A stretch of DNA of 64,000 nucleotides from an uncultured Planctomycetota bacterium (GTDB taxonomy: Bacteria; Planctomycetota; Planctomycetia; Isosphaerales; Isosphaeraceae). Positions 1 through 64,000 of this stretch are shown in pieces. The stretch is taken from NCBI GenBank assembly GCA_963737655.1, contig CAVTTN010000002.1, positions 1,920,001 to 1,984,000 of the forward strand, in the 5' to 3' direction. Position numbers and translations under genes: made by a program. The notes under the pieces were generated by a model. The model saw nothing but the letters and a program-made list of their open reading frames with translations. It was not told where the DNA came from and searched no databases. Within the stretch, counting starts at the first letter, position 1; each line of letters opens with the position of its first letter.

Positions 1-13
1 GCCGTGGGCGGTC

Positions 14-1314
14 TTGCTGCTCTCGACGGTCCCGGCGTTCGCCCATTTCGTGACGTTCGAGCACGACCTCGACGGCGAGTACCCGAAGGTCCTCCGGCCG
101 ACGTTCAACGCCCATCCTCCGGCCGCGTATCGCCTGGCCGAGCCGGGGGATACGATCGACCGGATCGGCCTGTATGCCTCGGCGGCGGTGGTCGCGGTCG
201 CCGGGTTCGGCTGGATCGCGTCGCGACGGGCGAGGCTCTGGCCGGCGGCGATGGCGCTGGGCCTGGCCGCCGGATGGTTCGCCGCGACGCCGGGGCCTTG
301 CTACGACGGCTGGCACGGCCTGGGATGGCGCGCGATCGGCGACGGGTCGGCCCCTCTGGCGCTTCGGGCCACGCTCGTCGGTGCGGCCCTGGGGCTGCTC
401 GGCGTGGTCGTCGGGTCGATGGTTCGGCTCTGGCCCGAGCGGCCGGAGCTGCTCCGGATCGGTCGGCGACGGCGGGCCGTCGGCCTCTTGGTCGCGGCGG
501 TCGTCCTGGTGACCCTTCGAAGCTTCGACATCCCGGGGACGGACCTCACCGGCTACTGGCCCCGATGGTCGTTCGCCTGGGGGATCATGGCGTTCGGGTT
601 CGCGTTGCTCCATCTCTTGCCGGGTCTTCGCCGAGGGGCCCTCTGGCTCGGCCTGGGCGCCGCGACGGCCTGCGGCCTGATGATTTTCGGCGGGATTCGG
701 ATGTTCTGGCTCCATCGCCCTCTGGAGAGGCTCCGCGCGGTCGTCCCGGGGAAGATTTACATCAGCGCCATGCCGTCGTACCGGGGGCTGGCGATCGAGC
801 AGGAGCGCCTGCATTTCAAGACGATCGTGAACCTCTTCCCCGAGGAGACCGCCCAGCGCAGCCCCAGGCTCCCGGAGGAGATGCGGTTCGTCCGCGAGAG
901 GGGCCTGAAGTACGTCGGCAGCCCCGGGACGGCCCTGGAATCCGACACCTTCCTCGATGAGACCCTGGCCATCGCCCGGGACCCCTCGGCCTGGCCGATC
1001 CTGGTCCACTGCCACGGATGCATGGACCGTTCCCCGGCGTGGATGGGGATCTATCGGTTCCTGGACCAGGGCGTGCCTCTGGACCAGGCCCTGAAGGAGA
1101 TCGAGCGGCACCGAGGCTGCCGGCCGAAGGCGTCGGTCACGCTTCTGTACAATCGCGTCCTGCCCCCCGCGCCCCGGAACGTTACGAATCCGACCCGACG
1201 GCGCGGATCTTGAAGGACTGTGCAAAGGGGACCGAGGACCCCTATGATGCCACCATCCGAAGGCGCCTCGCCGGCCCGAACCCGAAGCCGGCCGGAGGTG
1301 TCCCCAGGCGGTAA
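14..1314 (+). CDS. Membrane protein with C-terminal protein-tyrosine/dual-specificity phosphatase-like domain (5' partial; probable frameshift near 1170)
   Basis: Hydrophobic N-terminal segments; HCHGCMDR fits the CX5R P-loop. ORF 14..1213 appears to continue in the 1018..1314 frame. Confidence 0.7.
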
Positions 1315-1341
1315 GCCTTTCGGGGATCGATCCCCCCGACC

Positions 1342-1369
1342 TTGACAGTCCTCGTCCGATCGCTAGAGT
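1342..1369 (+). promoter_or_regulatory. Putative sigma70 promoter TTGACA-16-TAGAGT
   Basis: Hexamers seen directly, ~40 bp upstream of ATG 1408. Confidence 0.5.
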
Positions 1370-1407
1370 TCACCCTCGCCCCGACCCCAGACCCTCGGCG
1401 GACGCTC

Positions 1408-2727
1408 ATGCCCCCTTCGATCCCCCTCAGCTCGGCCTCGCTTCGGACCGGCGATTCCCCGATCAGCGACCTGATGGCCCGGGCCCTGGCCTCGCCCGAC
1501 ATCGTCTCGCTGGCCGCCGGGTTCGTCGACCATGCGACCTTGCCGAGCGAGGCCGTCGCCGAATCGGTGGCCGCGATGCTCGCCGACCCGGTCGAAGGGA
1601 AGAGGGCCCTGCAATACGGGACGACCCGGGGCGATCTGCGCCTCCGCCGCCGCCTGATCGCCCACCTCGAACGCGAGGAAAACGTCGGCGAGGGGACCTT
1701 CGAGTCCGCCATCGACCGCACGATCGTGACCGGAGGCTCCCAGCAGCTCCTCTACCTCGTCGCCGAGGCCCTGCTCGACCCCGGCGACATCGTTTTGGTC
1801 GAGGCGCCGACGTATTTCGTCTTCATGGGCCTCCTCGAATCGATGGGGGCGACGGTCCTCGGCATCCCGACCGACTCCGGGGGGATGCGGATCGACGCGT
1901 TGGAATCCACGCTCGCCGGGCTGGAGGCCGACGGCAAGCTCGACCGCGTGAAGCTGATCTACACCATCAGCGAGCACAGCAACCCGACCGGCCTGAGCCT
2001 CGCCGCCGACCGCCGGAAGGCCCTGGTGGCCACGGCCGAGCGGTTCTCGAAGCGCCAGCGGATCTTCATCCTCGAGGACGCCGCCTATCGGGGGCTCACG
2101 TTCGAAGGGGCCGAGTCGCCGAGCGTCTGGAGCCACGACCGCGACGGTCAGGCCGTGATCCTGGCCCGGACCTTCAGCAAGACGTTCAGCCCGGGGCTCA
2201 AGACCGGCTGGGGCGTCTTGCCCGAATCGCTCGTCTCGCCGATCCTGAACCTCAAGAGCAACCACGACTTCGGCTCGAATCACTTCGCCCAGCAGCTCAT
2301 CGACCGCGCCATCGCCGAGGGCCATTACGACCGCCAGATCGCCCGCCTGGCCGAGACCTATCGGGGCAAACGCGACGCGATGCTCGACGCCCTGGACGAG
2401 CATTTCGGCCCCCTCGGGATCGACGTCTCCTGGACCCGGCCCCGGGGCGGGCTCTACGTCTGGCTGAGCCTGCCCGAGGAGATCGACACCGGGCGGGACT
2501 CGCCGTTCTTCGCGAGATGCCTGGAGGAAGGCGTCCTGTACGTCCCGGGCGAGTATGCCTTCCCCGACTCCCCCACGCCGGCCCTCCGCAACTGCGCCCG
2601 GCTGAGCTATGGGGTCGAGGGCGAGGGCCGGCTCCGCGAGGGCATCCGTCGGCTGGCCCGGGCCCTGCCTCGATCCGCCCACGGGGTCCAGCGTGCCTCG
2701 AACGTTCAGTTCTCGCCGGTCGGATGA
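1408..2727 (+). CDS. PLP-dependent class I/II aminotransferase (LysN/2-aminoadipate transaminase-like)
   Basis: Motifs SNPTG, ILEDAAY, TFSKTFSPGLKTGW, GVLYVPG. Confidence 0.9.
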   Translation: MPPSIPLSSASLRTGDSPISDLMARALASPDIVSLAAGFVDHATLPSEAVAESVAAMLADPVEGKRALQYGTTRGDLRLRRRLIAHLEREENVGEGTFESAIDRTIVTGGSQQLLYLVAEALLDPGDIVLVEAPTYFVFMGLLESMGATVLGIPTDSGGMRIDALESTLAGLEADGKLDRVKLIYTISEHSNPTGLSLAADRRKALVATAERFSKRQRIFILEDAAYRGLTFEGAESPSVWSHDRDGQAVILARTFSKTFSPGLKTGWGVLPESLVSPILNLKSNHDFGSNHFAQQLIDRAIAEGHYDRQIARLAETYRGKRDAMLDALDEHFGPLGIDVSWTRPRGGLYVWLSLPEEIDTGRDSPFFARCLEEGVLYVPGEYAFPDSPTPALRNCARLSYGVEGEGRLREGIRRLARALPRSAHGVQRASNVQFSPVG

Positions 2728-2845
2728 CTGCCGGCCTACCCCAGGGCCGATAAACGAGAAAGACGGCCCGGTGCGATCGCCGCGGCCCGACGCCGAAGAC
2801 CGACCGCGTTCCGCTCCACCCAGGCAAGGATGCCGGGAGGGACTT

Positions 2846-4054
2846 TTGCTCGGGATCTTGCATCGCTACGTGATCGATCAGGTCTTGCGCTCGTTTTTTC
2901 TGGCGCTGTTGACCATCACGTCGATCTTCGTGCTCTTCATGGTGATGGCCGAGGCATCCCGCCAGGGCCTCGCGCCTCGGGACATCATCCGGATCGTCCC
3001 GTTCATCATCCCGAGCAGCCTGCCGTACACGATCCCGGTGGCCCTGCTGTTCTCGGCGTCGGTGGTCTACGGCCGGATGGCCGGCGACAACGAGATCGTG
3101 GCGGTCAAGGCCGCCGGCCTGAGCGCCACGACCATCCTGGTCCCGACCTGGGCCCTGGGCCTGGCCCTCAGCGGCGGCCTGTTCTACTTCAGCTCCGACG
3201 CCATCCCGCGATCCACCCATGCCTTCCGCAAGATCCTGTTCCAGGACGTGGAGGACATGTTCTACAAGATCCTGAAGAAAGAAGGCCAGTGCAACATCAA
3301 GCAATGGCCGTTCTACATCAGCGTGAAGGACGTCGAGGGCCAGACCCTGATCGACGCCACCTTCAAGCACCGCAAGAGCAAGGAGCAGCCCAACACCTTC
3401 GACCTCCAGGTCTTCGCCAAGAGGGCCTGGGTCCACTTCCTCCCGGCCGAGGGGGTCGCCCGCGTCGAGCTGGAAGACTCCGAGACCAACGGCGGCGAGA
3501 GCCGGCCGTTCCTCGTCTGGGTCAACGGCAAGAACATGCTCGAATATCCCCTGCCGAAGGACGGCAGCTACAAGCTGGAGAAGCGCATCCAGGAGCTCAC
3601 CAACTCCGAGATGACCGCCCAGCAAGCCGAGCTCCTGGAGAAGATCCGCACCGAGAGGCAGCTCCAGGCCGTCTCGGCGGCCCTCTGGATCGGCTCGGGA
3701 CGGATGAACCGGGTGGACTGGCCCGGCGTGGGCGAGGCCTTCCGCGAGTTCCGCTACTGGAAGAGGAAGAACGCCGAGCTCGAGACCGAGAAGTACCTCC
3801 GCGTCTCGCTCGCCGCCGGCAGCCTGTTCTTCGTCCTCCTGGGCGCTCCGGTGGGCATCCTGTTCGCCCGGAGGGACTTCCTCAGCGCGTTCATCTCGTG
3901 CTTCTTGCCGATCATCGTCGTGTACTACCCGCTCACGCTCGGCGCCGTGAACGTGGCGAAGGAAGACATCTTCCATCCGTCGGTGGTCTTCGCCGGCAAC
4001 GGAGTCCTCGCCCTGGCGGCCGGGCCGGTCTGGCGAAGGGTGAAGCGGCATTGA
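2846..4054 (+). CDS. LptF/LptG-family LPS export permease
   Basis: ILHRYV start, YGRMAGDNEIVAVKAAG, LLGAPVG; TTG start inferred. Confidence 0.85.
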   Translation: MLGILHRYVIDQVLRSFFLALLTITSIFVLFMVMAEASRQGLAPRDIIRIVPFIIPSSLPYTIPVALLFSASVVYGRMAGDNEIVAVKAAGLSATTILVPTWALGLALSGGLFYFSSDAIPRSTHAFRKILFQDVEDMFYKILKKEGQCNIKQWPFYISVKDVEGQTLIDATFKHRKSKEQPNTFDLQVFAKRAWVHFLPAEGVARVELEDSETNGGESRPFLVWVNGKNMLEYPLPKDGSYKLEKRIQELTNSEMTAQQAELLEKIRTERQLQAVSAALWIGSGRMNRVDWPGVGEAFREFRYWKRKNAELETEKYLRVSLAAGSLFFVLLGAPVGILFARRDFLSAFISCFLPIIVVYYPLTLGAVNVAKEDIFHPSVVFAGNGVLALAAGPVWRRVKRH

Positions 4055-4141
4055 ACCAACCGGGGGGGGCCCGCCATTGCGGGTTCACCCGGAAACGTCC
4101 CGGCGACGGAATCGACCCATTCGAAGAGGGCGGAGACGGCG

Positions 4142-5296
4142 ATGAGGATCCTCGACCGCCAGCGATACTGGGCCTTCCTCAAGGCCTACCTGATCAGCTT
4201 CGTCTCGCTCGTGGGGCTGTACATCGTCATCGACGCCTTCACCAACCTCGACGAGTTCGTGAAGGTCTCCGACAGCACGGCCGAGCTCTTCGCCCACATG
4301 GGCCGGTACTACCTCGTCCGCCTGAGCTTCTTCTACGACCGCCTCTGCGGCGTGATCACCATGATGGCGGCGATCTTCACCGTCACGTGGATGCAGAAGA
4401 ACAACGAGCTCCTCGCCATGCTCGCCGCCGGGATCAGCACCCGGCGGGTGGTCATCCCCGTGATCGTCTCGGCCGCCCTGGTCAGCGTCGTGGCCGTCCT
4501 GAACCAGGAATTGATCCTCCCCAAGATCAGCGACGAGCTCCAGATGACGCCCGACGATGACGGCGTCCGCACCGTCCCGGCCGGCAGCCGGTGGGACGTC
4601 AACGACATCCAGATCCAGGCCACCGGCGGGGACCGAGGCGAGCGCGCCGTGTATGATTTCAACGCGCTCTTGCCCGTGACGAAATTCGGCGCGATGATGT
4701 CTCTGGAATGCAAGAAGGCCCGATACGTCCCCGAGGACGCCCCGAGGGCGCCGCTCCGCGGGGGCTGGCTCCTCTGGGGCGGCAAGCTCTCCCCGGCCGA
4801 CGCGAAGCCCGACGGCAAGCTCCTGATCCTCGTCCCGCCCGAGCAGGTCGCCCAGTTCCCCAAATATCGCGGCGGGACGCCCCCGCCCGGCGACGTCTAT
4901 TTCCTCCGGTCCAGCGTCACGTTCACGAACCTGACGAGGAAGGCGGACTGGTACCAGTTCGCCACCACGCCCGACCTCGTCCGCGCCCTGGGCGACCCGG
5001 CGAGCCCGACCGAGGCCGTCCAGGTCGGCGTCTTCCTCCACGGCCGGGTGGTCCGCCCTCTCACGGCGATGGTCTTGCTGGTCCTCAGCCTCCCCCTGGT
5101 CCTCGGCGGCGAGGGCCGGAACATGTTCATCAACCTCGGGATGTCCCTGGGCACCTCGGCCCTCTTCTACGGGACCACGTTCCTCGTCCAGTACCTCGGC
5201 AACAACAAGGTCATCACCCCCGAGCTCGCCGCCTGGGTGCCCATCATCGGATTCGGGACGTTCGCCGTGGCCCGATGGGACCGGATTCGGACGTGA
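4142..5296 (+). CDS. LptF/LptG-family LPS export permease
   Basis: MRILDR start, NNELLAMLAAGIS, PELAAWVP; tandem with the paralogue. Confidence 0.85.
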   Translation: MRILDRQRYWAFLKAYLISFVSLVGLYIVIDAFTNLDEFVKVSDSTAELFAHMGRYYLVRLSFFYDRLCGVITMMAAIFTVTWMQKNNELLAMLAAGISTRRVVIPVIVSAALVSVVAVLNQELILPKISDELQMTPDDDGVRTVPAGSRWDVNDIQIQATGGDRGERAVYDFNALLPVTKFGAMMSLECKKARYVPEDAPRAPLRGGWLLWGGKLSPADAKPDGKLLILVPPEQVAQFPKYRGGTPPPGDVYFLRSSVTFTNLTRKADWYQFATTPDLVRALGDPASPTEAVQVGVFLHGRVVRPLTAMVLLVLSLPLVLGGEGRNMFINLGMSLGTSALFYGTTFLVQYLGNNKVITPELAAWVPIIGFGTFAVARWDRIRT

Positions 5297-5329
5297 AGCC
5301 CGGCCCCGCGATGTTCCTCGGCGAGCGGT

Positions 5330-6694
5330 TCAATCGGTCGGCTTCGCCGCCCGGAACGTCGCCGGGGTCATCGAGCGGACCGCGGAGATGATGAGGTCTT
5401 CCACGCCCGGCTTCAGCCGGGACGGCCGGCCGTAGTAGAACATCGCGCCCGTCGCCTCGTAGCCGCCTTCGTTCAAGATGCGCTCCGACGCGATGTAGCA
5501 GGGGACGTCATTGGCGTAGGAAATGACCATCAATCGCGACGGGTCGAGCTCGGTCTTGAGCCTCAAGGCATAATCGACCACCACCTCGCCGCCGAGGAAC
5601 ACCAGGCAGAGCCGATCGCCGAAGGCCCAGGTCTGGATGGGGTAGGGCAGGGCGTCGGGGAGCGTCTCGCCCCGGTCGAGCCGGTCGAGCATCGTCCTGG
5701 CGTTGTAGGCCGCGGCGCCGTCCTTGCCTTTGATGAGCGCTTGGAGCTCGTCGCGGGTCGGGACGTGGTCGAAGGGGAGCGAGATCCGTTCGAACCGGCC
5801 GGTGGGCGGGCCGTCCAGGGGTTTCAGAGGATCGCGGAGGAGCCGCTCGACCTCGTCGGCCAGGCTCTTGCCGTGCTTCTGGGCCACGGCCAACCCGGTC
5901 CGGCCCCTGGGGTTGGCGTCGGCCCCGCAGCCGATCACCGTGAGGGCCACGGCGCCGGGGTGGGCGGCCTCGATGGCGTCCTGGGCGAAGCCGGCCCAGT
6001 CGGCGCAGATCGCGTTGTCCTTGGGGTCGAGCGTCGTGCAGTGGCAGGCATAGTCGACGATCACCGCCCGGAGGTTGCCCCGAGCGTCCACGGCCCGGAC
6101 GATCGGCAAGGAATGGTCCACCGGGCCGTCGGGGACCTCGCCGAACCCCGTCCACTTGCCGTCCTTGAGCACTCGTCGGTTGATCGCGAATCCCACCGAA
6201 CCCTGACCCCAGGCCAGGGTCGCCGGCTTGCGGTCGGCCAGGGCCTCCAGGACGACCTTCACCAACGAATCGGCCAGCTCGCGGGTATATCGCTCGATGT
6301 GCGCCTGCTGATCGGGCGGCAGGGGCTTCCCGAAAATGTTCGCCGCCGCGCCGAGGAGCACGGGCGCCGAATGCGTGTGGGTCGAGCAGACGGCGAACCT
6401 CTCCCGGGTGACTTCGGGCGCCTCGGCCCTCACCCGGGCCAGGACGTCCGAGACCACCGCATCGGGCACGCCGAGGTTATCGACCGAGACGATCACCGCC
6501 GGGCCGATCGCCACGGCCTTGGCCCAGAGGCGGGTCTCAATCTTCGTCGCCTCCTGCGACCTTGAGGAATAGCCGTGGAGCCGGATCGGGAAGCCCGGGG
6601 TGATGTCAATCTTCGCCGTGCCAACCTCGGCGGCTTCCACGATCAGGGGGAAAAATCCCAAAGCGAAGACGAGGCATCGGATCGGCATCTTCAT
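5330..6694 (-). CDS. Secreted neutral/alkaline ceramidase-like hydrolase
   Basis: Signal peptide; DITP, STHTHSAP, YACHCT, GGYE motifs. Confidence 0.75.
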   Translation of the reverse strand: MKMPIRCLVFALGFFPLIVEAAEVGTAKIDITPGFPIRLHGYSSRSQEATKIETRLWAKAVAIGPAVIVSVDNLGVPDAVVSDVLARVRAEAPEVTRERFAVCSTHTHSAPVLLGAAANIFGKPLPPDQQAHIERYTRELADSLVKVVLEALADRKPATLAWGQGSVGFAINRRVLKDGKWTGFGEVPDGPVDHSLPIVRAVDARGNLRAVIVDYACHCTTLDPKDNAICADWAGFAQDAIEAAHPGAVALTVIGCGADANPRGRTGLAVAQKHGKSLADEVERLLRDPLKPLDGPPTGRFERISLPFDHVPTRDELQALIKGKDGAAAYNARTMLDRLDRGETLPDALPYPIQTWAFGDRLCLVFLGGEVVVDYALRLKTELDPSRLMVISYANDVPCYIASERILNEGGYEATGAMFYYGRPSRLKPGVEDLIISAVRSMTPATFRAAKPTD

Positions 6695-6704
6695 GGTTCG
6701 TGCC

Positions 6705-8015
6705 TCAAGGGGATTCGTCGATCCTGGGTTGGATTCGCCCCCGGTCCCAGGCGAAAAACATCGCCACGCCCAGGGCCATCGAGCCGAGTCCGTAGGCCAC
6801 GACGATCGGCCTCGACGCCCCGAAGACCGCGAGCCAGCCGACCAGGGCCACCAGCGCCGGCAGGGGATACAGGGGCATCAGGAACGGCATCCGGGCCTTC
6901 GTCCGGCGGAGGTAGGCGACCGTGACGATCTGCCCGACGAACTGGATCAAGATCCGAGAGGTCAGCAGGGCCATGATGACCGTCTCCAGGTCGGCCAGGC
7001 AGGCCAGGGCCGACAATCCGCCGACCAGCAAGAGCGACCGATGGGGGAAGTCGCCCGAGGGATGTACGGCCGCCAGCCCCCGGAAGAAATGCCCGGCCTT
7101 CGCCGCCGCATAGGGCACCCGGCTGTAACCCAGGAGCGCCGCGAACGTGCCGGCCAGGGCCGTCCAGAGGATGAACACCCGGACCACTCCCGCCGCCCCC
7201 GGGCCGTGGACCCTCCTCGCGAAATCCGTCGCGATCGACTGTGAATCGGCCACGCCCGACGGCCCCAGGACGCCCAGGAGCGCGAGGTTCATCAGCAGAT
7301 ACGCCGCGCCGATGACGCCCACGGAGATCAAAATCGACCTCGGGACGGTCCTCGCCGGGTCCTCGACCTCGTCCCCCAGGTAGCAGACCTGGTAATACCC
7401 GAGATAGCAGTACATCGCCAGGGCCAGCCCCTGGCCGATCTTCGGAAGCCTCGGCCTGGTCGCGAGATCGGGCCACGTCGCGGCCAGGTTGTGGGGATCG
7501 GACCGGATCAGGCCGACGACGATGATCCCGAGGACCGTCAGGACCATCCCCGCGCAAAGGGCAACCATCAATCGACCCGCGACCCCGATCCGTCGATACG
7601 CCAGGACCACCAGCGAGATCATCGCGCCGGCCGCGAGCAGCGAGGTCGGCACTCCCGGCGCGAACGCCCCGGCGTACTGCGCGAACCCGACCGCCCCGCT
7701 GGCGACTTCCAGAGGGGCGCTGAACAGGAATTGCCAGACGAACAGGAACTTCAACAGCCGCCCGAGGCCCGAGGCGCCGTAAACCGCGTCGTAGAAATGG
7801 TACGTCCCGCCCGATCCGGGGAACGCGGCGGCCAGCTCGCTCCAGACGAGGCCGTCGGCGATCGCCACGAGTGCCCCGAGGGCCCAGATCGCCAGGGCCC
7901 ACCCGCCGCCCACCGAGCGGACAATCCCCGGGATCGTCAGGAACGGCCCCACCCCCACCATCATCGCCATGTTCAGGCTGACCGCCTGGAGGAGCGAGAG
8001 ACGGCGGCCGGTCAT
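6705..8015 (-). CDS. APC-family amino acid permease
   Basis: MVGVGPF, SELAAAFPGSGG, DEVEDPART; many TM segments. Confidence 0.85.
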   Translation of the reverse strand: MTGRRLSLLQAVSLNMAMMVGVGPFLTIPGIVRSVGGGWALAIWALGALVAIADGLVWSELAAAFPGSGGTYHFYDAVYGASGLGRLLKFLFVWQFLFSAPLEVASGAVGFAQYAGAFAPGVPTSLLAAGAMISLVVLAYRRIGVAGRLMVALCAGMVLTVLGIIVVGLIRSDPHNLAATWPDLATRPRLPKIGQGLALAMYCYLGYYQVCYLGDEVEDPARTVPRSILISVGVIGAAYLLMNLALLGVLGPSGVADSQSIATDFARRVHGPGAAGVVRVFILWTALAGTFAALLGYSRVPYAAAKAGHFFRGLAAVHPSGDFPHRSLLLVGGLSALACLADLETVIMALLTSRILIQFVGQIVTVAYLRRTKARMPFLMPLYPLPALVALVGWLAVFGASRPIVVAYGLGSMALGVAMFFAWDRGRIQPRIDESP

Positions 8016-8407
8016 GGAGGGAATTCCGACAAAGGACGTCCGCCGCCGGCCCGAAACCCGGGGCCTTCGGCGATCGGGACGCGCCAGTTTAGCCGGATTC
8101 TCACCAATTGCACGGCCCGGCCGCCCCTTCCGGCTCAATCGGCACGGCCGTTGCGATCGAGGGGCCGCGTTCCCGGGAAACCGTGCCTTCGCGGGTCGGT
8201 CCGATCTTGTGGGCCATGCGGGTTTTGAGGGCATCGACGGGAATTCGACCGCGAATTCCTGACCCCCGCCACTCGCCAAACCGGGGGACGTCGTACAGAA
8301 TTCTGGTGAGACGTGCGAATGGGACCGTGCCTTTCGCCGGGGGAATCCTCGCGCCTGGGCCGGTCCCGCCTTGTCCGTCGACACCTGGGATCGGTGGGAT
8401 TTCGGCG

Positions 8408-9368
8408 ATGAACACCTTTCGTTTGGCGTTGGTCGTGGCGTTGGGAACGTTCGGGGGATTCACCTCGGAGGCGAGGGCGGGAGGCCCCGGCGGTATCGGG
8501 GTGATCGGCGACAGCTACTCCGACGAGTACCAGTTCTACTCGCCCCATCGGGCCTCGGCCCGGAACTGGGTCGAGATCCTGGCCGAGAGGCGGGGGCTGG
8601 ACTTCGGCCCGTTCTCCTCGGAGACGCGAGGCGAGCCGAGGAACGCCGGGTTCGCCTACAACTGGGCCCGGTCCGCCGCCACGTCGGCCGACGCCATCGC
8701 CTCCGGCCAGCATCTCGGCCTGGCCGAGCAGGCGAGGCGGGGCGAGGTCCGGTTCGCGATCGTCTTCCTCGGCGGCAACGACTTCATCGAGGCCTTCCTC
8801 GGCCCGAATCCCGAGTCCGCGACGATCGGCCTGGCCGATCGCGCCGCGACGAACCTCGGAACGGTCGTGGAGACGCTCCTCTCGGCGAGCACGGAGCTGA
8901 AGATCCTGGTGGCCACCGTGCCCGACGTCCGCGACCTGCCCGAGCTCCGGGGCCCGATCCGCGAAGCCCGGATCGACCGCGCCTCGGCCGACCGGATCGC
9001 GGCCGAGATCGCCGCGTTCAACACCAGGGTCCGCTCCCTGGCCGGTCGAGACGGCCGGGTCGCCATCTTCGACTTCGCCCGGATCTCCCAGATCTCGGCC
9101 AGGCTCGCGCCGGATTTCATCCCGGTCGCCGGCCGCAAGGTCCGCCGATGGACGCCCGGGGACGACCTCGACAGCCTGTTCCTCGCCGACAACCGCCACC
9201 TCGGCCTGATCGGCCAGGGGATGCTCGCCCGGATGATCGTCGAGTCCCTCAACCGCAAGCTCGACGCCGGAATCCCCCCCCCTGGACGATCGCGAAATCC
9301 TCGCCATCGCCGAATCGCTGGCGGCGAGGAAGGCGGCCGGCTCATCGCTGGTCGAAGCCGGGCGGTAG
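8408..9368 (+). CDS. Secreted SGNH/GDSL hydrolase (frameshift in poly-C ~9274-9282)
   Basis: IGDSYSD, GGND and DNRH motifs; corrected frame ends at TAG 9368. Confidence 0.8.
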
Positions 9369-9405
9369 GACGCCTCGTCGTCGGCCCCGAGAGGGAGGGT
9401 GGCTC

Positions 9406-11031
9406 TCAGGCCGGCTCGATCCCCGGGCCGGGCGCGGGAGGCTGGGCCCGCGATCGCCGTCTCCTTCGGAGGATCAGGAAGGCGAGGCTGATCGCGACGA
9501 CCCCGCCGATCGAACCGACCGCGGGGAGGAGCCACGAGCGGCTCGTCGGCAGGGCGACGCCGGGGGTGCCCGGCAGGGGGATCGGGCCGAACGCCGGGAC
9601 GGCCATCCCCTTGGCGTCCACCAGGTCGCACGAGGGGTCGAACCCCCAGCCGTACCAGAGGAAGGCCCCCTCGGGCACGGGTCGGGCGAGCTTCAAGATG
9701 ACCTGAGTGGGATCGTCCGGGTTGACGTCGGCCCGCCGGATCACCCGCACGAGGACCCCGTCGGGACCGCGGACCGAGAAGCCGGTGAGAGGCCCCGAGC
9801 CGATCAAGCCCGCCCCGTCGGTCCCGCGATTGACCCCGGAGAAGCGCACGATCAGCCGGTTCCCGTCCTGGTCCACGCGATCCAGGTCCGGGGTGGTGGC
9901 CCCGCCCCCTCCGGGGAGGTCGTGGAGGACGCGGTCGGCCAGGCGTCGGCCGACGATCGAGGCACTCCGGGCCTCCAGGTGGATCACGTCGACGACGTCC
10001 AGATCGATGGACGCGACGAGTCCCGTGCCCGGGACTCGCGCGGGGAATTTCCTCTGGACCTCTCGCACGATGTTCCAGCCCGAGGGGTCGTCACCCTGGC
10101 TCAACCCCCGGCCGATCTGGACCAGGTAGAACGGCAGGCTGGGGTCTCCCAGGTCGCTCCGAAGGGCCTTGACCAGGGCGTCGAGTCGCTCTTCGTAGCG
10201 GCCGGCGTCCCACCCCATGCCGCTGCCGGAGGCCTCGGCCTCGCCCTGATACCAGAGGACGCCTCGGACGTGTCCCCCCGCCCGAGCGACCTGCGCCAGC
10301 ATGGCCCCGTAGAGCGAGTTCCCGTCGCGCTTCTTGCCGTCGGGCAGCCACAATCGGATCGGCGTCGCCCCCTTGGCGCAGGCGATCAGGCCGATCGGGA
10401 CGCCGGTGGCCTCCGCCATCCTCGTCCCGAAGGCGATCCCGGGGCCGCTCCCCTTCAGCCAGGTCGGGAACAGGGTGCCGGCCGGCGGATCGGGGGCCTT
10501 GGGCCCTCGATGGACCGCGTCCCGGGCCGTCTCGATCTTGTGGAGAGGATCGACCGCCTGGCTCCATCGGCCGTCCAGGCCGAGGCAGGCGACGCGAGGA
10601 TCGGGCGCCGCGGCCCCGGAGAAGTCGTTGCGGCCCTCCATGTTGGACTGGCCGGCCAGGACCCACAGATCCCCCACGAACACCGGCCCGATCCGCTCCG
10701 GTTCGGCCTCCCGCCCCGATCGAACCTGGATGGTGTACGGGCCGCCCGTCGGCACACCTTCCAGGACCCCTTCCGACAGGGTGACCCCGCCCACCGGCTC
10801 TCCCCCAGGGCCGATCAGCTCCGCCGAGCGGGCGCGGCCCGGAGGACCCAGAGGGATGGCCGCCCGACCATCCTGGCCCCGGGGATAGACCCGCCAGGGC
10901 GACGGCCCATCGTCGGCCCCTTCCCCCGGCGACGTCCTCACGGGACCGGCATACAGACACGACTGGGAGAGTAAGATCAGGATCCAGCCGTCGATCGCGA
11001 GCGCGACGACCCAGCCCCTTGCCCACTTCAT
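9406..11031 (-). CDS. Sialate O-acetylesterase (SASA)-domain protein with C-terminal membrane anchor
   Basis: AGQSNM, WYQGE, DVIH motifs; C-terminal TM followed by RRRRR. Confidence 0.85.
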   Translation of the reverse strand: MKWARGWVVALAIDGWILILLSQSCLYAGPVRTSPGEGADDGPSPWRVYPRGQDGRAAIPLGPPGRARSAELIGPGGEPVGGVTLSEGVLEGVPTGGPYTIQVRSGREAEPERIGPVFVGDLWVLAGQSNMEGRNDFSGAAAPDPRVACLGLDGRWSQAVDPLHKIETARDAVHRGPKAPDPPAGTLFPTWLKGSGPGIAFGTRMAEATGVPIGLIACAKGATPIRLWLPDGKKRDGNSLYGAMLAQVARAGGHVRGVLWYQGEAEASGSGMGWDAGRYEERLDALVKALRSDLGDPSLPFYLVQIGRGLSQGDDPSGWNIVREVQRKFPARVPGTGLVASIDLDVVDVIHLEARSASIVGRRLADRVLHDLPGGGGATTPDLDRVDQDGNRLIVRFSGVNRGTDGAGLIGSGPLTGFSVRGPDGVLVRVIRRADVNPDDPTQVILKLARPVPEGAFLWYGWGFDPSCDLVDAKGMAVPAFGPIPLPGTPGVALPTSRSWLLPAVGSIGGVVAISLAFLILRRRRRSRAQPPAPGPGIEPA

Positions 11032-11439
11032 GGTTGTTTTCCTCGATACCGCCCTATCAAAGTAGGCCCACGACAGAATCCGAGAGCCGAGCCTTTGCAT
11101 GCGAATAAGATACGAGGTCACGGCCAACTTCTTCAAGGATCGGGTGGGACCCCGAGCCAAAGCGAACACCCGGGCGCGCCGTCGAACCGGCCGCCGATGG
11201 AGCGGAAAGCTTCCCGGAATCGACCCGGTCAGCCGGTTCCTCGCCGACAGCCGCCGCCTCGGCCTGATCGGCCAGGGGAGGCCGCCGGATCGTCGCGGGC
11301 GGGCGGAAGCGGGGCGATCGAAAGGCCGGGTCGCCGGCCTTCGTCGGGTCCGCCCTTGCGAGGAACCGTCGAATCGCGAAGAGGCCCGCACGAGTTGCCC
11401 CCGCGAGGCTTCGTCCTCCGAGCGGGCATGGCGCCGGCT

Positions 11440-11931
11440 TCAGCGAGGCATGGTCTCGGGGTGAAATTCCATCTCGGCACGTCCCCCCGAGACCCGAAGC
11501 TCGGCCGAGGGTCGTTTCTTGAGCTTCGCGGCCCGATCCAGGTCCGCCTGCGCCCGGACGAGGTCGCCTTTGTGCTGCCAGGACCTCCCGCGGGATTCCT
11601 AAGCGTAGGCGTTCTTCGGGCTGAGTCGGATGGCCAGGTCGTAATCGGCGATCGCCTTGACCTGGTCCTCCTTCTCGTCCCAGCAGGCGGCCCGACACAT
11701 CCGGGCCCTCACGTTCTTCGGGTCCAGGCGGAGGGCTTCGGCGAAATCGAACATCGCCCGGTCGAAGTCTCCCCTCTCACCTTAGGCCATCCCGCGACGG
11801 AGATATCCTTCGGGGTCATTCGGGGCGAGGAGGATGGCCCGGATCGTCTCCTCGGGGCTGGGTTCGTCCCCGTTCGGGGCCGCGATCGCCACGAGGAGGC
11901 CGAGAGCCGTCGCCCAAATCCCCTGGCTCAT
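11440..11931 (-). pseudogene. Disrupted TPR-repeat protein
   Basis: TPR-like segments (YLRRGMA, AEALRLDP, DYDLAIRLSP) broken by a frameshift near 11783 and an in-frame TAG at 11599-11601. Confidence 0.6.
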
Positions 11932-12023
11932 CGCGAGATCCTCCCGGGCCGGCGATCCTCCCATGTCGGCCCGCAAGCTCGCCGCGGGGCGGCTTCCGAC
12001 CGACGACCGCCGACTCCACAGGA

Positions 12024-12052
12024 TTGACCGGCGCCGTTCGCCCGACTAGACT
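12024..12052 (+). promoter_or_regulatory. Putative sigma70 promoter TTGACC-17-TAGACT
   Basis: Hexamers and spacing seen upstream of ATG 12104. Confidence 0.5.
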
Positions 12053-12103
12053 TCGGATTCCTCTCCAATTCGACTTCGCGGTCAGGAAGGGGCGAAGCTC
12101 GTC

Positions 12104-12598
12104 ATGAGTCTGGGCGAAGCGGGCGGGGCCGAGATCGATTTCGAGACGATGCATGGGCGGAACTGGCCCACGGTCACGCAGTTCTCCGTGTTCCTGGAGA
12201 ACCGCGTGGGCCAGTTGCTGGAGGTGGTCAAGGCGTTCCAGGGTTCGAGGGTCAAGATCGTCGGCCTGTCGATCTCCGACTCGGCGGACTGCTGCATCGT
12301 CCGGCTGATCCTGAGCCATCCCGAGCAGGGGCGCGAGATCCTCGAACGCAACGAGCTGCCCTATGCCGAGAATCAGCTCCTCGCGGCCGAGCTGCCCGCC
12401 GGCCCCCAGTCGCTGGTGGACCTCTGCACGGCCCTCCTCCAGGGGGAGTTCAACATCCACTATGCCTATCCGCTGATCGTCCACCCCCACGGCCGGGCGG
12501 CGGTGGCCCTCCACATCGACAACGTGGACCAGGCCAGCGCGATCCTCCACGAGCAGGGGTTCGAGATCCTCAGCGAGGCCGACCTGGGCTCGAACTAG
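12104..12598 (+). CDS. ACT-domain protein
   Basis: QFSVFLENRVGQL and NIHYAY are typical of tandem-ACT proteins. Confidence 0.8.
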   Translation: MSLGEAGGAEIDFETMHGRNWPTVTQFSVFLENRVGQLLEVVKAFQGSRVKIVGLSISDSADCCIVRLILSHPEQGREILERNELPYAENQLLAAELPAGPQSLVDLCTALLQGEFNIHYAYPLIVHPHGRAAVALHIDNVDQASAILHEQGFEILSEADLGSN

Positions 12599-13286
12599 CC
12601 GGGACCGCGAACCGCGTCGGCTCCGACCCGGCGACCGCCGCGATCGTCCCCCGGCCCACGCGGTCGCGGAGCCATCGGCCCGCCCCTCGGCCCGATCCCG
12701 AGACCGCCGAGAGCAGGCGGCGGACGTCGTCCGAGCCGAATTCCGGGGGGAGCATCGCCGGGCCGAACTCCCCGTCCAGCACGCCGACTCGCAACCATTC
12801 GAGGGCGAGGGCGAGGATCTGGTCGTGATCGAACGCCAGGCCCGAGACGGCCTCGGGATCGAGCCAGGCGGCTTCCCTCGCGTCGTCCGAGCCTCGGACC
12901 GGGGGCAGGGGAGGGCGGATCACCGCCGCATGGGCGATGCTGATCGTCCTGCCTCGGGGATCGCGACCCGGGGCGCCGAAGACGCCGATCGGCTCGACCA
13001 GCGACGGCGCCTCCAGCCCCGTTTCTTCCTTCAACTCGCGACGCGCCGCGGCCTCGATCGGCTCGTCGAGGTCGAGGAAGCCGCCGGGGATCGCCCAGTG
13101 GTCGGCGAACGGGTCTTTCTTCCTCTTGATGAACAGGGCGCGGAGGCCCTCGGCGGTCAGGGCAAAGACGGTCAAATCGACGGTGACCGACGGCCGAGGG
13201 TAGTCGTAGCAATAGGGCGGAGGCACCGCGAATTCCCCGGGGGGCGGGCGAGACGTCTGGTCTCCGGGCGAAGGACCGCCCATCAT
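12570..13286 (-). CDS. Nudix hydrolase (NrtR/ADP-ribose pyrophosphatase-like)
   Basis: Nudix box GGFLDLDEPIEAAARRELKEETGL, plus GRDPRG and LAFDH; start uncertain (13286 or GTG 13226). Confidence 0.85.
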   Translation of the reverse strand: MMGGPSPGDQTSRPPPGEFAVPPPYCYDYPRPSVTVDLTVFALTAEGLRALFIKRKKDPFADHWAIPGGFLDLDEPIEAAARRELKEETGLEAPSLVEPIGVFGAPGRDPRGRTISIAHAAVIRPPLPPVRGSDDAREAAWLDPEAVSGLAFDHDQILALALEWLRVGVLDGEFGPAMLPPEFGSDDVRRLLSAVSGSGRGAGRWLRDRVGRGTIAAVAGSEPTRFAVPASSSPGRPR

Positions 13287-13351
13287 GATAAGGACGCCCC
13301 CGCCGGATGGCGAGCGGGCAGGCCCCGCCGAAGTCCCCGAAGGCCCCGACC

Positions 13352-14461
13352 ATGCCGCGTCCCTCCGCAAGACTCCCCGACTGGCCCGGCTTCGATCCCG
13401 CCGAATCCGACCGGCTGGGGGGCCTGGTCGAAGTCCTCTCGCGAGAGGACGGCCCGGCCGATTCCGAGGGCGTCTGGCCCGATCGGCTCTGGAACGCCCT
13501 GGTCGGGGCGAAGGCCACGCGATGGGCCTTGCCCGGCCGCTTCCCCGACGCCGGAGGGGACCGCCCGAGCCTGGTCCGCCGCTATGCCCGGGTCGCCGAA
13601 GGGTCGCTGACCGCGGCCTTCATCCTCACCCAGCACGACGCCGCCGTTCGAAGGCTCGTCGCCGCCTCGGGGCCGGGCCGCCGCCGCGCCGACCAATGGA
13701 TCGAGCGGATCGCCGAGGGTTCCGCGTTCGCCACCGTGGGCATCTCGCAGTTGACCACGTCTCGGAAGCACGGGCCCAGGGCGATGGCGGCCTCGCCGAC
13801 CGATTCGGGCCATCGGCTCGACGGCGCCATGCCGTGGGTCACGGCCGCCGAGAGGGCCGATTTGCTGGTGACCGGCGGGGTGCTCGACGACGGCTCGCAG
13901 ATGCTGATCGCCCTGCCGAGCGACCGCCCCGGCGTGACGATCCATCCGCCGATGCCCCTGGCGGCCCTGGGGGCGTCGGTCACGAGCGAGGTGATTTGCG
14001 AGGCCGCGGAGGTCCAGCCCGAGGACGTCCTGGCGGGCCCGGCCCTCGACGTGATGGCCACTCCCGGCCTGGCCGGGACCGGCGGCCTCGAGACCTCGGC
14101 GCTGGCGATGGGCCAGGCCCGAGCCGCCCTGAAGGCCCTGGCCGAGCAGGCCGAGGCGCGAGGCGACCTGATCGAGCCGTTCGAGGCCCTGGCGGCCTCC
14201 TGGTCCAGGATCGCCGAGGGCCTGATCGCCGCCGCCGAGGGCCGACCCGACGCCCCGCCCCCGCCCTCGATCCGCGCCGAGGCGAATGCCCTGGTCCTCC
14301 GGGCCACTCAGGCGTTCCTGACCGCCCGAAAAGGCAGCGGGTTCGTCCGCGACGAGCCCGCGCAGCGATGGGCGAGGCAGGCCCTCTTCTTCCTCGTCTG
14401 GTCCTGCCCCTCGCCCGTGGCCAACGCGGCGATCCGAGACCTCGCGGGGATCTGCCCGTAG
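13352..14461 (+). CDS. Acyl-CoA dehydrogenase-family protein
   Basis: AFILTQH, LDGAMPWVT, ARKGSGF, FFLVWSCP. Confidence 0.75.
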   Translation: MPRPSARLPDWPGFDPAESDRLGGLVEVLSREDGPADSEGVWPDRLWNALVGAKATRWALPGRFPDAGGDRPSLVRRYARVAEGSLTAAFILTQHDAAVRRLVAASGPGRRRADQWIERIAEGSAFATVGISQLTTSRKHGPRAMAASPTDSGHRLDGAMPWVTAAERADLLVTGGVLDDGSQMLIALPSDRPGVTIHPPMPLAALGASVTSEVICEAAEVQPEDVLAGPALDVMATPGLAGTGGLETSALAMGQARAALKALAEQAEARGDLIEPFEALAASWSRIAEGLIAAAEGRPDAPPPPSIRAEANALVLRATQAFLTARKGSGFVRDEPAQRWARQALFFLVWSCPSPVANAAIRDLAGICP

Positions 14462-14507
14462 GGTGCATGCAATGCACCGTCATGTAAGGTGCATGAAATG
14501 CACCAAC
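14458..14507. repeat. REP-like doublet (GTAG-GGTGCAT-n3-ATGCACC plus a second palindrome)
   Basis: Two palindromes at 14462-14478 and 14488-14504 between convergent genes. Confidence 0.55.
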
Positions 14508-14535
14508 CCGCGCGGGCGAAGCCCGCCATCCGCAT

Positions 14536-15474
14536 TCACAAACCCGATCCGACGGTCCGCCGCAACCCCTCGTCAAAGCCGACGATCGGCCGATAGCCCA
14601 GGACTCGGCCGATCTTTTCCAGGCTCGCCTGGGAGTGCATCACGTCGCCGGGCCGGGCGGGCCCGAACTCGGGCGCGAGGTCCGTGCCCATCGCGGCGTT
14701 CAGAGTCGCGACCAGGTCGAGCAAGGTGATCCGCTCCCCGGTCCCCACGTTGAACGCCTCGCCGCCCAGGGGGGATTCGCACCGCATCGCCAGCAAGTTC
14801 GCGTGGATGACGTTCGCCACATAGGTGAAATCGCGGGACTGGAGGCCGTCGCCGAGGACCGTCGGCCTCTGGCCCCGGGCCATCTGCGACGCGAACCGCG
14901 AGATCACCCCGCTATAGGGACTCGAAGGGTCCTGCCTCGGCCCGAACACGTTGAAATAGCGGAGGCTCGCCCCATCCAGGCCCATCGTCTGGGCATAGAC
15001 GCGGACGTAATGTTCCCCGGCGAGCTTCCCGGCGGCATAGGGACTCAACGGACGAGGGAACATGTCCTCGCGCTTGGGCAATTCCTCGGTCTCGCCATAG
15101 GCGCTGCTCGACGCCGCGAACAAAAACCGCTTGACGCCGGCCCTCCGCGAGGCTTCCAGGATGTTCAGGGTGGCGGTCGGCCCGCTCCGATGCGACTCGA
15201 TCGGCTCGGCCACGGATCGGGGGACGCTGGGGATCGCCGCCTCATGGAAGACGAAATCGGCCCCCTCGACGGCTCGCTCGCAAACCGCGAAATCGGCCAG
15301 GTCCCCGGCGATCCACTCGAACCGGCCGTCGAGATGGCCCAGGTTCGCGAGCCGCCCGGTCGAGAGGTTATCGACCACGCGGACGCGAAGACCCTCGGCC
15401 AGGAGGGCCTCGACGAGATGGGAGCCGATGAACCCGGCCCCCCCGGTGACGACGGCGAGTCCGGGATCGTTCAC
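14536..15474 (-). CDS. NAD-dependent epimerase/dehydratase (extended SDR, UDP-sugar 4-epimerase-like)
   Basis: TGGAGFIGSH, YAAGK, RYFNVFGPRQ. Confidence 0.92.
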   Translation of the reverse strand: MNDPGLAVVTGGAGFIGSHLVEALLAEGLRVRVVDNLSTGRLANLGHLDGRFEWIAGDLADFAVCERAVEGADFVFHEAAIPSVPRSVAEPIESHRSGPTATLNILEASRRAGVKRFLFAASSSAYGETEELPKREDMFPRPLSPYAAGKLAGEHYVRVYAQTMGLDGASLRYFNVFGPRQDPSSPYSGVISRFASQMARGQRPTVLGDGLQSRDFTYVANVIHANLLAMRCESPLGGEAFNVGTGERITLLDLVATLNAAMGTDLAPEFGPARPGDVMHSQASLEKIGRVLGYRPIVGFDEGLRRTVGSGL

Positions 15475-15517
15475 GTCGAGGTCATCCGATGGCGAGAGGG
15501 TCGGGATCGGCCGCGAT

Positions 15518-16336
15518 TCAGGCGCCGACGGGGGCCTCGGCCAGGGTGAGGAAGGCGTCCATGTTGTCCGGGAACACCGTGTTGGCCGGATAGTACCGGA
15601 AGCCCGCTTGCTTGACCCGGGAGACCAGGTCGGGGTAATCGACCAGGGAGGGGTGGAACTCGGCGATCATGGCGCGGATGCGGCCGAGCCAGGAGAGATC
15701 CCCGGCCGTCAGGAGGGCCTGCTCGCCCCCCTCGATGTCCAGCTTCACCAGGTCCACGATCGTCCCCTCGGGCAGTCGCTTCAGGAGCGAGTCCATGCTG
15801 AGGATCGGCGTCTCGCGGCCCTCCTCGGCGAGCCGGCCCTGGTTGGATTGGTCGTTGTCGTGGAATCGGCCGAGTCCGTCCTCCGGCCCGACGGCCGCCT
15901 CGATCAACTCGGCCGGGATCGCGTTGTCGGCCAGATTGCGGCGGGCCAGGTCGGCGTTGGCCGGGGACGGCTCGACCACCAGGACCCGCTCGATCCCGTA
16001 CTTCTTCGTCAGCCAGACGCTCGTCAGGCCGATGTTGCCCCCGAGGTCCACCAGCACCTTGGGCGACAGGTCGAAGGGCAGGCGGTAGAAGTCGTAGAGC
16101 CAGACCTCGCGGAGGGACCAGATGTCCCCCATGTTGAGCCGATACGTCAGCGAGATCCCGCCGCGGAACCGGACCTTCCGTTCTCGATCGTCGAAGGGCT
16201 TCTTCATCGCGGGCAACGCCCGATAACGCACCAGGTCGCCACTGAGCCGGAAGAACGACCCGGGGTCGGCGCAGAGGCGGGACGCCCTCCAGGCCTCGGC
16301 GAGGATGTTTCGGCTGGCTCGGAGCGCTTTCATCAT
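15518..16336 (-). CDS. FkbM-family methyltransferase
   Basis: DLGGNIG, VEPSPAN, LVKLDIEGGE. Confidence 0.85.
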   Translation of the reverse strand: MMKALRASRNILAEAWRASRLCADPGSFFRLSGDLVRYRALPAMKKPFDDRERKVRFRGGISLTYRLNMGDIWSLREVWLYDFYRLPFDLSPKVLVDLGGNIGLTSVWLTKKYGIERVLVVEPSPANADLARRNLADNAIPAELIEAAVGPEDGLGRFHDNDQSNQGRLAEEGRETPILSMDSLLKRLPEGTIVDLVKLDIEGGEQALLTAGDLSWLGRIRAMIAEFHPSLVDYPDLVSRVKQAGFRYYPANTVFPDNMDAFLTLAEAPVGA

Positions 16337-16522
16337 GATCGGAACCCTTGAAACCCGGCGAATCTCCGCGAGCGATCCCGGCGCGATCCTCTGGATCAAG
16401 ACTATACGTTCGGGACGCCGACGGGCCCAGGGAGCGGCGGGAGGCGGCCCCGACGGCACGATCAATCCGGTCGAGCCGGGCGGAGGTGGCCTTTCATGGC
16501 CGACCCTCGACCCCCCGCCGCC

Positions 16523-19500
16523 CTAGTCCGGCCATCGGCAGAGCCGCTTCACGTAGTCGAGGCCGCCGTCGTTGGCCCAGCCGTCGAGCTGGGCGGCGTC
16601 CTTCATCTGCTGGCCTCGCTTGCGATCGACGGCGAGGAACGCGCAGTCGAGGTCGGGCAGCGAGGTGAGGTCGCCCCAGAGCTTCTCGAACTGGGCGACG
16701 GGGAAGACGTCTTCCTGGCCGTGGCCCCATCGCCTCTTCACGTCCTTGATCGTGACATACGTCGGCACCCGCGCCGCCATCTTGCGGACGGCCTCGGCGA
16801 TCCGGCTCGGGTCGCCGGAGAGGTCGGCGCGGGTCAGGCCGAAGGCGTCGAGGAGGCCGTCGATCCGCACCCAGGTCGTCAGGGTATTGTAGTACCTCAG
16901 GAGGAACTCGGTGTCCTCCTTGGGCGAGGCCAGCCCTTCCAGGAGGCGGAGCCGGCCGCCGACCCGGGCCAGGCCGCCGCCCCGGTCGTCGATCCTCCGG
17001 GGGATGACCTCGAACGCCAGGGTCGAGCCCGAGTCCATCGCCAGCCCCAGGACGCCCGGATCGAGGTTCGCGCCCAGGGTATCGACGTTGTGGACCATCA
17101 GCCAATTCAGATGGGGCCTCTCCGCCAGGAGCCGGGCGAGGACGCCGTTCTTCAGGAGGGTCGGCACCTCGTAGAAGTGCCCCGGCGGGTTGAACCTCTG
17201 GATCGCCACGTTATCGGTATAATCGTGGCCCTCGCCCCGGCCCTTCGCCCATTCGAGGATCGCCCGGCGAGACGCCTCGCGGACCTTCTGCTTGTTCTCG
17301 TCCAGGGTCTCGTGGGCCTGTTCTTCCCAGAGGAACGTGAGGTCGCGGGCCATCGGCACGAGCCTCTGGCCGATCGACTGGCCCCGCGAGAGGACCACGG
17401 GGCCGTCGTGGCCATAATTGCCGGTCCGGGCCAGGTGGTGCTCGATGGCCGAGTGGGTCAGGTAGCTCGTGGTGACCACGTGGGGGATCGGCGACCCGGC
17501 GATCCGGGCCGAGGCGCGGGTCTTGGCCAGGTGGATCTCCAGGAAGGACCGATGCCGCCCTTCCAGGCGGACGAACGGGTTGACCGCCTTCACCACGCCC
17601 GCCCCGGTCGTCCACCGGCTGCCGACGCCCGCGGCGAGCGTGACCACCGCCGCCTCGCCGTGGCTCAGGGCCGCCTCGCCCCGGGCGATGGCCTCTCGGG
17701 GCAGGGCCCCGTGGGCGAAGACGAGGTCATCGTCCTCGACGTCGCGAATATCGGTCGAGAGCGGCAGGCGGTTGCGGGCCAGGCCGATCCGCCCTCGCTG
17801 GAGGTCGTCCCGCAACTGGGCGTGCTGGACCGGGTCGAAGCCGTTCTCGCGGCGGATCTGCTCGGCCTGGCGGTCCCAGTCGGCCGCGGTGGGGTCGCCG
17901 GCGGACCTCGCCACGGGGAAGAGGTTGTTGATCGTGGTGCGGAACACGCGGAGGAGCTCGCCGGTGTCGGCCGAGGTGTTGGCGAAGTGGTCGATGTCCG
18001 CCCGGCGGCGGGCCTCGACGGCGTGGGGGCCGGCCCCGATCATGGCCCCGACCTGGAGCGCGTAATAGCGAGCCGGCATGACCGCGTCGCGGCCCTCGAC
18101 CAGCTCGGCCACGGTCCCTCCGGGGTTGATCCGGAAGTCGTAGACGACCGGCTCCATGGCGAAGGGCAGGGCGTCGTCCAGGTCGGCCTTGGCCCTCTTC
18201 ATGATGGCGGCGATCTCCCGGCGGAACTCGGCCTGGCGATGGGGGGCGACGAAGAAGCCCATCCCGCCGCCGGACATCCCCCCGAGCATCAGGAAGCCCC
18301 AGAAGTCCTCGCCCAGCGCGGCCCTTGCGCCCGCGATGATCGCCTCGGTGAAGGCGTTGGAGACCCAGGGGATGATCGTCTTGAGGGGGCCGTCCCAGTT
18401 GGCGGTCGTCAGCCGGCCGACCTCCCGGACGTCCGCCCTTCGGACCGCCTCGACGATCGCCTCGAAGATCCCCAGGGCCTCGGCCCGGGCGGCCCACTCG
18501 GCCGGGGCGCGGACCAGGTACTTCTCGGTGACCATGTTCAGGATCGGCCCGACGTTCTGGGCCATCCCGCCGTGGACGAGCACCAGGGAGGACGCCAGGG
18601 CCTGGGCGAACGAGCCCGGGGCCTCGCTCCCCGAGGAAATCAGCTCATGCTCGGGCAGGAGCCGGCCCCGGCTGACCCCCCATTCCGGGTCCCCGTCGCG
18701 GCAGGCCACGCCCCGGATCAGCTTGACCCCCGGGAAGACCCCGCCGGAATCCTGCCAGCCTCCGCCCGAGCCGCCCAGCCATTCCCCCAGGATCGCCCGG
18801 GAGACGACCACGCGGGCCTCCTCGGGGTCGAGCGGGCCGGTCAGGTTCCTCGCCTGGCCGCTGGCCCTCATCAACAGCGAGATCAGCGACGCCAGCAGGT
18901 TCGTCGAGACCGCCAGCCGCGAACCCTTGGGGATGTCGTTGACCTTGCTGACGACCTCCAGCCCCCAGCCCGGACGGATGATCCGCCCGAGGATCGCCGC
19001 CAACGGCACGCCCGTGCCCTCGAACGACGGCGGGATCAGCCCCGAGGCGATCACCCCGGCCTTGACCAGCCCGAGGTAATCGTTGCCGAAGTTGAACAGC
19101 TCCTCCAGGGTCGCCACGTCCTTGCTCGCGTTCAGGTCGATCGAGGTCAACCGCAGGACCGGCTCGGCGATGGTCCGGCAATACGTCTCGATCGGGGGCC
19201 GGGCTCGGGGTCCCGGCCGTGGACGCCCAGGTCCACCGAGATGTTCAGGACGCGGGCCCCCTCGGGATAATCCATCCCGAGGAAGAAGATGTCCGACCAG
19301 GCCGAATGCGACAGGTCCAGCCTCACCGGCGTCCTCTCGACGAGGATCGGCGACAGCCCGCCTTCGGACTCCGCGATCAGCCTCGGGTGGAGTCGCAAGG
19401 GGAGCTCGTCGGCCGCCCCCACGCGGAACATCCACCGGCTCCCCCGGCAGCCCCGGACGGACCTTCGGACCTGGTCGGCCAGGGTCTGATACGCGACTTG

Positions 19501-19880
19501 CTCATACGCCTGGGCCAGGGCGCTGGCGATGGCCCGGTCGGGCCCCGGCGGCCCTGGGCCTCGCGGAACGAGGAGATCGCCTGCTCGAACCGCCGGGCCA
19601 TCAGGTCGCCCACCCCCTCGAACGGGATGATCCCCGTGGGCGGCAGCTCGGGCGCCTCCTGGAGGGCGTAGCGGTAGATCGCATGGAGCAACATCGACGC
19701 CCGGACCCGCTCGTACAGGTTCTCGGACCCCCGGCGGAACCCCTCCAGGGCCTCGCTCGCGGCGAGGACCTCGGCCGTGCTCAGCCCCGAGATCAGCTCC
19801 AGGACCGAGCGGTCCCGGGCCGAGGGGTCGGCCGAGGTGATGGCCTCGATCAAAGGCTCGGCGATCGTCGCAGAGGACAC
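16523..19880 (-). CDS. GHMP sugar-kinase-like / UDP-sugar pyrophosphorylase fusion (frameshifts near 19200 and 19530)
   Basis: N-terminal PVRLDLSHSAWSD, IPKGSRLAVS, GGGWQD, GGMSGGG; C-terminal LAAGVGSRW, PPGH, HNVDTLGA, QFEK. Confidence 0.75.
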
Positions 19881-19954
19881 TCGGCCCCTCCCTCTCGCAA
19901 TCCCGGACGGGCGCCTCGAGGACGAGGCGACCGTCCCCCATCGTGTCCGGGATC

Positions 19955-20902
19955 CTAACCCTGCTCCAGGCGGATGATCGATTCCAGGAGCCCGGCCAGC
20001 ATCTCCTCGCGGTCCACCCCGGCCAGGGCCAGCGCGATCTGGGCGTCGAGCGTCCCGTACTTCACCCCGAGGTTGTGCCGGGCCCCGCGAGACTCCAAAG
20101 CCAGGTACTTCTCGCGACGCGCCAGGGCGTCCAGGGCCGGGGTCAGCCCCACGCCCCCTCCCTCGCGGACGTCCCGCGAAACCAGGTCGTCCAGCAGCGT
20201 AAACACCGACGGAGTCAGCACATGCATCCCGAAAAAGCACAGGTAATGGCCGGCGCGGAGGCCCGGCACCTGCAAGCGGACCTCCGCCAGGGTCGGGTTG
20301 GGCTTCTCGATCACCTCGTCGATCGCATAGACGTCCGGCCGGTCGTGCCGCCTCCGCCCCTGGATCGTCCCGTAATGGCCGATCCGGTGCTCTCGGGTCG
20401 CCTGGACGGCCGACGCGGCGCACCCCTCGGCCTCGGCCAGGTCCAGGAGCTGCCGGGCGCACCGGCGGGTTTCCTTGGAGATATACAGATGGTCGCCCAG
20501 GAGGAGCAGGACCGGGTCGCCCCCGGCATACTCCCGGGCGCACCACACCGAATGGCCGTAGCCTTCCGGCTCGGGCTGGACGGCGAATCGAAGGCGGGTG
20601 GCGAGGTCGGCGATCCTCCGGGCCTGCTCCTCGGCCCAATCCACCCCCTTGAACCCGGATCGCAGCGCCTCGGCATAGGACCGGAAGTGCCGGCGATAAT
20701 ACGCCTCATCCCCCGGGGCCACGACCACGCAGATTTCCTCGATCCCGCTCTCCAGCGCCTCCTCGGCGATGATCTGGAGGACCGGCTTGGTCAGGCCGTC
20801 GCGATCGACCAGGGGGAGCATGGCCTTCTGGACCGTGTCCGAGGCCGGATACTGCCGAGCGCCTCGCCCGGCCGCCGTGATGATCGCCTTCTTGACCTGC
20901 AC
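19955..20902 (-). CDS. Sugar-phosphate nucleotidyltransferase (GalU-like)
   Basis: KAIITAAGRGAR, KAMLP, QPEPEGYGH, LGD, IEKP. Confidence 0.85.
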   Translation of the reverse strand: MQVKKAIITAAGRGARQYPASDTVQKAMLPLVDRDGLTKPVLQIIAEEALESGIEEICVVVAPGDEAYYRRHFRSYAEALRSGFKGVDWAEEQARRIADLATRLRFAVQPEPEGYGHSVWCAREYAGGDPVLLLLGDHLYISKETRRCARQLLDLAEAEGCAASAVQATREHRIGHYGTIQGRRRHDRPDVYAIDEVIEKPNPTLAEVRLQVPGLRAGHYLCFFGMHVLTPSVFTLLDDLVSRDVREGGGVGLTPALDALARREKYLALESRGARHNLGVKYGTLDAQIALALAGVDREEMLAGLLESIIRLEQG

Positions 20903-21075
20903 GCCACCCGCTCCCCGATCTCGAAGGAAACCGCCCCGGCCCCGTCGCCCGGACGCCGACAGCCCCGCCGAATCCTACCCGACCTCGACCCCGCGACGCC
21001 AGGCTCCCCGCCGTCCCCCCGCATCGAGAGGACCCCGAATCGATGGATCGCCGGCCGACAACCCGCTCCACCCCC

Positions 21076-21104
21076 TTGACACCGCCCGCCGCCGGGACTA
21101 TCCT
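21076..21104 (+). promoter_or_regulatory. tRNA promoter TTGACA-17-TATCCT
   Basis: Near-consensus hexamers 23 bp upstream of the tRNA. Confidence 0.7.
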
Positions 21105-21127
21105 TGCCTCATCACCCCACCACGCTT

Positions 21128-21201
21128 GGGGATGTAGCTCAATTGGTTAGAGCACCGGCCTGTCACGCCGGAGGTTGCGGGTTCGAGCCCCGTCATCCTC
21201 G
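21128..21201 (+). tRNA. tRNA-Asp(GTC), CCA not encoded
   Basis: Acceptor stem GGGGATG/CATCCTC, anticodon loop CT-GTC-AC, T-loop GGTTCGAG. Confidence 0.96.
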
Positions 21202-21208
21202 CTTCGAT

Positions 21209-21236
21209 CAAACCCCGGGAAATCCGGGGTTTTTTC
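21209..21236 (+). terminator. Intrinsic terminator after tRNA-Asp
   Basis: AAACCCCGG-gaaat-CCGGGGTTT followed by T-run. Confidence 0.75.
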
Positions 21237-21408
21237 ATGCGCCCGCCGAATCGCTTCGGACCTGCGCGCCGGATTCTCGTGCCGGTTACAAATGCCCGAA
21301 ACCTCGTGGAAACGGGTTACGGCCCACGGGCCTCCTGGCGAGGATGGGCGGACGGGGCGTCGGGACAGGCGGTCGTCACCTTGTCGTCCGCGACCCATCC
21401 CTCTCCAC

Positions 21409-21842
21409 GATGGCCGTCGCCGACCTCGCCCGGGGGCCGTTGCGGCTCCATCGCATCCGCCTCAAACCGTCCCACGCCGACCTGGCCGTCCTGGACAGCC
21501 TGCGGATGGCCCTGAGCGACCTGGGGCGGCTCGACCGGGCCGGCGCCCACCTCGCGAGGCTGGTCGCGATCGAGCCGGAGAACGCCAACGGTTGGGTGGC
21601 GCTGGGGGTGGTCCGGGCGCGGGAACGCAAGGCGTCCGAGGCGGTCGCCGCCCCGCGGAGGTCCCTCCAGATCGAGCCCAACAACGATCCGGCCGCTGAA
21701 GACGGACCCCGAGGCGGCCTGCGAGCACCTCTTCCACACCTCCCGTGTGCTCCTGACGCGGGGGATCAAGGGGACGTACCTCGACTCGACGGACGCCGAG
21801 CCCCGGATGTCCCTGGCCGACCTGCTCGGGCGGAGGGCCTGA
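21409..21842 (+). pseudogene. TPR fragment followed by a C-terminal fragment resembling DUF2075-type proteins
   Basis: LVAIEPENANGWVALG (TPR); 21696-21842 reads ...SRVLLTRGIKGTYLDSTD...*; family assignment from recall only. Confidence 0.4.
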
Positions 21843-22476
21843 GGCCGACCGCGGGCTGGATGACGGGGACATCCATCCGCGTCGTGGACGCCGCGTCCAC
21901 GACGACCGAATGACCACCGGATCGGCCGGGATGTCCGGCGGCCCCGCCCGGGGCGGGAGACGGGCGATGGACCCGCCGGGGGAGGTCGATCCGGGACGCT
22001 CGGCCGACAAGACGCGGCCAGGAAGGCCCCGTCGGGCCCGACGTGCCCAGCCCGTCTGGGCAACCGCGCCTGATCAATCCGGCCCGACGCTCGCCGACAT
22101 GGCCGAGGCCGGTCCCATCCGGTCGATCACATCGAAGCATCCAGTTAAAGCACCGGCGATTGCAAGAGACATGCAAATCTTGCGGTCGCGTCCGGGCCGG
22201 CACCGGTGGGTAACCGCTGCGAGATTGTCTCCGAGGTCGGCTCCGCTCGCGAGTCCGGCGGTCGGGTCGGCTTCCGTCGGCTCGACGCCCTCCGAGCGGC
22301 GTGTCATGGCGTCGATGATGGGGGCGGGTGAAGATTCCTGGGTCGGGCGGGAGCCACCGCGGCTCCCGGATCGCCCGCCCCTGGCGGGCTGGGCTGGGCT
22401 GGCGGGCTGGCCGACCGAACGAGAATTTTGGGGCATTCCTGTCCCCGAATCGCCATGATCGTCAGTTAGTCCTCTC

Positions 22477-23127
22477 ATGGTGCTGCGAATGGCCGAACCC
22501 GAAAGCGAGACGCCGTCATTGCTCGAGCGGGCCCGGGCCGGGGACTCCGCGGCCTGGGCCGTGCTCATGGGGCGCTATCGCGAGCGTCTGCGGCGGATGG
22601 TCGCCCTGCGGCTCGACCGGCGGCTCCAGGGCCGCGTCGACGCCTCGGACATCATCCAGGAAGGCTATGCGGACGCGGCGGCCCGGCTGGAGGAGTACGC
22701 CCGCGACCCCTCGATGCCCTTCTTCCTCTGGCTCCGGTTCCTCGTCGGCCAGCGGCTGGCCGACCAACACCGGCACCACCTGGGCGTCCAGGCCCGCGAC
22801 GCCGGCCGCGACATCAGCCTCTACCGCCGCGCCATGCCCGAGACGACCACGGCCGCCCTGGCCGCCCAGCTCCTGGGCAAGCACACCTCGCCGAGCCAGG
22901 CGGCGATCCGGGCCGAGCGCAAGGTCCGGCTCCAGGAGGCCCTGAACAGCCTCGACCCGATCGACCGCGAGATCCTGGCCCTGAGGCATTACGAGCAGAT
23001 GTCCAACGGCGAGGCGGCGACGGTCCTCGGCCTCGACAAGTCGGCCGCGAGCAAGCGATACGCCCGGGCTTTGGTCCGGCTCAAGGACATCCTGGCCGCC
23101 CTGCCCGGGGGACTCGAAGGGAGCTGA
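22477..23127 (+). CDS. ECF sigma-70 factor (planctomycete type)
   Basis: RVDASDIIQE, TSPSQAA, DREILALRHYEQMSN, RYARAL. Confidence 0.92.
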   Translation: MVLRMAEPESETPSLLERARAGDSAAWAVLMGRYRERLRRMVALRLDRRLQGRVDASDIIQEGYADAAARLEEYARDPSMPFFLWLRFLVGQRLADQHRHHLGVQARDAGRDISLYRRAMPETTTAALAAQLLGKHTSPSQAAIRAERKVRLQEALNSLDPIDREILALRHYEQMSNGEAATVLGLDKSAASKRYARALVRLKDILAALPGGLEGS

Positions 23128-23131
23128 CGCG

Positions 23132-26100
23132 ATGGCCGATTCCAGCGCCGACCGCGACCCGGTGGAGCGCCTGGCCGACTCGTTCCTCGCCCGCTACCGG
23201 CGCGGCGAGCGGCCGAGCATCGAGGACTACGCGGCGAAGCATCCGGAGCTGGCCGACGAGATCCGAGAGCTGCTGCCCGCGCTCGTCGCCCTCGAACAGG
23301 ACATGTCGATCGACGCCCCGACGACCGGCCAGGTCGCCTCGGGCGGGCCGAAGACGTCGGCGGCGACGCCCGAGCAGCTCGGCGATTACCTGATCCTCCG
23401 CGAGGTCGGCCGGGGCGGCATGGGGGTCGTCTACGAGGCCACCCAGCAGAGCCTCGGGCGGCACGTCGCCCTGAAGGTCCTGCCCGGCACCGGCCTGGGC
23501 GTGACGCACCTGGAGCGGTTCCGCCTGGAGGCCCGCGCCGCGGCGCGGCTGCACCACACGAACATCGTGCCGGTCTTCGGCGTGGGGGAGAGCGGCGGCG
23601 TCCACTACTATGCCATGCAATTCATCCGGGGCCAGGGGCTGGACGTCGTCATCGACGAGCTGACCCGCCAGAGGAGGGCGATCGCCGACCGCCCGCGCGG
23701 GGAGGCGGAGCCGGCCCTCCGCGCCATCACCGGAGGCCTCGTCGCCGATCGCTTCGAAGACGCCACCACCCAGACCGCCGCCGGCCCGGACGAGGGGGAG
23801 GCGGCCGCCCGGGCGGCCGATCCGATCGCGTCGCGGGCCGGGCCGCCGGCCCATTCGGAGCTCTCCTCCGCGAGGTCGGAGGGGCATTTCTACCGGGCCG
23901 CCGCGCGGGTGGGGCTCCAGGTGGCCGAGGCGCTGAGCTATGCCCACGGCCAGGGGATCGTCCATCGCGACATCAAGCCGTCGAACCTCCTGCTCGACGT
24001 CAAGGGGACCGTCTGGGTGACGGACTTCGGGCTGGCGAAGTCCGAAGGGGCGGACGGCCCGACCCAGACCGGCGACATCGTCGGCACCCTGCGCTACATG
24101 GCCCCGGAGCGGTTCGACGGCTGGTCCGACCCGCGGAGCGACATCTACGCCCTCGGGGCCACGCTCTACGAATTGCTGACGCTCCGCCCGGTCTACGAGG
24201 AATCCAACCGCGCCCGCCTGATCGAGAGGGTCCTCAACGACCCGCCGATCTCGCCCCGCAAGCATGACCGCAAGATCCCCCGCGACCTGGTGACGATCGT
24301 CCTGAAGGCCCTGGCGCGCGAGCCCTCGGCCCGGTACACCTCGGCCGAGGCGATGGCCGATGACCTGCGGCGCTACCTGGCCGACAAGCCGATCTTCGCG
24401 CGTCGCAGCGGCCCGGCCGAGAAGGCCTGGCGCTGGTGCCGCCGCAACCCGGTCGTCGCGGGATTGGCCGCGACGCTGATGGTCGTCTTCCTCGCCGCGT
24501 TCGCCGCTGTGACGGCCGCGCTGATCCGGGCGAGGGCCGACCGCAAGCTCGCCGACGAGCGTTTGATCGCGGCCCAGGCGAGCGAGGCCGTGGCGAAGGC
24601 CGAGACCGCGAGGGCCGACGCCGGATTCGCCAAGGCCCGATCGGCGGTGGACGACTACCTGAACAAGGTCACCGAAGACGACATCCTCAGGCAGACGCCC
24701 CGGCTCCAGCCGCTCCGCCGCCAGCTCCTGGAATCGGCGATGACCTTCTATCGGGGGTTCCTCCGCGACCGCCGCAATGATCCGTCGCTCCGCGCGGAGA
24801 TCGCGGCCGTGACTCTGCGGATGGCGCAGGTCCGCTCGCAGCTCGGGGACCCGTCCAGCCGGGACGTCGCGAGGGAGGCGGCGTCGCTCTACGAGGCCCT
24901 GGCGAAGGACTACCCGGGGGATCCGGCCATCCTCGGCGGGTGGATCGAAGCCCTGCAAGCCCGCCGCGACCTCGACCGCGCGATCGAGTTGGGCGAGTCG
25001 GCGCTGGCCTCCCATCCGGAGGATTCCAGGATCGCGAAGACCCTGACCCAGATCTACCGATCGCATTCGCTCAACCGCGACAGGGAGGGCGATAAGGCCG
25101 GCGCCATCGAGTCGGCGCGGAGATCCCTGGCGTTGAACCAGGCCCTCCTGAAGCGGACGCCCGATGACGCCGACGTCGAGCGGGAGTTGGCGGCGACCCT
25201 GTCCGACCTGAGCGTCCTTCTCTCCGGGACCTTCGGACGGGCCATCGATTCGATGTCGCTCAGCACGAAGCAGTTGGGCCACGACCGGCGCCTGGTCGCG
25301 CGACATCCGGGCCGGATCCTCTACCGGCAAGACCTGCTCATCGGCCTCATGAACGTCGCCAGCAAGGAGTGGGATTTCGGGATCAGGGACCAGGCGATCG
25401 CCAGGATCACCGAAGCCCTGGACCTGGCCCGGGAACAGGCCGCCATCCACCCCGACATCCCCTACTTCGCGACCATGCGCTTCCGCTGCGCCGCGACCCT
25501 GGCGGGATGGCGGAAGGAGCGCGGCGAGCCCCACGAGGAGGTGGAGGACGAAGCCCTGGCGGCGTTCCCGAACGCGGGGGCCCCGAACTCGGGCGTGGAT
25601 GCGAACGGCCTGTTCTTGTTCGCCTCGATCGCCGACCTCCGGATCGGCTCGCTGTCGAAGGGACCGGCCCCGCCCACGACCGTCGAGCGGGCCCGGATCG
25701 ACAGGCTGGGGGAGCGTGCGGTCTCGGCCCTGACGGTGTCGGCGGCCGCCGGCACGGGGCAGGTGACCCTGGCCCAGATCAAGAACCCGGACCTCTGGCC
25801 CAACCTCCGCGACCGCGAGGACTTCCGTGCGCTGGCGAGACGCCTGGAGGAGGGGAAGCCCGTCGTGTCGGCCGGGGCCGCCGGCCCCAAGGCCGCCAAG
25901 GCCATGCCGGCCCAGCCCACCCCGCGCGAGATCGACATCCGGGATCGCTCGGAACGGGCGGATGCGGAACTCTCGGTCGGATTCCTCCTGGGCGACCTCA
26001 ACCGGGACGACGAGGCCGCCCGGATCCTGGACAAGGTCCGCGGGGACTATGAGGCGCTCGCGCGCGAGGACCCGACGTCGCCCGATCATCGACTCGACCT

Positions 26101-27990
26101 CGCCCGGACCATCCGGGGGCAGGCCGAGATCGCCAGGGGCAAGGGACGGCTTCCCGAGGCGTTCGCCGGCTGGGTCGCCGCCCGCGACCTCCTGCTCGGC
26201 GTGGCGGCCGACCCGGCGAGCGGCCCGGCGACCGCCGCGACCTCTCGCTACGCATTGCTGGCGCTGGGCCGGACATTCAGCAATCATGGCCTGTGGGCCG
26301 AGGCCGAGGCCACGCTCGAGGCCGCCCTCGCGCCGGCGAAGTCGGCCTACGCCGCCTCGGACCTGATGGCCGGGCTCAACCGCCTGATGCTCGGCGACGA
26401 GGCCGGCTATCGCCGCCTCCGCGACCGCACCCGGTCGCGATACCTCGCGAGCGACTCCCCTTTCGACGCGGTCGACAGCGCGATGCTCGCGTCCATCCGC
26501 CCCGACCCGGGCCTCGACCGCGAGGCCCTGATCCCCGTGGCGTCACGCGGCCTGGAGATGCCGGGGCAGACCTGGGCGAAGGTCTACCTCGCGCTGGCCG
26601 ATCTCCGGGCCGGTCGGCTCGACGACGCCGAGGCGCAGCTCGAAGCATTTCGCGAAGAGAGGCCGGCCGGCGTCGAATGGGTCGACGAAGTCGCCGCCCT
26701 GGCGTATTCGGTGAAGGCCATGATCGCGCATCGCCGGGGCCGCGACGACGACGCCCGCCGCGCCCTGTCCGCGTCGCGACGCATCCTGGACGACCTGGGC
26801 ATCCGGTTCCTCGTGATGCCCCTGAACGACCCTCGCCACGGCTTCATGTGCTGGGCGGAATGCCGCATCCTGATCGCCGAGGCGGCGGCCGAGATCGACG
26901 GCCGCCCGGAGCGGCCCGAGCCCTGGACCCCGATCATGAACGCCTGGGGCGAGGCACAGGTCGGCCGGCCCGCCCTCGCCCGCGCCGCCCTGGCCCGGAT
27001 CGACCCCGAGGACGCGAGGGCCGCCAACGTCCTCGCGGCCCGCGCCCACGTCCTGGTGGCGCTCGGCGACAACGACCGGGCGCGCGAGGACCTCGAAGCG
27101 GCGATCAGGCTGGAGCCCTCCAACGGCCTGGCGAGGATCACGCGGGGCCGCCTGGCGCTGGCCGAGGGGCACCCCGATGCCGCGGCCGAGGACCTCGTGC
27201 ATGCCCTGTCCCGATGGGCCGACAGCCGCGACCCGTACGAGACGCGGGGGGTCGTCGACCGCCTGCTCGCGGAGAACGATCTTGCCTTCGACCGGGCCGT
27301 CGCGCTACGCCCGGACGACCCGCAGCTCTGGATCACGCGGGGGCGGCACTTCGCCTGGCGCGGCCGGTGGAAAGACGCGGCCGAGGCCTACGCCCGGGGC
27401 ATCGGCTCGCGGACCCCGGACATCGACTGGTTCGAGTACGCCGAGGTCCTCGTCCTGGGAGGGGATGCCGCGGGCTATCGCCGCCTCTGCGAACGGGTCG
27501 CGGGGACGCTGGATCCGACGAACCCCAGGGGCGATTGGCACAAGGTGTCGATCGCCGCGAGGATCGCGCGCCTCTCGGCCGATTCGGGCATCGCCCCCGA
27601 GGTCAGCGTCGGCTGGGCCGACACCGCCCGACGGCTGGAGCCGAGCCAATCGTGGCTCGACTACGTCGCCGGCGGCGTCCGCCTGCGGGCCCGGGGCCGA
27701 GAGGAGGAGGCGCTCCGTCTCCTGAACTCGTTCAACCAGCAGAACCCCAATAACCCGGCCTCCGGGGCGGTCTGGTACGACCTGGCGCTCGTCCATCGAG
27801 GGGCTCGGCCACGACGCCGACGCCCGCCGCTGGCGAGACCGGGCCGACGCCTGGCTGGCCGACCGAGAGCGCGAGGCCGCGACGGCGTCGATTTTCGAGC
27901 CCAGGATCCCCCTGCGCGATTACCTGGAGGCGAAGATCCTTGCGCGAGGCGTACGCGAAGTGATCCTCGAAGCGGGCCGCGGGGTTTGCC
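23132..27990 (+). CDS. Hanks Ser/Thr kinase with TM segment and long TPR-like C-terminus (frameshift ~27800; true end approximate)
   Basis: GRGGMG, VALK, HRDIKPSN, DFG, YMAPE; WCRRNP plus TM segment. Confidence 0.88.
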
Positions 27991-28532
27991 CGGCACCGCG
28001 ACGGCCGAAGGGAGCAGAGCGACTGCGATGGGTCGAACCGAGTCCCCTGAGGCGGGGGATCGAGGTGACGTTCCTCGACTCGACGGGCGCCGAGGCCCGG
28101 ACCTCCCTGGCGGACCTTCTCGGCCGGAGGGCCTGAGGCCGACCGCGTGCAGAAGTACTGGGACATCCATCCGCGACTACCGGATGACTACCGGATCGTC
28201 CGGCGGGATACCGCAATTTACCGCGTTTTTTGCGCCGGGCGGGTTCGACGCCCGTCATCCTCGCTTCGATCAAACCCCGGGAAATCCGGGTTTTTTCATG
28301 CGTCCGCCGGATAGCCCCGGACCGGGCCCGCCCTCCATTCGGTGGCCCCGAGTCGACCCTTACGATCCGTCGTCGTCGCGATCGAGTTGCGAGCCGTCAT
28401 GGCGTCGGCTAACGTAGGCGGAGGTGACGATCCGAGGGCCGTCCAGTCCCCTCCGTCCGGCGGGTCGCTCGGATCGGATGCGGCCGGTGCTCCCGCGGAT
28501 GACGATCCGGCGAGGAAACGGAGCGATTCCGA

Positions 28533-29800
28533 ATGCATGCTCGATCCGTCACGCGGTCGCGGCTCCCGCTCTTCGTGGTCCTCGTTTCCCTGGCGTCGCC
28601 TGGGGCTCGCGGCGAGGAGCAGGCGAAGGCCGGCAAGTTCTTCTTCCGGGACGGTGACGCCGTCGTGATGATGGGCGACAGCATCACCGAGGCGCACCTC
28701 TATAGCAGTTACGTCGAGCTCTGGACGACGACGCGATTTCCCCGCTGGAAATTGACGTTCCGAAACCTCGGCATCAGCGGGGACACCTCCGACGGGGGCA
28801 ACGGACGTTTCCGTCGCGACGTGACACGGTTTCGGCCGACGGCCATGACCGTCGATTTCGGCATGAACGACGGCCGCTACGAGGACTTCGTCCAGTGGCG
28901 GTTCGACAATTACGTCAAGGGCCTGCAGGGGATCGCCGACCAGGCCCGGGAGGCGAAGATCCGCGTCGCCTGGCTCACGACCCAGGCGGTCGATTCCGCC
29001 GCGCCCGGCCGTTCCGCCACGGCCGCGGCGCCCTATAACCGGACCCTGGAACGGTTTGCCGACGAGGGCCTCAAGACGATCGCGCAAAAAACGGCGGCGA
29101 CTTCGTCGATCAGTTCCACCCCTACCTCGCGCTCCTGGACCGGGCCCGCGGGGCCGGGCCGGAATACTCGCCGATCTCCGGCATGGACCCCGTCCACGCC
29201 GGCCCGGCGGGCCAGGCGTTCATGGCGGCGACGATCCTCAAGGGGCTGGATTTCCCCACCCTGGTCGCCTCGGTCGAGATCGACGCCGCCGGGAATCTCG
29301 TCGCCGCCGGGAACGCCACGGTCAGCGGCCTGGCCGCGAAGGACGGCGGGGTCTCCTTCAACCAGCTCGACGACGCGCTCCCGTTCTTCCCCCGGGAGGC
29401 GGAAGACATCCTCAAATGGTCGCCGATCCGCGAGGACCTGAACCGGTACACGCTCAAGGTGACCGGGCTCCGCGAGGGTCGGTACGAGATTCGGCTCGGG
29501 GGCCAGAGGGTGGCCACCGGCTCGGCCGAGGACCTCGGCCGGGGCCTCAACCTGGCGTCCGCCGTGCTGAAGGCCGGCCCGGTCGCCGATCAGGTCAAGA
29601 GGGTCGCGGACGCGGTGACCGCGAAGAATGAATACTTTTCCAATCAGGTCCTCCGCGTGATGAGGGCCCAATGGCCCCCGCTGGACGAGGCGAGAGAGGC
29701 CCTGATCCACGAGCGACTGGAGAAGATGCCGGAGCTCGACGAGGCCATCCAACAGGCCCTGAAGATGAATTCGCATACCGTCGAGGTCATGCCACTCAGG
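28533..29800 (+). CDS. Secreted SGNH/GDSL hydrolase (frameshift ~29090; end approximate)
   Basis: MGDSIT, GISGD, FGMND in 28533..; DPVH in the 29183.. frame. Confidence 0.7.
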
Positions 29801-30115
29801 TGCAGCCCCGGGGAAGGCCGGGGCGGCCCGGCCCCTCCAATGGCGAGCACCGGGCGAGCGCTCATCCCACGGGCCACTCCCGAGCAGGTGCCCGGCCCCG
29901 ACTCGCGGGTTGGCGACCTCGAGGACGGGGGGAAGGCGGGCAAAAATCACGGGCCGATCGAGGATCGAGGCCGAGGAGGCAACGCACGGGACCGATCGAG
30001 CCCCGATTCTCGCGGACCCGCTTTCCCGAGGAATCCCGCCGAAACCCGGGCGAACGGGGCAGGGCCGATCGGTTGCCCCAAGGAAACGATGCGACGCCTC
30101 CGCCCCGCCCGGGAT

Positions 30116-30708
30116 TCGACCGACCATCGACCAGACGCCATCCAAGCCGATCACGCCCCACCCCCCGAACGACGAATCGAAGTCCCCGCCCGACGTCCAG
30201 CGACGCCGTCCCCTCGTTCCAGACCATCGAGAGCCGACCCCACCCCCGATCACCCAATCCCTCCACGTCCCCTAACGCCGCTCCCAAACGACCCCTCATG
30301 CGCGCCCCTCAAAGTGTCCCCCTTTCCTGACAAGAGACGACGGTGGAGCCCAAAAATCCGATTGACGCAAGCCCTTGTCGAATCAGTGTTTGCCCGTCAA
30401 AAAGAAACAAATTCACAAATCAGGAAACATGCCTTGGCACGAGTGACTGCGCGCTCGAAAACCCTGGAAAAACCGCCCTCTGGCGCGTTTTTCGGGGAAA
30501 GGTGTAGTCAACTTTGGAAAAAATATCGTTCAAGCATTTCTGACATTGACAAAAAATGAGCATTCTAACGAATCCATGGAATCCAAAACTCAAAATTCCA
30601 GAACGTTCGCAAGTCATCACCCAATGGTCGCCCGCAAACTCCGCACGCCCGATCTTCCCCGGCGGATTTCCCGAAAGCACCCAGATTTCCCAGGATTCGC
30701 ATGCCCCC
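30116..30708. repeat. ~600-bp dispersed intergenic repeat, copy 1
   Basis: Colinear similarity to 48771-49385 (e.g. CGAATCGAAGTCCCCGCCCGACGTCCA, ACAAATTCACAAATCA, GAAAACCCTGGAAAAACCGCCCTC). Confidence 0.8.
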
Positions 30709-30999
30709 TGAACCGTCCTGGTTGGTTCACGATCGGATTGCGCTCGAGCAGGGCAGGCCCTGGCTTGCCGAGATCTCCGCGGTCTCGCTTTCGCAATTGC
30801 GTGCGGGTGTCTCGCCTCGGCAACCGGTGGGCTCGTGGATCTTGCCCAGGATCAGGGCAAGTCGATCCCGATCGAGGAGCCGTGGTCCGGCTTCCCGGAG
30901 AAGGCCTCGCTCGTCGAGCGGGCGACCCAGAAGCCGGGGCCGAAGCGATTCTCCGTCGGGACGGCCGAGGCGCGGCCGGGCGTGGGCCGTCGGGCCGAT

Positions 31000-32964
31000 T
31001 CAGCCCTCGGATGCCGAGGAGGCCGCTTGAGTGTTCATGCCGGCTCCGCGGCCGGCCGGAGGGCCCGCGTCGGCGATCAGGATCTGCAACTGGTCGAGGC
31101 TCACCGGCTTGACCAGGTGCTCGGAGAAGCCGACGCCCCGGGATCGGGCCAGGTCGGCCTCCTGGCCGTACCCCGTCAGGGCGATCAGCCTCGGGCCGTC
31201 GGGCCCGTGGTGCCCTCGGATCTGTTCGGCGACCTGGAAGCCGTCCATCCCGGGAAGGCCGATGTCGAGGAGGATGACGTCGAACACCTCGGCCAGGGCC
31301 GCCCGGATCGCCTCCGGGCCGTCGTGGGCCACGCGGACCTCGTGTCCCCAGAGCTTCAGGACCCGGGCGAGGCTCCGCGCCGAGTCGTGGCTGTCGTCCA
31401 CCACGAGGATGCGTTGCAGCGCGGGCGGGGACGTCGCCGAGGCGGCCGCCCCCGGCTCCGGCTCCGGCTCCGGACCCGGCGCGGCGCCGACGGGCAGCAC
31501 CGGCAGCCGGACGGTGAACTCGCTGCCCAGGCCGAGCCCGGGGCTGTCGGCGGTGATGCTCCCGCCGTGGTGCTGGACGAGGCTGCGGACGAGCGTCAGC
31601 CCGATCCCCAGCCCCCCCTGCGAGCGGTCCAGCGAGCGGTCCTCCTGGGCGAACAGGTCGAAGACGCGCGGCAGCATCTCGGGGCTGAGGCCGATGCCGT
31701 TGTCCCGCAGCCAGATGACCGCCTCGTCCCCCTCTCGGGCGGCCTCCAGGGCGATCCTGCCGCCCGGATCGGTGTACTTGGCGGAGTTGTTCAGGAGGTT
31801 TGCCACGATCTGGGCCAGGCGGGTGGGATCTCCGTCGAGCCAGACCGGGGCGTCCGGGAGCGAGACCGAGAGCTGGTGGCCGCCGGCCTCGATCAGGGGG
31901 CGGGACGTCTCGACGGCCCGCTCCAGGATCGTGCTGAGGTCCACGGTGGTCCTGCGGAGCTGGACGTCGCCCCGAGTGAACCGCGCGACGTCCAGCAGGT
32001 CGTCCAGGAGGCGGGCCATGTGGTCGACCTGGCGCTTGGCGATGTCGAGCGCCTCCTCGGTCGCCGCCGCGTCGCCGCGGTCCAGGCGGATGGACTCGAT
32101 GGCGTTGGCGATCGGGGCGAGCGGGTTGCGCAGCTCGTGGGCCAGCATCGCCAGGAACTCGTCCTTGCGGCGGTCGGCGGCCGCCAGCTCCTCGGCCCGC
32201 CGCCGGAGCGCCTCCTCGAGGCGCCTGCGGTCGGTGATGTCCGAGGCGATGCAGAGGCCCCCCTTGACGCTGCCGGACGCGTCGCGGATCGGATCGACGG
32301 TGACGCGGAGCCACCGGTCGGCCAGGGTCAGCTCGACGGCCTCGCGCCGACCGCTGTCGAGCATGCGGAGGAAGGGCGAATCGTCGGGGGCGGGGGAGAC
32401 GGGCAGGAGGTCGTGGATCGACTGCCCGGCGAGCTCGTCCCAGGGCTTCCCCAGGAGGCCCTCGATCGCGGCGTTGATCTGCACCGTCCGCCCGTCGCGG
32501 TCCAGGAGGACGACGCCGTCGCTGATGGCGTCGAAGGTCACCTGCCACTGCCGGGTCGAGATCTGGGCCGCTTCCTCGGCCCGCCGCGCCCTCAGCAGCG
32601 CGCGGACCGTGGCCACCAGCTCCAGCGGTTCCAGGACGTCGGTCAGGTAGCCGTCCGCGCCGCCCTCCAGGCCCTGGACCCGATCCTCGATGTCCACGAA
32701 CGTGGTGGAGACGTGCAGGACGGGGATCGTCGAGGTCGCCGGGTCCTGCTTGATCCGCCGGCAGACCTCGAACCCGCTCATGTCCGGGAGCATGACATCG
32801 AGGACGATCAGGGAGGGCTTCTCGACCGCCAGCCGCAGGGCGTCGGCGCCGGAATCCCCCTCGCGGATCGCGAACCCCGCCCTGCGGAGGATCTTGACGA
32901 GGGAGTGGCGCTTGGCGTCGTCGTCGTCGATGATCAGGACGGTGTCGGGCGGCTCGCCGACCAT
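31000..32964 (-). CDS. Hybrid histidine kinase (REC-PAS-HisKA-HATPase-REC)
   Basis: LDVMLPD, LAHELRNPL, NLLNNSAKY, DNGIG, GLGIGL, LDIGLPG. Confidence 0.93.
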   Translation of the reverse strand: MVGEPPDTVLIIDDDDAKRHSLVKILRRAGFAIREGDSGADALRLAVEKPSLIVLDVMLPDMSGFEVCRRIKQDPATSTIPVLHVSTTFVDIEDRVQGLEGGADGYLTDVLEPLELVATVRALLRARRAEEAAQISTRQWQVTFDAISDGVVLLDRDGRTVQINAAIEGLLGKPWDELAGQSIHDLLPVSPAPDDSPFLRMLDSGRREAVELTLADRWLRVTVDPIRDASGSVKGGLCIASDITDRRRLEEALRRRAEELAAADRRKDEFLAMLAHELRNPLAPIANAIESIRLDRGDAAATEEALDIAKRQVDHMARLLDDLLDVARFTRGDVQLRRTTVDLSTILERAVETSRPLIEAGGHQLSVSLPDAPVWLDGDPTRLAQIVANLLNNSAKYTDPGGRIALEAAREGDEAVIWLRDNGIGLSPEMLPRVFDLFAQEDRSLDRSQGGLGIGLTLVRSLVQHHGGSITADSPGLGLGSEFTVRLPVLPVGAAPGPEPEPEPGAAASATSPPALQRILVVDDSHDSARSLARVLKLWGHEVRVAHDGPEAIRAALAEVFDVILLDIGLPGMDGFQVAEQIRGHHGPDGPRLIALTGYGQEADLARSRGVGFSEHLVKPVSLDQLQILIADAGPPAGRGAGMNTQAASSASEG

Positions 32965-32965
32965 G

Positions 32966-35122
32966 TCAGGACTCCGCGCCCGTGGGGGACAGGCTCAATC
33001 CGGCCCGGATCAGGGCATCCCGGATCGTCGCGAACGCGTCCTCCGCCGGGACGGGGGACTTGGAGAGGATCGCGGCCGACCGGGGGGCGAGCCGACGCCG
33101 GGCCTCTTCGCCCAGGTCCGCCGAGGTGTTGATGATGACCGGGACGTCCCTGGTCCGGTCGTCGGCCCTCAGCCGCTCCAGGACCTCGAAGCCGGTCATG
33201 TCGGCCAGGACCAGGTCGAGGAAGATCACGTCGGGCGGCGCCTCGCGGGCCTTGAGCAGGCCCTCCTCGCCGCTGGACGCCTCGACGATCGCGAATCGCC
33301 CCTGGGCGGTGAGCAGGGTCCGCAGCGCGAAGCGGTCGGCCTCCTCGTCGTCGATGAGCAGGACGGTGCCGTGAGGCCGGCCCTGCTGCATCGCGTGGAG
33401 GCGGCCCAGCAGCCACCCGGGCTCGATGGGCTTGAGGCAGAAGTCGGTGGCGCCGAGGGCCAGCGCCTGCTCCTTGCCGTCGACGACGGTCAGGACGAGG
33501 ATCGGGATGTCCCGGGTGGCCGCCTGGCCCTTCAGCTCGGAGAGCAGGGTCCATCCGCTCTCCGCGTCGAGGAGGACGTCGAGCAGGACGGCGGTGGGGC
33601 GGACCCGCCGGAGGATCCGCCGGGCCTCGCCGAGGCTCCGGGCCGGGAGGATCTGGAAGGCCGAGCCCGCCAGGGACCTCTCGCAGAGCAGGAGGTCCAC
33701 CGGGTCGTCCTCGACCAGCAGCACGGGGGAGCGGAGCGGGTCGAGGTTCCAGCGCGAGTCGGGCGTGGGGTCCGGATCCTCGGGGGCCGGGTAGGTCCGG
33801 GGGATGGCGGCGAGGAACGCCGAGCCGACCCCGGGTTCGCTCCGGACGGACACCCCGCCGCCGAGCAGCTCGGCCAGCTTGCGGGACAGGGGCAGGCCCA
33901 GGCCGGTCCCCTTCACCCGCCTCTGGACCGGCCCGTCGACCTGGCTGAACTCCTCGAAGACGCGACGCTGGTCCGCCGGGGCGATCCCGATCCCGGTGTC
34001 GGCCACCGCGAAGAGGACCGTGTCGCCGGGGCCCATCCTCGCCGAGAGCCGGATCTCGCCGCGCTCGGTGAATTTCGCGGCGTTGGAGAGGAAGTTGCGG
34101 AGGATCTGCGTGAGCTTGCCCTCGTCGGTGTGGAGCGTGGGGATCCCGGCCGGCTCCTCGATCACCAGGTCCACCGCCCCCGGGACGACCAGGGGCCGGG
34201 TCGTGCCCCGGAGGCCCTCGAACAGGTCGGCGACCTCGAAGGACTCGGTGCGGATGACGGCCTTGCCCGCCTCGACCTTCGCCAGGTCCAGCAGGTCGTT
34301 GACCAGCGCCGAGAGGCCCTCGGCCGCCTTGCGGATGAAGCCGACCTCCTTCTCCTGCTCGGCCGACAGCGCGCCGCTGCTGCCGTTCAGGAGGAATCCG
34401 GACATGCTCAGGATCGTGTTGAGCGGCGAGCGGAATTCGTGGCTCATGTTCGACAGGAAGCGGGTCTTCAGATCGGAGATGCGCCGCAGGTCCTTGGCGT
34501 TCTCGTCGAGCTCGGAATAGAGGGCGACCACGCCCCGATTGGTCTCGTCCAGCTCGCGGTTGTGGAGCTCGGCGAGCTCGGCCTGGCGGTCGCGGAGCTC
34601 CTGGAGGGTGCGGAGCAGCTCCTGGTTCTGCACCTGGAGCTCGTCGAGCAGGCCCTGCGGCTTCTGCTGGGCCAGCTCGGCCGAGAGCCGCGCCAGGTCC
34701 TGCGTGTTGAACGAAACGTCGCGCCTCGGCAGGCCCTTGACCATCGTGACGGCGGCCCCGCCTTCGGACGTCTCGACCTCGAACGTGTCCATCAGGCGCT
34801 TGGCGCCGACGATCCCCAGGCCCAGGCCGTGCGGCGACTCGTAGCGGCCGTCGAGGATCGCCTGCAGGTCCTTGATCCCCGGGCCCCGCTCCCGGACGCG
34901 GATCAAGAGCCCGGTCGGCGGCCCCGAGGCGACCTGGAACTCGACCCGGCCGCCGCCGGCGTACTGGAACGCGTTGCGGGCGATCTCCGAGACCGCCGTG
35001 GCGATGCGCGTCTGGTCGAGCGGGGCGAAGCCCAGCAGGCCGGCGATCTGGCGGGCCCTCTGCCGGGCCAGGACGACGTCGGGCTCCACCCGGACCTCGA
35101 TCGTCAGGAGCGGGAAGTTCAT
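32966..35122 (-). CDS. Hybrid histidine kinase with N-terminal RsbT-like domain and two REC domains
   Basis: RIATAVSEIARNA, MSHEFRSPL, NAAKF, GTGLGL. Confidence 0.9.
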   Translation of the reverse strand: MNFPLLTIEVRVEPDVVLARQRARQIAGLLGFAPLDQTRIATAVSEIARNAFQYAGGGRVEFQVASGPPTGLLIRVRERGPGIKDLQAILDGRYESPHGLGLGIVGAKRLMDTFEVETSEGGAAVTMVKGLPRRDVSFNTQDLARLSAELAQQKPQGLLDELQVQNQELLRTLQELRDRQAELAELHNRELDETNRGVVALYSELDENAKDLRRISDLKTRFLSNMSHEFRSPLNTILSMSGFLLNGSSGALSAEQEKEVGFIRKAAEGLSALVNDLLDLAKVEAGKAVIRTESFEVADLFEGLRGTTRPLVVPGAVDLVIEEPAGIPTLHTDEGKLTQILRNFLSNAAKFTERGEIRLSARMGPGDTVLFAVADTGIGIAPADQRRVFEEFSQVDGPVQRRVKGTGLGLPLSRKLAELLGGGVSVRSEPGVGSAFLAAIPRTYPAPEDPDPTPDSRWNLDPLRSPVLLVEDDPVDLLLCERSLAGSAFQILPARSLGEARRILRRVRPTAVLLDVLLDAESGWTLLSELKGQAATRDIPILVLTVVDGKEQALALGATDFCLKPIEPGWLLGRLHAMQQGRPHGTVLLIDDEEADRFALRTLLTAQGRFAIVEASSGEEGLLKAREAPPDVIFLDLVLADMTGFEVLERLRADDRTRDVPVIINTSADLGEEARRRLAPRSAAILSKSPVPAEDAFATIRDALIRAGLSLSPTGAES

Positions 35123-36164
35123 CGGCCGCCCGCGCTCCCTTCCCGGACCGCGACGACCGTGACGTCGTCGCGGCCTCGCTTGAAGTCGCGGTACAGCGCC
35201 CCGGCGATCAGCCCGGGGTGCCGGGAGGCCAGCCCGGCGGAGCGGCCGAGCTGCCAATGGGTGGCCAGGCCGTCGGAGTGCATCACGAGCAGCGAGCCGG
35301 GTGCCCAGGGATAGAGGAATTCCTGGACCTTGCGAATCGTGTGCCCCACCGTGCCGTTGTGCGACACCATGCTCACGCTCCGCTCCTCCCCGGCGCCCAG
35401 GACGACGCCCGCGATGTTGCCGACGCCGGCGTATCGGACCTCGCCCCGATCCGGGTCGATCTGGGCGACCGCCAGGGCGGCCCCTCGCGTGCTGCGGAGG
35501 GCGGCGTGGGCGGCGTGGATGATCTCGGCCGGTCCGAGCGCCGCCCTCTCCCCGAAGACGCGGACGGCCTCGCGGGCCGCCTCGGCCGCCTGGGGCCCGT
35601 GCCCCAGCCCGTCGGCGACGAGCAGGAGGGTCTGGCCCGCGACCTCCGCGATCGCCCAGTGGTCGCCGCAGACCTCCTCCCCGGCCAGGGGGAGGCTCAC
35701 GGCCCCGAACTCCGGCCCGGGGCCCGCAGACGCTCCGCATCGGCGGGGTCCGACCAGAGCCGGGCCAGCGTCGCCGTCCCGACCCCGGGCAGCGAGTGGA
35801 TGTCGAAGGTCGCCGAGAGGCGGGCCATGGCGCCGAGGCCCGTGCCGGCGGACCCGGCGGTGGAATAGCCGTCGGCGAGGCAGCGGCCGACGTCCGCCAT
35901 CCCCGGCCCCGGGTCCAGGGCCAGGATGTCCACCCCCGCGTTGGCCCCGCGCTCCAGCCCCTGGATGACGATGACGCCGCCCCGGGCGTGCTTGAAGAGG
36001 TTGGTCGCCGCCTCGGTGGCGACGATGCCCACCTTGCCGCGCCCCGTCTCGTCGAAGTCGAGCCGCCCGGCCATCGCCGTCGCCGCACGACGGGCCTCGC
36101 CGGCGGCGGTCACGTCGTCGATCGCCAGGATGACCGGCCGGCCCGAGGGGATGATCACTTCCAC
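35119..36164 (-). CDS. RsbX-like ATPase/PP2C (SpoIIE) phosphatase (frameshift ~35710)
   Basis: ATEAATNLFKHA then CGD, VADGLGHG, HSDGL, DDVT. Confidence 0.8.
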
Positions 36165-36559
36165 CTCGTGATCGCGACGCGGGTGCCCTCGCCGACTCGC
36201 GAGTCGAGCTCGAACTCGTTGACCAGCCGCTTCGATCCGCTCAGACCCATGCCCATCCCCTTCCCGGTGGTGTAGCCGTCGGTCAGCGCCTTCTCGATGT
36301 CGGGGATGCCCGGCCCCTGGTCCTCGAAGGTCAGCTTCAGGCCCTTGCGGATCCCCTCCTGCAGCGCCTCCAGTCGCACGGTCCCGCCGCGGCCGTAATC
36401 CAGCGTGTTGCGTGCCAACTCGCTGGCGGCCGTGATCATCTTGGTCTGGTCCACCAGGCTGAAGCCGAGCTCGATGGACCACTTGCGCACGGCCTGGCGG
36501 ACCAGCACCACGTGGTCGGACACCCGGATCTCCATGACGTCATCCTTCGTCACGACCAT
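36155..36559 (-). CDS. rsbT: Stressosome kinase RsbT
   Basis: TAASELARN, DQGPGI, GMGMGLSGSKRL. Confidence 0.92.
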   Translation of the reverse strand: MVVTKDDVMEIRVSDHVVLVRQAVRKWSIELGFSLVDQTKMITAASELARNTLDYGRGGTVRLEALQEGIRKGLKLTFEDQGPGIPDIEKALTDGYTTGKGMGMGLSGSKRLVNEFELDSRVGEGTRVAITRWK

Positions 36560-36935
36560 CGGCGTCCTCCCCGTGCCGCCCTCGCGTCGCGACGCGCAGG
36601 AGGACCATCCCCTTCTCGACGTCCAGCGCCGTGCGGACCCCGGCCAGCGACAGGCCGAGCTCGACCAGGGTGATGGCGACGGCCGGCCTCATGCCGACGA
36701 CGACCGTCTCGGCGTCGAGGACGCGGGACATCGCGGCGATGTTGCCGATCATCCGCCCGATGAAGGAATCGACCATGTCCAGCGAGGAGATGTCGATCAG
36801 GACGCCGTAGGCGCCGCTGTCGGAGATCATCGTGGTGAGGTCGTCCTGGAGCGTGGTCACCAGGCGGTCGTGCATGTCCACCTGGATCGTCACGATCAGG
36901 AATCCGCCCATCTTGAGGATCGGGATGCGTTCCAT
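36540..36935 (-). CDS. rsbS: STAS anti-anti-sigma RsbS
   Basis: MERIPILK, DMVDSF, GMRPAVAITLVELG. Confidence 0.92.
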   Translation of the reverse strand: MERIPILKMGGFLIVTIQVDMHDRLVTTLQDDLTTMISDSGAYGVLIDISSLDMVDSFIGRMIGNIAAMSRVLDAETVVVGMRPAVAITLVELGLSLAGVRTALDVEKGMVLLRVATRGRHGEDADGRDEG

Positions 36936-36948
36936 CGGGGCGGTCTCC

Positions 36949-37814
36949 TCAGGAGGCGGCCTGGACGCGACGGACCACGCGCCCGGTCCGTTCCAGGGCG
37001 ACGGCCAGCGCGTCGGCGAGCGTGGCCTTGGTCGTGATGTCGCCGAGGTCCACGCCGAGGTGGACGATCGTCTGGGCGATCTGGGGCCGGATGCCGCTGA
37101 TGATGCACTCGGCCCCCATCAGCCGGGCGGCGGTGACCGTCTTCAGGAGGTGCTGCGCCGTGAGCGTATCGACCGTCGGCACGCCCGTGATGTCGATGAT
37201 GGCGATGCTCGAGCCCGTCTCGACGATCCGCTGCAGGAGGGACTCCATCACGACCTGGGTCCGGCGCTGTCGAGCGTGCCGATCATCGGCAGGGCCAGGA
37301 TGCCCTCCCACAGCTTCACCACCGGCGTGGAGAGCTCGAGCATCTCCTGCTGCTGCCTGGCGATGATCTCCTCCCGCGCCTTCTGGTTGATCTCGGTGGT
37401 GTACAGGCCGAGGCTGTCCAGCATCTCGGTGGCCGACCAGGAGACTAGGGCGAGGGCCTCGGCGTCGTGGGCGAACTCGCGGCCCAGGCGCGAGAACAAC
37501 GGCCTCTTGAGGGAGAACACGAAGGATGCCGTCTCCGACGGCGTGAAGCCCTGGAGGCTGCGCGACCGGGAGAGGTCGGCCAGCATCTGCCGAACCCCGC
37601 TCCACCCGGGCCCCTGGGTGTCCCCGGGGCGCCCGTCCTTCACGGCGGCCCTGAGCAGCGCGAGGAACTCCTTGCTCTGGTCCCGGAGTTCCGAGTCCTT
37701 GATCGACCCCGCCCGGCGGGGTGCCCCGGCCGCCTGCTCCTTGACCCATTCGGCCAGTAGGTCCGCCTCGTTGCTCGCGAGGACCTCCGATAGCCCCTTC
37801 TCGTTCTTGCTCAT
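36949..37814 (-). CDS. rsbR: Stressosome sensor RsbR (frameshift ~37260)
   Basis: ELSTPVVKLW..IGTLDS then DITGVPTVDT, SGIRPQIAQT. Confidence 0.88.
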
Positions 37815-38394
37815 CTTGAACCCGACTCCTGACGGAATTGTAGGGCGGCGATGCCCAGGCCGCTTCCGCTTCCTCGTCCCGACGTTCGAACGGGGGCGGC
37901 CGTTCCGGATCCTGACCGGCGGCGCCGGCCTCTCGCGAACCGTGGACGCCTCTCGGACGAACCGAGGCCCCGCCCCGCCCCGCCGCGGGCCGGCCGTGGG
38001 CCCTCGCGTCGAACGACACTCCCGCCCTCGCCCCTCGCTCCCCGAACGAGAAAAATGCAATGATACGTCCGGGCTCGACTCAAGTCCAGGTCATGAGGCC
38101 CACGACGGCCCTTCAGAACCCTGTATGTTGACATAAACGAAGCTTCGTTCTCCGGGGTCGTGGCTCGGTGGGGAGCTGGGTCAAGGCTTGTCCCGATAGA
38201 AAAGTATCATGCTTGCTCTGGAGAATACCCCGTTGGGAGTCAGGAGTTGAGTCGGCCCGACTCGATCGGCCCCTTCAATCGGGGTATTCTAGAACACAAA
38301 TCCCACTCCTCCGACCGTCGCGGCTTCGCGTCGCCATCGAGAATTCGCCCGGCCGGTTCGAGTCGGAACCGAGACACGGCCGGGCTCGGGCCGA

Positions 38395-39714
38395 TCAGGC
38401 CCCGAGGCCGAACCCCGGTCGGTACGTTTTGCGGATCAAAGGCTCGGCCTCCGGGGCGTTCCGGGCGGCCATCGCCGCGGAGTCCCACTCGATCCTCTTC
38501 TGGAGCCTCAGGGCGAGATTGCCGACGAGCAGCGCCTCGGTGAACGGCCCGGAGTAGGCGAACCCGGCCCTGGCGTCTTCCGGCTTGTGGTCCTTGCACG
38601 CCTGGATCCACTCGGGGCGATGGCCGATCGAGCGCGGGATCGTCGCCGGAGGGGTGCGGAACGCCTCGCGGAGGGGCAGGGGATAGAGCGTCGGCGGCCC
38701 CGACCATCCCCCGCAGACCATCGTCCCCCGGTCGCCGACGAAGTAGATCCCGTTGTCGCCGAGGCCCACGTCGGCGGGCAGGTCCTTCGGCTTCGGCGGC
38801 ATCTTCCCGCCGTCGTACCAGGTGATCGTCACGGCCGGCCGGTCCCCCCGGGCGGCGAACTCGTACCGGAGGATCGTCCAGAGGGGGTACGATTCGGCCT
38901 TCAGGCCGGAGGTCTGCGCCTCGGCGGCGGTCGGGGCGCCGAGGTCCAGGGCGTAGAAGGCCGGGTCCATGTTGTGGATGGCCATGTCGCCCAGGGCGCC
39001 GGTGCCGAAGTCGAACCAGCCTCGCCAGTCGTGGGGGTGGTAGAGCCGGGAATACGGCCGGGCCGGCGCCGCGCCGAGGAAGAGGTCCCAGTCCAGCCCC
39101 GGGGGGACCGGCGGCCTCTCGGTGGGTCGGTCGTGGTTCTGAACCCACCACTTGCCCGGCCGGTCGGACCAGCAATGGATCTCGCGGACCGGCCCGATCG
39201 CGCCGGCCTGGAGCCATTCGCGGGTCAGGCGGAGGCCCTCCCCGGCGTGGCCGTTGTTGCCCATCTGGGTGACCAGGCCCGTCTCCCGGGCGACCCGGGT
39301 CATCACCCGGGCCTCCTCGATCGAATGGGCCATCGGCTTCTCGACGTACACGTGCTTGCCCGCCCGGAGCGCCGCGAGGGCGATCGGGGCGTGCATGTGG
39401 TCGGGCGTGGCGATCATCACGGCGTCGAGGTCGCGCCGCTTGTCCAGGAGGGCGCGATAGTCGCGGTGGACCTCGGCCCGGGGGAACGCCTTGAACGTGC
39501 CGGCGGCCTTGTTCGAGTCCACGTCGCAGAGGGCGACGATGTTCTCGGTGGCCATCTCGCGGATCACGCCGCCCCCCTGGCCGCCGACGCCGATCCCGGC
39601 GAGGTTCAGCTTCTCGCTCGGCGGCGTGAACCCGCGGCCCAGGACGTGCCGAGGCACGACATGGAAGGCGAACGCGGCCCCGCCTACGGCCTGGAGCAAG
39701 CGACGACGATTCAT
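38395..39714 (-). CDS. Tat-exported Gfo/Idh/MocA oxidoreductase
   Basis: MNRRR signal, GVGGQG, ATPDHMH, EKPM, GDMAIH. Confidence 0.92.
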   Translation of the reverse strand: MNRRRLLQAVGGAAFAFHVVPRHVLGRGFTPPSEKLNLAGIGVGGQGGGVIREMATENIVALCDVDSNKAAGTFKAFPRAEVHRDYRALLDKRRDLDAVMIATPDHMHAPIALAALRAGKHVYVEKPMAHSIEEARVMTRVARETGLVTQMGNNGHAGEGLRLTREWLQAGAIGPVREIHCWSDRPGKWWVQNHDRPTERPPVPPGLDWDLFLGAAPARPYSRLYHPHDWRGWFDFGTGALGDMAIHNMDPAFYALDLGAPTAAEAQTSGLKAESYPLWTILRYEFAARGDRPAVTITWYDGGKMPPKPKDLPADVGLGDNGIYFVGDRGTMVCGGWSGPPTLYPLPLREAFRTPPATIPRSIGHRPEWIQACKDHKPEDARAGFAYSGPFTEALLVGNLALRLQKRIEWDSAAMAARNAPEAEPLIRKTYRPGFGLGA

Positions 39715-40246
39715 GAGCGAGGGCCTCCCCGGGCCGAGGGCCCCGGCCCGGACGGACTTCGGACGATCCCCAATGCGAGCCGCAGCATAAAGCAGCCCGG
39801 CCGTCCGGGCAAGGCACTGGCGGGCCGCCCCGAGGCCCCCGGCCCGAGACGCGCATGATCTTGACGAAATCCGCGCATAGACGTCGGAAAGCCCGGAGGC
39901 GAGGCCGTCCGAGCCGTCGGCGCCGTGCCGGCTCGGCCCCCGGTCCGTGTTTCGGACGATCTCGACACACGCCCGGATGACGCCGCCTCTGCCGGGGACC
40001 TCCACGAAAGCGGAGGCGCCGACAACGTTTCCGGCGAAAACCCTCCCCGCCCCCTTACAATCATGCCATTCGCTACTAAAGCTGTTGTCGTCACAGGCCG
40101 ATCCCTTCATCGTCCCCCACTGGCGTCGGCGATCGGTGCGCCGGCTAGCAACGCTCAGGGTGAGCCCTGCACGAGCCAGGAGTTGACGGCCTTCTGCTCG
40201 TCCGGCGGGATCGTAGACGAGCGAAAACTCCTCAAGGGCGAGGCGG

Positions 40247-42202
40247 ATGAACCACCAGGCCAGGATTTCGAATGCGAGATCGATGGGGCGCGTGATCGCC
40301 AGGGCGATCGCTTGCGGCCTCATGTTGCTCGTCCTGCCGTCGTGCGGAATCCCCCCGCTCCGCCGGGCGGAGCCGGGGCCGCTCCTGCCGCCGGACCCGC
40401 CGGGGGCGGCCGGCGCGGAGAACTCGGCCCAGCTCGGGATCGAGGAGTTCTACGACGATCGAATGCTGACGTGCTTGATCGAGAAGGCCCTGCTCGACAA
40501 TCGGGAGCTGAAGAACCTCAACGAGGACATCCTGATCGCCAGCAACGAGATCCTCGCGCGGTCCGGGGCGTACCTCCCGTTCATCAGCGTCGGGGCCGGG
40601 GCGGGCCTGAACCGGGCCAGCCGCTTCACGGTCGAGGGTGCCGGCATCCTCAGCGACCCGTATCTGCCGGGCAGGTTCTTCTCCCTGGCCCACGGCAACT
40701 TCGGGACGGGCATCAACCTCGCCTGGCAGTTGGACATCTACCGCCAGTTGCGCAATGCCCGGGACGCGGCCGCGGAGCGCTACGTGGTCGCCTGCGAGAG
40801 GCGGAACTACTTCGTGACTCGCCTGGTCGCGGACATCGCCGAGAATTATTACCGGCTGATGGCGCTGGACAAGCGCCTGGAGAACCTCGACCAGATCATC
40901 GCGCTCCAGGAGCAGAGCCTCAAGATCGCCGTGGCCCTGAAGGACGCCGCCCACGGCACCGAGCTGGGCGTCCTGCGGTTCCAGGCCGAGGTCCAGAGGA
41001 ACCAGAGCGAGAAGCTGATCGTCAACCAGTCGATCATCGAGGGCGAGAACCGCATCAACTACCTGGTCAATCGCGTGCCGCAGCGGGTCGAGCGCGTGTC
41101 GGCGGGATTCTACGACCTGAGCATCCACGCGCTGAACCTCGGGGTGCCCTCGCAGCTCCTCCAGAACCGCCCCGACATCCGCCAGGCCGAGCGCGAGCTG
41201 GCGGCCACCGGGCTCGACGTGAAGGTCGCCCGGGTGAACTTCTTCCCCCAGCTGGTGATCAGCGGCGGCACGGGCATCCAGTCGCTCCTGATCAATCATC
41301 TCTTCGAGCCCCAGGCCGTGATCGGCGACCTGGCCGCCGGCCTGGTCGGGCCTCTGGTCAACAAGCGGTTGATCCGGGCCCAGTACCTCACCGCCAACGC
41401 CAGGCAGTTGCAGGCCATCTACAACTACCAGCGAGTCATCCTCAACGCCTTCACCGAGGTGGTCAACCGGGTGAACATGGTGGAGAACTACAGCCGGAGC
41501 ATCGAGATCAAGAAGCAGCAGCTGCAATCGCTCGAGGCCGCGGTCAAGGTCGCCGGCGACCTCTTCTTCAACGCCCGGACCGAATACATCGACGTGCTCT
41601 TCGCCCAGCGCGACCTCCGGGACGCCCGGGTGGCCCTGATCGAGACCAAGACCGAGCAACTGGCCGCCATCGTGAACACCTATCAGGCCCTCGGCGGCGG
41701 TGCGCTCGCGATGTCCACCCCGGAAAACTTCCAGGGCCAGTTCCCCTATGCCCACACGGTCCGCGCCGGCGACAACTTCTGGACGATCTCGCTGCTCTAT
41801 TACAAGTCGGGCCGGTATTGCAAGGCGCTGTGGGCGGCCAACAGGAACGTCGTCCCCGCGTTCGACCGCCTGGCCGTGGGCACCAAGATCCTCATCCCCG
41901 CGGTCGGCCAGCTCGACCCGGCCCAGATCGAGCCGGTCGCCGATCCCCTGCCGCCGCTCCCCCAGCTGGCGCCCGGCGACCGGCCGGCGGTCGTCCCGCC
42001 GCCTCCGGCGAACCTGCCCGGCCCGTTCGCCCCTCCGCCTCCGGCCGCGGCCGGCGACCGGCCGGTGGTCATCCCCCCGCCGCCTCCGGCGAACCTGCCC
42101 GGCCCGCTCGGGCGGAGGGGGACGGGAGACCCCGCCGTCCAGACCACCGGCCTCGCCCAGGCCCCCGCAGCCCCCCAAAAGCCCGCGACGACGGGGAAGT
42201 GA
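40247..42202 (+). CDS. OprM/NodT-type outer-membrane efflux lipoprotein with C-terminal LysM domain and Pro-rich tail
   Basis: Lipobox LPSC, LLQNRPDIRQAE, YQALGGG; then HTVRAGDNFWTIS..LWAAN..LAVGTKILIP. Confidence 0.88.
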   Translation: MNHQARISNARSMGRVIARAIACGLMLLVLPSCGIPPLRRAEPGPLLPPDPPGAAGAENSAQLGIEEFYDDRMLTCLIEKALLDNRELKNLNEDILIASNEILARSGAYLPFISVGAGAGLNRASRFTVEGAGILSDPYLPGRFFSLAHGNFGTGINLAWQLDIYRQLRNARDAAAERYVVACERRNYFVTRLVADIAENYYRLMALDKRLENLDQIIALQEQSLKIAVALKDAAHGTELGVLRFQAEVQRNQSEKLIVNQSIIEGENRINYLVNRVPQRVERVSAGFYDLSIHALNLGVPSQLLQNRPDIRQAERELAATGLDVKVARVNFFPQLVISGGTGIQSLLINHLFEPQAVIGDLAAGLVGPLVNKRLIRAQYLTANARQLQAIYNYQRVILNAFTEVVNRVNMVENYSRSIEIKKQQLQSLEAAVKVAGDLFFNARTEYIDVLFAQRDLRDARVALIETKTEQLAAIVNTYQALGGGALAMSTPENFQGQFPYAHTVRAGDNFWTISLLYYKSGRYCKALWAANRNVVPAFDRLAVGTKILIPAVGQLDPAQIEPVADPLPPLPQLAPGDRPAVVPPPPANLPGPFAPPPPAAAGDRPVVIPPPPPANLPGPLGRRGTGDPAVQTTGLAQAPAAPQKPATTGK

Positions 42203-42268
42203 CCGGCCGGGCCGGGGCCCGGGCGGCCATCCCCCCGGGCCCCGCCAAGATGGGGCGTCCGCGACCGG

Positions 42269-42583
42269 TCAGCCCTCCCGGCCCGCCGGATCGAGCCGGT
42301 CGGGCCGGAGGATGAGCTCGAGCAGCACGCCCACCTCGCGGTGCGCCTCGACGGCATGCCTCAGCGGGCGGTCCGGGTGCACCTCGTAGTGATTGCGCCG
42401 ACCCTGTCGCGAGCGCGAGAGGTATCCCCCCTCCTCGAGGTCGGCCACGATCCGCTGGACGGCCCTCTCGGTGATCCCCACCCGATCGGCCACGTCCCGG
42501 AGTCGCACCGCGGGCTCTTTGGCGACGCAGAGGAGCACGTGGGCGTGATTGCTCAGGAATGTCCACCCTGGACCGTTTGTCAT
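42269..42583 (-). CDS. Small winged-helix transcriptional regulator
   Basis: WTFLSNHAHVL, GITERAVQRIV, GRRNHY. Confidence 0.85.
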   Translation of the reverse strand: MTNGPGWTFLSNHAHVLLCVAKEPAVRLRDVADRVGITERAVQRIVADLEEGGYLSRSRQGRRNHYEVHPDRPLRHAVEAHREVGVLLELILRPDRLDPAGREG

Positions 42584-43060
42584 CGCTGGAACACCCACCC
42601 GGGGCCGATCCGTTCTTGACGTGCGGGCCGATTGGAGGGCGTCCGATCCTCCGAGGGAGGCCCCCGACCGGCCCCCGAAGCCCCTCCCAGGGACGTTTCC
42701 TTCTCGGTGGACGATTCTTCCGAAGACGTTTGGGTGGCACGGGTTCCGAGGACGGGACCCGCGAGGGCCGTCCCACGGGTCCCGACGACGGGGCCCGCGC
42801 CAACCAAGTCCCTCTCGGCCGAAACCCCTCGGAACGTGAAACGGCCCGGAAGCCCCACCGCCTCTGCTTGACTTTCTTTTGGGGCGGCGGTATAAATTCT
42901 GCGACTTGGAAGTCGTGTTTCGGTTGGCAGGAATTCCGGAGCCACCCGGACTTTGAGAGTCTATCCTAGAAGCAGAGGTGCTTCACCCCGCCAGCCTCAA
43001 AAATCGCTCAGTGACCCGGCGGGATCCATCTCTCCGGCCTCTGGCGAGGCTCGAAAGACA

Positions 43061-43477
43061 ATGTTCGAGAACCGAGGGTTCATGGCCGCCCGAAAGTGCC
43101 TTCTGACCACGCTCTGGCTCACCACCTCGCTCACGCTGCTGGGGCTCGTCCTGGTCGCCCCGCTGCGGACGTCGGGCTTTGCCACGGTCTCCGACCGGCC
43201 GGGTTGCCTGCGCCGCAATTTCGCCATCTCCCCGGGCCAGCCTGCGACCCGTCTCTGTGAGGAGATCGCCGTCCACGCGACCCTGGAGGTGACCGGCCCT
43301 TCTTCCGAGAATGGGAGTGCCCTATCTTCGGAAACCGAGGAGCAAGAACGGGATTTGGCCGATGCCCTGGTCGATCCCCGTGACGCGTTCCTCCCCCCTC
43401 TCTCCTTCCGCAAGATCCCCGCTCTCCGCCTGGTCTCTCCCCGTCCTCTCCTCTCCCCGTTCCCTCTCCGTTGCTGA
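43061..43477 (+). CDS. Hypothetical protein with N-terminal hydrophobic segment
   Basis: ORF upstream of the efflux genes; no recognisable motif. Confidence 0.4.
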   Translation: MFENRGFMAARKCLLTTLWLTTSLTLLGLVLVAPLRTSGFATVSDRPGCLRRNFAISPGQPATRLCEEIAVHATLEVTGPSSENGSALSSETEEQERDLADALVDPRDAFLPPLSFRKIPALRLVSPRPLLSPFPLRC

Positions 43478-43846
43478 TCGTTCCCTGACTCCCGGCTGAT
43501 GTGTCGCCGATCCTCGGCGCCTCGTCCAGGTCTCGGCCTGGGGGATGGCGTACGGACCGGGTTGCAAGCCTGGCGCAAGGTCGCCTGGCCGAGGCCCTGG
43601 ATCCGGAGGCCGACGTCCCTGGTGGTCGTCGGTTCGGTGAGACTCGTCGGCCGGACCTCGCGATCGATCAACAACGATCCGGTCGGGTGATCATCCCACG
43701 CACCTAGCGACGCCACCTCTCCCCTCTGGTGTCGAACCGGGTCGGATTTCTCTCCGTGCCCGCATCCCTCCAATCCACACCCGTTTTCCTTGGCCCAAGG
43801 AATCGGGACAGAGTCGAGTGGCGACGTGTCGAACAGGAGCCCTGCG

Positions 43847-45088
43847 ATGGAATCGATCGAACCCAAGAAGCGGCGTCCCCTGCGTGCGTTGATGTTGGTT
43901 GTCGCCGTGGCCGGCGGCGCGGTCTTCGGCCTCTACAAGGGGCGCGTGGAGATCCCGTCGTTGCACACATCCCGGCTGTACGCGTACCTGGATACCATGG
44001 TCGCTCGGGCCCACCAGACCAGGGACCGGCTCGTCGGGTCGGGCGAGGCGGAGTCGCACCACGAGGGGGGCGAGGGGGAGCACGAGTCGCAGGCGATCGT
44101 GGTCACCAACCCCCAGAAGAAGGACGTGGTCCTGACCCAGCAGTATGTCTGCCAGATCCACTCCCAGAACCACATCAAGATCCGGGCCCTGGAGAGCGGG
44201 TATCTCAAGCAGATCCTGGTGAAGGAAGGCCAGGCGGTGAAGAAGGGCGACCTGATGTTCAAGATCGTCCCGACGCTCTACCAGGCCAGGCTCGACGCGG
44301 AGAACGCCGAGGCCCGGCTGGCCGCCCTGGAGCTGAAGAACACCAAGCGGCTCTTCGACACCAAGGTCGTCTCGCAGAACGAGGTCTTCCTGCTCGAGGC
44401 CAAGCTGGCCAAGGCCCAGGCCAAGGCGGAGCTGGCCGGGGCCGAGCTGGAGTTCACCAACGTCCGGGCCCCGTTCGACGGCATCGTCGACCGCCTCCTG
44501 GAGCAGGTGGGCAGCCTGATCTCCGAAGGGGATGAGCTGACCACGCTGTCGGACAACAGCCTGATGTGGGTCTACTTCAACGTCCCCGAGCGCGACTACC
44601 TCGACTACATGGACGGCCCCCACCAGGGCAAGGACGACCGGATGGTCGAGCTCGAGCTGGCGAACCTCCAGAAGTTTCCCCAGCCCGGCAAGATCGCCAC
44701 GATCGAGGCCAAGTTCAACAACGTGACCGGCAACATCCCCTTCCGCGCCGACTTCCCCAACCCCAAGGGGCTGCTGCGTCACGGCCAGACCGGCAACGTC
44801 TACCTCAGGCGGGTCGCGCCCGACGCCATCGTCATCCCCCAGCGGGCGACCTTCGAGATCCTCGACCGGCGGTACGTCTACGTCGTCGACAAGGACAGCG
44901 TGGTCCACCAGCGCGAGATCCAGGTCGACCGCGAGCTGGACGACGTCTACGTCCTCCGCAAGGGCGTCGGCGTGGACGAGAAGATCGTCCTGGAGGGGAT
45001 GCGCGATCTCCGCGACGGCGACAAGGTGACCTACGAGTTCCGCCATCCGGAAGTGGTCGTCGCCCAGTTGAAGAACCGGGCGGAGTGA
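43847..45088 (+). CDS. RND periplasmic adaptor (MFP)
   Basis: VKEGQAVKKGD, RAPFDG, FPNPKGLLRHG. Confidence 0.92.
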   Translation: MESIEPKKRRPLRALMLVVAVAGGAVFGLYKGRVEIPSLHTSRLYAYLDTMVARAHQTRDRLVGSGEAESHHEGGEGEHESQAIVVTNPQKKDVVLTQQYVCQIHSQNHIKIRALESGYLKQILVKEGQAVKKGDLMFKIVPTLYQARLDAENAEARLAALELKNTKRLFDTKVVSQNEVFLLEAKLAKAQAKAELAGAELEFTNVRAPFDGIVDRLLEQVGSLISEGDELTTLSDNSLMWVYFNVPERDYLDYMDGPHQGKDDRMVELELANLQKFPQPGKIATIEAKFNNVTGNIPFRADFPNPKGLLRHGQTGNVYLRRVAPDAIVIPQRATFEILDRRYVYVVDKDSVVHQREIQVDRELDDVYVLRKGVGVDEKIVLEGMRDLRDGDKVTYEFRHPEVVVAQLKNRAE

Positions 45089-45161
45089 GCTCCGCCGACC
45101 GACGTTGCGGCAAGGGACGTGGACACTTCGGTACGGAACCCAACCAGATCACGGCGGGACC

Positions 45162-48100
45162 ATGTTCGCGAAAATCCTCTACAGGCCGGCGTTGGCGATC
45201 GTCATCTCGGTGATCATCCTGTTCCTGGGGGGGCTGGCGATCAAGACGTTGCCGGTCTCCCAGTTCCCCGCGGTCGCGCCGCCGAGCGTCGTGGTCACGG
45301 TGGCCTATCCCGGCGCCAGCGCCAACGTCCTGGTGGACTCGGTGCTGGTCATCCTGGAGCAGTCCATCAACGGCGTGCAGGACATGCGCTACATGGCCTC
45401 CGCCGCCACCAGCGCCGGCGAGGCGACGATCCTGATCGTCTTCGAGCCGGGGACCGACCCGAACGTGGCGGTCCTGAACGTCAACAACCGCATCCAGATG
45501 GTCAAGAACCGCCTCCCGCCGCTGGTGGAGCGGGAGGGCATCGTCGTCATGCAGATGATGACGAGCATGCTGATGTACGTGAACGTGTTCAGCGACCAGG
45601 AGGGCGTCGACCAGAACTTCCTGTACAATTACGCCTACGTGAACATCCTGCCCGAGATCAAGCGGGTGCGGGGCGTCGGCATGGCCACGATCCTCGGCAA
45701 CCGCCAGTACGCCATGAGGGTCTGGCTCGACCTGGACCGGATGCGGGCCTACAACGTCTCCTCCGACGACATCATGGAGGCGATCTCCAAGCAGAGCATG
45801 ATCGGCTCGCCCGGGCGGCTCGGCCAGGCGACGGGGAAGACGTCGCAGACGATCGAGTACGTGCTGACCTGGGTGGGGCGTTACAACAAGCCGGAGCAAT
45901 ATGAACGGATCGTCCTGAAGGCGAATCCCGATGGCGAGATCCTCCGGCTCAAGGACGTCGCCAAGGTCGAGATGAGCGCCTCGTACTACAACCTCTACTC
46001 GGACATCGACGGCCTCCCCTCGGCGGCCATCGTGCTCAAGCAGACCCCGGGCTCCAACGCCTCCACGGTCATCGAGGAGGTCAAGGAGAAGCTGACGGAG
46101 ATGAAGAAGGAGAAGTTCCCGCCGGGGATGGACTTCGCCGTGACCTACGACGTCTCCTCGTTCCTCGAGGCCTCCATCGAGAAGGTGCTCCACACCCTGA
46201 TCGAGGCCTTCGTGCTGGTGGCGCTGGTGGTCTTCCTGTTCCTCGGCGACTGGCGATCCACGCTGATCCCCACCCTGGCGGTCCCGGTCTCGCTGATCGG
46301 CACCTTCTTCTTCATGCAAGTGATGGGGCTGTCGATCAACCTCATCACGCTTTTCGCGCTGGTGCTGGCCATCGGCGTCGTCGTCGACGACGCGATCGTC
46401 GTGGTCGAGGCCGTGCACGCCAAGATGGCCGAGAAGCACCTGTCGCCCTATCGCGCGACGATGGAGGTCATGAACGAGATCAGCGGGGCGATCATCGCGA
46501 TCACCATGGTGATGACGGCGGTGTTCATCCCGGTCACCTTCATGACCGGGCCGGTCGGCGTCTTCTACCGCCAGTTCGGCATCACGATGGCCACGTCGAT
46601 CGTCCTCTCCGGCGTCGTCGCCCTGACGCTCACCCCGGTCCTCTGCGCCATGCTCCTCAAGCCCCACGGCCACAAGGCGCGGGGGCCGCTGGCGATCCTC
46701 CTCAGCGGGATCTTCCTGCCGGTGACCCTCGTGCTCCGCCTGTTCGATCGCGGGGTCAACAAGGTCACCAACGGCTACGCCGGCATCCTGGGCCGGATCG
46801 TCACGCTCCGGCTGATCACGATGCTCATCATCGGCGGCTTCGCCTATGGCATCTTCCTGGTCAACATGAAGCTCCCCTCGGGCTTCGTCCCCCTGGAGGA
46901 CCAGGGCATGATCTACGGGGTCCTCCAGACGCCCCCGGGCTCCACGCTGGAGTACACCAACGCCAAGGCCCACGAGCTCCAGGCGATCGCCAAGAAGATC
47001 GAGGGCGTCAAGTCCGTCTCCTCGCTCGCCGGTTACGAGGTGCTGACCGAGGGCCGAGGCTCCAACGCCGGGACCTGCCTGATCAACCTGAAGCCCTGGG
47101 CCGAGCGCAAGATGACCTCGAAGCAGATCATCGAGGAACTCCAGAAGCAGGGCCAGTCGATCTCCAACGCGAAGCTCGAGTTCTTCGAGCCGCCGGCGGT
47201 CCCCGGCTTCGGCGCGGCCGGAGGCTTCTCCACCCGCGTCCTCGACAAGACCAACACCAACGACTACAAGCGGCTCGGCGAAGTGACGGACAAATTCATG
47301 GCCGCCCTGAAGAAACGCAAGGAAATCAAGGGCCTGTTCACCTTCTTCGCCGCCAACTATCCCCAGTATGAGATCGTCATCGACAACGACGTGGCCATGC
47401 AGAAGGGGGTCTCCATCGCCGACGCCATGGACAACCTCTCCATCGTCGTCGGCAGCACCTGGGAGCAGGGCTTCGTCCGCTTCAACCAGTTCTGGAAGGT
47501 CTTCGTCCAGGCCGAGCCGAAGTTCCGACGCTACCCCGCGGACCTGCAGAACATGTTCGTCAAGAACGACCACGGCGAGATGGTCCCCTACTCCTCCTTC
47601 ATGTCGATCCGCAAGCAGCAGGGCCTCAACGAGATCAACCGCTACAACCTCTACGCCTCCGCCGCCATCCAGGGGGCACCGGCCCCCGGCTACAGCACCG
47701 GCCAGGCCATCAAGGCGATCGAGGAGGTCGCCAAGGAGACGCTGCCCCCGGGATTCGGCGTCGGCTGGGAGGGCCTCTCCTACGACGAGGCGAACAAGGG
47801 GAACCTGGCGGTCTACATCCTCCTGGTCGTCGTCATCTTCGTCTACCTCGTGCTCGTCGGCCAGTACGAGAGCTTCCTCCTCCCCCTGGCGGTCATCTTC
47901 TCCCTGCCCATCGGCCTGTTCGGGACGTTCTGGCTCCTGAAAGCCATGGGCCTGGCCAACGACGTCTACGCCCAGATCGGCCTGATCATGCTCGTCGGAC
48001 TGCTCGGCAAGAACGCGATCCTGATCGTGGAATTCGCCGTGCAGCGGCGGGCCGAGGGCCTGAGCATCAAGGAGGCCGCCATCGAAGGAGGAAAACTCCG

Positions 48101-48425
48101 ATTCCGGCCGATCCTCATGACCTCCTTCGCCTTCATCGCCGGCCTGCTCCCGCTGGTCTACGCCACCGGCCCCGGCGCGATCGGCAACCGCACCATCGGC
48201 ACCGCCGCGGTCGGCGGGATGCTCGTGGGCACCCTGGTCGGCGTCCTGGTCATCCCCGGCCTCTACTACGTCTTCGCGAAGATCTCCGACGGTCGCTACC
48301 TACTCAAGGACGAGACCGATGAAACGCTCTCAGAGTCCCTGACGACCCACGGGTCGATCGCGCCCGACCCGCATTCCAGCCCATCGCACTCGTTCCTCGC
48401 CCCGGAAGGCAAGGACTTGCACTAG
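45162..48425 (+). CDS. RND efflux permease (HAE1/AcrB-like)
   Basis: AIGVVVDDAIVVVE, GKNAILIVEF, RFRPILMTS. Confidence 0.95.
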   Translation: MFAKILYRPALAIVISVIILFLGGLAIKTLPVSQFPAVAPPSVVVTVAYPGASANVLVDSVLVILEQSINGVQDMRYMASAATSAGEATILIVFEPGTDPNVAVLNVNNRIQMVKNRLPPLVEREGIVVMQMMTSMLMYVNVFSDQEGVDQNFLYNYAYVNILPEIKRVRGVGMATILGNRQYAMRVWLDLDRMRAYNVSSDDIMEAISKQSMIGSPGRLGQATGKTSQTIEYVLTWVGRYNKPEQYERIVLKANPDGEILRLKDVAKVEMSASYYNLYSDIDGLPSAAIVLKQTPGSNASTVIEEVKEKLTEMKKEKFPPGMDFAVTYDVSSFLEASIEKVLHTLIEAFVLVALVVFLFLGDWRSTLIPTLAVPVSLIGTFFFMQVMGLSINLITLFALVLAIGVVVDDAIVVVEAVHAKMAEKHLSPYRATMEVMNEISGAIIAITMVMTAVFIPVTFMTGPVGVFYRQFGITMATSIVLSGVVALTLTPVLCAMLLKPHGHKARGPLAILLSGIFLPVTLVLRLFDRGVNKVTNGYAGILGRIVTLRLITMLIIGGFAYGIFLVNMKLPSGFVPLEDQGMIYGVLQTPPGSTLEYTNAKAHELQAIAKKIEGVKSVSSLAGYEVLTEGRGSNAGTCLINLKPWAERKMTSKQIIEELQKQGQSISNAKLEFFEPPAVPGFGAAGGFSTRVLDKTNTNDYKRLGEVTDKFMAALKKRKEIKGLFTFFAANYPQYEIVIDNDVAMQKGVSIADAMDNLSIVVGSTWEQGFVRFNQFWKVFVQAEPKFRRYPADLQNMFVKNDHGEMVPYSSFMSIRKQQGLNEINRYNLYASAAIQGAPAPGYSTGQAIKAIEEVAKETLPPGFGVGWEGLSYDEANKGNLAVYILLVVVIFVYLVLVGQYESFLLPLAVIFSLPIGLFGTFWLLKAMGLANDVYAQIGLIMLVGLLGKNAILIVEFAVQRRAEGLSIKEAAIEGGKLRFRPILMTSFAFIAGLLPLVYATGPGAIGNRTIGTAAVGGMLVGTLVGVLVIPGLYYVFAKISDGRYLLKDETDETLSESLTTHGSIAPDPHSSPSHSFLAPEGKDLH

Positions 48426-48546
48426 CTGGTTCCTGATGGGATGGAAAGTCAAACCGGGTCCGGATTTTCGTCGAATTTCCCCGTCCCACCCGGTCGCCGG
48501 CCAAGCCGGAGGCCACGACTTCGAGACCATCCTCCCCGTTCGCGAG

Positions 48547-48575
48547 AAACCCCCGGATGACCCCGGGGGTTTTTC
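48547..48575 (+). terminator. Intrinsic terminator after the RND operon
   Basis: AAACCCCCGG/CCGGGGGTTT stem plus T-run. Confidence 0.6.
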
Positions 48576-48770
48576 TTCGCGCCCGCCGCCCCGCGGCTTC
48601 CGGTGCCCAGCACGTGCCCCAGCCCCGCCAAGGTGGCGGAGATCCCACCGGCACCCGGGCGACCAGGCCGGACCGATCCGTCCTCCACGCCGGAAGATCG
48701 GACGCGCCCTCCCCCGTCCCGAGCCGGGGGGCGGGAGTGAGGGGGGCCGGCTCTTGGAAGCCGAGCCCCA

Positions 48771-49385
48771 CGACCGACCTTCGACCAGAAGCCGTCCGAA
48801 CCGACGGCGCGACCAAACCCATCCCAACCGCTCACGGCCCACCCCCGAACCACGAATCGAAGTCCCCGCCCGACGTCCACCGACGCCATCCCCTCGATCC
48901 AGACCATCGAGAGCCGCCCCCACCCCCGATCGCCCAATCTCGCCCCCACCCCATCACCCATCCCGAATGACCCCTCAAGCGCACTCCCCGAAGGATCCAC
49001 CAATCCGGACAAAATTCGGCGGCGAAGCTCCAAAATCCGATCGACGCAAACCGTTCGGACATCAAAATTTGCTCGCAAAAACCAAACAAATTCACAAATC
49101 AAGCAACATGGCTCGGCACGAGTGACTGTGCGCCCGAAAACCCTGGAAAAACCGCCCTCCGGCGCGTTTTTCGGGAAAACGTGGAGTCAAGTTCCGCGAA
49201 ATCGTCGATCGCGCACATCTGCCCATGACCAAACTCGAACAATCCAACCAATGAATGGAATCCAAATTAATAAATCTCGAAACATCGGCAACTTGCCGCT
49301 CGTCAGACCCCCGCAAACCCGACCCCACCCGCTTCTCTCGAGCGGATTTCCCGGAAGCCCCAGACTCCCCAGGATCGCAAGCCCC
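48771..49385. repeat. ~600-bp dispersed intergenic repeat, copy 2
   Basis: Similar to 30116-30708 in the same orientation. Confidence 0.8.
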
Positions 49386-49565
49386 GGGGACCGTCGAGTG
49401 AGTCCTCAAGGATCGAGACTCGGGTGGCATGCTCACGTCTTTGCAACCAAGGATTCGGCCGGCTTCGAATGGAAGGCATGCTCACCTCTTGGTAAGCATG
49501 CAACCCGGCCAAAGAAAATCCTTGGAAGGCGAACTCGCCGTCGGCAAAATCAACAACCGGCCCGA

Positions 49566-49617
49566 GATTATGCATCCGAAACGACGTGATAAATCACGTC
49601 GTTTCGGATGCATAATC
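49566..49617. repeat. Perfect 25-bp inverted repeat with 2-nt loop
   Basis: GATTATGCATCCGAAACGACGTGAT-aa-ATCACGTCGTTTCGGATGCATAATC. Confidence 0.95.
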
Positions 49618-49639
49618 CCGCAAATTCGGAGATTCTGCG

Positions 49640-49668
49640 TCACTTTCGATGTCTACTTCATGTTAGGC
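49640..49668 (+). other. Putative attI site (array start)
   Basis: First GTTAGGC (49662-49668) opens a cassette but is not preceded by an attC hairpin. Confidence 0.6.
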
Positions 49669-49993
49669 GGCTCAGGAGTCGAAGCCTTCGGTCGTGCTCG
49701 TCGTCGGCCTCGCCGGTCGCGCCTCGGCTCGACGACGCCATCGGTCGGGCCCCTGGAGTCGGCCTCGGCGGTGGTGCGCGTCGTCGCCCTCGCCGGCCGC
49801 GCCCCGAGGTCGGGCCCGTCGGCCGGCGCCCCCCTTGCCAACGCCGTCGGTCCGTGCCAGGATCGTCGGTGTCGGCGCGTGGGGCGTCGCCGGGGCGCCG
49901 CCTAACCCGGCGCTGCAGCGGACCCGGCCCGCGGTCGACGATCACTCTCCTCTCAATCTCGCCGGGCGCGGGCCGGTCCGCTGAGCTTTGTCG
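49663..49993 (+). repeat. ORF-less cassette, copy 1 (attC 49900-49999)
   Basis: Near-identical to 51537-51867 and 52326-52656. Confidence 0.85.
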
Positions 49994-50147
49994 TTAGGCG
50001 TCGCGCCCTCGACACGGTTGGTTTGGCTCGTCGTCGAAGTCGCTGGGAGTGCCCCTGCTGTCAAAGTCTGTGGGTTGAGCTCCGGCTTCGCCGTCGCGAT
50101 GTTCGGTCATCGTCTCCAAAGGTCATCGTCGTCGCGGTCGGCCGCCT

Positions 50148-50526
50148 CTTCGTGAACTCTTTGGCTGGGAACGGCCATCGACGCGCGACACTACCCCAAC
50201 CCCAGGCTTTGTGGCCGGGCAGCGGCGAGGTCCGGGTAGCAAACCGACGGATTCAAGAGCGGCGGACGAGGCGCGGGCCGAGAGGGGAGTCGGTTACGCT
50301 TGCAGTCTCTTCGACGGGAACATCCCCGCGAGTCGGCTCGCGGGGCGTCGCCAATGACCGGATCACGACCTCTCGGGCCAGGCTAACCTACGGGCAGGGA
50401 GCACCAAGGTGGAGACGGCCGGGAGGCCCGCGCCACACTCAGGCTACGCCGCGCCGGGTCGGCGGGCAAGTCGTCCCCGACCCCCGTTCACGCCCCGTCG
50501 GGAGCGGACGAAGGCCGCAGGATGGT
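50148..50526 (-). mobile_element. 379-bp non-autonomous IS110 derivative, copy 1 (type A), in attC 50144-50623
   Basis: GCCT|CTTCGTGAAC...GGATGGT|TAACCTC; homologous to the ends of the IS110 at 53084-54866. Confidence 0.85.
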
Positions 50527-50648
50527 TAACCTCGCGCTGCAGCGGACCCGTCCCGCGGTTGACGATTTTTCTGGTGTCCAGCCCGCTGGCCGCGGGTCGG
50601 TCCGCTGAGCTTGGTCGTTAGGCGTATTAGGTCGATCGGAGGCTCTGG

Positions 50649-51059
50649 ATGCGCAGTAGAGTCCGCTATGTCAGTGGTTTGCTATCGCTGTCCGTGCTGA
50701 TCTTTACCTCGTGCAGACCGGAGCGACCGGCGGGCAGCGAGGCGGACGCGTGGCCATCCGACCAAGAGATCCTCGCCTACCTCGATGGCAAGACGATTTT
50801 CGAGCCCACGCCTGCCTCATCGGAGAAGGGAGGTAGTGTACCCCCGAAATCCTTCTTGCTGAAGGCAGGCAACATTTCCTCCTTGGAAGTGAAGAAGTCG
50901 GGGGTTGCTGTCTCGGGCGAGCCTTGGACGACGCCGATCCATTTCATCCTCGACGAGGGGGGGCGTAAATATGCCGTTGATGCCAGCGTCGATCACCGGA
51001 AAGTCGATAATAAACGGGCCTTCTTCGGGCTCAAGGCCGAGCGCATCGCTGAGCAGTGA
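50649..51059 (+). CDS. Cassette gene: putative lipoprotein
   Basis: GGAGG RBS, signal peptide ending FTSC. Confidence 0.75.
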   Translation: MRSRVRYVSGLLSLSVLIFTSCRPERPAGSEADAWPSDQEILAYLDGKTIFEPTPASSEKGGSVPPKSFLLKAGNISSLEVKKSGVAVSGEPWTTPIHFILDEGGRKYAVDASVDHRKVDNKRAFFGLKAERIAEQ

Positions 51060-51064
51060 CGCCT

Positions 51065-51443
51065 CTTCGTGAACTCTTTGGCTGGGAACGGCCATCGACG
51101 CGCGACACTACCCCAACCCCAGGCTTTGTGGCCGGGCAGCGGCGAGGTCCGGGTAGCAAACCGACGGATTCAAGAGCGGCGGACGAGGCGCGGGCCGAGA
51201 GGGGAGTCGGTTACGCTTGCAGTCTCTTCGACGGGAACATCCCCGCGAGTCGGCTCGCGGGGCGTCGCCAATGACCGGATCACGACCTCTCGGGCCAGGC
51301 TAACCTACGGGCAGGGAGCACCAAGGTGGAGACGGCCGGGAGGCCCGCGCCACACTCAGGCTACGCCGCGCCGGGTCGGCGGGCAAGTCGTCCCCGACCC
51401 CCGTTCACGCCCCGTCGGGAGCGGACGAAGGCCGCAGGATGGT
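51065..51443 (-). mobile_element. 379-bp IS110 derivative, copy 2 (type A), in attC 51061-51542
   Basis: Same junctions and sequence as copy 1. Confidence 0.85.
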
Positions 51444-51536
51444 TAACCTCGCGCTGCAGCGGACCCCGGCCACGGGCCGCGCTCCCCTCTTCCCTCAAGC
51501 TCACTGGTCCGTGGCCGGGTCCGCTGAGCTTTGGCG

Positions 51537-51867
51537 TTAGGCGGCTCAGGAGTCGAAGCCTTCGGTCGTGCTCGTCGTCGGCCTCGCCGGTCGCGCCTCG
51601 GCTCGACGACGCCATCGGTCGGGCCCCTGGAGTCGGCCTCGGCGGTGGTGCGCGTCGTCGCCCTCGCCGGCCGCGCCCCCGAGGTCGGGCCCGTCGGCCG
51701 GCGCCCCCCTTGCCAACGCCGTCGGTCCGTGCCAGGATCGTCGGTGTCGGCGCGTGGGGCGTCGCCGGGCGCCGCCTAACCCGGCGCTGCAGCGGACCCG
51801 GCCCGCGGTCGACGATCACTCTCCTCTCAATCTCGCCGGGCGCGGGCCGGTCCGCTGAGCTTTGTCG
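51537..51867 (+). repeat. ORF-less cassette, copy 2 (attC 51774-51873)
   Basis: Repeat of 49663-49993. Confidence 0.85.
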
Positions 51868-51890
51868 TTAGGCGGCGGGAGACTCCCGCG

Positions 51891-52211
51891 ATGGATTGGC
51901 TCGAACCGTGGTGCGATGTCGCCGACCTCGGCCCCGACTTCGCGGCTACATTCGAGCGGGTTCTGGCACGCGAGGTCGCGCCGGGCCATCCCCTCCACAG
52001 CATCCCGGTCGCGGCAGTCGGCAAGCGCGACGGCACCGACGACGTGCTCTTTCGGCTGCTCGACGGCTCGGAGCGTGTCGCCGCCGTGCACCTGACCTGG
52101 ACTCGCTCCCCTCCCGAGCGGCCACCCTGGCCGGCAACCGAACTGTTCGCCGACTTCGAGGCGTTCGCCCGGCACCAGATGCGGCCCGACCATGAGGAAT
52201 TCGTGACGTAG
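51891..52211 (+). CDS. Cassette gene: hypothetical protein (attC 52232-52331)
   Basis: GGGAG RBS; fills the cassette; REVAPGHPL..DDVLF..AAVHLTW. Confidence 0.8.
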   Translation: MDWLEPWCDVADLGPDFAATFERVLAREVAPGHPLHSIPVAAVGKRDGTDDVLFRLLDGSERVAAVHLTWTRSPPERPPWPATELFADFEAFARHQMRPDHEEFVT

Positions 52212-52325
52212 CGGCGGGCACAAGAGACGCCGCCTAACCCGGCGCTGCAGCGGACCCGGCCGCCGCGGTCGGTTTCTGGTAACATCAAGGTCACTGGTCG
52301 GCGGCCGGTCCGCTGAGCTTGGTCG

Positions 52326-52656
52326 TTAGGCGGCTCAGGAGTCGAAGCCTTCGGTCGTGCTCGTCGTCGGCCTCGCCGGTCGCGCCTCGGCTCGACGACG
52401 CCATCGGTCGGGCCCCTGGAGTCGGCCTCGGCGGTGGTGCGCGTCGTCGCCCTCGCCGGCCGCGCCCCCGAGGTCGGGCCCGTCGGCCGGCGCCCCCTTG
52501 CCAACGCCGTCGGTCCGTGCCAGGATCGTCGGTGTCGGCGCGTGGGGCGTCGCCGGGGCGCCGCCTAACCCGGCGCTGCAGCGGACCCGGCCCGCGGTCG
52601 ACGATCACTCTCCTCTCAATCTCGCCGGGCGCGGGCCGGTCCGCTGAGCTTTGTCG
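52326..52656 (+). repeat. ORF-less cassette, copy 3 (attC 52563-52662)
   Basis: Repeat of 49663-49993. Confidence 0.85.
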
Positions 52657-52680
52657 TTAGGCGGCTCGGAGGCAACCGCA

Positions 52681-53091
52681 ATGGCCGAGCCTTTCGACCG
52701 CATCGCCGCGCTGGGCGAGTTGCCCCCGACGCTCGCGGCACGCCTGCGGTTCCTCCCCGAGACCGATCGCTCCGTCATCGGCACCATCCGATGCGGCGTT
52801 CTGTTCGTCATGGCCTTCTGGAGCGGCCCCGCCCGGCTGGCCTTCGCCGAACTCAAGCGGGTGCTCGCGGCCGAGGACATCGCCGGCCGCTTAGAGTTGG
52901 TCGTCGTCGATACCGATGGCTGCCCCGACCTCCAGGATCAGCCCGAGTTCACCGGCAAGCTGCACGGCGCCGGCGAGGCCGCTTGGGTTAATCAGGGCGT
53001 CATTGTCTGCACGTCGGGCCTGGGCTATCATCCCGAGTGCTTCGGGCCGAATACGCGGCGCCTCCTGGGCGAATGCGCCGCCTCCCCGTGA
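52681..53091 (+). CDS. Cassette gene: hypothetical, possibly thioredoxin-like fold; stop codon supplied by the IS end
   Basis: GGAGG RBS; AFWSGPA and VVVDTD; ends GCC TCC CCG TGA. Confidence 0.7.
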   Translation: MAEPFDRIAALGELPPTLAARLRFLPETDRSVIGTIRCGVLFVMAFWSGPARLAFAELKRVLAAEDIAGRLELVVVDTDGCPDLQDQPEFTGKLHGAGEAAWVNQGVIVCTSGLGYHPECFGPNTRRLLGECAASP

Positions 53092-53243
53092 ACTCTTCGC
53101 GCCGGCGGTTCGGCATCGGTTGATACTATGTGGGCATGATCATCGATCGGCCCGCATCCCCCCCGGCCCCCGCGACGACGGGGACGGCCCGATCCGGCTC
53201 GGCGGGGCTTGCGGTCGGGCGCCCCGCCTCCGACCCGTCGCCC

Positions 53244-54596
53244 TCACGACGGCGGCGACGGCGGCGACTTCGCCACCAGCTCGTAGCCCAGCGACCTCGC
53301 CTTGCGCCGCAGCGACCGCTCCTGCTTCGCGCGCACCTCGGCCTCGTACTCCGCCAGCGACCTCGACACGTACTCCTCGCCGTGCCTGAGCATCCGGTAC
53401 ACCAGCCGCGACAGCTTGTGCGCCGTCGCCGTGATCGCCCCCCGGCCGCCGATCCGGCCCTTGATCCGCCGGTAGAACTGGCCCGTCGCCGTCGCCGTCC
53501 GGCCCGCCGCCTGCGCCGCCATCCGCAGCGCCTGACCCACCCGGTTCTTGCCCTTGCGGGGCGTGCGACGCCGCTCGGTCTTGTTGCTCCGGTCGGTCCG
53601 CGGGCAGAGGCCCAGCCAGCTGGCGAAGTGCTTCTCGCTCGGGAACCGCCCCACGTCGCCGCCGAGCTCGGCCAGGATCACCGTCGCCGTCGTCGCGTCG
53701 ATCCCCTCGATGGCCGTCAGGTCCACGCCGATCGCCCGGGCCAGCTTGGCCGGGGCGTCGAACCGCACGTCGTTGGCCTTGCGGCCGCGCTTGCGGGGCC
53801 TCGCCGCGATCGGCCGGCCTTCGGAGCGGTCGGGCAGGCGGTCCAGCTCCTCGGCGATCCGGGCGTCGCACTCGTCGACCTGGCGGTGGAGGTAGTGGTA
53901 CAGGTCGGACGCCTGCCTCAGGGCGAACAGGTGCTCGGGCCGCCAGGTGCCCTCCAGGGCCCGGGCGATCTCCGCCTCGTCCCGGGCGCACCGCTCGTGC
54001 CGCAGCGCGGCCAGCTTCGTGGCGTCCCGCTCGCCGGCGAGGATCGCGGCGATGATCGCCGTGCCGGTGACGCCCGTGATGCTGCTGACGACCTCGGTCA
54101 GCTTCACATTCATCTGCTCCAAAGCCTTCTGCATGTGCTGGACGTGGTGCGAGGCGTACCGCACGAGCATCTGCCGCTGCCGCCAGTAGCCGCGCAGGGC
54201 CAGGACGGCCCCGGGCGGGCGGAAGGACGGGCGGAGCAGGCCGCACGAGTGGAGGCGCTGGAGCCACTGGCAGTCGAGCCGGTCGGTCTTGGGCCGGGCG
54301 CCGCAGTGGCTGGCCTGGCTCGGCTCGATGAGGAAGACCTCGAAGCCGCGCGATTCGAGCAGCTCGAACAGGGGGATCCAGTAGACGCCGGTGGACTCCA
54401 GGACCACCGAGGTGACGCCCTCGGCCCGGAACCAATCGGCCAGGGCGTGGAGGTCGGCCGAGCAGGCGCCGAAGGTGCGGACCCGTCCGGGCCCGACGCA
54501 GGCGACGTGGTTGTCGGAGTGGACGTCGACGGCGGCGGCGTGGGGGTGGACGACCGGCAGGGACGCGTCGGGATCGGGGGGCGTGCGGCGACTCAT
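53244..54596 (-). CDS. IS110-family DEDD transposase/recombinase
   Basis: AVDVH, LESTGVYW, KTDRLD (DEDD); FPSEKHFASWLGLCP..S; AITATAHKL. Confidence 0.95.
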   Translation of the reverse strand: MSRRTPPDPDASLPVVHPHAAAVDVHSDNHVACVGPGRVRTFGACSADLHALADWFRAEGVTSVVLESTGVYWIPLFELLESRGFEVFLIEPSQASHCGARPKTDRLDCQWLQRLHSCGLLRPSFRPPGAVLALRGYWRQRQMLVRYASHHVQHMQKALEQMNVKLTEVVSSITGVTGTAIIAAILAGERDATKLAALRHERCARDEAEIARALEGTWRPEHLFALRQASDLYHYLHRQVDECDARIAEELDRLPDRSEGRPIAARPRKRGRKANDVRFDAPAKLARAIGVDLTAIEGIDATTATVILAELGGDVGRFPSEKHFASWLGLCPRTDRSNKTERRRTPRKGKNRVGQALRMAAQAAGRTATATGQFYRRIKGRIGGRGAITATAHKLSRLVYRMLRHGEEYVSRSLAEYEAEVRAKQERSLRRKARSLGYELVAKSPPSPPS

Positions 54597-54629
54597 GGCG
54601 AGGGCTCCGGCGGGTGGGGGGCCAAGCCG

Positions 54630-54800
54630 TCGCGGGCCGAGAGGGGGTCCGGGGACGAGGTAGTCTCCCCGACGGGAACGTCGCGGGGCCGTGTTGACAC
54701 GGCGCCGCGGGTCACCAATGATGGGGCCACGGCCTCTCGGGCCAAGCTAACCTGCGGGCGGCGAGCACCAGGGAGATGACGGCCGGGAGGCCCGCGGCGG
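54630..54800 (-). ncRNA. Predicted bridge/seek-type guide RNA region upstream of the transposase
   Basis: Stem CCGAGAGG(54637)/CCTCTCGG(54733), inner hairpin GCCGTGT/ACACGGC, CTAACCT matching the target, CTCCCCG matching the element end; boundaries approximate. Confidence 0.65.
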
Positions 54801-54980
54801 CGACGCCGATCGTACCGCGCCCCGGTTCACGTCCGTCGGGGAGCGGTCGCAGGCCGCGCGGAGAGTTAACCTCGCGCTGCAGCGGACCCCGGCCACGGGC
54901 CGCGCTTTCTCTTCTCTCGATGCTCGGTGGTCCGTGGCCGTGTCCGCTGAGCTTTGTCGTTAGGTGGCTCGGAGCTGTCA

Positions 54981-55367
54981 ATGCTCGTTGACTCATGCAT
55001 TCCGGTCATACCCAGCGCCGATCTGGAGAGGAGCCTGCGCTTCTGGGTGGATGGGCTTGGTCTGTCCATGGATCGTGCCATGCGGCACGACGGTCGCCTC
55101 GTCGGTTGTATGGTGCATAACGAGCGGCTGTATTTTTGGCTCAATCAACGAGCCGGTCCCCCGACCGCGTCGGAGAATTACGAGGGCATACGCCTCTACT
55201 GGACGCCAGGCAACATCAAGGCCATTAGGGAGCGTCTCCTGCGACTCGGTTACGCGGCTTCCGAGATTGAGGATCGTGAATATGGACAGGCCGAGTTCGT
55301 CGTCAAGGATGATGACGGGTACTCCCATTGCTTCGGAGTCGCTACAACAAGAGCGGCTAGCCTATGA
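54981..55367 (+). CDS. Cassette gene: VOC/glyoxalase/bleomycin-resistance family (attC 55381-55480)
   Basis: DLERSLRFWVDGLG; YGQAEFVVKDDDGY. Confidence 0.85.
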   Translation: MLVDSCIPVIPSADLERSLRFWVDGLGLSMDRAMRHDGRLVGCMVHNERLYFWLNQRAGPPTASENYEGIRLYWTPGNIKAIRERLLRLGYAASEIEDREYGQAEFVVKDDDGYSHCFGVATTRAASL

Positions 55368-55497
55368 CCGCAAGGGTGCCGCCTAACCCGGCGCTGCAGC
55401 GGACCCCGCACCGCCGCGGCGCCTGTTGTCTTATCATTGCTCGCTCGGCGGTGCGGGTCCGCTGAGCTTTTGCGTTAGGCGGCGGAGAGATTCCCCG

Positions 55498-55845
55498 TTG
55501 GCGATCGACAACCCAAACGTCATCGACCTAATCGGCACCGACCGGACGACCGGCGAGGCCGTGCTCACCATCAGCGATCACCTCGAATGGGACGACCGCA
55601 ACGAGCATCTGCTGATCTTGCAAGAGAAAATCAACCGCTACATCGGTTTCATCGAGTCTGGCGAACTGCTGGAAAACTACGCGGGTGCGGCGGGCCGACT
55701 GATCCGCGTCGAGGTCGTTTGCAAGTATCCGCCGAGTGAAGTCGGCGAGCGATTCCTGAACCTCGCCAGCGAAACGTTCGAGAAGGCCGGTTGGTCCCTC
55801 ACTTGGCGTTGGTGGCCGAGCAAGCAGCTCGACGCCTCTTCGTGA
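55498..55845 (+). CDS. Cassette gene: DUF6572-like protein
   Basis: VIDLIG..LTISDHLEW..HLLILQEKINRY..FIESGE; TTG start after GGAGA. Confidence 0.7.
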   Translation: MAIDNPNVIDLIGTDRTTGEAVLTISDHLEWDDRNEHLLILQEKINRYIGFIESGELLENYAGAAGRLIRVEVVCKYPPSEVGERFLNLASETFEKAGWSLTWRWWPSKQLDASS

Positions 55846-56216
55846 ACTCTTTGGCTGGGAACGGCCATCGACGCGCGACACTACCCCAACCCCAGGCTTT
55901 GTGGCCGGGCAGCGGCGAGGTCCGGGTAGCAAACCGACGGATTCAAGAGCGGCGGACGAGGCGCGGGCCGAGAGGGGAGTCGGTTACGCTTGCAGTCTCT
56001 TCGACGGGAACATCCCCGCGAGTCGGCTCGCGGGGCGTCGCCGATGACCGGATCACGACCTCTCGGGCCAGGCTAACCTACGGGCATGGAGCACCGAGGT
56101 GGATCCGGCCACCGACCCGCGCCACGAACCGGGCTACGCCGCGCCGGGTCGGTGGGCAAGTCGGCCCCGGCCCCCGTTCACGCCCCCTCGGGAGCGGACG
56201 AAGGCCGCAGGATGGT
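55838..56216 (-). mobile_element. 379-bp IS110 derivative, copy 3 (A/B hybrid), in attC 55834-56313
   Basis: Left half type A, right half type B. Confidence 0.85.
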
Positions 56217-56329
56217 TAACCTCGCGCTGCGGCGGACCCGGCCCGCCGCGGTGCTTTCCTGTGCTATCATCATTTCCTCGGCGGTGCGGGTCCGCTGAGT
56301 TTTGTCGTCAGGGGGATTGATCGTTTACC

Positions 56330-56609
56330 GTGACCAGCAGCCGTAAGATGTCTCAGCCCGAGTTCGATGAGTGGGCCCGCTCGCGCCGACTTGGCCCTTG
56401 GCGTCACGTCCTCGTTCGGGGCGTGCTCTCGAAGGGCCTACCAATCGGCGCCGGCTGGTTGCTCGGTCATTGGCTCGCGGGTACGCTGTCCTGGAGTTTT
56501 GCGATCTGCCTGCTCCTCATCATGATCGTTGCCGGTGCCGTCGATGGGGTTAGTCGATGGCGAGGAGGGCTCCCAATCGGCTCGGCGCGAGCACGCGGCC
56601 TCTTCGTGA
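56330..56609 (+). CDS. Cassette gene: small membrane protein (3' end uncertain, possible frameshift ~56565)
   Basis: Two hydrophobic segments; as assembled the ORF reads through into the element. Confidence 0.55.
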
Positions 56610-56980
56610 ACTCTTTGGCTGGGAACGGCCATCGACGCGCGACACTACCCCAACCCCAGGCTTTGTGGCCGGGCAGCGGCGAGGTCCGGGTAGCAAACCG
56701 ACGGATTCAAGAGCGGCGGACGAGGCGCGGGCCGAGAGGGGAGTCGGTTACGCTTGCAGTCTCTTCGACGGGAACATCCCCGCGAGTCGGCTCGCGGGGC
56801 GTCGCCAATGACCGGATCACGACCTCTCGGGCCAGGCTAACCTACGGGCAGGGAGCACCAAGGTGGAGACGGCCGGGAGGCCCGCGCCACACTCAGGCTA
56901 CGCCGCGCCGGGTCGGCGGGCAAGTCGTCCCCGACCCCCGTTCACGCCCCGTCGGGAGCGGACGAAGGCCGCAGGATGGT
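56602..56980 (-). mobile_element. 379-bp IS110 derivative, copy 4 (type A), in attC 56598-57077
   Basis: Same junctions. Confidence 0.85.
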
Positions 56981-57105
56981 TAACCTCGCGCTGCAGCGGA
57001 CCCCGCACCGCCGCGGCGATTCTTGTGTTATCATCGCGTTCTCGGCGGTGCGGGTCCGCTGAGCTTTGGCGTTAGGCGGCTCGGCGAAGATGCCTCGGGA
57101 CACCC

Positions 57106-57501
57106 GTGACGTTCGACCCCGACCGAATCATGACCCTCTCGACCATGCAGTTCCGACGTTTCGGAATCGCGTGCTGCTATCGGTTGGGGTGCGACCGCAA
57201 AGACAAGCGTCTCGCGAAGGCGCTCAAGAGACTGGAGCAATCGCTGGGGCCGCCGGCCGACGAGAGCATGCGTCGTGACGCGCTCAACGCCGCCAACTCC
57301 GCTTGCCGAGACCTCTCCGCAAGCAGCGGCGTGATACAGGTCGTTGCCCGCACCCTTGTTTGTGCCTGCTGGGACGGTCCCAATGAGAATCTGATTGGGA
57401 ATTTCGAAGCGGCGCTTGAACAAGGAGAGCACTTGAGCAGGTCCGAGATCAAGGACATTGAAAGCGAGATCTTTCGGGCTATCCTGGGCGCCTCTTCGTG
57501 A
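57106..57501 (+). CDS. Cassette gene: hypothetical protein
   Basis: Fills the cassette; ends GCC TCT TCG TGA. Confidence 0.65.
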   Translation: MTFDPDRIMTLSTMQFRRFGIACCYRLGCDRKDKRLAKALKRLEQSLGPPADESMRRDALNAANSACRDLSASSGVIQVVARTLVCACWDGPNENLIGNFEAALEQGEHLSRSEIKDIESEIFRAILGASS

Positions 57502-57872
57502 ACTCTTTGGCTGGGAACGGCCATCGACGCGCGACACTACCCCAACCCCAGGCTTTGTGGCCGGGCAGCGACGAAGTCCGGGTAGCAAACCGACGGATTC
57601 AAGAGCGGCGGACGAGGCGCGGGCCGAGAGGGGAGTCGGTTACGCTTGCAGTCTCTTCGGCGGGAACATCCCCGCGAGTCGGCTCGCGGGGCGTCGCCAA
57701 TGACCGGATCACGACCTCTCGGGCCAGGCTAACCTACGGGCAGGGAGCACCAAGGTGGAGACGGCCGGGAGGCCCGCGCCACACTCAGGCTACGCCGCGC
57801 CGGGTCGGCGGGCAAGTCGTCCCCGACCCCCGTTCACGCCCCGTCGGGAGCGGACGAAGGCCGCAGGATGGT
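57494..57872 (-). mobile_element. 379-bp IS110 derivative, copy 5 (type A with a few SNPs); downstream attC truncated after 57884
   Basis: TAACCTCGCGCT is followed by non-attC sequence. Confidence 0.85.
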
Positions 57873-57909
57873 TAACCTCGCGCTCGACACCCAAGCCGGA
57901 GCATGTTGC

Positions 57910-58701
57910 ATGCGCTCATTAAGATTTGTCGTTATTACACTGTCGTTGACGGTTCGGTTCGCACCGCTCTATGCCCAGACGCCTGGAAAAAAACCGCCGA
58001 GCCGGGTTGTTGGCAGCGTGTATGGGAAGGCCGTCACCGCGGACCAGGTTGGCCTGACCTTGCCGATCGACAACACCAAGAAATTCGATGCACGAGATAC
58101 ACCCGCGTGGGAACAGATGGAGCGGGTCGCGGTGGCGTTCGGTAGCCCGGTCATGGAGCGGTTGGTCGCGCAGCGGAAGCTCGACGCCACGGCCGACGAG
58201 ATGGCCGCGTACAGGAGGGTCAACCTGATATTGAAAGGGCAGATGCTACGCGAGACGGAAGCTCGTTTGACGAAGGTCAAGGAGGAACTCGCGTCGCCCC
58301 ACCTGTCGGATGGAAGGAAAGCGGAACTGGAGAAAGAACGAGAGACGTTCGAACAGAGCCTCCCGGCGCAGCGCGAATCCGCCAGGCGTAATGACGACGA
58401 TGATGATGCTTTCGGTCGCGGGCTCATCCTCTCCTGGAAGGTCGAGCGGGAGCTGTACCGGACCTACGGCGGTCGCTTGATCTGGCAGCAATTCGGTATC
58501 GAGGCGCTCGACGCCCGCCGCCTGCTGTTCGAGGAAGCGGAGAAGAAGGGTGACCTGAAGTTCGACGATCCGGGGGTGCGGCGTCTATTTTATTACTACT
58601 CCAACATGCCTCACACTTTCGTCGGTGAGAAGGAACCAAGATTGCTGGAAGAGAAGCCTTGGTTCCTGAAGGATGGGGACGAACCGCTCCCCGAGAAGTG
58701 A
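57910..58701 (+). CDS. Cassette gene: secreted hypothetical protein (attC 58765-58865)
   Basis: Signal-like N-terminus; LYRTYGGRLIWQQFG. Confidence 0.75.
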   Translation: MRSLRFVVITLSLTVRFAPLYAQTPGKKPPSRVVGSVYGKAVTADQVGLTLPIDNTKKFDARDTPAWEQMERVAVAFGSPVMERLVAQRKLDATADEMAAYRRVNLILKGQMLRETEARLTKVKEELASPHLSDGRKAELEKERETFEQSLPAQRESARRNDDDDDAFGRGLILSWKVERELYRTYGGRLIWQQFGIEALDARRLLFEEAEKKGDLKFDDPGVRRLFYYYSNMPHTFVGEKEPRLLEEKPWFLKDGDEPLPEK

Positions 58702-58885
58702 GTGATGGGGCCGCGGCCGGAATCGAGGACATGGCGGATTTTGGCCCTAACCCGCTATGTCATGGCCTGACCTCGCGCTGCAGCGGACCCCGCACCGCCG
58801 CGGCGCCTTCTGGTAGAATCAACGCTGCTCGGGCGGTGCGGGTCCGCTGAGCTTCGGCGTGAGGCGGCGGAGGGAGGCCGATCCC

Positions 58886-59332
58886 ATGGAAGTCGTGAAA
58901 TCCAACCGCTACGGGCCGCTGGAGCCTGCTCGACTCGAAGCGTTCGAATCCCTGATCGGGTCGCGTTTCCCGGGAGACTTCCGTCAGTTCCTCCTCGACC
59001 ATAATGGCGGTCGACCCGCCTTCGATCACCTCCTCGATGCCGAGCGGGACGACTCGTTGGCGTGCCTGAACAGCACTTACGGGCTGCACGACGGACCGGA
59101 GTATTGCCGCATGGACTCGACCTTCGACACGCTCCGTGATGTGCTGCCGGCCGGCCTCATCTCCTTCGGCGACGATCCGGGAGGGAACCTCTTCTGCATC
59201 GGGGTCGCCGGGGAGTATCGAGGCCGGGTTTATTTGTGGGACCACGAGACGGCGGAACCCAAGCTGCTGGGAGAATCGTTCGAGGAGTTCCTGTCGCGTT
59301 TGGGCCCCGATCCCTGGGACGCCTCTTCGTGA
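58886..59332 (+). CDS. Cassette gene: SMI1/KNR4 (SUKH) family protein
   Basis: FPGDFRQFLLDHNGG; FGDDPGGNLFC; VYLWDHE; ESFEEFL. Confidence 0.9.
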   Translation: MEVVKSNRYGPLEPARLEAFESLIGSRFPGDFRQFLLDHNGGRPAFDHLLDAERDDSLACLNSTYGLHDGPEYCRMDSTFDTLRDVLPAGLISFGDDPGGNLFCIGVAGEYRGRVYLWDHETAEPKLLGESFEEFLSRLGPDPWDASS

Positions 59333-59703
59333 ACTCTTCTCCATCGAACGGCCGTCGATGCGCGACATTCCCCCGACCCCTGGCCGTGTGGCCGGGCAGC
59401 GACGAGGTCCGGGTGGCAATCCGACGGATTCGGGATCGGCGATCGAGGCGCGGGCCGAGAGGGGAATCGGTTACGTTCGGAGTCTCTTCGACGGGGACAT
59501 CCCCGCGAGTCGCCGCGCGGGGCGTCGCCGATGACCGGATCACGACCTCTCGGGCCAGGCTAACCTACGGGCATGGAGCACCGAGGTGGATCCGGCCACC
59601 GACCCGCGCCACGAACCGGGCTACGCCGCGCCGAGTCGGTGGGCAAGTCGGCCCCGGCCCCCGTTCACGCCCCCTCGGGAGCGGACGAAGGCCGCAGGAT
59701 GGT
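59325..59703 (-). mobile_element. 379-bp IS110 derivative, copy 6 (divergent type B), in attC 59321-59801
   Basis: Same length and ends, many internal substitutions; putative guides unchanged. Confidence 0.85.
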
Positions 59704-59883
59704 TAACCTCGCGCTGCGGCGGACCCCGCACTGCCGCTACACTTTCTGCTACGATCAACGTCGCTCGGGCGGTGCGAGGCCGCTGAGCTTGGGCGTTAGG
59801 CGGCGTCGCGGTCGGCCAGAATGTGACGAACTCGCGGAGCGTGGAACGCAGGCCGCGCGGAAACCGATCGTGAGGTTAGCGAC

Positions 59884-60399
59884 ATGAAGCTGAATGTTTC
59901 CAGCCTCGCCTTCGCCCGACACCGAGACGAAGTGCCCGCGCGGTGGCTCCTCGATATCCTCTGGCTCGTCCTCGCCTCCGGCGAGGACACGAATGGCGAG
60001 TATTCCGTCATCGAGCAGTTCATGCCCGTCGGGTCCGGCCCGCCGCCGCACGGGCATCCGTTCGAGGACGAGATGTTCTACGTCCTGGCCGGGGAGATGA
60101 CCGTCATCGTCGGCGGGCAGGAGATCGTCTTGAAGCCCGGCAGCCTGGGCCACGTCCCGCGCAACGTCGTCCACGAATTCAAGGTGACCGGCACCGACGT
60201 GTGCCATTGCCTGAACTACTACACCCCCGCCGGGTTCGAGCAGTCGGTCCTCGGGTGTTCGCGGCCCGCGGAACGGCGCGAGTTGCCCCCGCCCGGGCTG
60301 GACCCGCTTGACTCTCCGCAGGTGATGCAATTCTTCAACAACTACTGGGTCGCCGGGGCAACGCTCCCCTGGGCCCAGCAGAAGTGGTCGCCCGGTTGA
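59884..60399 (+). CDS. Cassette gene: cupin-domain protein (degenerate attC 60492-60592)
   Basis: GPPPHGHPFEDEMFYVLAGE; VPRNVVHEF. Confidence 0.9.
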   Translation: MKLNVSSLAFARHRDEVPARWLLDILWLVLASGEDTNGEYSVIEQFMPVGSGPPPHGHPFEDEMFYVLAGEMTVIVGGQEIVLKPGSLGHVPRNVVHEFKVTGTDVCHCLNYYTPAGFEQSVLGCSRPAERRELPPPGLDPLDSPQVMQFFNNYWVAGATLPWAQQKWSPG

Positions 60400-60607
60400 G
60401 CGCCAAGCGGCACGCGCCCATGCCGGTTGGGCCGGAAAACCGCATCCCGGAGTGCCGGGGCCTCGACGCCTTCCCGCTGGCGGAGGGCGGCGCCGAAACT
60501 GGCGCGGGAGCGGACCCGGCCGCCGCGATTGGTTTCTGGTAATATTCTAAGTCGCAGGCCGGCGGCCGGTCCGCGGAGCTTCGGCGTTAGGCGGCGAGGC
60601 GCGACCG

Positions 60608-61057
60608 ATGGCGAAGGGACTGCCGGGGACGGTCGCCGTCAACCACGACGATTACCACGCCGAATACGTCGGGCGAACCAAGGACGGCGCGCAATTCTTC
60701 CTCACGACGCCCTTCGTGCCGGGGGTCGGAGACCAGCCGGGCCGGGAGTTCATCGCGCTCTACCTGTTCGACAAGGCTGGCCAACTCCAGGCGGCCACGA
60801 TCGACGACCTGGGGCCTCGCGAGACGATGGATCTGGGGGCGAGGATGGCCCGCCGAGACGAGTTGCTCGCCTCGCTGGGTGAGGTCAGCTATCAGCGAAT
60901 CAAAGTCGCCCCGTTTCGGATCGAGAGGTTCGGGGTTGAGTTCGGGTTCATCCCGCAGCCGCCCGAGGAGCCGGGCGAGGACTGGAGCGTCATCGTGATG
61001 CCGGGAGACGTCATGTGCTTCTGGCCGCCTTGGTCCAGCGGCGACTACGATACGTAA
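60608..61057 (+). CDS. Cassette gene: hypothetical protein (attC 61067-61167)
   Basis: GAGG RBS; fills the cassette. Confidence 0.8.
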   Translation: MAKGLPGTVAVNHDDYHAEYVGRTKDGAQFFLTTPFVPGVGDQPGREFIALYLFDKAGQLQAATIDDLGPRETMDLGARMARRDELLASLGEVSYQRIKVAPFRIERFGVEFGFIPQPPEEPGEDWSVIVMPGDVMCFWPPWSSGDYDT

Positions 61058-61185
61058 TGCCGCGACGCCTAACCTGGCGCGGCGTCGGACCCCGCACCGC
61101 CGCGGCGCGTTCTGCTACGATCGAAGGCCGCTCGGGCGGGTGGGTCTGCTGAGCTTTGGCGTTTGGCGGCTCGGAGGGTCAGGCG

Positions 61186-61521
61186 TTGGAGGAGGCGTGT
61201 CCCCTCGAAGAAAAGCTGTCCAATGTCGCAGCCGACCTGCTGTCCGAGCGGCGGTTCGAGGCATTCGTCCGCCGCCTGTTCGCGGCCCCTCCCGGCGTGT
61301 GGCAGGGCGTGGCGGCCTGCTGCTCAAGCATGCCGGTGCTGCCGGGCCTCGCCGCCGAGGTCTTCGCCGGCCACGCCGAGTGCTTCGTGGTCACGCATCT
61401 GCCATGGCCCGGCCTTCCCTCCCGCGATCCCTACGCTCTGGTGCTGTTCCTGCACGCCGATATCATGTGGTCCACCACCGCGTTGTACAATCGCGCCGTG
61501 TTCGGGGCCGACTCTTCGTGA
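61186..61521 (+). CDS. Cassette gene: hypothetical protein
   Basis: TTG after GGAGG; ends GAC TCT TCG TGA. Confidence 0.55.
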   Translation: MEEACPLEEKLSNVAADLLSERRFEAFVRRLFAAPPGVWQGVAACCSSMPVLPGLAAEVFAGHAECFVVTHLPWPGLPSRDPYALVLFLHADIMWSTTALYNRAVFGADSS

Positions 61522-61892
61522 ACTCTTTGGCTGGGAACGGCCATCGACGCGCGACACTACCCCAACCCCAGGCTTTGTGGCCGGGCAGCGGCGAGGTCCG
61601 GGTAGCAAACCGACGGATTCAAGAGCGGCGGACGAGGCGCGGGCCGAGAGGGGAGTCGGTTACGCTTGCAGTCTCTTCGACGGGAACATCCCCGCGAGTC
61701 GGCTCGCGGGGCGTCGCCAATGACCGGATCACGACCTCTCGGGCCAGGCTAACCTACGGGCAGGGAGCACCAAGGTGGAGACGGCCGGGAGGCCCGCGCC
61801 ACACTCAGGCTACGCCGCGCCGGGTCGGCGGGCAAGTCGTCCCCGACCCCCGTTCACGCCCCGTCGGGAGCGGACGAAGGCCGCAGGATGGT
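61514..61892 (-). mobile_element. 379-bp IS110 derivative, copy 7 (type A), in attC 61510-61988
   Basis: GACT|CTTCG...GGATGGT|TAACCTC. Confidence 0.85.
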
Positions 61893-62004
61893 TAACCTCG
61901 CGCTGCAGCCGACCCCACCCGCCGCGGCGGTTTTCGGTATAGTCGATGTCGCTCGGGCGGGTGGGTCTGCTGAGCTTTGGCGTTAGGCCCAAGGAGGGCG
62001 GGTC

Positions 62005-62775
62005 GTGGCTCGGAAGCGGAAGAGCACCCCCGGTCCGTACTTGTTGTACCTTGAGGTCCTCCGCGGTCGCATCCCGGACGTCAGCCGCTTCCCGTACAAC
62101 CTGCCCGCCTTCCGCGCCCTGACGACGCTGCCGTTCCATCCCAAGGTGACGTTCCTCGTCGGGGAGAACGGGTCCGGCAAATCGACACTCCTGGAGGCCG
62201 TCGCCGTCGAGTGCGGGTTGAATCCCGAAGGCGGCAGCCGGAACTTCCACTTCGCCACGCGGGCCTCGCACTCGTCGCTCGACGAATGCGTTCGGCTCGC
62301 GAAGGCCCCGGCTTCGCCCGGCGACTGGTACTTCTTGCGGGCCGAGAGCTTTTACAACGTGGCTTCGGAGATCGAACGTCTCGACGAGGGACCGGGAGGC
62401 GGGCCGATCATCGGTGCCTACGGCGGCAAGTCGCTCCACGAGCAGTCGCACGGGGAGTCTTTTTTCGCCCTGTTCCAGAACCGGTTCCGGGACCATGGGC
62501 TGTACCTGATGGATGAGCCGGAGGCCGCGTTGTCGCCGAAGCGGCAACTCCAATTCCTCGCATTGCTCCACGACTACGTGTGCCGGGGCGGGCAGTTCGT
62601 CATCGCCACGCACTCACCGATCATCATGGCGTACCCCGAATCGCGCATCTATTTGCTGGACGGCGAGGGTATCCGGGAGATTGCTTACACGGACACCGAG
62701 CACTACCAGATCACTCGGGGATTCCTGAGCAACCCGCAGCGGTCGCTGTCGGTGCTGCTCGGTGAGGAGCGATAA
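62005..62775 (+). CDS. Cassette gene: stand-alone ABC/AAA-type ATPase (attC ~62780-62883)
   Basis: GENGSGKST, SHGESF, LMDEPEAALSP, IATHSP. Confidence 0.92.
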   Translation: MARKRKSTPGPYLLYLEVLRGRIPDVSRFPYNLPAFRALTTLPFHPKVTFLVGENGSGKSTLLEAVAVECGLNPEGGSRNFHFATRASHSSLDECVRLAKAPASPGDWYFLRAESFYNVASEIERLDEGPGGGPIIGAYGGKSLHEQSHGESFFALFQNRFRDHGLYLMDEPEAALSPKRQLQFLALLHDYVCRGGQFVIATHSPIIMAYPESRIYLLDGEGIREIAYTDTEHYQITRGFLSNPQRSLSVLLGEER

Positions 62776-62899
62776 ATAGGCCCAGCCTCGCGCCGCTGCA
62801 GCGGACCCGGCCCACCTCCTCGCTTTCTGGTAACATGAAGGTCACTCTCGGCGGCGCGGGTCCGCTGAGCTTGGGCGTTAGGCGTGTCGCGAAAGCACA

Positions 62900-63469
62900 A
62901 TGAGCGAACCGAGACTTACATTCGCAACGCAATCCGAGTGGGAAGACTGGCTTGAAGCCAATGGCAGCACTTCGCCCGGCGTGTGGCTTCGCTTGGCGAA
63001 GAAGTCTGCCGAGCAACCAACGGTCACTTATGCACAAGCGCGAGAAAGCGCTCTTTGCCACGGGTGGATCGATGGCCAAAAGCAATCGGAAAACCAGCAC
63101 TATTGGCTTCAGCGCTTTACACCGAGAACTGCCAAGAGCATCTGGTCGAAGATCAACAAGGAAAAGGCGGAGGCACTCATCACATCGCAACGGATGCGGG
63201 CAGCAGGTCTGGTCGCGATAGAACGGGCAAAATCGGACGGAAGATGGGATGCGGCATACTCATCGGCGAGCACTTCGACCGTCCCTGACGACCTGCAAGA
63301 AGCCCTTGATGCAAACCCAAGAGCCAAAACGTTTTTTGCGACGCTCAATAGCCAAAATAGGTATGCCATCTTGTTTCGAATTCAAAAAGTCAAGAAGGCC
63401 GAGACACGGGCGAAGAAGATCGCTCAATTCATTGAAATGCTCAATGATGGCGAAAAGCTCTATCCATAA
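62900..63469 (+). CDS. Cassette gene: YdeI/OmpD-associated family protein (attC 63554-63658)
   Basis: ALCHGWIDG, RFTPR..SIWSKIN, VPDDL, KKAETRAKKI. Confidence 0.9.
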   Translation: MSEPRLTFATQSEWEDWLEANGSTSPGVWLRLAKKSAEQPTVTYAQARESALCHGWIDGQKQSENQHYWLQRFTPRTAKSIWSKINKEKAEALITSQRMRAAGLVAIERAKSDGRWDAAYSSASTSTVPDDLQEALDANPRAKTFFATLNSQNRYAILFRIQKVKKAETRAKKIAQFIEMLNDGEKLYP

Positions 63470-63674
63470 CGAAGCCTGTCTAGTTGATGCAGAAAAGTTT
63501 ATCAAAATGATACATGTTAAATATTGATACTTGTCATAGACTGCGAGCGTCCCGCCTGACCTCGCGCCGCAGCGGACCCGGCCCGCCGCGGCGCCCGCTG
63601 GGGATGCGTAGGACAGACTCGGCGGGCCGGTCAGGTCCTCTGAGCTTGATCGTTAGGCGGCAGGAGACCCCACG

Positions 63675-64000
63675 GTGGACGAGCCTGGGTTTTGGAAGAT
63701 CATCGATGCGGCCGGGCGAGCAGCCCACAGTGACCCCGAGCGGCAACTCTCCGCCGTCCGCAAGCGGTTGAGCGATCTCGCGCCGAGGAACTGGTCGAGT
63801 TCCACGCGATCTTCAACCGCAAATTGGCCGAAGCCTATACCTGGGACCTCTGGGGCGCCGCCTATCTCATCAACGGTGGGTGTTCTGATGATGGCTTCGC
63901 CTACTTCCGGGCCTGGCTTATCTCATGTGGTCAATCCGTCTACTCTTCAGCCCTCCGCAAACCCGACTCACTGTCGAGCATCGTCGATCCCGATCGCGAC
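63675..64000 (+). CDS. Cassette gene: DUF4240-like protein (frameshift ~63785; 3' partial)
   Basis: FWKIIDAA then LWGAAYLINGGCSDDGFAYFRAWLI. Confidence 0.8.
   Translation, partial: MDEPGFWKIIDAAGRAAHSDPERQLSAVRKRLSDLAPRNWSSSTRSSTANWPKPIPGTSGAPPISSTVGVLMMASPTSGPGLSHVVNPSTLQPSANPTHCRASSIPIA

What the first reader, a model, noticed from the sequence alone, without database searches (positions are those of the whole stretch)
50148..61892. Family of 379-bp transposase-less IS110 mini-elements that keep their guide-RNA region and colonise integron attC sites
Seen: seven copies of exactly 379 bp (50148, 51065, 55838, 56602, 57494, 59325, 61514), each at the same base of an attC R'' box (GCCT^AACCTC; GACT in copy 7). 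This is the same site used by the full IS110 at 53084-54866. The copies share the IS terminus (CGTGAACTCTT) and align with the ~270-bp non-coding region upstream of the transposase (CGCGGGCCGAGAGGGG..AGTCTC..CGACGGGAAC..CCAATGA..CCTCTCGGGCCA.GCTAACCT.CGGGC..GAGCACCA..GACGGCCGGGAGGCCCGCG), but have no transposase. Established: IS110/IS1111 recombinases are guided by an RNA from the non-coding end (bridge RNA of IS621, seekRNA), and some IS1111 members target attC. Inference: these are non-autonomous RNA-only elements that carry their own guide and borrow an IS110 recombinase in trans. They are clearly diverged from the neighbouring IS, so they are not simple recent deletions of it. I do not know of a description of such an attC-resident mini-element family.
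Basis: partly seen in the sequence, partly recalled or inferred. Interest (0 to 1): 0.92.

Follow-up and report, generated by a model that had tools for sequence, protein, structure and literature searches.

The report
Guide-RNA-carrying miniature IS110 elements in integrons
A 379-base jumping element that has lost its enzyme gene but kept its own guide RNA sits 28 times in this genome, always at the same base of integron recombination sites, and appears to borrow the enzyme of a related full-length element.

Summary
Seven 379-bp copies lie at the stated coordinates. Each splits an attC R'' box at GCCT^AACCT, the same base as the full 1783-bp IS110-type element at 53084-54866. The whole genome holds 28 copies, all in attC sites, against 6 full IS copies.

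The copies have no transposase. They keep a ~180-nt RNA homologous to the region upstream of the IS transposase. A covariance model of this RNA finds it upstream of related transposases in 69 places, with strong base-pair covariation. Across that family, one loop segment matches the left target flank and another matches the element's own right end. This is bridge-RNA logic.

In the mini-elements the target guide (AGGUUAG) fits the attC. The donor guide (CGAAGAG) fits the mini's own end, not the resident IS's end (CGGGGAG). Stems show compensatory changes within the mini lineage. One cassette occurs both empty and filled.

Related minis occur in a sister species, in one MAG contig and in a soil metagenome contig.

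Verdict: a non-autonomous, bridge-RNA-carrying IS110 derivative, a new variant of a known kind. Transcription, circle formation and trans-mobilisation remain untested.

The parts
50148..50526 (-). mini-element copy 1 (379 bp; reference copy). Element orientation is the minus strand: left end ACCATCC.., right end ..GAGTTCACGAAG
51065..51443 (-). mini-element copy 2 (100% identical to copy 1). Its 150-nt left flank recurs 100% identical at G000:C2:6787752-6787901, followed there by an uninterrupted attC (empty site)
55838..56216 (-). mini-element copy 3 (95.3% to copy 1)
56602..56980 (-). mini-element copy 4 (100%)
57494..57872 (-). mini-element copy 5 (99.2%). Its attC remainder is cut after TAACCTCGCGCT
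59325..59703 (-). mini-element copy 6 (87.4%, the most diverged copy in the window)
61514..61892 (-). mini-element copy 7 (100%; left flank GACT instead of GCCT)
50264..50443 (-). bridge-RNA-like core of copy 1 (covariance model R1, 182.8 bits). The other copies have it at 51181-51360, 55954-56132, 56718-56897, 57610-57789, 59441-59619 and 61630-61809
   Evidence: genome coordinates minus 1920000
50383..50389 (-). candidate left target guide AGGUUAG (3' side of loop 1). It is identical to the attC strand ..GAGGTTA|G across the insertion point. All seven copies and the IS (54747-54753) have the same 7-mer
50307..50313 (-). candidate left donor guide CGAAGAG (3' side of loop 2). It is identical to the mini's own right end plus flank, CGAAG|AG. 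The IS has CGGGGAG at 54665-54671, matching its own end CGGGG|AG
53084..54866 (-). full IS110-type element (1783 bp) in the same attC position
53244..54596 (-). 450-aa DEDD transposase (PF01548 + PF02371; IS621 transposase 8wt6 at E 1.5e-10)
54623..54807 (-). bridge-RNA-like core of the IS, upstream of its transposase gene (R1, 154.9 bits)
50527..50623 (+). remainder of the attC split by copy 1 (TAACCTCGCGCTGCAGCGGACC ... GTTAGGC). The left 4 nt of its R'' box (GCCT) are at 50144-50147
49904..49999 (+). example of an unoccupied attC (GCCTAACCCGG variant, C where all occupied sites have T)

Best explanation
The 379-bp repeats are non-autonomous derivatives of an IS110-type insertion sequence. 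They have lost the recombinase gene. They kept both element ends and a complete bridge-type guide RNA on the minus strand, the same sense as the IS transposase. One loop of this RNA carries AGGUUAG, which pairs with the attC strand GCCT^AACCT. This explains why every copy sits at that base, and only in attC sites that have T at that position. The second loop carries CGAAGAG, which matches the mini's own right end and not the end of the resident IS. The mini therefore specifies its own donor recognition and needs only the protein from elsewhere. The most likely supplier is the 450-aa recombinase of the co-resident IS (6 copies). Shown here: the anatomy, the homology, the conserved RNA fold, the fit of guide to flank and of guide to end across the family and within the mini lineage, many independent insertion sites, and one empty/filled site pair. 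Inferred: transcription of the RNA, binding by the IS recombinase, excision as a circle with junction ..GGATGGT-T-CTTCGTG.. (+ strand), and re-insertion.
For: (1) Copy number and sites. There are 28 copies and 6 IS copies, all at the same attC base. Among the 28 there are at least 26 different 25-nt left flanks.
(2) Precise insertion. A flank 100% identical over 150 nt occurs with an intact attC at C2:6787752-6787901 and with the element in window copy 2. The filled site equals the empty site plus 380 nt.
(3) The RNA is a family feature. Model R1 hits 69 places in 81 loci of relatives, and the hits examined lie upstream of the transposase gene.
(4) Structure covariation. 87.8% of cells are paired against 68.9% in shuffles (0 of 500 reach it). 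38 of 48 pairs change on both sides. Slid controls give 41-48% paired. Frequent G-U pairs fit the transposase-sense strand only.
(5) Target guide. The 3' side of loop 1 matches the left flank plus core A over 6 nt or more in 38 of 60 elements, against 2.3 expected. The match lies at a constant distance, and copies of one IS diverge exactly there.
(6) Donor guide. The 3' side of loop 2 matches the right end over 6 nt or more in 53 of 56 elements, against 8.5 expected.
(7) Private donor guide. The mini has end CACGAAG with guide CGAAGAG. The IS has end CACGGGG with guide CGGGGAG. The 71%-identical mini in L061 has end CATGAAG with guide UGAAGAG.
(8) Selection on the fold inside the mini lineage. 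Pair 105-126 is CG in 8 rows and GC in 3. Pair 14-179 is CG, TA or TG.
(9) Target rule. By a loose pattern, 35 of 56 AACCT rows are occupied and 0 of 43 rows with other hexamers.
(10) Published basis. A bridge RNA works in trans (PMC11208160, passages). An LE-cargo-RE donor is mobilised in trans by ISPpu10 (preprint 10.64898/2026.03.19.712850, passages). Excision relies on donor-arm recognition (preprint 10.64898/2026.08.31.748434, abstract).
Against: No expression data were found. No run listed for the stretch is on record as RNA, so nothing is known either way.

No circle or mobilisation evidence exists.

Only two of the four canonical guide contacts were found. The segments for the right target and the right donor were not resolved.

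The guide segments lie on the 3' sides of the loops. In IS621 the segments that pair with the bottom strand lie on the 5' sides (PMC11208160, passage). The RNA is therefore not a simple copy of the IS621 design.

The mini's RNA is only about 75% identical to that of the resident IS, so binding by that protein is assumed.

No full-length element with the mini's right end exists in this genome.

The sister genome G003 has minis but only a 72-residue piece of the cognate transposase. That assembly is 77% complete.

The boundaries used were set by the guide matches themselves, so its LT and LD diagonals are circular.

Many attC rows are paralogous copies, and some are not attC sites.
Confidence: 0.8

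Rival explanations
1. The minis are mobile and RNA-guided, but their protein partner is not the resident 450-aa recombinase. It would be an autonomous parent with the same right end, now absent from this genome, so the copies here are stranded.
For: The RNA cores are only about 75% identical between mini and IS. No full-length element carries the mini's end GAGTTCACGAAG. A second, distant IS110-type gene (38% identity) lies at C2:4847288-4848490 near a diverged mini.
Against: Fifteen copies are identical and 24 are at 99.2% or more, so the spread is recent and happened while this IS is present in 6 intact copies. Minis and this IS clade also co-occur in the L061 contig, where the transposase is 84% identical and the two elements lie in tandem. 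The protein-facing conserved RNA motifs are shared.
Confidence: 0.12
2. The minis are dead internal-deletion relics. Their copy number would come from cassette duplication, integron shuffling or homologous recombination, and the RNA would no longer function.
For: Two pairs of copies share identical flanks, so some copies arose by segmental duplication. The genome also holds two internal-deletion derivatives of the resident IS.
Against: There are at least 26 different flanks for 28 copies. One cassette exists both empty and filled. Compensatory pair changes and co-variation of guide with end occur inside the mini lineage down to 71% identity. The mini architecture recurs in another species, in a MAG contig and in a soil contig.
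Confidence: 0.05
3. The element is kept for a host or integron function: disabling attC sites to freeze cassettes, or supplying an RNA antisense to cassette transcripts. Mobility would be secondary.
For: Every copy splits the R'' box from the rest of its attC. The RNA strand is opposite to the cassette ORFs.
Against: Nothing tested here points to a host benefit. The guide-to-end logic is that of a selfish element. The effect on attC is a consequence of the target choice.
Confidence: 0.03

Closest known systems
IS110-group insertion sequences with bridge RNA / seekRNA (IS621, ISEc21)
   Same: The partner IS has a DEDD recombinase related to IS621 (E 1.5e-10 to 8wt6). The structured RNA is encoded upstream of the gene and has two internal loops. 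One loop reads the target and the other reads the element's own end. There are no terminal inverted repeats, and the overlap at the junction is 1 nt.
   Different: The mini has no recombinase gene. The guide segments found lie on the 3' sides of the loops, not the 5' sides. The shared core is a single A, followed by G in the target and A in the donor in this clade.
MITEPpu9 / ssr9 module of ISPpu9 (Pseudomonas putida; PMC12288879, abstract and passages seen)
   Same: It is a transposase-less module bounded by copies of the ends of an IS110-family element. It is thought to move when the transposase is supplied in trans.
   Different: Its cargo is the sRNA Ssr9, which is not needed for transposition and is not the bridge RNA. 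It has 3 isolated copies, and it targets REP sequences. Here the cargo is the guide RNA itself, with a donor guide private to the mini, there are 28 copies, and the targets are attC sites.
IS1111-attC group (ISPst6, ISKpn4; Tetu & Holmes 2008 and Post & Hall 2009 seen only as references; PMC11187229 passages)
   Same: These are DEDD-transposase elements that insert at one end of integron attC sites, guided by a seekRNA.
   Different: Those elements are full length and carry the non-coding region downstream of the gene. Here it is upstream (IS110 type), and most copies lack the gene. The exact insertion base of the IS1111-attC group could not be compared, because that paper is not held.
Protein-less IS200/IS605 derivatives that encode a TnpB guide RNA
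   Same: They are non-autonomous elements that retain the guide-RNA gene of an RNA-guided transposon family.
   Different: The enzyme family and the chemistry differ. There the RNA guides a nuclease for element retention, not the recombination itself.

Membership tests
IS110 family, IS110 group (bridge-RNA elements) | DEDD/RuvC-like domain plus Tnp domain recombinase | tested here: not met
   The mini has no such gene: it is 379 bp and its only spanning ORF has no Pfam hit. The neighbouring IS meets the feature. The mini is a derivative, not an autonomous member.
IS110 family, IS110 group (bridge-RNA elements) | long non-coding region with a structured RNA upstream of the recombinase gene, in the same sense | tested here: met
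   In the IS the RNA lies at 54623-54807, upstream of the start codon at 54596. R1 hits lie upstream of the gene in relatives. The mini carries the homologous RNA.
IS110 family, IS110 group (bridge-RNA elements) | two-loop fold supported by covariation | tested here: met
   87.8% paired against 68.9% in shuffles, and 38 of 48 pairs change on both sides. The outer four pairs of helix 3 are mostly unpaired, which marks an internal loop.
IS110 family, IS110 group (bridge-RNA elements) | a loop segment that matches the left target plus core | tested here: met
   38 of 60 elements match over 6 nt or more, against 2.3 expected. In the mini, AGGTTAG matches the attC.
IS110 family, IS110 group (bridge-RNA elements) | a loop segment that matches the element's own right end (left donor) plus core | tested here: met
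   53 of 56 elements match over 6 nt or more, against 8.5 expected. The mini, the IS and the L061 mini each fit their own end.
IS110 family, IS110 group (bridge-RNA elements) | segments that pair with the right target and the right donor (RTG, RDG) | tested here: inconclusive
   One search gives only weak signals: the 5' side of loop 1 against right-flank positions 1-3, about 0.5 observed against 0.25 expected.
IS110 family, IS110 group (bridge-RNA elements) | circular intermediate and a junction promoter that drives the RNA | not testable with these tools
   No reads of this organism were available. The runs found are soil metagenome contigs.
Classical MITE | terminal inverted repeats and a target-site duplication of fixed length | tested here: not met
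   The ends ACCATCC.. and ..TTCACGAAG are not inverted repeats, and only 1 nt is shared at the junctions. The element is MITE-like in lifestyle only.
IS1111-attC group | non-coding guide region downstream of the transposase gene | tested here: not met
   The guide region lies upstream of the gene. The criterion is taken from PMC11187229.
Integron gene cassette | a unit bounded by attC recombination crossover points | tested here: not met
   The element lies inside the R'' box. An identical cassette exists without it. The attC family itself adjoins an integron integrase (TIGR02249, 474.6 bits against a cut-off of 265).

The most novel reading that the evidence does not exclude
Because IS110 elements recognise their own ends through RNA, a deletion derivative can survive only if it keeps a guide fitted to its own ends. 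These minis would then be RNA-defined hyperparasites of a bridge recombinase. They would use the host IS's protein but carry a private donor guide that makes them orthogonal to the IS's own RNA. They have outgrown the IS 28 to 6 and have persisted as a lineage down to 71% identity. As a side effect they split attC sites, and so may immobilise cassettes across all attC arrays of the genome.
Probability: 0.5. Interest if true: 0.8.

Novelty: new variant of a known kind. Interest (0 to 1): 0.72.

Why it matters
This would be a natural case of a bridge-recombinase system split into a protein donor and an RNA-only passenger. It shows what a minimal self-specifying donor looks like: 379 bp holding both ends and the guide.

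It makes a prediction that can be tested. Donor recognition through RNA forces non-autonomous IS110 derivatives to keep, and co-evolve, their own donor guide.

It adds an IS110-type lineage, with the guide region upstream of the gene, to the elements known to target attC sites. Before this, the searched literature described only the IS1111-attC group.

It also bears on integrons. In a genome with one integrase-linked array and several integrase-less arrays, 36 attC sites are split in the R'' box. This should affect cassette excision.

Tried and rejected
**Rfam.** A scan of 48000-64000 at E up to 1 gave only three chance-level hits (miRNA and snoRNA models, E 0.27-0.77) and no bridge-RNA family.

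**Metagenome pattern scan.** The pattern was the mini's right end, RAAGAGTTCAYGAAGAG. It matched 119 stretches and 80 loci were fetched.

**Sequencing runs.** No RNA holder is listed.

**Soil contigs.** Four soil runs of four studies hold only short contigs 85-95% alike to parts of the stretch, and none spans it.

**Shifted boundaries.** I considered that the element extends through TAACCT, with a CCT core and a target GCCTCGCGCT. I rejected this because occupied attC sites have the same length as empty ones (107-110 against 108 nt) and because of the empty paralogue.

**Handshake guide.** I considered GUAACC in loop 2 of the mini as a handshake guide for the attC. I rejected this because a relative with a different target guide (L135) has the same motif.

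**Right donor guide.** A hand comparison of variants found none that co-varies with the left-end starts ACCATCC and ACTCTCC.

**The 125-aa ORF across the mini.** It has no Pfam hit. Indels between lineage members break the frame.

**Other RNA-only copies.** I looked for them in relatives G054 and G064. Every R1 hit there has a transposase gene beside it.

**Earlier scan notes.** The notes on this genome held nothing.

**Paper not held.** PMC2447020 (Tetu & Holmes 2008) is not in the library.


Full report
**Observation**

The seven repeats are real. The repeat finder returns a seven-member family. The alignment with flanks shows sharp boundaries. Each copy is exactly 379 bp, starting at 50148, 51065, 55838, 56602, 57494, 59325 and 61514. 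Four of the seven are identical to each other. The others are 99.2%, 95.3% and 87.4% identical to them.

Every copy is flanked by ..GCCT on the left (GACT in copy 7) and TAACCTCGCGCT on the right. The 1783-bp element at 53084-54866 has the same flanks. That element encodes a 450-aa protein with the two IS110 transposase domains. The protein is distantly related to the IS621 transposase (8wt6, E 1.5e-10).

**Genome-wide picture**

The window is part of a 7.6-Mb genome with 68.7% G+C. The genome holds:
- 28 full-length mini copies: 15 identical, 24 at 99.2% or more, and three diverged at 95%, 88% and 87%;
- 6 full IS copies and 2 internal-deletion derivatives of the IS.

All 28 minis and all 6 ISs sit at the same base of an attC-like site. 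The 28 minis have at least 26 different left flanks.

The attC family is genuine. The same repeats form an array next to an integron integrase gene (TIGR02249, 474.6 bits against a cut-off of 265) at C2:6777135-6778073. That array also carries IS and mini copies. The window's array has no integrase gene close by.

**Insertion, not part of the cassette**

The 150 nt to the left of window copy 2 recur 100% identical at C2:6787752-6787901. There they are followed directly by AACCTCGCGCTGCAG, an intact attC. The filled site equals the empty site plus 380 nt, that is, the 379-bp element and one ambiguous T. A paralogous cassette (88% identical flank) carries the full IS at the same base.

I considered shifted boundaries, with the element including TAACCT. 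I rejected them because occupied attC sites have the same length as empty ones and because of this empty site.

**What the mini retains**

In element orientation (minus strand) the mini aligns with the IS in three regions:
- its first ~60 nt;
- a ~165-nt core at 75% identity, which in the IS lies just upstream of the transposase start;
- its last ~14 nt (GAGTTCAC..).

Nothing else aligns. No full-length element in the genome has the mini's right end. The mini is therefore not a recent deletion of the resident IS.

**The core is a conserved structured RNA**

An alignment of four minis and four IS left ends from three genomes folds into:
- an outer stem;
- a first arm with an internal loop and a hairpin;
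- a second arm with a stem, a large internal loop and a hairpin.

A covariance model built from it (R1) hit 69 places in 81 loci that encode relatives of the transposase at 41-84% identity. The hits examined lie upstream of the gene.

On that alignment:
- 87.8% of cells form standard pairs, against 68.9% in column shuffles (0 of 500 reach it);
- 38 of 48 pairs change on both sides;
- sliding the partners drops pairing to 41-48%;
- the outer four pairs of helix 3 are mostly unpaired, as expected for an internal loop;
- frequent G-U pairs fit only the transposase-sense strand.

The alignment was fitted to the model, which favours the structure. The slid controls argue that the signal is real.

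**Guide logic**

Between conserved blocks, the 3' side of loop 1 is hypervariable across the family. Its sequence, read up to a conserved A, recurs in the DNA 55-130 nt upstream of the RNA. It matches over 6 nt or more in 38 of 60 distinct elements, against 2.3 expected when guides are shuffled among loci. Copies of one IS diverge from each other exactly at the end of that match. So the match marks the left boundary, and the segment equals the left target flank plus core.

The 3' side of loop 2 likewise equals the last bases of the element. It matches over 6 nt or more in 53 of 56 elements, against 8.5 expected. That control is weakened because many relatives share similar ends.

This is the left-target-guide and left-donor-guide logic described for IS621 (PMC11208160, passages). 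There is one difference. [quoted passage not shown] Here they lie on the 3' side.

I could not locate the right-target and right-donor guides. The strong diagonals of that call are circular, because the boundaries had been set by the guide matches.

**The mini has its own guides**

All seven window copies carry AGGTTAG in loop 1 and CGAAGAG in loop 2.

AGGTTAG equals the attC strand ..GAGGTTA|G across the insertion point. This fits the target rule. By a loose attC pattern, 35 of 56 rows with AACCT are occupied, and 0 of 43 rows with any other hexamer. On a hand-curated subset, 36 of 56 against 0 of 23, Fisher's test gives p = 2e-8. Many rows are paralogues and some are not attC sites, so the test overstates.

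CGAAGAG equals the mini's own right end plus flank (CGAAG|AG). The IS has CGGGGAG and the end CGGGG|AG. A second segment, on the 5' side of loop 2, is complementary to the same end and changes with it: UCGUGA in the mini and CCGUG in the IS.

The resident IS's RNA would mismatch the mini's end at two positions. A preprint reports that IS621 excision relies on donor-arm recognition (abstract). From these two points I infer that the mini must keep its own RNA to be mobile.

**An old, maintained lineage**

- A sister species (G003) has at least four copies at 83-86% identity, in attC sites at the same base. Its assembly is 77% complete and shows only a 72-residue piece of the cognate transposase.
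- A 2.3-kb MAG contig (L061) carries an IS of this clade (84% protein identity), followed in tandem by a 392-bp mini that is 71% identical over its whole length. There the right end is CATGAAG and the donor guide is UGAAGAG, a matched change. The contig's taxonomic label, a different phylum, rests on binning of a short contig and should not be trusted.
- A 444-nt soil-metagenome contig (run X3, depth 55) holds the right end and the RNA core 83 nt apart. That is the mini architecture.
- Within the lineage, stems keep pairing through double changes. Pair 105-126 is CG in 8 rows and GC in 3. Pair 14-179 is CG, TA or TG. Paired columns vary less than unpaired ones, 21 of 96 against 36 of 93.

**Mechanism proposed**

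1. The minus strand of a mini is transcribed. This is not shown.
2. The RNA is bound by the recombinase of the co-resident IS. This is inferred from the shared scaffold.
3. Loop 2 recognises the mini's ends and the element leaves as a circle. This is inferred.
4. Loop 1 directs insertion at GCCT^AACCT of attC sites. This is supported by the site census.

Published work shows that bridge RNAs act in trans. A preprint shows that an LE-cargo-RE donor is mobilised in trans.

Tandem arrays of elements occur in L071 and L118 (IS plus IS) and in L061 (IS plus mini). They fit re-use of the retained left half-site.

**Comparison and novelty**

Non-autonomous IS110 derivatives are known. MITEPpu9 carries the sRNA Ssr9, which is not the guide. 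Earlier notes of this scan report several minis that keep only the two ends (these are unchecked AI notes). attC targeting is known for the IS1111-attC group, whose guide region lies downstream of the gene.

Four literature searches and passages of six papers found no description of an IS110 derivative that carries its own bridge RNA, nor of one resident in attC sites. A 2026 preprint that mined bridge RNAs discarded loci without a flanking recombinase. Supplements of preprints were not available and might bear on this.

I rate the finding a new variant of a known kind.

**Limits**

Everything is in silico. No transcript, circle or mobilisation has been observed, and the identity of the protein partner is an inference.

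Noticed in passing
window 57873-58779: To the right of copy 5 the attC stops after TAACCTCGCGCT. An 882-bp stretch follows that is single-copy in the genome and has lower G+C (59.5%). It holds a 277-aa ORF (57868-58701, no Pfam hit). After it, ACCTCGCGCT recurs and the attC continues. This looks like an insertion flanked by a 10-bp direct repeat.
   Followed up: partly
G000:C2:1680652-1681646 and C2:6791946-6792592 (outside the window): Two internal-deletion derivatives of the resident IS. One keeps the left end with the RNA, 143 codons and 67 nt of the right end. The other keeps 389 nt of the right part and 125 nt of the left end. They show how transposase-less forms can arise.
   Followed up: partly
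G000:C2:4847288-4848490 (outside the window): A second IS110-type transposase gene (38% identity, 480-aa frame) lies inside another attC array, near the 88% mini copy. Upstream of it is a stretch resembling loop 1 of the RNA with a different guide (..GCCCGCGTGTTAGTCTGGCCC..).
   Followed up: no
window 49644-50005, 51518-51879, 52307-52668: A small cassette of about 330 bp with attC variant GCCTAACCCGG is repeated three times in the window. About ten copies occur in the genome with identical flanks, and none is occupied by a mini or an IS.
   Followed up: partly
window 58859-59329: This cassette ORF of 157 aa belongs to the SMI1/KNR4 (SUKH-1) family (PF09346, E 3.4e-21). Mini copy 6 sits in its attC.
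   Followed up: no
mini minus-strand positions 35-41 and the last 12 nt (e.g. window 50486-50492 and 50148-50159): CGTGAAC near the left end is the reverse complement of GTTCACG at the right end. The same asymmetric inverted repeat is seen in the IS and in relatives such as L071. Sub-terminal repeats are said to be typical of IS1111, not of IS110.
   Followed up: no
L071:792-3759, L118, L061:19-2213: Elements of this clade occur head-to-tail: IS plus IS in L071 and L118, and IS plus mini in L061. The second element starts right after the first one's right end or a short flank.
   Followed up: partly
G000:C2:1679758 and window 57494: Two mini copies share a 100% identical 150-nt left flank but have different right flanks (AACCTGG.. 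against AACCTCG..). This suggests recombination between mini copies that reshuffles cassettes.
   Followed up: no
L042 (G002:C19), left junction: One IS copy of the sister species lies outside any attC. Its left flank is ..AAGTAGATCGAGGTTA|, which shares only CGAGGTTA with attC sites. This fits sequence-guided rather than structure-guided targeting.
   Followed up: no

What the first reader, a model, noticed from the sequence alone, without database searches (positions are those of the whole stretch)
53080..54873. Putative donor guide co-varies with each element's own end, while the target guide matches attC
Seen: the IS junction reads CTCCCCG (53082-53088) and its non-coding region contains agtCTCCCCGacggg (54662-54676). 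The mini-element junction reads CTCTTCG and the aligned internal position reads agtCTCTTCGacggg in both types A and B (copy 5 has a flanking SNP). Both elements keep CTAACCT (54747-54753 in the IS), identical to the target GC-CTAACCT-C. On the transposase-sense strand the target match precedes the donor match, as in the IS621 bridge RNA. The inner hairpin differs in sequence (GCCGTGT/ACACGGC vs CCCCGCGAG/CTCGCGGGG) but keeps its pairing and position. Inference: a natural two-base reprogramming of the donor guide, so the mini-element specifies itself as donor. This would explain why it must keep its own RNA.
Basis: partly seen in the sequence, partly recalled or inferred. Interest (0 to 1): 0.85.

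Follow-up and report, generated by a model that had tools for sequence, protein, structure and literature searches.

The report
Gene-less transposon with its own guide
A small gene-less jumping element in a bacterial gene-cassette array keeps its own guide RNA, whose self-recognition letters match its own end rather than the end of the full-size element it probably borrows its enzyme from, suggesting a parasite that may redirect an RNA-guided recombinase toward copying itself.

Summary
The window holds an intact IS110 element and seven copies of a 380-bp gene-less relative; the genome holds 6 and 28. All sit at one position in attC sites. Each carries a two-loop bridge-RNA-like region.

Donor guide and element end co-vary across homologues: 35 of 39 distinct RNAs match their own end, against a shuffled mean of 5.8. 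All 13 guide types match only their own end.

The GAAG mini lineage occurs in three genomes, each also holding a GGGG-type IS or its remnant.

The inference that the mini 'must keep' its RNA is weak:
- Other minis keep the RNA with an unchanged guide.
- A remote autonomous IS110 also uses GAAG.
- The IS guide can probably still pair with the mini end by two G·T wobbles, while the mini guide meets two A·C mismatches on the IS end.

Best reading: a non-autonomous bridge-RNA element, possibly a one-way parasite of the transposase. Covariation itself is known (Durrant 2024), and MITEPpu9 is a close precedent. Expression and activity are untested. New variant; interest 0.62.

The parts
53084..54867 (-). 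IS110-group insertion sequence (1784 bp including one core), inserted in the R'' box of an attC site
   Evidence: junctions identical in 8 of 8 IS-derived genome copies with differing flanks; 3 identical and 3 at 96.5-96.6% full copies
53244..54596 (-). IS110 DEDD transposase/recombinase, 450 aa (P0001); D24, E67, D105, D108, S337
   Evidence: PF01548 + PF02371, NF033542 over cut-off, aligns to IS621 8wt6, motif positions
54631..54793 (-). predicted bridge RNA core of the IS: target loop then donor loop
   Evidence: alignment A2, consensus fold and pair counts; expression not shown
54747..54753 (-). target guide, pairs with core CT + AACCT of attC
   Evidence: 33 of 33 scored occupied sites have AACCT, against 10 of 26 empty sites; covaries with left junctions in homologues
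54665..54671 (-). IS donor guide (CGGGGAG on the RNA strand), pairs with the IS end at 53082-53088
53082..53088 (+). core CT + first 5 bp of the IS end (donor half-site read by the RNA)
53093..53099 (+). internal perfect match to the mini's donor guide, 11 bp inside the IS end, without the adjacent inverted-repeat arm
   Evidence: 8 of 8 IS-derived copies; function unknown
53087..53093 (+). sub-terminal inverted-repeat arm; partner at 54825-54831; also present in every window mini
54694..54722 (+). sigma70-like antisense promoter (TTGACA-17-AATGAT) whose -35 lies in the inner hairpin 54688-54703; absent from GAAG minis
   Evidence: 1 found, 0.1 expected; kept in 4 of 4 CGGGG-type IS tested and 0 of 4 GAAG minis; activity not shown
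54866..54872 (+). other junction: donor core TT followed by target AACCT
   Evidence: 36 of 36 genome copies
50148..50527 (-). mini element copy 1 (type A, 380 bp, no transposase remnant); donor guide 50307-50313, target guide 50383-50389, weak TTGCCC-17-TAGCCT promoter-like site 50441-50469
51065..51444 (-). mini copy 2 (type A)
55838..56217 (-). mini copy 3 (A/B chimera)
56602..56981 (-). mini copy 4 (type A)
57494..57873 (-). mini copy 5 (type A, SNP flanking the donor guide)
59325..59704 (-). mini copy 6 (type B)
61514..61893 (-). mini copy 7 (type A)
49896..64000 (+). attC cassette array hosting all eight elements; no integrase next to it; the genome's IntI is at C2:6777135-6778073 beside another array with the same elements
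   Evidence: repeat family D4, 17 copies; TIGR02249; attC box pattern recognised from recalled knowledge

Best explanation
The 380-bp element is a non-autonomous IS110-group element that encodes its own bridge RNA and is moved in trans by the co-resident GGGG-type transposase. SHOWN (sequence): two-loop RNA scaffold; a 7-nt 3'-side guide in each loop; the target guide reads CT-AACCT in attC; the donor guide reads the element's own end; donor core TT and target core CT; the strand carrying CT is antisense to the transposase, so these 7-mers correspond to IS621's right-hand guides (RTG, RDG). INFERRED: the RNA is made and loads the transposase; the circle recombines with attC 3' of the core on the CT strand, which gives exactly the CT and TT junctions seen; the far end of the donor is read mainly by protein (sub-terminal inverted repeat), since the 5' side of the donor loop barely matches it. 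INFERRED, weaker (about 0.4): the G-to-A change is one-way. Mini RNA cannot act on the IS end (two A·C mismatches), while IS RNA can still partly act on the mini (two G·T wobbles). Every transposase loaded with mini RNA is then lost to the IS, which would help 28 minis outnumber 6 IS.
For: Covariation 35 of 39, and 13 of 13 guide types on their own end with 0 of 156 cross-matches. Within the mini lineage guide and end change together (CGAAGAG in G000 and G003, TGAAGAG in L001) at about 80% scaffold identity. Scaffold: 10 of 21 pairs have two-sided changes, covariation score above 500 of 500 shuffles. Target rule: 33 of 33 occupied against 10 of 26 empty sites, Fisher p=5e-8; the 13 CTAACCC sites, which would be an A·C mismatch, are all empty. 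14 of 28 minis are identical, so amplification is recent. All 3 genomes with GAAG minis hold a CGGGG-type IS, intact in G000 and G061 and a remnant in G003. No transposase with a GAAG guide in G000. RNA:RNA proxy energies: IS guide on own end -13.9 and on mini end -8.1; mini guide on own end -9.4 and on IS end -2.9 kcal/mol.
Against: No expression, binding or recombination data. Whole-region folding is not better than shuffles (z about -1.3). In single-sequence folds the donor guide is no more open than average over 41 RNAs (0.38 against 0.38), and the IS guide is mostly paired (0.18). The energies use G·U in RNA as a stand-in for G·T in an RNA:DNA hybrid and probably overstate cross-pairing; in IS621 double mismatches were poorly tolerated (PMC11208160, passages; tested there for the target loop). 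G000 is 87.7% complete, so a missing GAAG helper cannot be excluded. The mini's sense promoter match is only 7 of 12, missed the scan threshold and did not pass my filter in type B. Copy number can reflect small size alone.
Confidence: 0.72

Rival explanations
1. Strict two-way orthogonality: neither RNA reads the other's end, so the mini depends on its own RNA.
For: Perfect guide-end match in 28 of 28 minis; 0 of 156 cross-matches between guide types; reprogrammed IS621 donor loops did not recombine the wild-type donor (PMC11208160, passage).
Against: Both differences are rG:dT from the IS side; 3 of 3 natural non-core donor mismatches in this clade are rG:dT (L026, L048, L192), and the guide's G already faces T in the TT core. 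Minis with unchanged guides keep the RNA too, so retention does not need this cause.
Confidence: 0.3
2. The RNA is a relic of a lost autonomous GAAG parent; the minis are moved mainly by the IS's own RNA through wobble pairing.
For: GAAG exists in an autonomous IS110 (L106); a GAAG-type end follows a transposase remnant 87% identical to the G002 IS (L094); the RNA lies inside the left non-coding end and survives any internal deletion.
Against: Scaffold, inner hairpin pairing, both guides and a TTGCCY-17-TAGYCT site are kept across minis only about 80% alike, and guide and end changed together between minis. A relic should decay.
Confidence: 0.12
3. The mini has its own RNA, but its helper is another transposase: the second IS110 of the genome (C2:4847xxx, 33% identical) or a GAAG-type IS missing from the assembly.
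For: That second IS110 has an open frame, a similar target loop and also sits in an attC-like site; the assembly is incomplete.
Against: It has a different end motif, donor-loop scaffold and donor 7-mer. The mini shares scaffold, inverted repeat and left-end hairpin with the GGGG IS, and type A shares a 19-nt patch with it. No GAAG autonomous element was found in 121 family or 401 phylum genomes searched.
Confidence: 0.1
4. The internal 7-mers are chance or DNA-level repeats, not RNA guides.
For: The 7-mer class is at chance frequency in the window; weak folding z-scores; no Rfam match beyond two chance-level miRNA hits.
Against: Position-specific covariation of both loops with two different DNA sites across distant lineages, upstream of an IS110 recombinase.
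Confidence: 0.03

Closest known systems
IS621 bridge RNA system (PMC11208160, PMC11208158; passages and one section read)
   Same: IS110 DEDD recombinase, RNA upstream of the gene, target loop before donor loop, guides include the core, CT/TT cores, natural RNA-donor covariation (2,201 pairs there).
   Different: Here the CT strand is antisense to the transposase; recognition is concentrated in the 3'-side 7-mers, with a weak 5'-side target guide and little 5'-side donor guide; the transposase is 450 aa; there is a 7-bp asymmetric sub-terminal inverted repeat; the target is attC. The term 'non-autonomous' does not occur in PMC11208160's main text.
MITEPpu9/ssr9 of ISPpu9, Pseudomonas putida (PMC12288879; abstract, Introduction, first part of Discussion and passages read)
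   Same: AG-core IS110-group element with an antisense RNA over its 5' region, and a gene-less mini that makes an sRNA complementary to that antisense RNA, has ends with 1-3 mismatches to the IS and often sits in tandem behind it.
   Different: The paper treats Ssr9 as a selfish or regulatory sRNA, not as a bridge RNA, and does not examine guide-end matching in the parts read. It finds mixed-end circles, i.e. cross-use of ends. It lists 8 copies in REP sites, against 28 in attC here with a distinct donor guide.
IS1111-attC elements such as ISKpn4 and ISPst6 (PMC11187229; passages read)
   Same: RNA-guided insertion at one end of attC sites; sub-terminal inverted repeats.
   Different: Their RNA lies downstream of the gene; here it is upstream, and the 450-aa size fits the IS110 subgroup range given there (395-455 aa).
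Non-coding repeat units beside IS110 transposases (bioRxiv 10.64898/2026.08.14.744561; section 8 and passages read)
   Same: Gene-less units with IS110 donor boundaries accumulating next to IS110 loci (n=468 there).
   Different: Described as local tandem expansion matching the host's guide; not as dispersed minis with their own RNA and donor code.

Membership tests
IS110 family | DEDD RuvC-like domain plus Transposase_20 domain with catalytic DEDD and serine | tested here: met
IS110 family | Site-specific insertion at a core dinucleotide, no terminal inverted repeats, no target duplication beyond the core | tested here: met
   36 of 36 junction pairs, CT on one side and TT on the other
IS110 group (versus IS1111 group) | Guide RNA upstream of the transposase | tested here: met
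IS1111-attC group | Guide RNA downstream of the transposase | tested here: not met
   the RNA model hits only upstream in the IS copies
IS1111-attC group | Sub-terminal inverted repeats near both ends | tested here: inconclusive
   7-bp inverted repeat, abutting one end but about 35 bp inside the other
Bridge RNA | Two internal loops, target loop then donor loop | tested here: met
   consensus fold and pair counts; single-sequence folds do not reproduce the open IS donor loop
Bridge RNA | Donor guide co-varies with element end | tested here: met
   35 of 39; 13 of 13 types
Bridge RNA | Target guide co-varies with target | tested here: met
Bridge RNA | Bipartite guides (left and right) in each loop | tested here: inconclusive
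   target loop 5' strand 1.82 of 4 matches against 0.98 (p=0.0002, n=29); donor loop 5' strand 0.81 against 0.94 at the same register and 1.32 against 0.95 at one of five offsets (uncorrected p=0.006, n=25)
Bridge RNA | RNA is expressed, binds the recombinase and is needed for recombination | not testable with these tools
   no experimental data available
Non-autonomous IS110 derivative (MITEPpu9 kind) | No transposase, shares end features with an autonomous partner, dispersed multicopy | tested here: met
MITE in the strict sense | Terminal inverted repeats and target-site duplication | tested here: not met

The most novel reading that the evidence does not exclude
The mini is a guide-RNA parasite. 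It expresses its own bridge RNA from an internal promoter, has shed the antisense control kept by the IS, and carries a donor guide changed in the one direction (G to A) that shuts out the helper's end while the helper's RNA can still serve it. That would be competition between a transposon and its parasite fought in the guide sequence. Bridge-RNA minis would be a recurrent class, seen here in two IS110 subfamilies.
Probability: 0.35. Interest if true: 0.82.

Novelty: new variant of a known kind. Interest (0 to 1): 0.62.

Why it matters
It gives a natural, same-genome test of donor programmability: one predicted recombinase, one target and two RNAs with two donor codes. It makes testable how gene-less elements exploit RNA-guided transposases: by borrowing the whole complex or by supplying their own guide. 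It suggests MITEPpu9's Ssr9 should be re-read as a bridge RNA (inference, not tested). It also adds an upstream-RNA IS110 clade that targets attC and has hit 33 of the 59 attC sites scored in this genome, which could affect cassette mobility. For bridge-recombinase engineering it points to a clade with short, mostly one-sided guides and to G·T tolerance as a source of one-way cross-talk.

Tried and rejected
1. Counting the bare 7-mer: at chance level, uninformative.
2. Single-strand folding: z about -1.3, and the IS donor guide falls in a stem; only the comparative fold is informative.
3. First alignment had wrong coordinates for L106; redone.
4. Search for an autonomous GAAG parent. Metagenome pattern scan: 8 loci, of which 1 is real (L106) and 7 are unrelated matches. 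Family-level scan of 121 genomes: only minis in G000 and G003. Phylum sample of 401 genomes: G000 plus 2 hits that lack the scaffold. A loose end pattern in 5 genomes was noisy; of 11 follow-up regions none held the RNA or a transposase, and about 4 were right-end fragments of GGGG type.
5. L106 as direct parent: rejected (61% scaffold identity, different left end).
6. RNA scaffold tree: short alignment, type A looks recombinant, and it cannot place the origin of GAAG.
7. Sequencing runs: no RNA holder was listed; this is no evidence either way.
8. Rfam: only two chance-level miRNA matches.
9. No transposase of this clade was found with P0001 in G014 or G085, which hold unchanged-guide minis (60% and 96% complete, 'not found with this query').
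10. Literature searches found no paper describing a gene-less IS110 element with its own, differently programmed bridge RNA. The library lacks most subscription journals and ISfinder, and no supplementary files were read (bioRxiv ones are closed), so such a case could be listed there.
11. No protein fold or complex was run; neither would decide the question.

Full report
OBSERVATION. The element at 53084-54867 carries a 450-aa IS110 transposase on the minus strand. Its catalytic residues align with IS621. The genome holds 6 full copies, 2 broken ones and 28 copies of a 380-bp gene-less relative, 7 of them in the window. In 36 of 36 copies one junction reads CT plus the element end (CCCCG in 8 of 8 IS-derived copies, CTTCG in 28 of 28 minis) and the other reads TT plus AACCT. 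The sites are attC boxes of cassette arrays (box pattern recalled). An integron integrase lies beside another such array in the genome. The minis hold no transposase remnant (3 of 3 tested).

IS IT MORE THAN CHANCE? The 7-mer alone is not; its position is. I collected 79 homologous loci (the best 80 of 213 hits) and added 8 elements by hand. My pattern parsed 62 of these 87, giving 43 distinct RNAs, 39 with enough downstream DNA. In 35 of 39 the donor guide recurs at the element's end. Shuffling guides among elements gave a mean of 5.75 and a maximum of 15 in 20,000. Taking one element per guide type, 13 of 13 match their own end and 0 of 156 match another. Of the 4 misses, L015 and L077 appear to be broken copies (related copies of the same genomes match), and L026 and L048 have a single G-for-A difference. 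The 25 unparsed loci include L106 and the type B mini, which match on inspection. Related elements share guides, so the count of 35 overstates independence; the 13 types are the fairer figure. The target guide also co-varies. Within the genome 33 of 33 scored occupied sites have AACCT, against 10 of 26 empty ones (p=5e-8); 3 of the 36 insertions fell outside my attC pattern.

RNA ANATOMY. The consensus of 41 sequences has two loops of the same build, each with a short conserved hairpin followed by the 7-mer in unpaired columns. With a closing helix that I added, 92% of cells pair, 10 of 21 pairs show two-sided changes, and no shuffle reaches the covariation score (related sequences inflate this). 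Against: single-sequence folding is unremarkable and buries the IS donor guide (0.18 unpaired; minis 0.47-0.69; mean over 41 RNAs equal to background). The CT-bearing strand is antisense to the transposase. [quoted passage not shown] IS621 cuts 3' of the core on that strand and accepts TT cores (PMC11208158, passages). Applied here, a TT donor and a CT target give exactly the two junctions seen (inference). The 5' side of the target loop matches the other target half weakly but significantly; the 5' side of the donor loop hardly matches the left end. A 7-bp sub-terminal inverted repeat shared by IS and mini may be read by protein (inference).

WHAT THE MINI IS. It is an old lineage, not a cut-down copy of the resident IS: scaffold identity is 73.5% to the IS and 80-89% to other GAAG minis, including those in G003 and L001. 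G003 has 4 matches, 1 complete and 3 cut by contig ends. In L001 guide and end both read TGAAGAG, a matched change within the mini lineage. All three genomes also hold a CGGGG-type IS or its remnant. G000's only other IS110, 33% identical, has different ends and donor loop. So the GGGG transposase is the likely helper.

(a) Keeping the RNA is common among minis of this clade. A model search of 121 family genomes hit 42; I fetched 40 regions around those hits. They included gene-less elements with RNA, own end and a guide identical to autonomous relatives: L182 (with such an IS in the same genome), L183 and L184 (two near-identical copies at different sites), L186 and L188. A second subfamily also has RNA-bearing minis (L194, L195, L197-L201). 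(b) GAAG is not private to minis. L106 is an autonomous IS110 (60% identical protein) with CGAAGAG in guide and end, though too remote to be the parent. In G002 a GAAG-type end follows a transposase remnant of the same clade (87% to the G002 IS, 82% to the window IS); this may be a parent's relic or a chimera. Most near autonomous relatives have YGGGG, so GAAG is probably derived, but in which element is open. (c) The exclusion is probably one-way. IS guide on mini end means two G·T wobbles; mini guide on IS end means two A·C mismatches. All 3 imperfect non-core donor pairs seen in this clade are rG:dT, and the 13 attC sites that would give an A·C mismatch to the target guide are all empty. 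Proxy energies agree but are RNA:RNA. One second-subfamily element (G140) shows an rC:dA mismatch at the outermost guide position, so A·C-type mismatches are not absolutely excluded.

THE INNER HAIRPIN. In the IS the hairpin holds the -35 of an antisense sigma70-like promoter, kept in 4 of 4 CGGGG-type IS tested and 0 of 4 GAAG minis. Three of 4 GAAG minis instead show TTGCCY-17-TAGYCT upstream of the RNA (7 of 12, weak; type B fails). ISPpu9 has an antisense RNA over the same region (PMC12288879, Introduction).

MECHANISM. The mini transcribes its bridge RNA, loads the resident transposase, excises or copies out as a circle through its donor guide, and inserts at CT-AACCT in attC. Steps shown: sequence matches, covariation, target rule, recent amplification. 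Steps inferred: expression, loading, helper identity, asymmetry. Donor-loop-only excision reported for IS621 (10.64898/2026.08.31.748434, abstract and Discussion) would make the donor guide the deciding step, which fits.

NOVELTY. Guide-donor covariation across IS110 orthologues is published (PMC11208160). IS110 minis are known, and MITEPpu9 makes an sRNA complementary to its helper's antisense RNA (PMC12288879). RNA-guided attC targeting is known for IS1111 elements (PMC11187229, passages). For 10.64898/2026.10.21.760802 I saw passages only, with no hit for 'non-autonomous', 'MITE', 'orphan' or 'attC'; for PMC13626964 the abstract only; for PMC10969869 passages. Eight searches found no description of a mini with its own, differently programmed bridge RNA. 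Supplements were not read. Two earlier notes of this scan report IS110 minis elsewhere (unchecked). Verdict: real, well supported as sequence, a new variant of a known kind; interest 0.62.

Noticed in passing
G000 C2:4847xxx (outside window); fragment at C2:287101-287334: A second IS110 (33% identical) in an attC-like site, with a similar target loop and a third donor code (AGAACAG in RNA and end). Three attC-associated elements with three donor codes share this genome.
   Followed up: partly
L194, L195, L197-L201 (G066, G014, G140, G102): Gene-less, RNA-bearing minis of that second subfamily; in G140 they sit in inverted pairs with the autonomous element.
   Followed up: partly
L001:1810-2230: GGGG IS directly followed by a GAAG mini, with an AA core at the join. 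It may be an IS inserted into the mini's left junction, which still resembles the target. This mini's target guide has two extra bases. The 2.3-kb contig carries an actinobacterial label and may be mis-binned.
   Followed up: partly
window 50410-50432 versus 54774-54796: Type A minis share a 19-nt patch with the resident IS that type B and foreign minis lack, suggesting recombination between IS and mini. The copy at 55838 is an A/B chimera.
   Followed up: partly
window 53093-53099: A perfect match to the mini's donor guide 11 bp inside the IS end; similar tandem 7-mers occur at the ends of L001, L006 and others.
   Followed up: no
window about 50185-50197; L001, L005, L183, L194 and others: A G-run motif (GGGG-N2-4-GGGG on the sense strand) 40-100 bp inside the right end is kept in IS and minis of both subfamilies.
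   Followed up: no
window 49563-49620: A 28-bp near-perfect inverted repeat just before the first cassette of the array.
   Followed up: no
G000 C2:1680649-1681650 and 6791943-6792596; L111, L129, L131: Broken IS copies are interrupted by short purine/pyrimidine tandem repeats of another repeat family.
   Followed up: no
window 49644-49900, 51518-51770, 52307-52560: One GC-rich cassette with no obvious gene is present three times in the array.
   Followed up: no
L111 (G002): A mini-type right end reading TGCAGAG, whose RNA is lost; a possible further donor code.
   Followed up: partly

Follow-up and report, generated by a model that had tools for sequence, protein, structure and literature searches.

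An IS110-type bridge recombinase programmed for attC, accompanied by a guide-bearing, transposase-free relative whose insertions rescue cassette genes incidentally and weaken the attC they occupy, is the account we consider probable for this array of integron cassettes. In the window (the whole 64,000-nucleotide stretch analysed, from an uncultured Planctomycetota bacterium), element–attC junctions lie at 50147, 51064, 53083, 55837, 56601, 57493, 59324 and 61513. An earlier sequence-only reading had counted eight insertions of a 379-bp element; the eight junctions stand, but the net insert is 380 bp, since one T is shared, and the copy at 53083 is a 1,784-bp IS. The array is headed by an attI copy, and an intact intI is found at G000:C2:6777135-6778073.

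Features of the array (positions in the window)
49636..49669, plus strand: attI copy heading the array, without adjoining intI
50147..50526, minus: 380-bp element of the major haplotype, lacking a transposase; minus-strand target guide at 50383-50389, minus-strand donor guide at 50307-50313
50527..50623, plus: occupied attC, arm intact
51064..51443, minus: 380-bp element; empty twin cassette at C2:6787455
51444..51542, plus: occupied attC, arm intact
52681..53091, plus: cassette ORF ending TCC CCG TGA within the IS right end
53083..54866, minus: autonomous IS110-type element, 1,784 bp
53244..54596, minus: putative IS110 RNA-guided transposase, 450 residues (profile match and catalytic residues)
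54627..54800, minus: predicted bridge-like RNA in the upstream non-coding region of the IS; target guide AGGTTAG 54747-54753, donor guide CGGGGAG 54665-54671
54694..54722, plus: sigma-70-like promoter match (consensus match only), pointing out of the IS to downstream cassettes
54867..54965, plus: occupied attC, arm intact, R stem shortened
55498..55845, plus: DUF6572 cassette gene, its stop the element TGA
55837..56216, minus: 380-bp element, recombinant-looking variant
56217..56313, plus: occupied attC, R' = GTC (triplet mismatch)
56330..56983, plus: cassette ORF in another frame, reading across the whole element, not rescued
56601..56980, minus: 380-bp element, major haplotype
56981..57077, plus: occupied attC, arm intact
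57106..57501, plus: cassette ORF stopping at the element TGA; the cassette body recurs unchanged at C2:1679336
57493..57872, minus: 380-bp element, three-SNP haplotype
57873..57884, plus: truncated attC, without hairpin
58886..59332, plus: SMI1/KNR4 cassette gene, its stop the element TGA
59324..59703, minus: 380-bp element, divergent variant (87% identity), guides unchanged
59704..59801, plus: occupied attC, one L-box mismatch
61198..61521, plus: cassette ORF ending GAC TCT TCG TGA
61513..61892, minus: 380-bp element; predicted bridge-like RNA 61634-61802
61893..61988, plus: occupied attC, arm intact

The autonomous element

The 1,784-bp IS occurs in three identical copies in the genome, in which close transposases are confined to six full and two broken IS copies. 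Its 450-residue transposase matches profile NF033542 at 253 bits against a cut-off of 140 and contains D24, E67, D105, D108 and S337, as in a DEDD RuvC domain joined to a PF02371 domain with a catalytic serine. The serine motif reads SN rather than SG, likewise in several relatives. Non-coding regions of 270 and 161 nt lie upstream and downstream of the transposase gene, respectively. Transposases of the IS110 subgroup are described as having 395–455 residues and a long non-coding region upstream, those of IS1111 as having 330–350 residues and the non-coding region downstream (PMC11187229, in part). Because of its 450 residues and upstream non-coding region the element is placed in the IS110 type, and membership of the IS1111-attC group was rejected on the same grounds. 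Judged from its sequence, it is an IS110-type bridge recombinase. The sequence-only reading had recognised neither this RNA-guided system nor the guides borne by the small element.

The empty twin of the cassette interrupted at 51064 (G000:C2:6787455-6787992) displays the pre-insertion site and no target duplication. For relatives L014–L017 a duplication was considered and, since their two sides are unlike and the target is itself repetitive, rejected. In relative L009 a junction of right end to left end is present, in a tandem arrangement. As for sub-terminal inverted repeats, a trait of the IS1111-attC group, the element shows only a 7-nt inverted motif, at a distance of 4–5 nt from its end on the right and of about 35 nt on the left. 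The outward sigma-70-like promoter match of the IS is absent from the 380-bp element.

Guides for target and donor

All 36 element copies in the genome sit at attC sites of the type GCC^TAACCT, with TAACCT following each copy; the junctions place the insertion close to the 5' end of attC, antisense to the cassette, where it separates C from T in C^TAAC. Occupation extends to 34 of 53 AACCT attC matches, but to none of 14 AACCC matches (five distinct after one repeated cassette is collapsed) and none of six GACCT matches. The predicted target guide AGGTTAG, identical in the RNAs of the IS and the 380-bp element, corresponds to the insertion site. Over 18 guides, the left flank is matched at six of six positions in 42 of 53 distinct pairs and at five or more in 50, and at the first locus 14 of the 18 guides match, where permutation gives a mean of 0.05. 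In these comparisons the left-target guide of the bridge-like RNA covaries with the target, the other targets of the relatives having been called non-attC by eye. A 32-row tree, with long branches flagged, suggests two origins of attC targeting, G038 lying apart from the G000 clade.

A parallel relationship is seen at the donor. The donor guide reads CGAAGAG in the 380-bp element and CGGGGAG in the IS, each tracking its own element's end, and follows the right end across CGGGGAG, TGGGGAG, TTGGGAG, CGAAGAG and TGAAGAG, so that across these elements the left-donor guide covaries with the element end. The predicted RNA fold is conserved, with 95.6% of cells paired and two-sided changes in 13 of 40 pairs, against 43–45% in slid controls. 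Candidate right-target guides give partial matches of 4–6 nt whose register shifts between elements, and no match to a right-donor guide was seen in the bridge-like RNAs of the elements examined.

The transposase-free element

The 380-bp element encodes no transposase; between its left end and a right end that is short it carries a bridge-like RNA in full. It is present in the genome in 28 copies, 15 of them identical, alongside the six full IS copies. With IS-like ends and many near-identical copies at the IS target it fits a non-autonomous IS110 hitchhiker of the MITEPpu9 kind, and its sequence identifies it as a transposase-free relative of the IS110-type IS. Its RNA is bridge-like and presumably expressed, and its guides are unchanged in copies that diverge by 13–17% elsewhere. 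The IS described above is the only candidate helper in the genome, and would mobilise the 380-bp element in trans. The ancestor of the latter may be an autonomous IS, so far unseen, whose ends carry GAAGAG, and in that event the match between guide and end would be inherited. No such IS was found among the loci parsed, a thin sampling. A first metagenome pattern scan for the mini element's donor guide returned no matches, and a later one 23, none with a target loop or transposase; a phylum-wide pattern search gave one match apiece in 7 of the 400 other genomes, probably by chance, and Rfam at the gathering threshold gave no match within 49300-64000.

Cassette genes and the element TGA

As the sequence-only reading had observed, five cassette ORFs end at the TGA of an element in the frame of the former TAA, as TCC CCG TGA (53091) or TCT TCG TGA (55845, 57501, 59332, 61521). 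The rescued frame has the highest GC3 in all five ORFs (0.73–0.85), and in two of them Pfam domains (DUF6572 and SMI1_KNR4) end ahead of the junction. The ORF at 50649-51059, upstream of the 51064 element, has its own stop, and that starting at 56330 runs in another frame for 126 codons across the element to 56983. Genes stop in the attC TAA at 23 of 36 sites by automated ORF choice, six of these ORFs being shorter than 60 codons, and for such genes the claim of continued translation is well supported.

In any one chosen frame, a stop would turn up by chance within three codons with a probability of about 6% at this GC, and because the five TGA endings are copies of one element end they represent one event, not five. 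Among related ends, TGA stands at codon 3 in 24 of 35 (one misparsed row having been dropped), mostly with non-attC guides, and its frame is not enriched (6, 4 and 6 of 18). A single lineage, in which the target likewise contains an in-register stop, supplies four of the six frame-0 cases found in non-attC relatives; by eye, the translations at those frame-0 targets do not look like genes. The homologue check that had been proposed thus found the TGA conserved, but conservation does not discriminate, since relatives with other targets share it. Because the TGA sits in an end motif common to these relatives, stop rescue looks incidental; TGA as an adaptation to attC was rejected as unsupported, the end motif being ancestral and the frame not enriched.

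Structure and predicted folding of occupied attC

Following insertion, R'' reads GGTTAAC at seven sites in the window and AGTTAAC at one, and TAAC survives, as had been claimed. The further claim of an intact hairpin in seven of eight cases holds for the L-box arm, but the R stem is cut from 7–10 pairs to four. Since the arm is lost at 57873, where attC is truncated after 12 nt (fold z +1.1), and R' carries GTC for GTT at 56217, the full triplet pair is present at six of the eight sites. At 26 occupied sites all 11 constrained pairs are kept, AAC/GTT and a fourth pair being complementary and the L box and extrahelical base retained, and there the median predicted pfold falls about 10-fold on occupation, from 0.76 to 0.076; predicted triplet pairing with flanks included falls about 70–100-fold, from 0.6–0.8 to about 0.008 (34 sites). 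Of the 26 occupied sites, 6 have a predicted pfold above 0.1; once emptied in silico 25 of the 26 do, as do all 20 natural empty sites. The values of occupied sites span 0.008–0.46, all 26 exceeding 1e-3. Folding the bottom strands, as had been suggested, therefore left four R-box pairs and the L-box arm standing, but predicted recombinogenic folding about tenfold or more lower. The recombinogenic R box is reported to be defined by four pairs, the outer four need not be complementary, and recombination was low but detectable with one site at a pfold of 1e-5 (PMC5371416, in part), while non-complementarity of the triplet costs about 400-fold (PMC2811028, in part). On these models occupied attC would be weakened about tenfold or more, and is probably not dead.

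Proposed mechanism and alternatives

The 7-nt guide AGGTTAG in the upstream-region RNA would programme the IS110-type recombinase to the R'' end of the host attC, and the RNA of the 380-bp element would load the helper's transposase and direct that element's own circle-out and insertion. The 380-bp element most likely uses its own RNA, because its target guide is shared with the IS while its donor guide matches its own end. TAAC stays with attC after the crossover, and the family's end motif supplies an in-frame TGA on the opposite strand. Most cassette genes are therefore lengthened by just two residues, and a 4-bp R box remains in attC; both outcomes would stem from an end motif that is ancestral and a crossover whose register is fixed, not from tailoring. 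The spread seen would then reflect the element's own transposition, a ride in an IntI-moved cassette being at most a minor route.

A model built on the sequence-only reading instead makes insertion harmless by design and the working of occupied attC normal, with a real second route of mobility opened to the element as passenger of a cassette. Genes are indeed mostly spared; the TAAC/GTTA pairs and L-box arm are kept, published constraints on the R box cover only those four pairs (PMC5371416, in part), and every scored occupied site has a predicted pfold above 1e-3, six of them above 0.1. Moreover, the occupied cassette that comes first after an attI copy (C2:1672908) recurs, occupied, inside the main integron (C2:6786458). 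The element copies of that pair differ by a shared SNP (C153T), however, three SNPs as well as attC differences separate the members of a second occupied pair, and a third duplicated pair is occupied versus empty, so that none of the three carries an identical element copy. In addition, the most amplified cassette (10 copies) has a never-occupied AACCC site, the R'' arm meets competition from the left end of the element when flanks are included, the R stem and predicted folding are reduced, the TGA is ancestral, two ORFs are not rescued and relative L142 lies within a coding frame. The idea of a harmless passenger is partly supported, but in this full form we find it doubtful. At the other extreme, occupied attCs might be recombination-dead and the arrays frozen, with cassettes moving only after element excision or as blocks bounded by empty sites. 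Triplet pairing of about 0.008 with flanks (0–2 of 34 sites above 0.1), minimum-energy folds that leave the R box open, an immune 331-bp cassette that follows the occupied duplicate at both loci, and the missing identical passenger pair would all agree with this. Computed by the published definition, though, the pfold of 0.008–0.46 falls within the range of recombining sites (PMC5371416, in part), and the triplet is unchanged, the 400-fold cost belonging to its non-complementarity (PMC2811028, in part), which makes complete inactivation improbable in our estimation.

The 380-bp element could also be an ordinary MITE of which only the ends matter, moved by the bridge RNA of the IS, its own RNA region being a relic or an Ssr9-like antisense regulator. 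MITEPpu9 ends are 1–3 mismatches away from those of ISPpu9 and still circularise (PMC12288879, in part), and relatives L096 and L191 are simply deletion derivatives that retain the donor guide of their parent. Two right-end changes of the 380-bp element are mirrored in its donor guide, however, a third version, L009, has a C-to-T change in both end and guide, the guides persist in copies diverging elsewhere and the RNA fold is kept; we think it unlikely that the ends alone count. The boldest view, and the least likely, makes the 380-bp bridge-RNA gene a natural 'guide-only' transposon. It would turn a recombinase belonging to another element towards its own ends, replicate more than its helper and have arrived, by convergence, at the one attC register that spares both gene and usable site, so that it could also travel in cassettes between attI-headed arrays and between hosts.

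On the account of an attC-programmed recombinase with its guide-bearing relative, attC targeting has emerged beyond the IS1111 group, in a lineage of IS110 type. The relatives of this lineage read at least 17 other guides, and a single guide base separates attacked from immune attC sites. With the mini element nature has set up a test of whether a bridge RNA can be selfish by itself and compete for one recombinase through orthogonal donor guides. On the predicted folding a free ride inside mobile cassettes is possible, and whether attC-targeting elements freeze arrays or ride in them is directly testable here because nearly two thirds of the susceptible attCs are occupied while IntI is intact.

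Comparison with known systems

The literature search, outside which lay subscription papers, ISfinder and bioRxiv supplements that may hold one, found no IS110-type attC element in planctomycetes and no mini element with its own donor guide. Members of the IS1111-attC group (ISPa21, ISPst6, ISKpn4, ISPa25) likewise have an RNA-guided DEDD transposase and enter attC close to its 5' end, in antisense orientation to the array (PMC3001079 and PMC11187229, both in part), but differ from the host's element in transposase length (330–350 versus 450 residues) and in a downstream rather than upstream non-coding region; because the transposase here is of IS110 type, attC targeting would be convergent. 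Group IIC-attC introns (S.ma.I2) are independent mobile elements at the same attC end that block upstream transcription and offer an outward promoter (PMC3001079, in part), although as retroelements they use an unrelated mechanism.

Closer in mechanism, IS621 and ISEc21 share an upstream structured bridge (seek) RNA with target and donor guides, a two-base core, the absence of target duplication and repeat elements as natural targets (PMC11208160, in part). In contrast, the target here has AG as its core whereas the element junction has AA, the 3' side of the loop carries the match to the bottom-strand target, an IS1111-like order, and the RNA is predicted to be multibranched, with no right-donor guide found. 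The nearest parallel to the small element is MITEPpu9 (ssr9) with ISPpu9, a transposase-free, RNA-bearing IS110 hitchhiker with an AG core, found alone or in tandem behind its IS as in L009, and for which circles have been shown (PMC12288879, in part). The available part of that report discusses its RNA as an antisense regulator, gives REP as its target and describes no donor guide of its own, whereas the small element here outnumbers its IS by 28 to 6 and shows covariation between guide and end.

Integron setting

An integron cassette array occupies the window from 49.6 kb onward, with an attI copy (49636–49669) at its head. The 7.6-Mb genome, whose nearest named relatives are mostly Planctomycetota, contains one intact integron integrase (a 326-aa frame, over the TIGR02249 cut-off) and eight attI-like copies, several of which head their own cassette arrays, the single intact intI serving all; a palindrome lies upstream of attI in each long copy. 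A tolerant pattern located 77 attC-like sites in the genome, 34 of them occupied by an element inserted at R'', and missed two further occupied sites as too degenerate.

Features of the array and its surroundings (window coordinates, unless contig C2 of this assembly, G000, is named)
30162–30569 and 48842–49248: low-complexity repeat pair, 400 bp, 75–90% identity, one copy just 5' of the attI copy
49509–49669: attI-like copy
G000:C2 283789, 1121503, 1672881, 5876300, 5881642, 5884876, 6778250: the other attI-like copies
49663–49993: copy of a 331-bp cassette
51537–51867: copy of the same cassette
52326–52656: copy of the same cassette
57873–58765: truncated attC, then a low-GC gene of ~260 codons with its own GACCT-type attC

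Ten near-identical copies of the 331-bp cassette, frequently arranged in tandem, are spread over the genome; each has an AACCC attC, a type in which no element is ever found. The arrangement at 57873–58765 suggests aberrant recombination or deletion.

The inserted elements and their predicted RNA

The occupants are an autonomous 1,784-bp IS (6 full and 2 internally deleted copies) and a 380-bp transposase-free relative, the mini element (28 copies, 15 identical), with TAACCT directly after all 36. Antisense to the cassettes, the IS encodes a 450-aa RNA-guided transposase with D24, E67, D105, D108 and S337 present, its gene flanked by 270 nt of non-coding sequence upstream and 161 nt downstream; by the criteria in the available text of PMC11187229, section 6, it is of the IS110 type and not IS1111.

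The upstream region, shared with the mini element and alignable over 24 distinct elements, is predicted to adopt a conserved multibranch RNA fold in which 95.6% of cells are paired, against 43–45% in slid controls. Two-sided changes affect 13 of the 40 pairs and are never seen in the short stems around the target loop, and a shuffle test of the fold is inflated by the relatedness of the elements. G-U pairs are frequent and speak for the transposase strand as the RNA strand. Of 121 genomes in the family, 22 have a match to the RNA model. A variable 7-mer, the target guide, lies in the first internal loop on its 3' side and matches the six bases that adjoin the element on the left: among 53 distinct guide–flank pairs, comprising 18 guides, 42 agree at all six positions and 50 at five or more, and a permutation test, with each guide taken at its first locus, gave 14 of 18 observed against a mean of 0.05. 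For both the IS and the mini element this guide is AGGTTAG, which is attC R'' on the element strand.

A second 7-mer, the donor guide, equals the element right end and changes together with it, reading CGGGGAG in the IS, TGGGGAG or TTGGGAG in relatives, CGAAGAG in the mini element and TGAAGAG in a 394-nt relative (L009). For the right-side guides, target matches are partial (4–6 nt, in shifting register) and no donor counterpart turned up. Apart from those of the IS copies the genome has no close transposase, and the IS donor guide mismatches the mini element end at two of seven positions; we therefore infer that the mini element supplies its own RNA.

Elsewhere in the genome, right-end-like IS stumps without the remainder, followed by GAAAAGGGGAC-type repeats, lie at G000:C2 290832, 291155, 293670, 1118573 and 1119607, and these repeats also stand at the deletion in a 648-bp IS remnant at 6791945. 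Decayed left-end sequence stands 5' of degenerate attCs at 4298612 (minus strand) and 819745, possibly the footprints of older insertions. The IS left end also holds a good candidate sigma-70 match (54694–54722, plus strand). It lies antisense to the bridge-like RNA, points towards the cassettes further along the array, and could be an outward promoter or could give an antisense RNA like Asr9.

Related elements and target choice

In other genomes the mini element occupies attCs of G080 at 83% identity, and G082 and G038 carry AGGTTAG elements at the matching place in attC. Deletion derivatives of ~480 nt at L096 (G005) and L191 (G026) retain the RNA with the donor guide of the parent; transposase-free forms are recurrent in this family. 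The guides GGTGGAG, AGCGAAG, GGGTTAG, GGATGAG and CAAAAAG (loci L122–L128, L137–L140, L147) hit repeated non-attC motifs, some of them perhaps REP-like. A distant IS110 of ~40% identity (L150, G080:C84) has the same right-end motif as the window IS.

Occupancy follows attC type: 34 of 53 AACCT sites are occupied, none of six GACCT sites and none of 14 AACCC sites, ten of the latter being one repeated cassette. Seven linear target matches that fall outside detected attCs are unoccupied; either the hairpin helps or insertions there are purged. A relative in G082, with no attC arm, nevertheless lies within a coding frame. A hairpin contribution to targeting is described for ISPpu10 in the available text of 10.64898/2026.03.19.712850.

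Cassette stop codons

All eight window junctions read GCC (GAC once), then the element (380 bp in seven, 1,784 bp at 53083), then TAACCT. The sequence-only reading, by which insertion is harmless and the element a passenger in a still translated and excisable cassette, described a real feature, and its interpretation is partly supported. Five cassette ORFs do end in the element TGA, in the frame of highest GC3. Genome-wide, by automated ORF choice, the stop falls in the attC TAA in 23 of 36 cases (six of these ORFs having fewer than 60 codons), upstream in 10, and three read through; one of the latter, at 61513, is in frame 0 by GC3, so two unrescued ORFs remain, both running 126 codons through the element.

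The rescuing TGA comes from the end motif GTTCA read on the opposite strand. Among parsed related ends, 25 of 36 have it as their third codon (24 of 35 if the misparsed L147 is set aside), mostly in elements with other guides. At 18 of these other-guide loci, those with long flanks, an open frame of at least 80 codons occurs in six, four and six cases for the three frames, and the motif is spread over clades with many targets (tree of 32 rows). The simplest reading is that the motif is ancestral and suits attC by coincidence, though it may still have favoured the persistence of this lineage there. Of the six cases in frame 0 among other-guide loci, one lineage, whose target has an in-register stop, supplies four, so the TGA may have a wider role.

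Usability of the occupied attC

The hairpin had been held intact in seven of eight window sites; the arm is indeed lost at 57873, and R' is additionally GTC at 56217. Predicted pfold (as defined in the available text of PMC5371416) has a median of 0.076 (0.008–0.46; 6/26 above 0.1) in the 26 occupied sites that keep every constrained pair, those whose constrained positions mismatch or whose register differs being excluded. Emptied in silico, the same sites reach 0.76 (25/26 above 0.1), and natural empty sites 0.83 (20/20). With 10–100 nt of flank, predicted triplet pairing at 34 sites is ~0.008 occupied versus 0.6–0.8, because the R'' arm is taken up by pairing with the left end of the element. 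The occupied attC is thus predicted to be weakened, not abolished.

Three cassette bodies are found more than once in identical form, each with an element in one copy or more. In one, one copy is occupied and the other empty; in another, both are occupied by haplotypes one SNP apart, one copy being first after an attI; in the third, both are occupied, with three SNPs and differing attCs. None of the three duplicated cassettes carries an identical passenger, which weighs little because the haplotype patterns suggest conversion among element copies. The cassette present in ten copies carries the immune (AACCC) site.

Comparison with known systems

Searches of the accessible literature found no IS110-type attC element and no mini element with its own guide, and the available text of 10.64898/2026.08.14.744561, PMC8876359 and PMC12444791 holds nothing further for this comparison. 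The bridge mechanism is described in the accessible portions of PMC11208160 and PMC13626964. MITEPpu9, according to the available part of PMC12288879, is an IS110 hitchhiker bearing RNA; at L009 (1810–2213) the 394-nt mini element, whose target guide is different and longer, stands in tandem directly behind a full IS, the same layout as ISPpu9 with MITEPpu9. The attC end hit here is also that used by attC-targeting IS1111 elements and group IIC introns, as the available text of PMC3001079 and of PMC11187229, section 9, describes.
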